Shown here piece after piece: positions 1-35,934 of a stretch of DNA of 35,934 nt (its first letter is position 1; the number at the start of each line of letters is the position of its first letter). Source of the DNA: Craspedostauros australis. Its lineage: Eukaryota. Location: NCBI GenBank assembly GCA_030167865.1, contig JALAGF010002914.1:1-35934 (forward strand), given 5' to 3'. The notes under the pieces were generated by a model. It searched no databases. It saw nothing but the letters and a program-made list of their open reading frames with translations, and was not told the DNA's origin. The position numbers were made by a program, and so were the translations under genes.

Positions 1-774
1 ACCAGAAACATCACACGAGAAGCAGCAAAGCACACAGAAATCACAGACAGAGAGCACTACTCCCCAGAGTAGATCACACAGAATAACGACAACAGTACGA
101 ACAAAACCAAAACAAACACCAAAAAACAACGAAAACAACAGAAACAGAAACACAAAGGAGAGAACTAACTAAGTACTCAATAGTAGTAGGAACAAACAAA
201 GTACCATGATGGGTGCAAACCACATATTTATGTCTAATCAAGTACTTAGTCTTGCCAATTCCGACATAAAAAGTAAGCTTTTCTCCTTTTCCGACAACTC
301 CCTGGGTATTTCTGCCTGGGAGGTAAATTGTCAAACTTCGCCGCGAAGAAGAGTTCTTCTGTCGTTGGTGTAGTCTGCGGCAACGCAAACACTGATTCGT
401 TCGTCAGCTGCCACGTTTATCAAGACAATTGCATTCAAGTGTGTCCTTTGTGATGTTTCATATGAATTCAATTGGGGACTGCAACTCTTCTCCTTGTCCT
501 CCACCAATCATACTACTAATCAGGGGTTAGAATAGTCTAGACTAGTGCATCCAAAGAACAACATACTAGCAGTCATTTATATGTATGGTAACGTAACTAC
601 GGCTGATATGCTATCTATCCCTTAGTTTGCACTAGTCTATACTTATGCTTCCACTCCAACGGAAGTCAATACTCTGAGCCTTTGCCTCTTGTTGCTCTGG
701 TGAATTCGATGGTTCCGCCTGATACATTCGCAGACGGGAGCACGTCCTTCAACTTGCCATCCATCCCACCCACT

Positions 775-2145
775 TCATCCCCGCGATATGTTCCGCAGCG
801 TCATGCGCACCTTCTGCCGCGCTTCGTCGTCGCTGATCTCCTCCCAATACAGCCCGCGGCGCTTCAAAAATCGCACACCGTTCGCCTTGATCTGGTCCAC
901 CAAGATCTCGGATAGCACCGTCTTTTGGATATCGTTATGCTGCCGCCCCCTCAAAAATTCGATCAGCGCCACGTTCCCGGGATGCTGCTGATACGGCCGT
1001 CCACGCCCCATCACGACATCCGTCTGCCGCGGGCAATGATAGCAATCGTCCGGTTTCCTCGTATCGTAGCGTCGCGACAGATCTTCATCGTTGCGCTGCA
1101 GTTCCTTGATGTAGGCTTGCGATTCGATATGCAGCATCTCGCGCGGCACGCCGTACGTGGCCAGTTCCAGCGCGATCTCGGACATGGAGCCGTAATGCAG
1201 CCTTGTGCGTAAGCGCACGTAGCGCGGTGACGTGAGCATGACGAGACTGACGAAGGGTTTGATGCGAGGATTCTCAAAGCAAAGATGCGTGCTCGTCATA
1301 TCGGCCGGCACGCAGTCCGTGATGCCCAAACGCGACATGTGGCGGATGGAACTGAGTCCGATGCGATACTGCTGGTTTGTGGCGCCGATCATGTTGACGA
1401 CGATGACGTGATTTCCGACCTGCCGATCGTCCAAGCCTTCGACCATCTCCATGAGGTACCACATGGCCTGCAGGAACGCCATCGTCGTGCGGAAATGGAA
1501 ATGCTTGTAATTCATGACGAGGAATCTGCGATGCTGATCGTTGTGCAGATTGCGCACGAGCAGCCCACCGCTGCGGATGGAGGTTTGGGCATCCTCGGGC
1601 AAGTCATCAAAGCTCAAAGGCAGGGTCATGTGATCGACTCCGAACAAGGTTTGGCGCAGTTCGTAGAACTGGACCAGGAATTGAGCGGCCTGCGCAGGTT
1701 TCCATTGCGCCTTGCGCAGCATGTTGATGCGCATCTCGCGATCCTGCGCCAAGGCAGGTGATAGGAAGGCAGCTTTGGTGTATGCCGCCTTCTTGCGGAT
1801 CAAGGAGATCTCGCGTTGCAGATCGCGGAGGCTCTGTTGCACGCGTTCGGGATCCTCGGCTTGAGAGGTGGGAACGCCATGGATGTCGCTGTAGACGTGC
1901 TCTCGTTCTGTCAAGGTCAAGCCGCTGAGTTCGTCGGCCAGCAGCTGCTCACCGTCGGTGATTGCGTTCCTGGAGGAGCGGATGGGCGTCGCTTTGGCAC
2001 GCAGACCTCCGGCAGCAGCAGACTTGGACGTGGTGGTGACCACGGCATGGCTGCGACCACGAGAACTGCGGCTGCTGCCATGCTTTTGGAACGGCCGGAA
2101 GAAGCTCTTGCTTCTGGCCTCCTTCTTTTGTGTTGTTTGCGTCAT
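775..2145 (-). CDS. DUF6824-domain protein with upstream CRAL-TRIO-like region (diatom-expanded family)
   Basis: 456-aa ORF. The C-terminus DVVMGRGRPYQQHPGNVAL...RFLKRRGLYWEEISDDEARQKVRMTLR matches the DUF6824 pattern. 'LSGLTLTEREHVYSDIHGV' and 'RLRTRLHYGS...LATYGVP' are typical of this diatom family. Confidence 0.85.
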   Translation of the reverse strand: MTQTTQKKEARSKSFFRPFQKHGSSRSSRGRSHAVVTTTSKSAAAGGLRAKATPIRSSRNAITDGEQLLADELSGLTLTEREHVYSDIHGVPTSQAEDPERVQQSLRDLQREISLIRKKAAYTKAAFLSPALAQDREMRINMLRKAQWKPAQAAQFLVQFYELRQTLFGVDHMTLPLSFDDLPEDAQTSIRSGGLLVRNLHNDQHRRFLVMNYKHFHFRTTMAFLQAMWYLMEMVEGLDDRQVGNHVIVVNMIGATNQQYRIGLSSIRHMSRLGITDCVPADMTSTHLCFENPRIKPFVSLVMLTSPRYVRLRTRLHYGSMSEIALELATYGVPREMLHIESQAYIKELQRNDEDLSRRYDTRKPDDCYHCPRQTDVVMGRGRPYQQHPGNVALIEFLRGRQHNDIQKTVLSEILVDQIKANGVRFLKRRGLYWEEISDDEARQKVRMTLRNISRG

Positions 2146-3053
2146 GGTTGTGCTGTGTTATGTTATATAATACTGTGTTCTACTGTGCTGTTGAGTATTG
2201 TTGTGCATGTGCGTCTGCGATGATCATGAAGTGGGAGGTTACAGAGGGGATGCCTGTGGCGATACCAACACCATGTGAATCGAGAAGAGTGACGTTGTGA
2301 GTGGCTCTCATGCGGTTGGGTTGGGTTCCGCCACCAATTCCAACATGCAATTGATCTGTCATGTTGGTGTGCCTCATGCTTTGCGGCAACTCTGCCTTCT
2401 TCGACAACGAATCGATCTGGACGAACCGTCAGCGATGGAATGGCTGCCTTGTGTTCGTGATTCTCTGTCTGTTCGTCTCGAGACGCGCAACTGCGCGCGA
2501 TGTTTGTTCTGACGTGTTGCAGACACGAACCTTTCAAAATAGTGAAGGCAATAAATGAAGGAAACAGGAAAGGAGAGCGCGGAAAAGCTGCATTGGCCCC
2601 ACAAACTAAGGCAAGGTCATCAAACAGCTCAGAATCTATCGACATTCAAGGTCCGCATCCATGTATCCAGGTCCATTGGTTTCATTTTACTTGTGTGCTG
2701 TTACGAGAACTATCTTCCTTGTTGTGCCGTTGTGGCATTCCCACGGTATGATATTCTACGATGCTGGGATACTCGAGCATTGTCGAGCCTCGTGCCCGTT
2801 CGGTGTGCTATTGTTTGGCGTGTTGGTGTCGGGACTGTATGGTACTCACCACGATTGGAGTACTGCGAGGATTGTGTGATGTTGGATTGTATTGTGCTGT
2901 GTTGTGTTGGGGTGGATGGGAGAGCGCTGTCCCAATTTGAATTCGAATTGGAGCAGGGTGAAGTGCATGCCATTGAATGTCCCTATGACACTCAATACCA
3001 CAGTGCACAGTCGTGCGTTGACACGAATTGCCATTGCAACCAACGCAATTGCT

Positions 3054-4508
3054 CTATTTGGCAAACGCCGACGGGTACATCAGATGGCCGATCTTCTCCT
3101 TCATCAAGTCCATGATGAACACGGCGCACACCATGCGTCCGTAGCGGAAGGTGGCACCACGATAAAATCCGGTGAAACCAGAATCTGCCATGATCTTTTG
3201 GCCCGTTTTCGTGAAGGTATCGTACGTGGAACGCTCGATGTCGCCCTGCATGCACGTTTTGATGGTATCGAAGGGATGGGTGAGGTAGCAGGCAAAGAGA
3301 CCACCCAGGAGCGCGGCGGGGATGCGCGCCTTGTCGTTGGTGTCGAAGGTTTCCGGGTAATTCTCCATGAGCCCACGGCGCACGACGGGTGGGATGGACA
3401 GGTACCCGCACGTCCACAGGGCTTCTCGGATGGCGCACCCGATGAATCCACGTCCGATGTTGGCGGGGTTCTCCATGATGTTGGAGAGGCGGACAGGGAC
3501 GCCGCCGCCCTTGCGCTGCTGCTGGATCATGATGAGCTCAAGCGGGCTGCCGACCAATCCGCTGATGGTACCCGCGCCGATTCCGCATGCCATTTCTTCG
3601 AAGAGGCTGAGGTTGCGGCTGGTGTTGTCACCCAGCAGCATGCTTTTGAATCTGCCGCCGACGGCGAATTGAATCATCGTGCAGGAACCCATGTTGACGC
3701 AGTTGGAACCGACGCCGCGGTACATGTGGGCGGGGTTCATGGAGATGGGTTTTTGCTGTTGGACCATGTTCTTGGCATAATTGAATGGTTGCAAAATCAG
3801 AACCTGTTGATGTTCATGTTGTTGGTATTGGCGTTGTTGATTGGCACCAACGATGATGATGATGATGACGGTTGAACGACGGAGATGTAAATGATTTTCA
3901 TCATGGTATGAATGCGATCAGCCGTGATGACGCAAGCATGCGATCATGATTTCGATGATTCATCAATGAATGCATCAAATGAATTGATCGGTTGATTAAT
4001 CGATGCATTGATCCATCCATCCATCCAGTCATTGAGTGCGTGATGTTGGCATTTCAAGAAGAGGTGAGGCGGAATGGCATGAATGAATGGTGCAGGGTTG
4101 CAATCATGACATGATTGCAAGCGTTGTCGTGGTAGCATGAAGGTGCCATCAAGTGATGTACGATGGTATGCATGTGGGTCGGTTGGTTGGTCGGGCAACC
4201 AGGTGGGTCAATTTATTTTGCATTTGCATTTTCGATCATTGCAGCGAATCCAAGCAGACAGAGAGAGAAGATTGATTGGGTGAGATCGAGTCGAATGAAG
4301 CTATTCCATCGTCGATGCCGTGGATCATGATCGTCCATGCGCTTGGAAGCGTTGATCTTTGACCATCGTCATGTCCCTCTCTTCCCTGGCCTGCGCGACC
4401 ATTCATCGCATTCGGCATTGCCATCGCACCTGCGATCAAGCTCACCTCAATAACTCCCACCGTCATTCCGACGGTGGCATTCTGGAGCTCGTTCAATTCT
4501 GATGACAT
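3054..4508 (-). CDS. Mitochondrial carrier family (SLC25) protein, 2 exons (4508-4446, 3803-3054), about 270 aa
   Basis: Exon 1 MSSELNELQNATVGMTVGVIE ends at a GTGAG donor (4445). A CAG acceptor at 3806-3804 continues in frame with VLILQPFNYAKN. Three carrier repeats: PFNYAK, PLELIM, PFDTIK, plus YRG/FYRG motifs. Confidence 0.9.
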
Positions 4509-5246
4509 CTTGCTTGGTTGCTTCTGCTTCTGCTGTTGCTGATTATTCGATGTGGAGGAGAGGTATGTGATCTCTTGAATTATGATACTATGCTTTGAGT
4601 GACGCTTGGTTTGGTTTGACTTGAATGCTCGAATGAAAGTGAGTGAAGAAAACCGGAGGGAGACGGATGTGCCGAAATGAAAGTGACCGCAATGATGGAC
4701 GAGAGAAGTTGTGAGCAATGAACGAAGAGCCGATCCGCCATTTGATGTCGACGTTGGCGTTGACGTCGTCGTTGTAGTGATCGCAGAAGAGGAGTGGACA
4801 CGAAACTGCACGCAGAACAGCGGTATCCAGAATTTGCCACATTTGTTCTCGTCTGCATGTCGCTCGTTGATCCAGAACCATCGGCTGTTGTTCCATTTTG
4901 TCGTCTGTTCGTCTGATCCTTCGTTGGTGGAGGGAGAAGAACTTTGGTGATAGTAGTCGGATGGGTCGGTAATCACACAACATCGCGGAAACGCGTCACT
5001 CGATCGCATCGCATCGTGTCCATGTCTGTGTTTCGGGTTTGGCATCTCCAGTTCCGTGGAACGAGGCAACAAGTTGTGCGAGCAACGGTATCAAACCCAT
5101 CACGAAAGATCATCACCACCAAGAACACCACAACTCGCACATCGCACACAAGAGGCCATCGACGACGTGCGATCTTGGAACAGACCCATCCAAAGCGTAA
5201 TCGAAACCGCAGCATCCTATTGTATAATACCAAACAACACAGAACC

Positions 5247-5774
5247 ATGGAGAACGTTCAACAGCTTCCGCCGCACCAGCAACAGGAGTTCATGAAACAC
5301 CTTGAACAGATGCAACTGAAGGACAGTCTGGTGTGAGTGTGTGCGCCTGTTTTCTCGTTCGTGTCTGCATCAAACGGTACAGATGATTAGGCTAGAGAGA
5401 GATAGTTTTTTGTGTAGCCATGCCCAGCTTTCAATTTTCGGTGCAGAGTCTCAAGTTCTAACCCAATTGCAACTTCCGCTCTGCTCCTCCTCTTCAAATA
5501 CATTTCAAATGCGCTCAACCACAACTCTACACGACACGAAACTGCACTGCGTTGCACGCTCCACAGCATGTACAACAACTTGGTCGAGCGGTGTTTCAGC
5601 GGGTGCGTGTCTTCGTTCCGTTCCAAGAATCTGGACAAGTCCGAGATCACCTGCGTCGAGAATTGTGCGGCGCGGTATGTCAAGATGACGCAGCGCGTTG
5701 GATTGCGGTTTGCCGAGCATCAAGCATTGCAGCAGCAGAAGGCGGCCAATGCAGTGGCAGGTGGTACCAACTGA
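5247..5774 (+). CDS. TIM9: Mitochondrial intermembrane-space small Tim chaperone Tim9, 2 exons (5247-5332, 5567-5774)
   Basis: GTGAGT donor at 5333 and CAG acceptor ending at 5566 join ...QMQLKDSLV to MYNNLVERCFSGC...CVENC...QRVGLRFAE. Twin CX3C motif and Tim9-specific flanks. Confidence 0.92.
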
Positions 5775-5939
5775 TCGGTGCTACGAATACGTATGGCGCA
5801 GAGCAGAACAGGGCAATGCAGTGGCAGTCGCAATAACAATGGCATGATAAAGGAAATGACACTTACAATGGATAGACAAATCAATCTTCAAACTATTCGC
5901 CATACTTTGACAACGGATGGCATTTTCGAAATTCATGAT

Positions 5940-7457
5940 TCACTTGATGAACTGCGCTCCACGTAACAGAGACCGGGCATCGAGGTTTGCATTAGGCAAT
6001 GTATTCATCGCCGCTGTGGGTGGTTTGCGACCCCTTCCACCACGCTTGGGCGTGTCGTCCAAACTACTGGCTGTCGCGGTCTTGCTGCGATTGTTCAAGT
6101 ACGCCTTGACTTGCGCCAACGTCTTCGAGTTGCGCAACAACATCACAATCTGCTCTGGTTTGTGCTTCCCCTTGGCATTGCGCACGATCGCTTCTTCGGC
6201 CGGCGTCCATGCGATCGTGCCAGGTTGCGTTGCGGCGGGCGGTGCTGTTGGCATCATGCCCGATGGATGCATGGGACTCGATAGCAGACCGCCTTCCGAT
6301 TGTTTGCGTCCCGTGCGCTGATGATGCAGCGTGACAGCGGCGCGAGCCAGGTACTCGATCATGGCGGTGTCCATCTCGATGTTGGATGGTAAGATGGACG
6401 TTAGTTGTTGCAACGCCACGGGCAGGTCCTTGAGATCGGGTGGTTGGGTGGCAGCAGTTGCGGTGGTGTTTGCGTTGGACGCCGAGGCGATTGGCTGGCC
6501 AGTGGTTTGGGGTGCAGGAGGAGCAGTAGCTGTCATTGATTGCGTCGCTACTGTGCCTGGCGTCGTCGTTGTCGTTGCTGCAGTTGCAGTTGCCACTGCT
6601 TCAGCTTTTGCTACCTCGGTCGTCCCAGACGTGGGCGCGGTACCATCGACTGCGCCTTGCACGACTGGCAAGGCTGTATTGACTGTTGGCGCTGCCGCAT
6701 CAGAATCCTCCGTGTCCAACCGCCGTGCGGCCGAAGGATTGTTGTACTTGACGTTGCTGCGATCAAACCGCTTGCCCAAACCCACGAGCCGTGCATGCAG
6801 CAGCAACGAGTAGGCAGACGCCATCTTGAGACGTCCCATCGCCTGCGCTTCCATGGCGGCATTGAGCAAGTCCTCCGCCTCTCCCAACACGGCGTCGTAG
6901 ACGTTGACGGGCGTGTGCACCGTGGGCGATGCCGTCGTGACGGTCGATTTGTCGCACGGGAACTTGCCGCGCTTGCTTCTGCGGTAGGGTCGTTTCTTGC
7001 TGGGTGTTTTGGAGGCTCGTGCTGGTGCTCGCGGTGGTGCCACATGCAGCGGAGCTCTCGTCACGGCTATCGGTATTGGTGGCCTTGTCGGTATCGTCGC
7101 TGTGGTCATGGCGCGTGGCTGTGGGATACTTGTGCTTGTGTGAACATAGGGAAGTGCTGTCGTCACTGCTGTCGTCACTGCTGTCGCTGTTGCTTGGGTC
7201 ATCATGGTTGTGGGTTGCTGTGGCGATGCCAGACGCAGAGGTGGTCTCGTGGTTGTCGGAACTGCCGATGGGTGTGGTGCAACTTGAAGAGGGACAGAAC
7301 TTCGTGCCACTACTGTCATCGCCTGTCGTTTGTTGGGTTGCATGGCTGTTCCACCAACAACGGCCACAGCTACGGGCAAAGGGCGTTTGGTTCCAGACAT
7401 GATCACTCTCCCTACTGCTGCGACAGGAGCTGGTTGTGGTGGTGGAGGAGGCGTCAT
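5940..7457 (-). CDS. Low-complexity nuclear protein with C-terminal SANT/Myb-like helix-turn-helix
   Basis: Long ORF; the likely ATG is at 7457 (MTPPPPPQ) after a CA-rich leader. Basic NLS-like KKRPYRRSKR, WTPAEEAIV...KTLAQVKAYL (SANT-like) and PKRGGRGRKPP (AT-hook-like). Confidence 0.7.
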   Translation of the reverse strand: MTPPPPPQPAPVAAVGRVIMSGTKRPLPVAVAVVGGTAMQPNKRQAMTVVARSSVPLQVAPHPSAVPTTTRPPLRLASPQQPTTMMTQATATAVTTAVTTALPYVHTSTSIPQPRAMTTATIPTRPPIPIAVTRAPLHVAPPRAPARASKTPSKKRPYRRSKRGKFPCDKSTVTTASPTVHTPVNVYDAVLGEAEDLLNAAMEAQAMGRLKMASAYSLLLHARLVGLGKRFDRSNVKYNNPSAARRLDTEDSDAAAPTVNTALPVVQGAVDGTAPTSGTTEVAKAEAVATATAATTTTTPGTVATQSMTATAPPAPQTTGQPIASASNANTTATAATQPPDLKDLPVALQQLTSILPSNIEMDTAMIEYLARAAVTLHHQRTGRKQSEGGLLSSPMHPSGMMPTAPPAATQPGTIAWTPAEEAIVRNAKGKHKPEQIVMLLRNSKTLAQVKAYLNNRSKTATASSLDDTPKRGGRGRKPPTAAMNTLPNANLDARSLLRGAQFIK

Positions 7458-8849
7458 GGCGTTTGTCTGCGTGTGGGTTGGAATGTGTTGGTTGCACACT
7501 CTGGGGCAATCGTGTGAGGCGGACCCGTTTTCTTGCTGGCTTCGCGAATCAATTTGTGAGCCGTCGGTCGTTGCGCGTTGGATGCGGTGTGATGTGGACT
7601 CTTGCCATCGGCTTTCTCGCTCACTCAACAGCTCGATCACTCCTTTGCTTGTTGTTTGCGAGTGTTCCGCTTGTGTTGTGCTTGTGCTCGGCTTGATGCT
7701 CTCTCTTGTTGCTTTCGCCGATCTCACCTTTCGTTTTCGAGCGGTCGACCACTCATTATTTTGTCGCACATTCCTCTTCGGTCAAAAATGGCGCCAGCGA
7801 AACCAAAACCGAAACAGAGGATCACGCCTCGGAGGACCAAATCCAACCATGATCGGCGATCGAGAAAACCGTTGAAAGACGGTTAACATGGCAATACTGG
7901 GAGGGACTTCTCGAATAAGAGGTCGCATTCTCATGGACCTCGCAAAACGTGTGACACTTCCGCGACACGGAAAGGGCCTTCTTCGTGGGACAAGCGATTC
8001 GCGTCACAAAATCGGAACACGACTGTCAACGTAAAAGTTCGCGCACGCAAAATGTGACACTCTCCGCATTGACATGAGCGTGTGTGAAGTTGTGTGTTTC
8101 GTCATCGTTGTTTTGTTGTGTGATGGAATCTTTTGTGTCTGGTTTTGTCGTGTTGATGTGGAGTTACACATCAGTCTACTCGTGCTACTGTGCTTGGAGG
8201 AATATGTGCTAAGATGATGATGGGTGCGAACGGATGCGGCTTGGCTGAATGCCAAAGTTCTCTGCTCCGAGGAGTTGGGAGAGGCATGGCACCCTGTTTC
8301 CTGATTTCTTTTTCCTTGTCGAGATGGCGAAATTCGGTGTCTGCGCGGTGCAGTCTTCGAAAGAATCATTGACACGGACACTGTCAAGTTGCGCAACCCT
8401 GTCTCCGCAATTGACACAACTTTTGGCTTCGGAGTGACACCAACGACCAAGGGCTTCCATGACCGGCTTTCCTACCACTCCCTGTTCTCTGGTTCCCGTT
8501 CTTTTGCCGGTGATCAAGAACTCCAGCGTCTCATTCGTCCATGCCGAGCCTCTTTCTCTCTCCATTCGCATCTGTATCAACGAACAGGCACCTGTGCCAA
8601 AGCAGAGCAAGAAAGGAGGACGGACGCACCATCAACTGCGAGGGTTCTGTGATTCCTGTCACACACATCAAGAAGCGGTCGGTCCAAACAGATCTCATCC
8701 CCACAAAATCAAAAAGTGATCACAAACACACCATCAACGAAAGCAACACCAACATCAGCATTCAACCATCAATCAAGTAATCATCCATCAAGCATAGCAG
8801 CATCATCGACGTCAACAGAAACACATTCAGCAACACTATCAACATCAAC

Positions 8850-8877
8850 AGCACAAGCACAAGCACAAGCACAAGCA
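8850..8877 (+). repeat. (AGCACA)n hexamer microsatellite, about 4.7 copies, immediately before the ATG at 8883
   Basis: agcacaagcacaagcacaagcacaagca read directly. The same hexamer recurs at about 22081-22100 upstream of the MFS gene. Confidence 0.85.
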
Positions 8878-8882
8878 ATACC

Positions 8883-9572
8883 ATGTTCAAGATAGCCAGC
8901 AATCAGAAATCACATGCATTCCTCCCAGGAAGCGACACCGACAAGGACTCTCTCCAGGGCGACTTGTGCAAACGGAACAGTCGTCCTCGGCGCAGACGTC
9001 AGAGGCAACAGTCCGATCTCGCATTCTTCCTCGAGGGCAACGACAGCATGGCGAGCACGGCAAGCACCAGCACATGCAACAGCCTTGGCGATAGCAGCAA
9101 TAGCATCAGCCTGCTTGAAGAGCAGCCAGCCGCACAGCAACAATCCAAGGCGCAGCTGGGCAGTATGACGCTCATGTCCGTGCTGCCAGAATCTCGAGAA
9201 GTCAAGACGCATCATGCAGCTGGTGATAGGAGACGCCATCGCACAAGGCGCAGACGTCAACATGCGGATTGCCTTACCATCCAAGCCTGGCAGCAGCAGA
9301 CGGTCGTTGAAGAGACTCAGACCATGACCAGAACAACAACAACCACCATCGTCGCCCTCGTGAGCGACCGGCCTGCAGAACGCAGAGCCCGAGATGCGCG
9401 CACCTCCAAACCATCATTAAAGGCACCATCCAAGTCCCGATCGCCGACATCAGCCATTCCGAACAGCGATTCTTCCTCAGGACGTCCAGGAAACGCGCGC
9501 AAGCCTGGTGCTCGTGGGAACAACAAGCCAAGGCGGTGGGGATCAAGCAAGATTCATCCAGCTGCCATGTAA
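8883..9572 (+). CDS. Hypothetical disordered Ser/Arg/Thr-rich protein
   Basis: 229-aa ORF with an accATG start following a long CA-rich 5' leader like those of the bona fide genes here. No recognisable domain. Confidence 0.55.
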   Translation: MFKIASNQKSHAFLPGSDTDKDSLQGDLCKRNSRPRRRRQRQQSDLAFFLEGNDSMASTASTSTCNSLGDSSNSISLLEEQPAAQQQSKAQLGSMTLMSVLPESREVKTHHAAGDRRRHRTRRRRQHADCLTIQAWQQQTVVEETQTMTRTTTTTIVALVSDRPAERRARDARTSKPSLKAPSKSRSPTSAIPNSDSSSGRPGNARKPGARGNNKPRRWGSSKIHPAAM

Positions 9573-11780
9573 ATACCATATCATGCAACACCAGTACGAG
9601 TTCAGCATGAGAGGCACACTGCATCAATTTTCATTCCATACGAACGGAAGATCCATGTCTAACGTACTATTCTATCATATGCACATAGTTCATGACATGC
9701 GTTAATAATATTAATACATCCTTGTATTGCACAACAGCAACAACAACACTAACATCACCGACATGAAATAGTGCAACTCAAGTGCTGCAAAAGCCAACTT
9801 TCTGGGGTAGAGCGCAACAGTGCTGTTCCATGTATGATGCCAGCGCAAGATGGAACAAAGAACAAATCGCACTGGGGGACGAATTAGTTTGTTACCATAG
9901 TCATACACGAGTGTAGTAGTACCGTGTCACCACTGCAAAGCGCTTCACAAGCCAACCACGTCCCAATACCGACTCGTATGGCACAGTGCGCGCCACCGCT
10001 CCGACCTGGCGACTTCCAACTCCTACCAAGATGGCCAACCCAATCGCTGCCGCAGCTGTAGCATTTGCGCTGGCCTTTGAGCAACATCACTCACGTCCAA
10101 ACCAGCACGCTCTCACTCACTCCCTCGCTCTCTGCACACGAGGCACGCAACTCATTCCCACGAAAGATAGATTCGTATACAATCAGACCGTTGATCGCAT
10201 CCAGAACACATCAACCAGCTGCGATGCACTTCCCATGCCTCCATCGGTACCTGCAACGAGGGCAGTACTTGCTGGATTGGATTTGTGGCCCTCCGATGGA
10301 TCTCATTGCAACGATCGACCCACCCATTGCGGCGATTGGTTGCCAAAAAATGAGAGTCCATCGCAGCCATCATGCAAGTAATCGAGAACCCATCAAGGCG
10401 TCATCGGACGGGAAGCACCACCCTCCCCGGAGCCGCGGAGTTCTGGTTAGTGTTGGCAGGCATCAAGAGATGGGTGAATCTTCCGGAGGTCTGCTGGTGC
10501 AGGAGGGGGGATGATGGGATTGAACGAGAGCAAGGCATGGTGTTTGATGAGTGATGTGATGTGATATCAATGATAACATGGGCCTAGTGATATAGTTGCT
10601 GCTCCATTAGAGGTGGAGGCAGCTTGGTTGTGTATTGGTACATCCCCAGAGTGAGGGTTGTTGTTGTTGTTTCTGTTTCAGTTGTTGTTTCGGTTATTAA
10701 TGATGTTCTTTTGCAGAGTAGGTATTGATAGAAGAGGAGCGTGTAGTGATGAGTTTTCATGTGATTGATGCAATCAGTATGATGGAAGGAGCCAACAGAG
10801 GCGCCCTTGTGTGTATGGATGTGTATATGGTGTGGTTGTTTGATTGTGACGCGTGTATGGCATCGTTCTACGGAAGGTGGGGCGCGTGGATTCAAAAATA
10901 GAAGAAACACGCACACTGTGGGATCAGGGATGGATCTTTGGCGATGTCGTGGTCGTTTGGTGGAGTGCATGCCCGTACTGTAGTGTGCTTGTTGGTACGG
11001 CGCAGCTTGGATGGTGGTGGCTTCTGGTGTCTCCCTTTCAAGATCGTTGGGTGACAGAAGTTAGAACCATCGTTGGAGCCTCGGATGCGATGGTATGCAA
11101 TCTTGGGAACTTGGGCAAACGATGGAGATCACCTATCCATTTGGTCTTTGATTGGCGACGACGACGATGTTGGCGTGTGTGTGTACGTGGGGATGCGCAT
11201 GTTGTGCGGTATGACCACACACGTGCAGGTATGTGCGCGTGCGCGCATGTGGTCAAAGGCAACAGCCCTGGGCTGAGGTGGGCTGGATGTGTGATGTACC
11301 TACGAGCATGCCACAAGTAGCTTCGGACCCAAGATGGAACGAGGCAATCGTGTGTGTTAAGGATGAGCTGGAGTGTTGGTCAGGTGTAGAGCGTCCCTAT
11401 GTATTGTATTGTACGGCGATGTTGTCGACTAGATACAATGTGTTGGGTGCCTTTCTTCATCGCAAAGCACGGATGCGTGATGCATCGCAGAGCATGTGTG
11501 ATGATCAAGGTAGATGGAGACGGGGTATAGAGCATTGATGTTGTTGTGATGGATGATGGAGCTTGCACCAGGGGATGCTGGTACGAGTCCGCTCGTACTT
11601 GCACTTGTGTTGGTGCTCGTGCTTGTACTTGGACTTGCGTGGATGGAGTGATGTGGTGTCTGACTATCGATGGGACTTGGCGATGCAGCTTCGGGATGCA
11701 CGCATGCATTGACGGATACATTCATGGATCAAAGCACTCTACGCGAGCCTCAACTCGTATTGGCCTGTCGGTTGATGTCT

Positions 11781-12158
11781 TCATTGCTCCGCAGAAGTGG
11801 GGAGCGAAGGGGTGAGGTTGATGGAATGAATGGGCTTGTTGACTTGCTCGAGCAACAGGCGGCGCTTCATCCGTCTCAGCTTCTTGACGAGGTTGGCCGA
11901 ATCCTCCGGCGACGCGCTGCCATCGGGCCCTGAGAATCGTGTAGATGTGGGCGACGGGGGCGATGGTGGGCTGAAGCTGCCAACAGAGCATCTTGGGGTG
12001 GGTGGCATCATGAGGAACTCAGAGTCTTCTGGTACGGAGGTCAGCATGGATGTGCGGACCAGCGACACCCTTCGCGGTGTTGTGGGGGGCGATTGCATGC
12101 TGATGGGAGAGACGTTCATGTTGCCGTGAATGTGGCTGTCGTCGATTGCGAGATTCAT
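11781..12158 (-). CDS. Hypothetical small Ser/Pro-rich protein
   Basis: 125-aa ORF preceded by a CA-rich leader on the minus strand. Many SP/TP sites and a basic helix KKLRRMKRRLLL. Confidence 0.55.
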   Translation of the reverse strand: MNLAIDDSHIHGNMNVSPISMQSPPTTPRRVSLVRTSMLTSVPEDSEFLMMPPTPRCSVGSFSPPSPPSPTSTRFSGPDGSASPEDSANLVKKLRRMKRRLLLEQVNKPIHSINLTPSLPTSAEQ

Positions 12159-13731
12159 GTTTGCTGGATGTGGTTGTGGTGTGGTTCCTTTCGGTATGAA
12201 CGTCGATGCTGGTGTTGGTGTCGATGCTAACGTGAGTGTTGATGTTAACGCGAGTGTTGATGTGAGTGCGGATGTGGGCGCGTGTGATGACTGCTTGGCG
12301 TGTCAAATTGTGTCAAGGTGGTTGGTCAGTACTCAGTGGCACAGAGGAAGGCTCGGTTTTGACCGTTGGTTGTACTTCGTACCCACAGGTGAGTGAGGGA
12401 TTGTTGTGTGCTGAGCACCAATACGGGATGCTGGTAGCCGATCTGGTCACCGCCACGGAAAAGATCGGATCAGCGAGCCACAGCAACAAATCAAGGTGTC
12501 GAGACTGCACACAAACATTGAGAAAGGAGCAACCGCAGCGATGGGGAGAAACAGGAACCGGGTGTGGCACGCAGAAATACGCGAAGACAGAAGGATAGCA
12601 TCATGGAGGGCACGCAGGATGTCAACGGAGATGGTGGAAGAGGCAACGATGTCAATGACGGAACAGGCGGCTGAAGTTCCTTGACACTCGTCGAACGTTC
12701 CGCAACACTTTGTTCCAAGGTGGGTGCGCACTTGAGAACCAACGTGTCGTGTTTTGACACAAAGATACCTTTTGATGCGCGCGCTCGCGCCGTAGATCTT
12801 CTACGTGAATCAACCAATCACTCTTGCGACACTTCTCTTGCGCTGGATCTTTCGTGACATCCAACTTCGGCGTTTTGCGCGTCAGTTTGGTAAATGGGCA
12901 AAGTGACAACAAGATTCACCCCAACACTCCGACACAACCGCAAACCCACCGCTCGGAATCGGACGCAAAGGGCGGTTGCGATAGCCAACTCGAGAGAGCC
13001 ACTTGCATGGTGGTATGCTTCTCTGTCCCGAGACGAAGTGCTTTGATACTGTCACGCTTTTTGTGCCGTCCCGAGGAGAACGGGGATTGGCACTGCAGAC
13101 ATGCGCATACGTATGCCCTACTCGTCGGAATGAGAACAAATGAAGGCGAAAGGGATGGCCGCGCGTTCATTGATGAAGGCCGGTTCTGAGTTGTCGAGGA
13201 AGACGATCTTATCTCTTCGCATTTGAAGTTCTATCTAGTGCATTAACTATGGTCAGGAAGAACAAAGGGAATCGCCTGTGGCGCAGCGATCCAAGCTCCG
13301 ATTGCGTCGTTGCGGAGAGGGTGCACACGAGGCCATGGTGCGCATACTGCCCACCTGGCCTGAAATCATCTTTCTTGGGAGGCCACTCCTCAACTCTCGG
13401 TTTTGTAATACGTATGTGTGCATGCCACAGAATGCTCTGCGCCTCTTACTTGTCTACATTCAACGAGAAGTTCTAACGGGAACGGGCTATGGGAAGTGAG
13501 TCTCGGCACCGTGGATGAATTCTTCGGCGCAAGAAACAAGAAATCAGCTCCCTCTTTGGGTGGCGCTGGTGGTGTAGCCGCATGAGCGCTCAGCGTTGAG
13601 GACCATACCAATCGAGGCTCCGAGGAGGCGACGCAAACGAAAGAATGTACGTACTCTATCAATACGACCACTCTACCTAAAGTCGTTTCATACGATAGGT
13701 CACGCCAAAGGAGCTCGCCAGAATCGTTGGG

Positions 13732-13761
13732 CTCGATGGTTCACGCCTCGATGGTTCACGC
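13732..13761 (+). repeat. Perfect 15-bp tandem duplication (ctcgatggttcacgc x2)
   Basis: Read directly in intergenic DNA. Confidence 0.8.
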
Positions 13762-14945
13762 ATCTCGCTCTCTCTCTGCCCGATAGCACCGACGTCTTTT
13801 GGATCTACGAGTACTAGTACGAGTACGAGCACGTAGGAAGGAATAGCAGGGATCGTAACAGATTGTCCGTTTGCGTAGAGTCGTCGGATCCATAACCGGA
13901 GCGGCGGAATCTTAAGTGTTGCATTCCGTCATGGAATTCCCAAGTGCCGTGCCAACCACAGCAGGTACCCCCAGTCAGAACTGCAGAACAGAACGTTCCA
14001 ATTCAGTCGCAGGTTCGGCCTCACACGCAGCGCTGTAGCGAAATTAGAGGAGACGAATTGGAACAGGAACATGACCCGACCACGACCACGACGGCGATGG
14101 CGACATGGTGCGTCGAACAGTGGTAGTCTTTGCGCACTCGTTTCCAAAACCAGAACAACCCTGGTCTCAGAGAAATTCTTCCTGCCTCCTCCCGGCTGCG
14201 ACCAACTCGCACATCCACTCGCACACTCCCCCTGGAATAGTGCTCTGCGAGTGTAGTATTCTGCTTCATACTACCTACTCCCCGCGAGAGAGCTTCCCAC
14301 ACCCAAGACATCCTAATGCAAAGATTAGCAAGTTCCCACGAAGACGACAGACAAGAAACGGCAGATCCCACGAAGAAGGGCGAACACACCGAAATTTCGA
14401 AATTCTTTTGAGAATTGTTCATCGCGGCGAATTCCACCAACAAGTATCCATGGACGCTAACAAAGTACCTTGGCAATGGAGGGATGGACAGACTATGCCT
14501 ATTTTGGCGCCAAAACAGATTTGCGTCTGGGCAGAGCGGAACAAAAGTGACGAAGAGCCTCGAAGTCCTACAAGTTTGTGTACGGTGCAGCTCGTATCCG
14601 CGAAGAGGATGTCCATAGTTTGAATCATCCTCTTTGGGAGTACTGCCCGATCCTGTTGTGGGTCATTCTTCACGATAGTGTACCATAGTAAACAAGTACT
14701 CTAAACACGTGCCATACTTGTATGAATTCCCACAGATGAGTATTGTGCGCAAAGTGCCATTCATCATTTTGCACAACGAAAACCTGAGACGTGGCACAGA
14801 ATCAGCCACCAGCTGACGCACACGAAGATACGATAGGCACCTGTGGTTTGAAACAGGCCATAACTCCAGCAATTGTCGCAACTGCAAGAACTGAAGTCTT
14901 CTGTGCGAGTGGACCACAATCCACTTGAAGTCCAACAGCGACAAC

Positions 14946-17374
14946 ATGCACTCGAATTCTCGCGGCACCGCAAGACCGTACTACGCGGTCGATGCGAGCG
15001 ACAACAGCGTGGCGAGCGATGGCTGGTCGACCCTCCAGGACAACTCTGTTGCGGCCAGCGACGGCGACAGCGCCACCTACGCCACCTACACCTCCCAAAA
15101 GTCGCTGCTCGACACGATCAACATCGTTCAGGAGGACATCAGCGTGAAGCCAATGCGTGCGGTCGCCAACGTCGCGGAGGATCGCAAGCCCAAAGCCAAG
15201 GACAACGACGATGGCGCCGAGGAGAACCAGCAACAGGCGGCTGCGGGCGGAGCTGCGGCAGGTGTTTCCATGGCATCCATCTTCTCGGCGCAGCTCATCG
15301 CCAAGAAGTTCGCGGAAAAGATCAAGAAGACTGTGGCGGAGGACGTCAAGCCCAACATCACCCAGACCATCGAGCAAACGCAGACCATGCTGCAGGCGCA
15401 GGTCGCCAGCATCCAGTCCACCACCCAAACGACCATCGATTCCGTCTCGCGACAATCCAAGCGAGCTTCGGCCGCCTTTCAAGAAAAGGCCGTAGAACCC
15501 TTGCAAAAGAAGACCCAGGAAACGGTGGAGGCGATTGGCAAGTCATCGCGACAGGTGGTGGAAGAGCAGGTGGTGCCGAAGTGGCAGGCCGTGCAAGATA
15601 CGACGCGTGCCACGGTGGACACCCACATTCGACCGCATGTGGAACGTGGATCGGTGTTGCAGGCCAAGATCGCTCCGTACTATGTTGGAAACGCGCAGTC
15701 CTTCGTGCGACTGTACTCCTACGAACCCCCGCAAGACAAAGAAGATGACAACGTAGAACTTGAGACGCGCGCGGTCGTAATAGAAGGTGAAGGCCCCGTG
15801 AAAACGGACCAGGACGTCGAAGTCGCAATCACATCGAAGCCCAAACCAAAGGACCAAGCGACGCGGCAATGGATTCATTTCGCAGGCGTCATGCTCGAGG
15901 CGACGATGCGTGCGTGCGGACGCGTTGTGTTTTGCAACAATCCTATCACAGGATTGATCATCTTCCTGACGTTGACAGTGGCACATCCGTGGCTAGCACT
16001 GTCAGCCTTTGCGTGCGGACTCAGCACCAACGTCATCGCGCATCATCTGCAGTTGGGGACAGAGCAGATCACGTCAGGGCACTTGGCGACTTGCAGCGTC
16101 TTGCTGGGAGCGGCGTGCGTTGGGTACTTCGATGTCACGGAGTGGAAGGCAGTGGCAAGCTCTGTCTTCCTCGGCGCCCCGATGGTGCTCACGACAACAC
16201 TCGTGCTGCAGCAGAAGTTGGGATCGGAGTTGCCGCTGTTGCATCTGCCCTACAACGTGGTACTCCTGGCATTGCTCCTGGCCTCCGTGTCATGGAATCA
16301 GTTCTCCATCATCCGCGTTGTCCTCGTCGATGAGATCCAAATGGAAAGCACGATCAAAAACATCCTCACGGGGATCTGGAAGTCCACGTGGTGCGGTATC
16401 GGCATGATCTTCCTGGCGCCGCAGCAGATCTGGGTTGGCATTGTGATTTGGTGCAGCATACTGCTGTACAGCCGCATCGTCGCAGTATCCATGCTCCTCG
16501 CCTCCTTCCTGGCCTCGCTTGGTGCTGCCGTGTTGATCGGCATCCCGCCCGGAACCTTGCACACTGGATTGATCTCGTACAATGCCGCACTTTCGGTCGG
16601 CGCGATCGTGTCCTACCAACGACACTCCAGCCTCGCGGCGACCTGCCTCATGGGCTTCTTCGCCATCGTGTGGACGGGCATCGCGCAGAGCTCATGGAAT
16701 ACTCTCTTTTCATTCATCGCGTGAGTACTCATGTGTTCGATGTTGGATGATATTGTGTTGCAGTCAGTTTGTGCAAAGCGACGATGATTGCAATGGTGAC
16801 AAGGCTGAATATCCAAGGCAAATGAGGATGCTCAACTCAACTCAACTCGACACCATCTGCAACTCTCTCTCACATGCGTATGGTACATGCTCTTTTCCCT
16901 CTCTCTTTCTTTCTCCGTATTCATCTTCGACTCACGCTCTCCAATGCTGCACTCTACAGGAACCTTTCCATGCCATTGACTGTGCCATTCTGTGCAGCGG
17001 CGTTCTTGCATCTGATGATTGGGACCATGCCGTCTTCACCCATCGGATCAGTTCCACGGGAGAATGCCATCGACATACCACCGGAGGACGATCTTAGCAC
17101 CCCTCGCCCGACCGAAGAAGACGCAGATGGCGATGTTCCCTTGGTGCCTCCGGCGGCGATTAGCGTCCCAACCCAAAGCCAAGTGGGTGTTTCAAATCAA
17201 AAGGAGTACGGTGGGAAGGAAGAGACCAAATCAGACAACTACTACGGCGCTGTGGAAGAGGATGGTAGCGACGACGACAGTGCAGGAGTCCACGTATTCT
17301 TGGACGACTCCACGGAAGATGCTGAGCATTCAGAGCACAACCTGGTCAACGAAGAGACGCCGTTGCTTGTGTAA
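14946..17374 (+). CDS. Urea transporter (UT / SLC14 family) homologue with long N-terminal extension, 2 exons (14946-16720, 16960-17374)
   Basis: UT signatures RACGRVVFCNNPITGLII, CGIGMIFL...GIVIW..ILLYSR and GLISYNAALS. After splicing (GTGAGT at 16721, CAG ending 16959) the C-terminal MPLTVPF motif is in frame. Multiple hydrophobic segments. Confidence 0.85.
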
Positions 17375-17546
17375 TCAGCCAGTCCACCAGCGACACGGCC
17401 CTGTGCAGTCCGTGTGTGGATTGAACATGCCATTCGTTTTCTCTCTATATATATATACTAAAACAATGTAATATATCATGCGGTATGGTGTATGCGCAGT
17501 ATGTGGGACGGGTGCATCTGGTTGGTCTCAACTGCTCTCCGAGATA

Positions 17547-18651
17547 TCACGCAAGAGTGTAGTCAGCGTCATCAGTCGAGTTGGTGGAAATAAAGTGAGT
17601 CTTGGACTCTGCTCGTGTCACTGGCGTCATCTCGCTCGATGGTGAGACTGCACCGCTCTCTACCATCTCCAAGCGCTGATTCACGGCACCTTCCAGATTG
17701 TGCGAGTTCGACGAGAGCCCTTCTGCCAGTTCTTCGCTCCCGCCGCTTGACTGCGAAATTAGAAAGGTGCGCAGGAAAGGTGCGCAGGAAAGGTGCGTAA
17801 GAAGGTAAGTGAGAAACGTGGGTAGGTGTAGAGGATATATGGCATGAGTTGAGGCATGTATGTGAGTCGATCAACGTGGCTCAGATGAGGCATACACCAA
17901 CACATACAGAGAACAGTTGGCCGCCTTCTTCATTGCTCACCCAATGACTACTTACCCTTTTGCGGTACAATGCCGCAGCGACGACGGCGACCAGAACGGC
18001 CGCTGCAAGCAGGTAGTTGGTAGGGTTGAAGATGCCCTCGGATCTCATGGTGTCCGTCGATCGTGTGGTACCGCCGGATGTGCCCATCTCGGCGCTGCCT
18101 CCATTGCTATCTCCATTCGCCACGTAGGCATTGTAGCCATCTTCTCCATTCCCACCGTTGCCGTAGACGTAGTTGGCCTGTTCTTCGCAGTCTTCGTCGC
18201 CCTCTTCACATTCCACGGCGCTGTATTCGCAGTTGTTCTCAACACCGACGTAGGATTGCATGTAGACGCAGTCGCCGTAATAGTCTCCAAGGGTGTCAGC
18301 ATCGCAACAGCTTGGTGCGCAGGATGTCGTGTCATCCGTGCTCGAGCACAGGGCCAGGACTTTGCAGATAGGTTTTTTGCTCTCGTGCAAGAGATTGCAT
18401 TTGGGTGTGGGACAAATCTTGCTTGGTCGTGAACATACTTTTAACGAGTACAGCATGTGCGACCAGGAAAAGCGAGACGAGAAGGTCCCCGATGACAACT
18501 CCCTACGTTGCTGCGTGGCAGAATTGCTTCGTGATGCTGCGACTGCTGCTGCTGCGACGTGGGTGGTCGTTGTGCTGGCCAAGCAGAGCATTGCCAGCAC
18601 CATGATGGCGGAAGTTGTCATGTTCGTTCTGTTGCAGGTTGATGTCATCAT
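17547..18651 (-). CDS. SAP-like single-pass membrane protein A (silicalemma-associated-protein-like), 2 exons (18651-17956, 17750-17547), about 299 aa
   Basis: Signal peptide, RREL (RXL) motif, Cys-rich and acidic luminal region, TM YLLAAAVLVAVVAAALY-RKR. GTAAG donor at 17955 and CAG acceptor at 17753-17751 give exon 2 SSGGSEELAEGLSSNSHNLEGAVNQRLEMV...DADYTLA*. Confidence 0.8.
17762..17797 (+). repeat. 13-bp tandem repeat (gaaaggtgcgcag, about 2.8 copies) inside the intron of SAP-like gene A
   Basis: gaaaggtgcgcag gaaaggtgcgcag gaaaggtgcg read directly. Confidence 0.8.
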
Positions 18652-19948
18652 GGTTGCTGTCTCTCTGTGTGCGCGGTGAGCGAGTGGACTTTGGTTGATG
18701 CTCTGTCTTGGGCGGTAGTGTTCTTGTCTTTTCTGTTGCCTCGAAGTTTGTGGGGATGCATGTTTGTGAGTTGTTACCTCAAAGTTGAATGAGTGGTGGC
18801 GTTTGCGTTTGGGCTGGCGTTTGCGTGATGGATGGAGAAGTCGCAGAAAGATGAAGCTCAGCGCGGTGACTTGAGAGAATGTTGAGTGGTGACCACTCGC
18901 ATGGATGGCAGTTGGGTTGAATTGCCGGCGCGGAGAGCCTCAAGGGAGAGAGACGGTGATAGGAACTGGGCTGTATCCTGTTGTCGTCACATTGTCTTCT
19001 TGCGTTGCGTTGCGTTGCGCTTCATTTGCGTTGAGCTGGGTTCGATCAAAGCAAGCTTTCTTGAATGTCACGGATGGATGTCACGGATGCAACGCACATC
19101 GACGTTCTCCTCTCCGCGCCAAGGTGACCCTTCCTCATCTCGACTCCGTTCGCCTCTCCTTGCCTGGTTGGTTTCCTTCACATCGGTAGTACAAGTTGTC
19201 GACTTGTGGACATGTTGTCTTGTTGTGTTTGTATTGCCATCGAAGGAGGTTTCTCTCTCAAGCCGTTGCAACGCTCCCAACGAGCAGCGAAGGGATGACA
19301 CTATGGATGCCAACAGGTGACAGCGAAGCTTGGTGCACGTTGTGCCTCATCCAACTACGATAGCCAAATTGTGCATTTTGCACCTCCAGCGCCAAACCCA
19401 TGGTGATTGTCGACGCGCCCGGCGCTCGCCATAAGTACTTTCATGTGTGTTCTTCGCTGGCTTGCTGACGGTTCGGAAAATTGCAAGCAGTCTTGTTTGT
19501 TTCGTGGAGTTGCGTGTCGCAGATGGGGATCCACAAGACCAACATGGCCTCTGTTTGGCTGTTCTCTCCTTTCCATTTCGCTCTCTCTCTCTGCTTCCGG
19601 CTTGGCTTGAAGAGGGATGTTGGTCTTGGTTGAACGGAGGCTCATGCCGATGGTTGATGTCTGGAACTCTTCTTGTCACAGTGTGATTCATGTGCGTGTG
19701 GTCTTCTGATAGACTGCGGAACGGAGCAGAAGCAGAGCCCAAGTATTGTAGCATACTCATCGGATGCATGGTGGGTTATCACTCTCATCTATGGTGTTGT
19801 TAATATTGATTTTTCATTCATCACGCTAATTGTTGTCACATCCTTATTCACATGTTGGCGCGCTTGCTCTGTGTATTCTACTCGTAGTAAAGCACTCGAG
19901 TTGCTTCGTTCCATTGCTTGTAGTTACTTGTTGTGTTTGAGGCGAAGC

Positions 19949-20971
19949 TCAAACATTGACCGTTCCGTCGACGTCCGTTTGTCTGTAGCCTCCGCCGTTG
20001 GTCGGTGAGTTGGGTGACATTCGCGAGAACAGCGTCATTCGCTTGTTGAGGGCTCCGCGAAGTGGATGCAGTCGCGGTGATCCGGCTGCTCGTGCTCGCT
20101 GGTTCCTCCTGCCGAGGACGGCTCCGACGAACATTGACACGACCACGGCAGGCAGCAGGAACAGCAGCAGGTTGCGTCTACCTCTGCGTGCGCCGTCGCT
20201 CCTTGTCCCTTGTCCGCCGTTCAGGAAGTTCCTGCTGCCGCCACCGGAACCTCCACCTCCACCGGATCCACCGCCTGATGAGCCTTCGTAGTACGACACG
20301 AAGCCTTGGCATTCTGAGTCGCAGCTGCCTGTGGCGGAAGAAACAGAGCCGCTGCTGGATCCACCTCCACCTCCACCAGAGCCGCCGCCTCCACCAGAGC
20401 TGCTGCTACTGCTGCCGCCTGATCCTCCACCTCCAGAACCGCCGCCGCTGCCTCCGCCCGATCCACCACCTCCGGACCCACTTCCACCAGAACCGCCCCC
20501 GGATCCTCCTCCGCCACTACTGCCTCCTCCCGATCCACCACTACCGGAACCTCCTCCGCCTCCAGAGCCTCCACCCGATCCACCACCAACGGAACCTCCT
20601 CCACCTCCAGAGCCTCCGCCACCGGAAGGCACCTTTCCAGCATCAAACTCGCAGTCATCTCCGTCACACTTGTAGTACTTCCGGCACTGCTCGATCTTGG
20701 AGTGCGGCTTGCAGACTGGTGGCGCGCATCCGAAGGGACCGTCGCTGGGGTGCTTGCACATGCCGACCTTGTACATAATGTTGGTGAAGCTGAAGGAGAG
20801 GTTGCGTTGTCGTTGCTGCTGCATCTGCTGAAATTGCAGCTGCTCTTCGATGCTCATGTCTTCAAACTTGATCGGTTGATGCTCCATGACGTTGACTTCA
20901 TCGGCCAAGGCATGGTGGATGGCGGCCACGGCCAACAGCATCATGAGGAAGGTGGTTCGTTGGAACATCAT
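19949..20971 (-). CDS. SAP-like single-pass membrane protein B with poly-Gly/Ser luminal tract, about 340 aa
   Basis: Likely start MMFQRTT (ATG 20971). Signal peptide ...HHALA|DE, RQRNL (RXL), Cys-rich segment, about 100-residue G/S tract, TM LLLFLLPAVVVSMFVGAVLG, cytosolic HPLRGALNKRMTLFS. Confidence 0.85.
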   Translation of the reverse strand: MMFQRTTFLMMLLAVAAIHHALADEVNVMEHQPIKFEDMSIEEQLQFQQMQQQRQRNLSFSFTNIMYKVGMCKHPSDGPFGCAPPVCKPHSKIEQCRKYYKCDGDDCEFDAGKVPSGGGGSGGGGGSVGGGSGGGSGGGGGSGSGGSGGGSSGGGGSGGGSGGSGSGGGGSGGGSGGGSGGGGSGGSSSSSSGGGGGSGGGGGGSSSGSVSSATGSCDSECQGFVSYYEGSSGGGSGGGGGSGGGSRNFLNGGQGTRSDGARRGRRNLLLFLLPAVVVSMFVGAVLGRRNQRARAAGSPRLHPLRGALNKRMTLFSRMSPNSPTNGGGYRQTDVDGTVNV

Positions 20972-21483
20972 GCTGCTGTTGCTATTGCTGATATTGATGA
21001 TGTTGTTCCAGTCCACGCTTTGCTGTTTGCTTGCTGGTTTCGTTTGTGTTGATTGTCGTGTTCTGTTTCGTCGTGCTATCAGACCTTCTGGATTACTACT
21101 GCAATTCTAATTGTGATTGCGGATGTCGATGTCAGGTTCGAGGTTGCTCTCTCTCGTTTGTGTCTTTCAATCTTGTTCAGCGCTCGCGCGTGCAGCAATT
21201 TTTGTGGACTGGGTTGTGGCTGTCGCCTTGCAATTCTGCGATGCAACATGAAACGCCCGTCTCTTTCTCACTCCGAGAGGCAGAGGGATTTGGGAGAAAC
21301 CTTCGGTGGCAATCCAGGACTGCGCAACGCTCCCTCGACCAAGACACAGAGATGGAGAGGCAATGCACACCGTCGTGGAGTACGCAACGACGCCTCTGTC
21401 TGGTGCGTTTTTGTCGAGAAGGAGAACTCCGCATCGTCCGTTTGGTCTCTCTGTGAAGCAAGTGAGAAGTTTGGAGCGTCGCA

Positions 21484-21516
21484 TCACATTTTTGTGAGGT
21501 GCGCACAAAAATGTGA
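21484..21516. repeat. Perfect 13-bp inverted repeat with 7-bp spacer (tcacatttttgtg-aggtgcg-cacaaaaatgtga)
   Basis: Arms 21484-21496 and 21504-21516 are exact reverse complements. Lies in the divergent intergenic region between SAP-like B and the MFS gene. Confidence 0.8.
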
Positions 21517-22143
21517 GGTGAGTTTTGTTCCTAGCGTTAATTAGTGGGTGTCAAAATAAATATATTGAATTATGCTATTGAACGATGGGGACAATAACGG
21601 TCGGGCTGCCTAAATACGGTCGCTAAAAGCTATCAAGATGTATGTGTGAAGTGTCACAACTAAGAACAGAAATGTCACAAAACGTGTTTGGACAAACTCA
21701 ATCGACTTGGTCGTATTGACACTCATGAATGAATGGAGAAATGGGAATGCTTTTGTGCAACCACAAATCTGGAATCCATTCGACGCGAACGTTGTTGTTG
21801 TTGAAGTCATTGTTGGCCTCAGTGGCCACCATCTCAACCAGCGCGCAAGCAGCCAAAGAGAGGCGGAAGCGAAGAAAGATGCATGCACAGGTGATCATGC
21901 TTTGAATCGTATTGCATTCTATCGTATTGCATTGCATGGCGCCGCATTGAATGACATTGGTGGCTGTTGCAACTTTGACTTTGTCGGGGCTGTCTCACAT
22001 TCGTTGATCGAGTGTTTGGATCATCGAGTTCCGGACGTACTTCCGCATGGCATATACTCGTACTTCGTACTTAAGTATCGCACAAGCACAAGCACAAGCA
22101 CACAAAGAGAAGACAAAGAGAGAAACAGAAAGATCGGCTCAAG

Positions 22144-24230
22144 ATGGCATCGCAAGAGATTGACGATCGACCGAAAGATGGCGAGGCTGGATCTGCGTCC
22201 ATCGCAGAGGCAGAGACGGAGCCGTTGCTGACAACGATATTCGGTGTGATGGGGAACGTTCTGGGTGAGCATATCAATAACGTGCGACTTCGTGAGAGAG
22301 ACGGTGGCACTTTGCGCATCAGAACAGGGATGGATCCAATGCGATGATCGCACAACTTGATTCAGCGTGGACATGACTACGCAGTGCATACGTGGACGTA
22401 CCTTGATTTTGTGCTCGTGTGATACCAGGTCCCTTTCCAATCTCATCCAAAGATGCTCGCTCGCTCTCTTCCGCCTTTCCTTCTTTTCTTCCTTCCGTGA
22501 TCCGCTTACATTCTAACTTTGCTCACGGCTTCATCTTTCGCATCATCATCATCTACATCATCATCAACTAACGCAATACCAACCTTTGACGAACAAACAG
22601 AATGGTATGACTTTGCGCTGTTTGGATTCTTTTCCGGTACGTCCATCTATCCTTGCGTACGCGTATCGACGTTGTGTGCCACACCCCCAGGTGGTGATGA
22701 TCGAGCCTGTGGTCCAAGCACACTGATCATGGAACGCCCACAGGTATTGTATCACAATTGATGTGTGGGGTGCCACTTTCGTCACATGGCTTGTACGTAC
22801 GCATTCACATAAATTCGTCACCAACAATGACACACTCACACCATCAACAATCGCATCAAACAATCACTCCTCATATTATATGAGCAGACATCATCAGCGA
22901 CGTGTTCTTCCCCGAAGAAGACGAGGATGACGAGCATTCCAACCTCATCAAGAGTTTTGCCATCTTTGGCAGCGCCTTCCTCATGCGACCCATTGGCGGC
23001 ATGCTGATCGGTTACGTGGGCGACAAGCACGGACGCAAGCACGCATTGACGCGCAGCCTGTTTCTCATGGCAATCCCAACCACGTTGATGGGATTGCTGC
23101 CGACGTACGATCAGGTGGGAGGTTTGGCCATCGTTTTGCTGGTGCTGTGTCGGTTGCTGCAGGGTATTTCTGTCGGTGGTCAGCTGCCAGCATCGTTGGT
23201 GTACACGGTCGAAAAGAGAGATCCTGCGCACTGGGGGTACTACGGCGCGCTGCCCATGGTGGCAGCCAACTGCGGGACTTTGTTGGGCAATCTGTGCGGC
23301 GCGTTCATGAGAGAGATCTTGACGCAGGAGCAGCTACGAGACTTTGGATGGAGACTGCCATTCTTTTCTGGCATCATCATCGCATTCGTCGCATGTTACC
23401 TCAGCCGTCATGGCCAGGACGTGCATACCAACGCGAACGTGTACGATTCCGAAACGAGCGAGATCAAGAACCCGTTGCGAGCCGCGTTTCGTCGGGAGAA
23501 TCGGCTGGCCCTGTTCAGCACGTCGCTGGGACCGATGCTGTGGGCTGCGGGATTCTACCTCACGTACGTGTGGCTTGCCATTTACATGGAGGAGCTGCTG
23601 GATCCGTCCGTGACCAACGCCTTCTGGGTGAATGCCTGCAGCCTGTTCTTCGGCATGACCTTCATGCTACCCATCGCCGGACATGCCTCGGATCGGCTGG
23701 GCCGCATCAGGACCATGACGGTGGCAGCTCTTGCTTTGATGGTGGCGGGTCCGATCATGCTCGTCGTCATCGCACGCGGCGGGAGCTTCGCAGCCTTCCT
23801 CGCACAATGGTCGGTGGGTGTGATGCTCAGCTTCTTCGGCGCGCCGTTGTGCGCATGGTTGGTGGAATCCTTCGACAGCAGCGTGCGATTGACGAGCGCG
23901 TCGCTGGGATACGATCTTGCCCACGCCATCGCTGCGGGATACTCTCCCGCGATGGCCACGGCGTTGTTCAAGGACGTTGGCAAGTACGCGCCCGGCATGT
24001 TGTACACCATCTTTGGGTTCTTGTCGTTGGTGGGCATCTACACGAACCACTTTTGCGGTGGCAAAAATCTGACCGTGGAAGGCGGCGATGCATCGACGAC
24101 TGGCAGCACCAATCTGAGCAACAACAATGGCATTTCTTCAGCGAATGGGACAGGCAATGGGGATCTGGAATTGAGCAGCAACAGCAACACTCCTGACGAA
24201 AACAATGTTCCGTTGCCACAAATATCCTAG
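22144..24230 (+). CDS. MFS transporter, metabolite:H+ symporter (ProP proline/betaine-like) family, 3 exons (22144-22264, 22601-22636, 22888-24230), about 499 aa
   Basis: Splicing restores the MHS signature GNVLEWYDFALFGFFSDII...FFP. Also FLMRPIGG..IG..GDKHGRK, LLPTYDQVG, RLLQGISVGG, GWRLPF and SDRLGR. Confidence 0.92.
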
Positions 24231-24543
24231 ATAGGACTATTCATGTCAAGGACAGTGATCGAACATTGGGCAATGGCAGAACCAGAGTATTCCGTTTCCA
24301 AACGAAGCAACGTTGATAATTCAAAATAGGACTTGCATGATTTTAAAGTGTTGATTTTGTTGTTGGATTTTGTGTTGTCTTTTCTGATGTGTACGTTTAG
24401 CTGCATTGCATCACGCCGTCATCACTGGATGTCGATTTCATTGCAATTGTTTTGTCGTATAGTACAAGTAGAACACTCGTAGAGTATATAATAGCACTTT
24501 GTGGAAGATCACCATGCGGTTCGCAAACGCACTTTGCTTCTCC

Positions 24544-25206
24544 TTACTTCTTCAAACTGATCATGACGCGTCCGTCTCTCTCTCCGAGCGCGTACACGGG
24601 CAAAGGACCGGCCTCCTTATTGGCCGAAAACAGGGACTTGGCGATACCACCAAGGAGACCCGTCTGTTCTGCCGATTCCAGCTGCTCTCCCGTCGTGAGG
24701 CTGTACGTCGACTTGCAGAAATCGCAGCTCAATCGTGGCGCGCCCTTGCTGTCGTCACTGGCTGGCAGGACTTTGGCCTTCGTCAATGGGATCTTGCACG
24801 ACGGACACGAGACGCTGAAACAGAACATGTCGTCGTCGTGTTTGAGGACCGACACGGCGCCCTGGGGATTGGTGTTGCGATCGACGAGCGGCAGGGCCAT
24901 CGTCTCGATGAGCCCGATCTTGCCTTCCTCCTTGGGCAGATCCTTGGTCCTGATCTTGGGCACGGTGATCCATTCCTTTCCGCTGCCGGCGCTTTGGCCC
25001 AGACTGCCCTGTCCTGCGGAGCCCTTGGAGTTGCCGCCGCTGTTGCCCAATTCCTTTTGGAAGGAGCCGCGTCCGCGCTTCATCATCAACGCAGAACGCT
25101 TTGTGGGTGCCGAATACGATGGCATGATGTAGGCATTCGTCATTGCTGGTGCCATGACGACGATCTGCGCGCAGATGGTCATGAGGATTGGGCTGATAGA
25201 CTTCAT
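24544..25206 (-). CDS. Plastid-targeted Rieske-fold protein with atypical four-Cys ligand set
   Basis: Signal peptide ending TNA|YIM (aromatic residue at +1, ASAFAP-type) followed by a basic Ser-rich transit peptide. CPSCKIPL ... LSCDFCKSTYSLTTG ... LPVYAL.ERDGRV.I aligns with the Rieske ferredoxin pattern. Confidence 0.75.
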   Translation of the reverse strand: MKSISPILMTICAQIVVMAPAMTNAYIMPSYSAPTKRSALMMKRGRGSFQKELGNSGGNSKGSAGQGSLGQSAGSGKEWITVPKIRTKDLPKEEGKIGLIETMALPLVDRNTNPQGAVSVLKHDDDMFCFSVSCPSCKIPLTKAKVLPASDDSKGAPRLSCDFCKSTYSLTTGEQLESAEQTGLLGGIAKSLFSANKEAGPLPVYALGERDGRVMISLKK

Positions 25207-26199
25207 CTTGATAACTTTGTTCTTCTGCTTCTTCTGGGCTGCTTCTGATTACGATTTATGATTGAGCGGGGGTAGACTCGAGCAGAGATCTCTTCGTTTT
25301 GCACTCTCCATTCTCCATCCCGCATGCTCTGGTCCCAACATCGTTGCGACAGAACACGACAGCATCACCTGATCGTCGCATGACTGTTGCCATGGTGGCG
25401 AGTGATGTTGCAGTGTCGATCCTGCGTCATGTTGATGTTGTGGCGTTCTCATTTCACCACTTCACATCAACAACGTCATCACAAGCAGTCGAGCTATTCG
25501 GACACAGTCAGAACAAGTTCTCAAAACACTCTAGCTTTGTGCGGAGATACTAGTATACTCCGATGAATGACCATGTGACACTGCAAAACAAGACCTGCTC
25601 GGATTCTTGTTGGGTTCCAACTCCTCGATTATCGGTCATCACCAACAGACAACCGAAAATATCATCGGAGTCAAACAAGATTGGGATGAGCCGGATCTTG
25701 TGGATGATAGTTGTCACACACAAGCTCACCCGTTCGATGGCGATCATACCGTCTAAATAACGTCCCAAGGTACTGTTTGTTGGGTTGACTGCGACGAAAG
25801 TTTATGTCACATGGGTCGCCGTTCAAATTCGATCTTGTGGAAGCACGCTTCCCACAAATTGGCATGGTGCGGCATTTGAGTTGGTTTCTCCTGTTCTTAT
25901 GAAGCCTTTCGCCAACACGACCGCCAATTGGGCACGGAAGTCCGCAACGTGTTGTAACGCGGGAGCACTCTGCCGTACATCACCACACAAACAAGAAAGT
26001 GGAAATTAGGAGCATGGGATGAAGAGCACACAATCTACAACCAACAACAATCAACAAGACATTCAACAGCCTCGACGAAAACGATATCCGTAACACCAGC
26101 TGAAGCATCGACTGGAGCATCAACCGAAGCATCAAGAGGTAGTAAAAGCAACAACAGAAGCAATAGTAACACCGCAATAGCAACAGCAATCGAGACAAG

Positions 26200-27201
26200 A
26201 TGAGAACGACAAGCATCCTCCTCCTGATCGCCGCCTTGGCGTTCGCCCAAGCAAAGGACCCCACCACAGCAGTCGAAAAGAAGGAAGACAGAATACTGTC
26301 AGGTACGATTCTAGCACAGCGCAGCGCAGTGTCACGCCACACGACAGTCAAGCATGGAACGATGCAGAGCCTGTCATGCATGGGGGTCCACCTTGGGCTT
26401 CGATTGATCGGCTGTTTGATGGATAGGTCACCGATGTTGCTTGAGAACTTCTCCCTAGTCGCAATATCTGACATTCAGTCCGCCCTTTCCCATCTCCTCT
26501 CCCGCCATTCCTCGACTTGACTCCACTCTGCTCTCTTCTTTCATATTGCACCTATTGCTCGTACTGCGCCTATTGCTGCAGACTACATCCCACCATCAAC
26601 GCACACGCCAAAGGCACACCCGCCAAAGAACCCAAGCACAACCACAGCAGCAGCATCTGGAAGCGGATCAGGATCGGGAAGCGGCGGCGGTTCAGGTAGC
26701 GGCGGTTCCGGAGGTGGAAGTGGCTCAGGTAGCGGTGGATCCGGAAGCGGAGGTGGCTCTGGCAGCGGTGGATCCGGAAGTGGAGGTGGCTCAGGCAGCG
26801 GCTCAGGCAGCGGCGGTTCCGGCTCTTCTTTCAGCAGCAGTAGCGGCGGCTCAGGCAGTGGAAGCGGTGGAAGTGGCTCAGCGAGCAGCGCCACAGGCAG
26901 CGATGGAGGCGGCAGTGGCGCCTTCGGAACAAACGGCTCGCGATCGACAGGATTCAACCAGAACATGCGACGAACGGGACCAATGGTCCTCGTGGGTGCC
27001 GCTGTTGCCGTGGGTGCAGCCATCGCTGTCACAGTGCGTACCAAGCAAAAGGTTACCTCGAATGATCATCCGCTCAAGGGAGCTCTCAACCGCAGAATCA
27101 ACCTCTTCTCTTCCATGGCCACGCACGGTTCCGGAAGCAGACCCGCACGCAGAGATCAGGAAACAGAAATGGGATACGTCAATGCGAACAACATCGTGTA
27201 A
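26200..27201 (+). CDS. SAP-like single-pass membrane protein C with Gly/Ser repeat, 2 exons (26200-26302, 26582-27201), about 240 aa
   Basis: Exon 1 MRTTSILLLIAALAFAQA|KDP...EDRILS (signal peptide + RXL). GTACG donor at 26303 and TGCAG acceptor ending 26581 give an in-frame DYIPPSTHTPKAHPPKNP, GS-rich tract, TM MVLVGAAVAVGAAIAVTV and HPLKGALNRRINLFS. Confidence 0.85.
26695..26793 (+). repeat. Three near-identical 33-bp coding repeats (GSGGSG[GS]G[SG]GS) in SAP-like gene C
   Basis: ggtagcggcggttccggaggtggaagtggctca / ggtagcggtggatccggaagcggaggtggctct / ggcagcggtggatccggaagtggaggtggctca. Confidence 0.8.
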
Positions 27202-27717
27202 ACGGTGTCGCATCATGCGATGCAACGCGATGCACAGCCCCTCTATGTGTCTGTCTCTCTTGTTGTAAGCATGCCACGCAAGGACATGTCCCACCCTCCT
27301 CTACGTTCATCCATCTACTGCTCTGCTTCATTTGAAAGAACAAATCCACCACAACACCACATCAATCCATTTCAACGATTGGTCCAATAAACGCAACATC
27401 ATACTAGCAAACTGTACCATTACTACGACAACACCCGGCGCAGCTTTTGCTCCCGTACAGCCTTGAACTTGAACCGTGTTTGATTCGGACGCGGCTATTT
27501 CTTTGGCGAAACGCGATCCCGCCAACCGAATTTGATTTGTCCAGCGGAGATTCTCTTTCTGTTGTGGGAACACTCCGACATCTCGCACACAAAACTAGCA
27601 CATGATCGTTGTTCTCGGATGGCTCCAGCAACAAAAGATCCACTCTCTGGCACAGTGCTCATACTACTCGACACTACCAACATCGACATTGACATCAACA
27701 TCAACACTCACGCTAAT

Positions 27718-27744
<27 letters not shown>
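27718..27744 (+). repeat. (AGC)9 microsatellite just upstream of the MscS start
   Basis: Read directly. Confidence 0.85.
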
Positions 27745-27748
<4 letters not shown>

Positions 27749-27750
27749 CT

Positions 27751-28980
27751 ATGTCGAGACGCTCTGTATTCGACGCTCAACGCATCATGCCGGCCACATC
27801 GGCAGCCGACGAGTTCTGTGAAGCACCACCGGCGACGCAGGATGAGGAAGCGTCTCCTGCTTTGGCAGGCAACATCCTTCCCTTCTTCAAAACACTCATC
27901 TTGGCACCCATGGAGGCCAATCTGATCCTGCAGGAGGTCCTGCGCTTGTGCCACTGGGAGGACGTCCTCTTCATCCTCTGCATGGGCTGGCTGCTGCTTC
28001 CGTTGGTCGAAACGTTCTACAACCACAGCACTTCGAGCGCTTCGGCGCCATTCCGACAAACCAGATGCTACCACATCGTCAGTCTCATCGCGCAGATGAG
28101 CCAGATCGCTCTCCTGATCTACATCGTCGATATCCTCGACATCGCCAGAGCTGCCGTCGGCATTTCATTCCGAAGCACCAGGGACATCCCGGTCACCTTC
28201 GCCAAACTCGTCTACCTCCTCTGGGCGGCGCGCAAACTAGCGCGCTTCAAGAATTACCTCCTCCTCAAATCGACCGACGGCAAGCGCCCGGGCCTCATGC
28301 ATCTCATCGACCGCATGCTCGATGGCATCATCGCCTGCATCACCCTCTTCTCCGTCGTCGACGTCCTCGACGTGGAAGGCGCCGGCCTCAAGAGCTTCAT
28401 CACGTTCGGTTCCGCCGGTACATTGGCATTCACGCTGGCGTCGCAATCGATCGTCAGCGCCATCGTCAACGGATTCGCATTGAGCGCGTCGAACCGATTC
28501 TACGTCGGCGAATTCGTGCGCTTCGGCGACGGCACGTCCGGCACCGTCATGAAGTTGGGTTGGATGGAGACCATCTTACGCAGCAGCGACAACCTCATCG
28601 TCGCCGTGCCCAACACGCAGCTGGCGGGACAGCGCGTCACGAACTTATCGCGCCATGATCGCTGTCAGGTCCTGCAGCATTTGCGGTTCGATTACGACGA
28701 TATGGACAAGCTGCCCGCTCTCGCCGAGACGATCCGTCGCGAGTTGCCCAAGGTGTGTCCCAACTTGATCATGGATGGATCGCGACCCTTTCGCGTCCTC
28801 GTCAGCGATATGTGCGATACGCACGTGGAGTTCATGGTCAATGCGCATTTCGCGTTGCCGCCGATCGGCGATCTGTACTGGACGAATCGGCAGCAAGTCA
28901 TCCTCACGATCCATCGGTGTGTGCAGGAGCACGGATTGAAGATCGCCGTGCTGCGGTTCGGCGGTGTTGCGAAGTCTTGA
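27751..28980 (+). CDS. Small-conductance mechanosensitive channel (MscS family)
   Basis: Likely ATG at 27751. TFGSAGTLAFTLASQSIVSAIVNG...FYVGEFV.F...SGTV.KLGWMET.LRSSD.LIVAVPN.QL....VTNLSR is the MscS TM3 / beta-domain consensus. Confidence 0.9.
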   Translation: MSRRSVFDAQRIMPATSAADEFCEAPPATQDEEASPALAGNILPFFKTLILAPMEANLILQEVLRLCHWEDVLFILCMGWLLLPLVETFYNHSTSSASAPFRQTRCYHIVSLIAQMSQIALLIYIVDILDIARAAVGISFRSTRDIPVTFAKLVYLLWAARKLARFKNYLLLKSTDGKRPGLMHLIDRMLDGIIACITLFSVVDVLDVEGAGLKSFITFGSAGTLAFTLASQSIVSAIVNGFALSASNRFYVGEFVRFGDGTSGTVMKLGWMETILRSSDNLIVAVPNTQLAGQRVTNLSRHDRCQVLQHLRFDYDDMDKLPALAETIRRELPKVCPNLIMDGSRPFRVLVSDMCDTHVEFMVNAHFALPPIGDLYWTNRQQVILTIHRCVQEHGLKIAVLRFGGVAKS

Positions 28981-29302
28981 AATGCTCGCGGCGTGGATCT
29001 TCATGATGGGGTCATGGAAGAGTAGGTACAAAGAGGCGACGGCGGCCATTGGAGAGGGAGCGTTGTAATCATCTGTTTCATGTCGGCGCCTACGAGTAGA
29101 GAGTGCATGATGGATCTATCAACAAGCTGTGGTTGATGTTGATGTTGGTGTCGGCGTTGGTGTCGACGTTTGCGTTGGCCTACCCGGTACGGTAAAATGC
29201 AGCGATGGTACAAAGTTGTATGTGTGCATAGGTCGTACGCATGCTCTTGCACACCCACGGATATTTAGTGTCACTACGAGTACGATCATTTCAATCTAAG
29301 AG

Positions 29303-31190
29303 TTATGCTTGAAAGGCCTTGAGGATGGCCTCACTATCGGGCCGCTCCTCCCCGGCCAGCATCGGCACGTACACCTCACCTTCGTTGTTCATCAAATCGC
29401 GACGCTGATGTGCCACCCACGGTGCCGTCGGTGACATCTTCGTCATGCAACCAAGGATGGGAAAGTAGGATGTCCCGCTGATGTAGATGTTTTGGAAATG
29501 ATAGATGGTCTCGAAGGAGTTGGCGAAATCCATACGCTGCTGCCTGCCACGCACGCTCTGCTGTCCCTGCGAACTGATCTTGTCTTCGAGGTCGGCGTTG
29601 ATGAGGATGACGGGCCGATCGCCCGCGGCTTCCACCATCTCCTCCAACGGCCTGATGATGGAAGATTCGATGCCCACCATGCTCTGCGGAGCGATGAGGA
29701 GGAAGACATCGTCCTGATGCACGGTCGAGCCATCCTCTTCGTTGATGTGCTCATCGACGACGTGCTCCTTGCCGATGGCACCGAAATTCAAATAATCCCC
29801 CACCATGCCCTCGTTGATCTCGCCTTCCTTCGATTGCCAATCCATCATCTGCAGGAGCTTGGCCACGCCGTTGAGTTGCTTGGGCACGCCCGTGAAGATG
29901 CCCACGCCCATGCTGCCCTGCACGCAGACGCGCACGCGTAAGTTACCTTCCTCGATCAAGCGTATCGTGATGGCGCGCACCATCTCGAGGATCGTGCCGA
30001 TGCGGTAGCTGTCCATGGAGGGGTTCATTTCGGGGAACATGCTGACGATCTTCATGCGGTTGGATACGGTCGTGGCATTGGAGTTGGCGCATCGGATGAC
30101 GGCATCCAACGTGGCTTGCGCTGCCATGTCATAGAAGTACTGTCGGACGTACCGATTGTGTGGCACCTGGTTGAGGTAGAGATTCTCCTTGATTTCTCCC
30201 CTGGGCTTCTTGATGTCGTCCTCGGGATCATCGTTGAGCTGAATCCCGAGCTGAATCAGTTTGCCCGTCACCGCTGGGTGGTCGACGATCCAGCAAAAGC
30301 GCAGGAGCTTGCGAATGACGACGTCCATTGGTGATAGGTTCTCGAGGAATTCTGGCCGCACCGGTGCTTGAACTGACGAAGCGACTCGTGATTTGGATAC
30401 TGGCATGGCATCTACCTCGCGAGAGTAGGTTGGGATTGAATTGAATTGCATGGCATTAAATCAAATGAAGTGGCGTGCAGTCGAACGAGATGAGTACAAG
30501 GAGAAGAGTGGTGGGCAACAGGAGGGGCAGCCGGTGGATACGAGCAGAGCACAAAATTAATAGGCAACATGGGTATTAAACAGAAACAAGAGCTCAAGGT
30601 CCGACACCCACACATCCATTCATGAATGCAAATGATGTGCCGTCCGCGATGCACAGCCATCCCCACTCACCCATATCTACCGTGACAGTTTCAGAACGTG
30701 GTGGCTTGCCTCGTTCCTGAATCTGAACATCCAATTCCATGGACTGCGTATCGATGTTGATGAGCTGAGAGCTTTCAATGAGGTACGATTCACCGCTCCA
30801 GGCATTCTTCTGCTTCATTTCTTGGCCCAAACTCGAAAAGACTTCTGCGATGGATCGCAATGTGTCAGAATGGTGCTTGTTCAAGTATCCCATGGTGAAA
30901 TCCAACTGCGAAGCACTGAGCGATGCATGCTGAGATGATGATGGCGTTGACGATGATGTAGACGGCAATGGCGATTGCCTTGATTTGGCTGTATTGGAAC
31001 TGGCATGGCCAAGGTGTCTCTGATGCTGTTGCTTTCCGAAGTCTCCGAATGCTGAGGATGCATCCCCATCACACTGATGACGATGGCAATAACTCGAGGA
31101 GACATGACTGCCGTGCGTGGTGAACCCAGTCGTCACGCTCGCGCTCACGCTGATGAGCAGCACCACCAAAGAACTTCTGAAAGTGAACAT
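29303..31190 (-). CDS. Plastid-targeted DUF2470 + DUF1995 protein, 2 exons (31190-30671, 30411-29303), about 542 aa
   Basis: Signal peptide ending TG|FTT plus a transit peptide. MGYLNKHHSDTL...INIDTQSMEL is DUF2470-like. FPEMNPSMDSYRIGTILEMVR...RVRVCVQGSMG.G.FTG.P...DRPVILINADLED resembles the DUF1995 domain of plant plastid adenylate kinase 5. GTGAG donor at 30670 and TAG acceptor at 30414-30412 are phase-consistent. Confidence 0.8.
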
Positions 31191-31636
31191 GGTGATGGAT
31201 CTTTCTTGTATTGGTGTGGTCGTCGGAGTAGACGCTGGCACGATGGTCAATGGCCTCCTTCAGAGTCACGTGTGTTATGATTAATCGGGGCACCTCTCTC
31301 GAGAAGAGCAACTCCAGCAAGGAATGAGCACATGCGAGGGCTGTTGGGGTTGGGTAGGGTTGAACGGGAAGATACGGAAACGCGCGCCATGGTCGATCTC
31401 GTTGACGTCGCCCGTGACTCAACTGATGCCGAAACAAGACTCAATGGATCAAACGGTGAATCCTCGAGTCTTTCCACACTCTCGTGTATGAGCCAGATGG
31501 AGGAGGCCTCCCTCCGCACGAGTTGCGTCGACTTGGCTTGCAGGGAGACCATGCTGCTGCTAAGCATTCACATTCCAGTTCAGCGTCTCATAGTGGGACC
31601 GCTATTCGACGCCTCCAATCTCCTCTATGATCTATT

Positions 31637-32821
31637 CTACCTCGCACCAATGATCGCAGACGGCCGATGCTCCTCATGATCCAAGCTCCACCACAGATTG
31701 AGGTACGGCATCTTCTGTCGTTTCAGATGCGCCATGATCCACGGCACGGTGGTGCGGTATTCCTTCCACGTCACATCGTTCTTGGGACCGCGCACTTTGC
31801 CTTCTCCCACCAACCTGTATCCCGCATCGACCAGTATCTGCAGCGCTTCCTTGACGAGATGGAGGTTATGGATGCGTGACTCCTGACTCAGCTCCATGAA
31901 GACGTTGCGCACCTGCTGCGTTTGCAGCAACCGTCGCGCACCCAACAGAACCTGCGCTTCGTGATCCTCGACGTCGATCTTGAGGATTTCGATGCGCGGC
32001 ATCATGCTGCCGGCATCGAGCCAGCCACGATTTTGCGCGAAGTCGTCCAACGTGATGACGGGCAACATGGAAACGAGGGCATCGTCGAGCTTTGCATTTG
32101 CGTCACTTGCTTTGCCATCGTCGACAGTCCGAAACTGCCCTGCGCCAGGATTGACACGATTCTCCACAAACATGGCCTGGCTCGTTTGATTGGATAACCC
32201 GTACGCGAATACGTTGATGCTTGCATTTCCTGTTTCCGTTCCGTCCCATCCATTCAAATGGATGGATTCGCACAGCCGTCTTTGATTGTGCGGATTGGGC
32301 TCGAACGCATCCACCGTGATTGCACTGCGCGCGCTCGCACTCAATAAGGAGTAGTATCCAATGTTGGCGCCCACATCCATGACGTGCAACTTGTCGCCGT
32401 TCGCCTTGGACAGTAAATGCTCCCAGATCTCTTCCAAGATGAATTCGTAGTACTGCCCGCGTTCCATGATCATCCAGCGGCCTGGATCGAACTCCTTGGA
32501 ATGCAGCGAAATCCAAAAGGGATGTTCGCCGGTCGTCTCGCGTTTGTGAAGGATGGTGCCGTTGGTGGTGTCGCGCAGCAGCGCTGGACAATCGACCGTC
32601 CGGTACTCGCGCTGCAGATGATTACTGCTCGAGATCATTGTCGGCATGATCTGCATTTCATTCATCAGGGCCCCTTGTTCGGTGTATTGCATGGATGTGA
32701 CCAGCAAAGTGATCACGACGAAGACGCCTTGCAGCCACCTCGACTTGCATGCTCTCAATCCCACAGCCACAATGGTTGCGTGGGTCCTCCTCTTTTGTGA
32801 GCTCTTCAATGGTGGCACCAT
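31637..32821 (-). CDS. FkbM-family (Methyltransf_21) SAM-dependent methyltransferase with N-terminal membrane anchor
   Basis: VMDVGANIGYYSL, DAFEPNPHN, VITLDDF, ILKIDVEDHEAQVLLGA; N-terminal hydrophobic WLQGVFVVITLLVTS. Confidence 0.9.
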   Translation of the reverse strand: MVPPLKSSQKRRTHATIVAVGLRACKSRWLQGVFVVITLLVTSMQYTEQGALMNEMQIMPTMISSSNHLQREYRTVDCPALLRDTTNGTILHKRETTGEHPFWISLHSKEFDPGRWMIMERGQYYEFILEEIWEHLLSKANGDKLHVMDVGANIGYYSLLSASARSAITVDAFEPNPHNQRRLCESIHLNGWDGTETGNASINVFAYGLSNQTSQAMFVENRVNPGAGQFRTVDDGKASDANAKLDDALVSMLPVITLDDFAQNRGWLDAGSMMPRIEILKIDVEDHEAQVLLGARRLLQTQQVRNVFMELSQESRIHNLHLVKEALQILVDAGYRLVGEGKVRGPKNDVTWKEYRTTVPWIMAHLKRQKMPYLNLWWSLDHEEHRPSAIIGAR

Positions 32822-33195
32822 CGAATCAACTCAATTGGCAATCCTCTTCGAGTAGAGTGCACACGTACTCGTATGCAGAATGCGCACAGCTCAACGAGGG
32901 CAAGGTATGGTATGACATGCCATGACATGTCGGATGATGCGATGGGCAATCAGCAGCCGAAGCAGCGCGCACTGTGGGACCTCACAGAGTGATTTGTTGG
33001 TCACGTGGGTCATTGCGACGCAGCGAAGGAAAACGTTGGCGCCAAAAGGGTGGGTTATCCACGACTGAGAAACACAACAATCACGTCCACGGTGAACGCT
33101 GCGACGAAGTGCTCTCGCAGAGTGTTGTGCCAGAGCCCCACAGCCAGCATTGTGCCGTAGAGCGTGGCGTCAATCATTTCCTTCCCAGCGGCACC

Positions 33196-34446
33196 ATGCA
33201 GATAACGCGGAACGCATTGAGGCGGCATGTCACGCATTACAACATCCGGGTGGTGGCGGCCGTGGGCACCGTGTGCATACTCTGCTCTTTGGTGGTGCTC
33301 GTGAGACTGTCATCGCGGTTGGAGCCTTCCAAGATTCAGGTCGTTGGCAGCGTCGCGCCACCCTTGCCCAACTCCAAGTCGAGATACAGCGCCTCCGGTC
33401 ACATCAACCATCGCAATGTCCGGTTGCGTCCCGTTGTGTCGGAACAGGCACAGACGGAGTCACAACCACAGCGATACCTGCCGACGACGTATCGATTCGC
33501 CGTGAATTATCCATTGCCGGTGCGGTTGCCCATTGTGGTGGTCGGGATGCCAAAGGCAGGCACGTCCTCCATCTTTGGCTTCCTTGCATGGAACGGGATC
33601 ATCTCGCAGCACTGGTACTGCTGCAGTCAACAGTACTCCACGAAGGAACAGAAGCAGATCGATTTCAAGCCTGAGGGCGCGCAGCCCAAGCATAAATCAT
33701 TCCGGCTCATGTCAGAGTGCATGCTCTCCTATTTGTCGTCTCAGCGAGGACAGGAGGATGGAACGAGAAGTGCGGCGCAGGATCACAAGCGAGATCGCAA
33801 CGCTCATGCCGGCGATGATGACGATGACAACCACCAACTGCACTCAACACATCACAAATCCATCTTTGAGTATTGCGGCAACTACGACGCCTTCACGGAA
33901 ATGAACGGACCGCGGCCATACATCGAAGACCCGAAGACGCACCGGCACGGCACGCAATTGGATGACGGCACCATCGACACGCAGTCTCCTGTGCAACGGT
34001 TGTTTTTGCCGCAGCATTTCCAGCTGGAGGAACTACACCGGCAGTCGCCCGACAGCATGTGGATCCTTAACACACGCCCCGTCAATCAATGGATTCATTC
34101 GATCCTGAAATGGGATGGCGGACAATACTCTCTGGCCAAACAGATCATGAACGAGTTTGCGGTGCAGTATCCGGATCGATATCCAATCGTTGCTGGTGGT
34201 CACGTTGATGCCGACGATGAGCCGAACCTTGAGCAGTGGAAGGGTATACTGAAACGCATTTACGAACATCACAACGAGCATGTTCGGAGCTTTGTTCAGC
34301 AGCACAATCGCCAGCATGCTTTTTTGGAGATCGACATCACGTCATCGAATGCGGGCGAAATCTTATCCAACACATTTGGATTGTCGTCGGAGTATTGGCA
34401 TCAACTGAATCCCACAGATCGCTCGAAGTACGTTGTGCAACAATAG
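33196..34446 (+). CDS. Sulfotransferase-like P-loop-fold protein with type II membrane anchor
   Basis: Likely ATG at 33196; TM VVAAVGTVCILCSLVVLV. IVVVGMPKAGTSSI is a 5'-PSB-like loop, WILNTRPVNQWIHSI is 3'-PB-like, and Y..HN..VR.FV...H.FLEIDI is typical of the diatom-expanded family. Confidence 0.8.
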   Translation: MQITRNALRRHVTHYNIRVVAAVGTVCILCSLVVLVRLSSRLEPSKIQVVGSVAPPLPNSKSRYSASGHINHRNVRLRPVVSEQAQTESQPQRYLPTTYRFAVNYPLPVRLPIVVVGMPKAGTSSIFGFLAWNGIISQHWYCCSQQYSTKEQKQIDFKPEGAQPKHKSFRLMSECMLSYLSSQRGQEDGTRSAAQDHKRDRNAHAGDDDDDNHQLHSTHHKSIFEYCGNYDAFTEMNGPRPYIEDPKTHRHGTQLDDGTIDTQSPVQRLFLPQHFQLEELHRQSPDSMWILNTRPVNQWIHSILKWDGGQYSLAKQIMNEFAVQYPDRYPIVAGGHVDADDEPNLEQWKGILKRIYEHHNEHVRSFVQQHNRQHAFLEIDITSSNAGEILSNTFGLSSEYWHQLNPTDRSKYVVQQ

Positions 34447-35934
34447 CAAATGCGTTACGATAGCGACAGGGTGTTGCACTACCACGTTTTAGAGAGATGA
34501 CCATGTCTGTGTTTTGAATCTGCTGGAATGTCGCGACGCAGGACAGAGAGACCTCTTCCTTCCTCGGTTGCTTCTCCGCATGATCAAAAGCAAACGGGTC
34601 ACTCACAAAGGTCATCAGCTGAGATGCGGTTTGGCACAAGGAGCAAGCAACCAAGCATTCTGTGTCTTTGCTCATCTCGACTCGTACGCTACGGCGGTGA
34701 ACCAACACTCCGCCCTTCGTGTCTTGGCGGAGATGTTGGTCTTGTCGGAGAGGAGTATCAACACATGGTGCTGCGTTGTGTTGCGTAGCTTGACACGAGT
34801 ATTGAGAGGTTCCAGAACAAGTGCCCGGAAGCATGTGCATTGCCTTGCGCAAGCGACCAAACACATGATCCACCGATTCGTGTTGCACCAAGCTCCACCA
34901 CCATAGGGAGAAGCCGCCCATTACGGGCACGATCGCAGGGTTTAATAGAATGAAATAGACCAGTCATCCAAGGATTCACCACCCAAGATCGCCGTCGCCG
35001 TCGCCAGCTTCTCTTCCCTTCTCCATTTTATTGGACATATCTATGTGCAGTGGTCCACAAGTGGTCTCCTCCTTTGACGAAGAGGCAAGATCAAGATGAG
35101 TGCTGATGACCGAGAGTCATTCTAAGGCTGCATCATCTATGGCCGACGACGCGATCATTTCCAGTCCTCTTGTGCCATACTGCACTTGCATATAATATTT
35201 ATCATACTCCATACCGCGTGAATGTTGATCCGCAAAGAGCAAGCACAACACTCCAGCTGCTCCATCTACGGACAGAGAGAATGTACGCATGATGCTGTTT
35301 GGTCTTGTATCTCCTCTTCTCGGACTGTGCAATACTCCTGTCCCTTTTGGTGGTCTTCATTTTTTGCGAAACGCATTCGGTGGTTTGTCAACAATTCCTT
35401 GTTGTGACCGATCGAGATTCAGGGCGCTTCGGGGGTTAAGACCCGCCTGAGTGAAAATAGTACACCTTTCTCGGGAAGTCCTCTCAGATTTCCCTATAAA
35501 TTTAATATGATGTTCCTCTGTATGAGAAAGTGACGGATTGACTTTCCTAGAATTGCTACACTTTATATTTTATAAGTTATGAGGGCTTGAGTTGAGAAAT
35601 TCCCCACAGTAGCCCGTGCTTTAGGTTTTTAGCTTTCGATCGGACATGGATGCGACTCGTCATTGTCTTCAAGTTGGACGTCGGCGAGCGGCGAAAATGT
35701 CCTTTTTTCCTCTCTGAGACGGACTCACAGCAAGGCACTCGAAGCTGAACTCAGACGTGTCTACAGTCGTGCGAACGGATCAACATTTCGGCTGTTTTTG
35801 GCCCCAATTGATTGCACGCAGTTTCTCGCAGTGGACTTGGAACAGGTGTGGAGGAGAAAAACTGCATCAGAATGCGATGGTACGTACGTGCACTGCGCTG
35901 TACGTACGACATTAGGATGGGATGAAGGTGCAGA

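Follow-up and report, generated by a model that had tools for sequence, protein, structure and literature searches.

Silicalemma-associated proteins (SAPs) are among the few proteins whose knock-down alters diatom silica patterns, and the available text of two sources (Tesson et al. 2017, PMC5647440; PMC10503012) defines them by a signal peptide, an adjoining RXL site, a serine-rich or Ser/Gly-rich (SG-rich) segment, and a single transmembrane (TM) helix. Their C-terminal region is given there as 58-68 aa, with a conserved piece of 23-28 aa directly after the TM helix, and SAPs are held to be mainly centric and difficult to detect by BLAST (PMC5647440, PMC10503012). TpSAPs are called 'serine rich' and RXL sites are stated to have been found so far only in biosilica-associated proteins (passages of PMC5647440), while CcSAPs, at 213-310 aa, are said to carry an 'SG-rich domain' (passages of PMC10503012). 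The same passages of PMC10503012 describe the segment after the SAP TM helix as conserved 'only within species' and report no CcSAP BLASTp match at E<1e-5 in N. inconspicua, P. multiseries, P. tricornutum, S. robusta, or F. solaris. Table 2 of that source also gives values for F. cylindrus 'SAP homologues', i.e., a C-terminal pI of 10.77 with 11.3% SG and a TM pI of 5.57 with 10.6% SG.

Silicanins, a second group of silica deposition vesicle (SDV) type I proteins, are described as having an ER signal, one TM helix, a short cytosolic C-terminus, and a large lumenal domain in which eight cysteines are conserved (in the available text of PMC9894196). Proteins of the FAM174 type (PF06679) are small type I proteins with a low-complexity ectodomain, and animal syndecans, here an analogy, combine a Ser-Gly-rich ectodomain with one TM helix and a short tail. 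In the syndecan tail, conserved sequence next to the membrane and at the C-terminus encloses a variable stretch.

Here, we analyzed three genes, A, B, and C, in a window of the diatom Craspedostauros australis (the whole stretch of 35,934 nt studied, contig JALAGF010002914.1), for which a sequence-only reading had proposed a cluster of SAP-like paralogues with one architecture.

Gene structures and transcription

Positions 17547-27201 of the window hold the three genes, with A and B on the minus strand and C on the plus strand:

18651-17956, minus strand: gene A exon 1, 232 codons ending ...YRKR (open reading frame and sequence; covered by a contig of run X1)
17955-17751, minus strand: gene A intron, 205 nt, GT..AG, phase 0 (sequence and X1 joint)
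17750-17547, minus strand: gene A exon 2, 67 codons plus TGA, an acidic tail ending DADYTLA
20971-19949, minus strand: gene B, single exon, 340 aa (X1 contig covers 19806-20417)
26200-26302, plus strand: gene C exon 1, 103 nt (X1 contig has 233 nt 5' of the joint)
26303-26581, plus strand: gene C intron, 279 nt, GT..AG, phase 1 (sequence and X1 joint)
26582-27201, plus strand: gene C exon 2, TM helix and tail, ending YVNANNIV before the stop

The products of A and C, each with one intron, are 299 and 240 aa long. Both introns had been predicted from sequence alone, and exactly these spans are skipped in spliced X1 contigs: the joint 17750->17956 in gene A omits 205 nt (CT..AC on the plus strand) and the joint 26299->26579 in gene C omits 279 nt (GT..AG, with the cut at +3). 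All six X1 joints within 18 kb are bounded by GT..AG or CT..AC, and hence we take run X1, whose record is labelled only 'RNA?', to be RNA-derived on the basis of these spliced joints. X1 contigs touch all three genes, although the piece listed for gene B is confined to its 3' part (19806-20417), and each reading frame runs unbroken from signal peptide to stop. Runs X2 and X3 gave only 20-33 nt matches to Gly/Ser-coding repeats, which are of low complexity. An MFS transporter gene and a 220-aa open reading frame (ORF) lie between B and C, so the genes are not strictly tandem. Upstream of the three genes no shared k-mer of 8 nt or longer was found, and the 26 shared 7-mers (6.5 expected from simple shuffles) were not considered meaningful.

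One architecture, three lumenal domains

Each protein begins with one or two charged residues followed by a hydrophobic stretch, which hydropathy and visual inspection mark as a predicted signal peptide (the 19-residue window threshold is passed by A alone), and each has one strong hydrophobic TM peak. The motif sites and helices are as follows:

18496-18504, minus strand: gene A RXL site, REL, residues 50-52 (motif scan)
17965-18021, minus strand: gene A TM helix, residues 211-229 (hydropathy)
17673-17702, minus strand: gene A tail motif, HNLEGAVNQR, in exon 2
20798-20806, minus strand: gene B RXL site, RNL, residues 56-58 (motif scan)
20114-20170, minus strand: gene B TM helix, residues 268-286 (hydropathy)
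20039-20068, minus strand: gene B tail motif, HPLRGALNKR, in a basic tail
26290-26298, plus strand: gene C RXL site, RIL, residues 31-33 (motif scan)
26980-27036, plus strand: gene C TM helix, residues 168-186 (hydropathy)
27067-27096, plus strand: gene C tail motif, HPLKGALNRR, in a tail that also has RPARR

Gene B has a second RXL at residues 266-268, on the edge of the TM helix, and the tails after the helix are 71 (A), 55 (B), and 57 aa (C) long. A Pfam match of LPXTG over the gene A helix, the only one from four window protein pieces, was sub-threshold and was set aside.

The lumenal domains were earlier described as Gly/Ser-containing, which holds for B (63.2% S+G, 21.1% S) and C (70.5% S+G, 32.6% S) and is a weak description of A (23.9%). 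In gene A, an acidic lumen (pI 4.31) lacks any S/G run and the protein contains 14 Cys; gene B runs from a 6-Cys segment through a long Gly/Ser run to two more Cys; and gene C, which has zero Cys, places a P-K-A-H-P-P-K stretch of exon 2 before its Gly/Ser run. Across the Cys segment, A and B match by BLASTP only at E 0.005. A likeness of gene A exon 1 to ORF7a (Atlas 0.75) fell below threshold and was rejected.

A conserved tail and its wider family

The pattern H.L.GA.N.R occurs exactly three times in the six-frame translation of the window, once in each gene, compared with 0.005 occurrences expected from 200 base shuffles. Together with the gene models, this count bears out the proposal of three paralogous genes built to one plan.

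The proposal that the motif is a genuine family signature also held beyond the window. When 1.84 billion representatives were searched exhaustively with a profile of the TM helix and tail, 57 proteins matched at E≤1e-3 and three of these at E≤1e-10, always with the C-terminal end of the protein. Conversely, an HMM built from 75 distinct outside tails and run on the 720 window ORFs scored gene C at 91.3 bits (E 1.1e-27), gene B at 42.6 bits (E 1.7e-12), and gene A exon 2 at 19.9 bits (E 2.1e-5), with the best unrelated ORF at 5.5 bits, scores that are not fully independent because the outside tails were gathered with a profile from the window's own genes. The gene C tail shares 55-59% identity with many outside tails. 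A word-indexed search with the gene B tail returned nothing at E≤0.01, and aligning the tails against longer proteins gave a single match (P0058) among 8000 scored candidates, others having probably been crowded out.

Family members are ~150-340 aa long and follow the order signal peptide, RXL, a P/K/H-P-P stretch, Gly/Ser run, TM helix, and conserved tail; the helix and a tail of 53-71 aa are constant and the lumenal domain varies. An RXL site is present in 21 of 26 members (4.8 expected). In 30 tails the H, L, G, and R of the motif are invariant, with F and a C-terminal Y nearly so, and conservation reaches the C-terminus in three blocks: a helix ~10-20 residues past the membrane, [DE]-H-P-L-[KR]-G-[SA]-[LV]-N-[RK]-R-[IM]-x-L-F-S; a second block, usually R-P-P-R-R; and a C-terminal Y-x-N-A-x-x-V or Y-x-x-A. 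Of 75 outside tails, 57 end in V, as do B and C, and 11 in -Y-x-x-A, as does A. In an AlphaFold2 prediction from 30 aligned tails, residues 11-29 of the gene C fragment form a TM helix and residues 40-60, which hold the motif, a second helix (block pLDDT 85-87). We considered whether the motif helix is amphipathic and dropped the idea, since 0 of the 75 outside tails, and none of A, B, and C, has a hydrophobic moment above that of shuffles (p<0.05).

The organism-named matches (Nitzschia inconspicua, Nitzschia sp. Nitz4, a Pseudo-nitzschia transcriptome, and a Bacillariaceae MAG) are four of four diatoms, all Bacillariaceae, i.e., raphid pennates. Our synteny search in other diatoms found two ~1-kb contigs without flanks, and a version with a broad alignment was set aside because that alignment was too variable. 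Six motif strings were absent from the searchable literature.

Gene A is the outlier in this comparison: its tail lacks the conserved F and the RPxR block, and its motif helix has a net charge of -2 against a family median of +3. In a tree of the tails, A and B sit on long branches without informative neighbours. A supposed likeness of A (RFSWSHMLY) and B (LSFSFTNIMY) to an outside 'RxL-F-S-W' subgroup was rejected, as an N-terminal HMM of its six members missed both and ranked unrelated window ORFs first, at E 0.35 and above. The locus had been called a local expansion; as worded this is not supported by tails as divergent as these (C 91, B 43, A 20 bits) with two types of C-terminal end, and the three genes look like old paralogues standing side by side rather than a recent burst.

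How the family compares with SAPs and other type I proteins

The signal peptide, RXL, and single-TM layout proposed for the locus agrees with the SAP definition as printed in PMC5647440 and PMC10503012, and this small type I layout is common to the whole family. B and C have every feature of the printed layout, including a conserved segment at the position given for the 23-28 aa piece; their Gly content is higher than in the 'serine rich' TpSAPs, and they agree with the 'SG-rich domain' of CcSAPs, as these are described. Gene A is unlike SAPs in having a Cys-rich acidic lumen in place of the SG run, and an acidic tail. Two further differences concern the family as a whole. First, it is conserved to the very C-terminus in three blocks, unlike the SAP region as described in these sources. 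Second, it has a N. inconspicua member, in a species where the BLAST surveys described in PMC10503012 found no SAP homologue. Given those BLASTp blanks and post-TM conservation 'only within species', the domain of centric SAPs may be a different sequence.

Composition offers an indirect bridge to proteins already listed as SAPs. The F. cylindrus values of PMC10503012 are reproduced between two closely related outside tail types: one has 53 residues after the TM helix with a pI of 10.77 and 6/53 = 11.3% SG, and the other a 19-aa TM helix counted from an Ala, with a pI of 5.57 and 5.3+5.3% S and G, followed by a 53-aa tail with 11.3% SG and a pI of 10.67. Among the 93 outside proteins fetched, no single one fits the full F. 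cylindrus set, and its N-terminal values are unmatched. At natural TM boundaries, none agrees with the values for TpSAP, CcSAP, T. oceanica, or M. variabilis; the two numerical matches fall at unnatural boundaries.

Silicanin-1 and SiMat7-like proteins have the type I layout that is predicted for A, B, and C, from the ER signal through a single TM helix to a short C-terminus in the cytosol. Compared by description (PMC9894196), however, the eight-Cys domain is absent from C, and the eight Cys of B form two small groups flanking the Gly/Ser run, unlike the large silicanin domain. Gly/Ser repeats make up most of the lumenal part of B and C, which sets these two apart from silicanins.

Overall, A, B, and C are real, expressed members of a SAP-like family, for which the SAP label, based on descriptions of architecture and composition, is probable. 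Our preferred reading is that they are expressed paralogues of a small type I membrane family, most likely a pennate branch of the SAPs, to which we give a probability of roughly 55%. From the layout we infer the following course: the signal peptide would carry the protein into the ER, the conserved RXL site would be cleaved to release a propeptide, as happens in silaffins, cingulins, and SAPs, and the Gly/Ser-rich (B, C) or Cys-rich acidic (A) domain would then face the SDV lumen or the cell surface. Cytosolic partners may dock on the tail helix and C-terminus, or use them for sorting. Type I topology, SDV residence, a role in silica, and homology of the tail to the TpSAP1-3 domain are likewise putative.

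Other explanations

The same family could have another job, as mucin- or proteoglycan-like surface or secretory proteins (polymer anchor, adhesion, raphe motility) with no specific role in silica; the Gly/Ser run would then bear glycans and the tail would link cytosolic adaptors, as in animal syndecans. This fits the Ser-Gly repeats as lumenal domains, the restriction of the organism-named members to raphid pennates, and the hydrophobic -x-V or -Y-x-x-A tail ends, which we take to resemble PDZ-ligand ends. Clusters of syndecan, neurexin, and glycophorin C are the nearest feature-space (Atlas) neighbours of the gene C helix and tail, but their score of 0.79 is below the tool threshold, and shuffled proteins reach 0.8 one third of the time. 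Syndecans, indeed, have no sequence homology to the family and belong to another kingdom, and they serve as a picture of how such a tail could work rather than as a case for membership. We consider a surface role unlikely, though the strongest of the alternatives, since the enrichment of RXL, a site found so far only in biosilica-associated proteins according to the available text of PMC5647440, speaks against it, as does the composition match to F. cylindrus proteins already listed as SAPs in PMC10503012.

It is considerably less probable that the genes encode FAM174-type proteins with a general housekeeping role in the Golgi or endomembranes, which would be like SAPs in composition and layout only. 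Four of 21 outside members match PF06679 at E≤0.01 (three of 25 in a 25-member scan), and one of the 21, P0041, reaches 28.4 bits, above the 27.7-bit Pfam cut-off. These matches, however, span profile positions ~8-123 of 167, which correspond to the ectodomain and TM helix and never to the tail, and neither exon of A, nor B, nor exon 2 of C matches PF06679 at E≤1. The conserved tail has no Pfam match, and its profile found no PDB sequence at E≤10.

Chance motifs in non-genes or pseudogenes, for which one could cite the lack of any BLASTP match of gene A at E≤1e-3 among 93 outside proteins, are already contradicted by the motif count, the precise removal of both introns in RNA-derived contigs that cover the three genes, the intact frames, and HMM scores far above those of all other window ORFs.

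Conclusions

Returning to the pennate SAP reading, we tentatively suggest a broader one, itself doubtful at present: that the H-P-L-x-G-x-x-N-x-R helix, R-P-P-R-R, and the Y-end form a diatom-wide cytosolic docking module joining centric SAPs and many pennate proteins missed by BLAST, including those of species reported to be SAP-free, and that this module is the handle by which the cytosolic machinery holds SDV membrane proteins. Adaptor or coat proteins are candidates for this grip, as are partners at the cytosolic side of the SDV, for instance the proposed 'dAnk receptors'. The paralogues would then present three lumenal chemistries on one handle: Cys-rich acidic (A), a Cys-flanked Gly/Ser run (B), and a pure Gly/Ser run (C).

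If the tail motif is the SAP conserved domain, a short profile would find SAP-like genes across pennate diatoms, its H, L, G, and R would be targets for mutation, and the peptide would be bait for the cytosolic partners that link the SDV to the cell. If it is not, the motif still marks an unnamed family of considerable size, all of whose organism-named members are diatoms. Three neighbouring genes with different lumenal domains on one tail are, moreover, a natural domain-swap series.

Gene structures and splicing

A common architecture, comprising an N-terminal hydrophobic, signal-like stretch, a putative RXL processing site, a lumenal region, one transmembrane (TM) helix, and a predicted cytosolic tail, unites three genes (A, B, and C) that all lie within 17547-27201. 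A six-frame translation of the whole 35,934-nt window contains the tail motif H.L.GA.N.R at exactly three sites, one in each gene, against a chance level of 0.005 per window in 200 base shuffles.

Structures of genes A, B, and C and positions of the tail motif
Gene A, minus strand: exon 1 18651-17956 (232 codons), intron 17955-17751 (205 nt, GT..AG), exon 2 17750-17547; 299 aa; motif 17673-17702 (-)
Gene B, minus strand: one exon, 20971-19949; 340 aa; motif 20039-20068 (-)
Gene C, plus strand: exon 1 26200-26302, intron 26303-26581 (279 nt, GT..AG), exon 2 26582-27201; 240 aa; motif 27067-27096 (+)

The public sequencing run X1 contains 56% of sampled words from the region. Six joints are seen in its contigs over 13000-31000, and each is bounded by GT..AG or CT..AC, which marks these contigs as derived from spliced RNA. 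The introns that the sequence-only reading had proposed for A (17955/17751) and C (26303/26581) coincide exactly with two of the joints, i.e., 17750 to 17956 (205 nt skipped) and 26299 to 26579 (279 nt skipped, cut +3). Gene A is wholly covered by the X1 contig 16117-18708, in which both introns of that span are removed; coverage of gene C begins ~233 nt before the joint and reaches 27431. For gene B the 3′ part (19806-20417) is covered; its Gly/Ser-coding repeats interrupt the assembly. Contig depth in X1 is unsuited to ranking the expression of the three genes.

Separately, contig 16117-18708 spans the 3′ end of a plus-strand urea-transporter-like gene (intron 16721-16959 removed) together with all of minus-strand gene A; either the 3′ ends of the two convergent transcripts overlap or the assembler joined them into one. 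Another X1 contig, which links 22102 to 15732 through four additional letters, is probably a chimeric assembly; loose ends also occur at 15751 and 22082. Long antisense or off-frame ORFs rich in P/E/L or V/E lie opposite B and C (20221-20853 and 26583-27065) and are artefacts of the Gly/Ser-coding repeats; one outside protein, P0013, seems to be a mis-framed prediction of this kind of repeat joined to a true tail.

A protein family defined by its conserved tail

With a profile built from the TM-plus-tail region of the three proteins, HMMER matched 57 proteins among 1.84 billion representatives at E<=1e-3, including three at E<=1e-10, with every match at the C-terminal end of its protein. The order of parts in the family is signal peptide, RXL (often RRxL), a short P-K/H-P-P stretch, a long Gly/Ser run, TM helix, and tail, and the tail consensus, reaching the C-terminus, is [DE]HPL[KR]G[SA][LV]N[RK]R[IM]xLFSxLAxH......RPPRR..E...Y[IV]NA[DN]..V. 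In an alignment of 30 tails, the residues H, L, G, and R never vary, and variation is rare at F and at the C-terminal Y. RXL is present in 21 of 26 members (4.8 in shuffles of the same segments); among the remaining five are proteins whose N-terminus is clearly mispredicted or cut short.

We then built an HMM from 75 distinct outside tails only and ran it on the 720 stop-to-stop ORFs of the window. All three genes ranked above the best unrelated ORF, in a test that is not fully independent because the 75 tails had been gathered with the window-derived profile; gene A was still recovered, though it contributed little to that profile. No fourth copy of the tail or motif was found in the window by the six-frame motif scan or by this HMM.

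Scores of window ORFs against the HMM of outside tails
Gene C: 91.3 bits, E 1.1e-27
Gene B: 42.6 bits, E 1.7e-12
Gene A, exon 2: 19.9 bits, E 2.1e-5
Best unrelated ORF: 5.5 bits, E 0.65

In BLASTP comparisons, the tail of C shares 55-59% identity with many of the outside tails, B matches them at ~1e-6, and A has no match to outside proteins at E<=1e-3. Among the 75 outside tails, 57 end in V, 11 in Y-x-x-A, and 7 otherwise, and 63 carry an RPxR block. Gene C is an orthodox V-end member (with RPARR), gene B has the V end without RPxR, and gene A ends in DADYTLA, resembling the Y-x-x-A group. We assign A, B, and C to this tail-defined family with a probability of about 0.95.

A stretch 'RxL-F-[ST]-W' present in all four full-length Y-x-x-A members has a by-eye likeness in A and B, on which we do not rely because a small HMM of that stretch missed both. 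In an AF2 model from the 30-tail alignment (overall pLDDT 69.5), the TM helix occupies fragment residues 11-29 and a second helix, residues 40-60, corresponds to the motif (block pLDDT 85-87). The amphipathicity of this motif helix is not above that of shuffles; the helix carries a positive net charge in most members (median +3) and a negative one in A (-2).

Ten near-identical outside proteins (P0032 and P0083-P0091) share one tail and vary in the length of the Gly/Ser run (169-179 aa). Eight of them start with a non-Met hydrophobic read-through directly before T-P-K-H-P-P, which suggests an intron placed as in gene C, with the RXL on one exon and P-K-x-H-P-P on the next.

When the tail of another outside member, P0005, served as query in a word-indexed search, 43 of 477 candidate proteins matched at E<=1e-3. 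The four members with organism names, from Nitzschia inconspicua (IV203_020697), Nitzschia sp. Nitz4, a Pseudo-nitzschia MMETSP transcriptome, and a 'Bacillariaceae sp.' MAG, are all raphid pennate diatoms, and the remainder are unnamed environmental or transcriptome proteins.

Relationship to silicalemma-associated proteins

Tesson et al. 2017 (PMC5647440) define silicalemma-associated proteins (SAPs) by a signal peptide followed by an RXL, a lumenal segment rich in serine, a single TM helix, and, immediately past that helix, a conserved segment of 28 aa. They report three members each in T. pseudonana and C. cryptica, two each in T. oceanica and F. cylindrus, and further ones in eight centric transcriptomes. 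For the C. cryptica proteins (CcSAPs), PMC10503012 gives a length of 213-310 aa, an 'SG-rich domain', a TM helix of 21-23 aa, and a C-terminal region of 58-68 aa that includes a conserved 23-aa piece past the helix.

Protein features of genes A, B, and C
Gene A: RXL = REL, aa 50-52; TM peak 211-229; tail 71 aa, pI 4.77; lumen S+G 23.9%, pI 4.31; 14 Cys
Gene B: RXL = RNL, aa 56-58; TM peak 268-286; tail 55 aa, pI 12.00; lumen S+G 63.2%, pI 8.45; 8 Cys
Gene C: RXL = RIL, aa 31-33; TM peak 168-186; tail 57 aa, pI 10.90; lumen S+G 70.5%, pI 8.27; 0 Cys

Every printed SAP feature has a counterpart in B and C, whereas A lacks the S/G-rich lumenal segment. Overall, the three-gene cluster noticed in the sequence-only reading is confirmed, and its SAP-like interpretation finds partial support. 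Gene B has an additional RXL bordering the TM helix (aa 266-268), and directly past the RXL a Cys-containing segment of A weakly resembles one of B (BLASTP E 0.005, one single comparison).

Indirect evidence linking the tail itself to SAPs came from composition. For all three F. cylindrus 'SAP homologues', Table 2 of PMC10503012 lists a C-terminal pI of 10.77 and SG of 11.3%, and a TM pI of 5.57 with TM SG of 5.3 or 10.6%. P0032 and nine near-identical proteins give pI 10.77 and 6/53 = 11.3% SG over the 53 residues past the TM helix, and P0012 with seven others, a sister tail type (53 aa, 11.3% SG, pI 10.67), have a 19-aa TM helix starting with Ala, with pI 5.57 and one S plus one G (5.3+5.3); no one fetched protein matches all F. 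cylindrus values, and the N-terminal values were not reproduced. That these values agree at the natural TM boundary is a strong indication that the listed F. cylindrus SAPs carry this tail, and we consider it highly probable that they belong to the tail-defined family. For the Thalassiosirales SAPs no such composition match emerged; since each 50%-identity cluster contributes a single representative to the proteins compared, this is weak evidence.

Counting against an equation of the tail family with SAPs, the post-TM segment is described as conserved 'only within species', and no CcSAP homologue was reported from five pennates including N. inconspicua (BLASTp E<1e-5), both in PMC10503012. N. 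inconspicua does have a tail-family member despite that published negative; either the surveys overlooked a domain that is short and has diverged, or centric SAPs have a domain of different sequence. The strings HPLKGS, HPLKGA, HPLRGS, HPLRGA, RRINLFS, and NLFSNLA are absent from the searchable literature, and searches for pennate SAPs yielded no paper that describes the motif or names pennate members other than those of F. cylindrus, although supplements may well show it. On balance, we lean toward the motif being the SAP conserved domain.

Genomic context

Genes A and B lie head-to-tail on the minus strand, ~1.3 kb apart, and C lies on the plus strand 5.2 kb beyond B, with an MFS transporter gene (two confirmed introns) and a 220-aa ORF without Pfam match in the B-C interval; the urea-transporter-like gene is convergent with A. 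The 'local expansion' first proposed for this cluster is not supported as a recent burst, as the divergence of the three tails and the different C-terminal type of A speak for old paralogues that have stayed clustered.

The MFS transporter gene (Pfam MFS_1, ORF 22983-24227) has upstream intron joints 22263 to 22600 and 22635 to 22887 in X1, leaving a micro-exon of ~36 nt between them. About 5 kb from gene C, an FkbM-type methyltransferase ORF (31640-32830, -) adjoins a sulfotransferase-domain ORF (32938-34443, +), both protein- or glycan-modifying enzyme types. The ORF 778-2157 (-) carries a DUF6824 domain (E 4.5e-14), which is typical of diatoms and stramenopiles. Together, the tail family, this domain, and the small GT..AG introns suggest a diatom origin for the window. 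The near-consecutive numbers of T. pseudonana SAP-related genes (25735/25736 and 25805/25807; PMC5647440, PMC10503012, PMC9894196) hint, as numbers alone, that SAP genes may be neighbors there too.

Possible roles

By analogy with published SAPs, the architecture points to a putative role in silica formation. The proteins would enter the ER co-translationally and lose a propeptide at the RXL; the lumenal Gly/Ser domain might undergo phosphorylation or glycosylation and might interact with both polyamines and silica, and the conserved helix and C-terminus of the tail would dock sorting or cytoskeletal partners. In T. pseudonana, the lumenal part of TpSAP3 is retained in silica and its cytosolic part cleaved off (PMC5647440), and SAP1 and SAP3 are among the candidates for 'dAnk receptors', proposed, still-unknown transmembrane proteins of the silica deposition vesicle membrane (PMC9894196). 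The main rival is a silica-independent, proteoglycan-like role at the cell surface, in line with the Atlas neighbors syndecan, neurexin, and glycophorin C, all at a sub-threshold score of 0.79. A FAM174-like housekeeping role is less probable. In a scan of 21 outside members, Pfam PF06679 matched four at E<=0.01 (P0041, P0064, P0015, and P0005; only P0041 exceeded the cut-off, 28.4 vs 27.7 bits), always within the ectodomain and TM helix, and the window's own proteins have no match.

In the putative silica-forming role, A, B, and C would present three lumenal chemistries on one tail. They constitute new SAP-like genes, and a motif-level definition would make the family searchable across diatoms.
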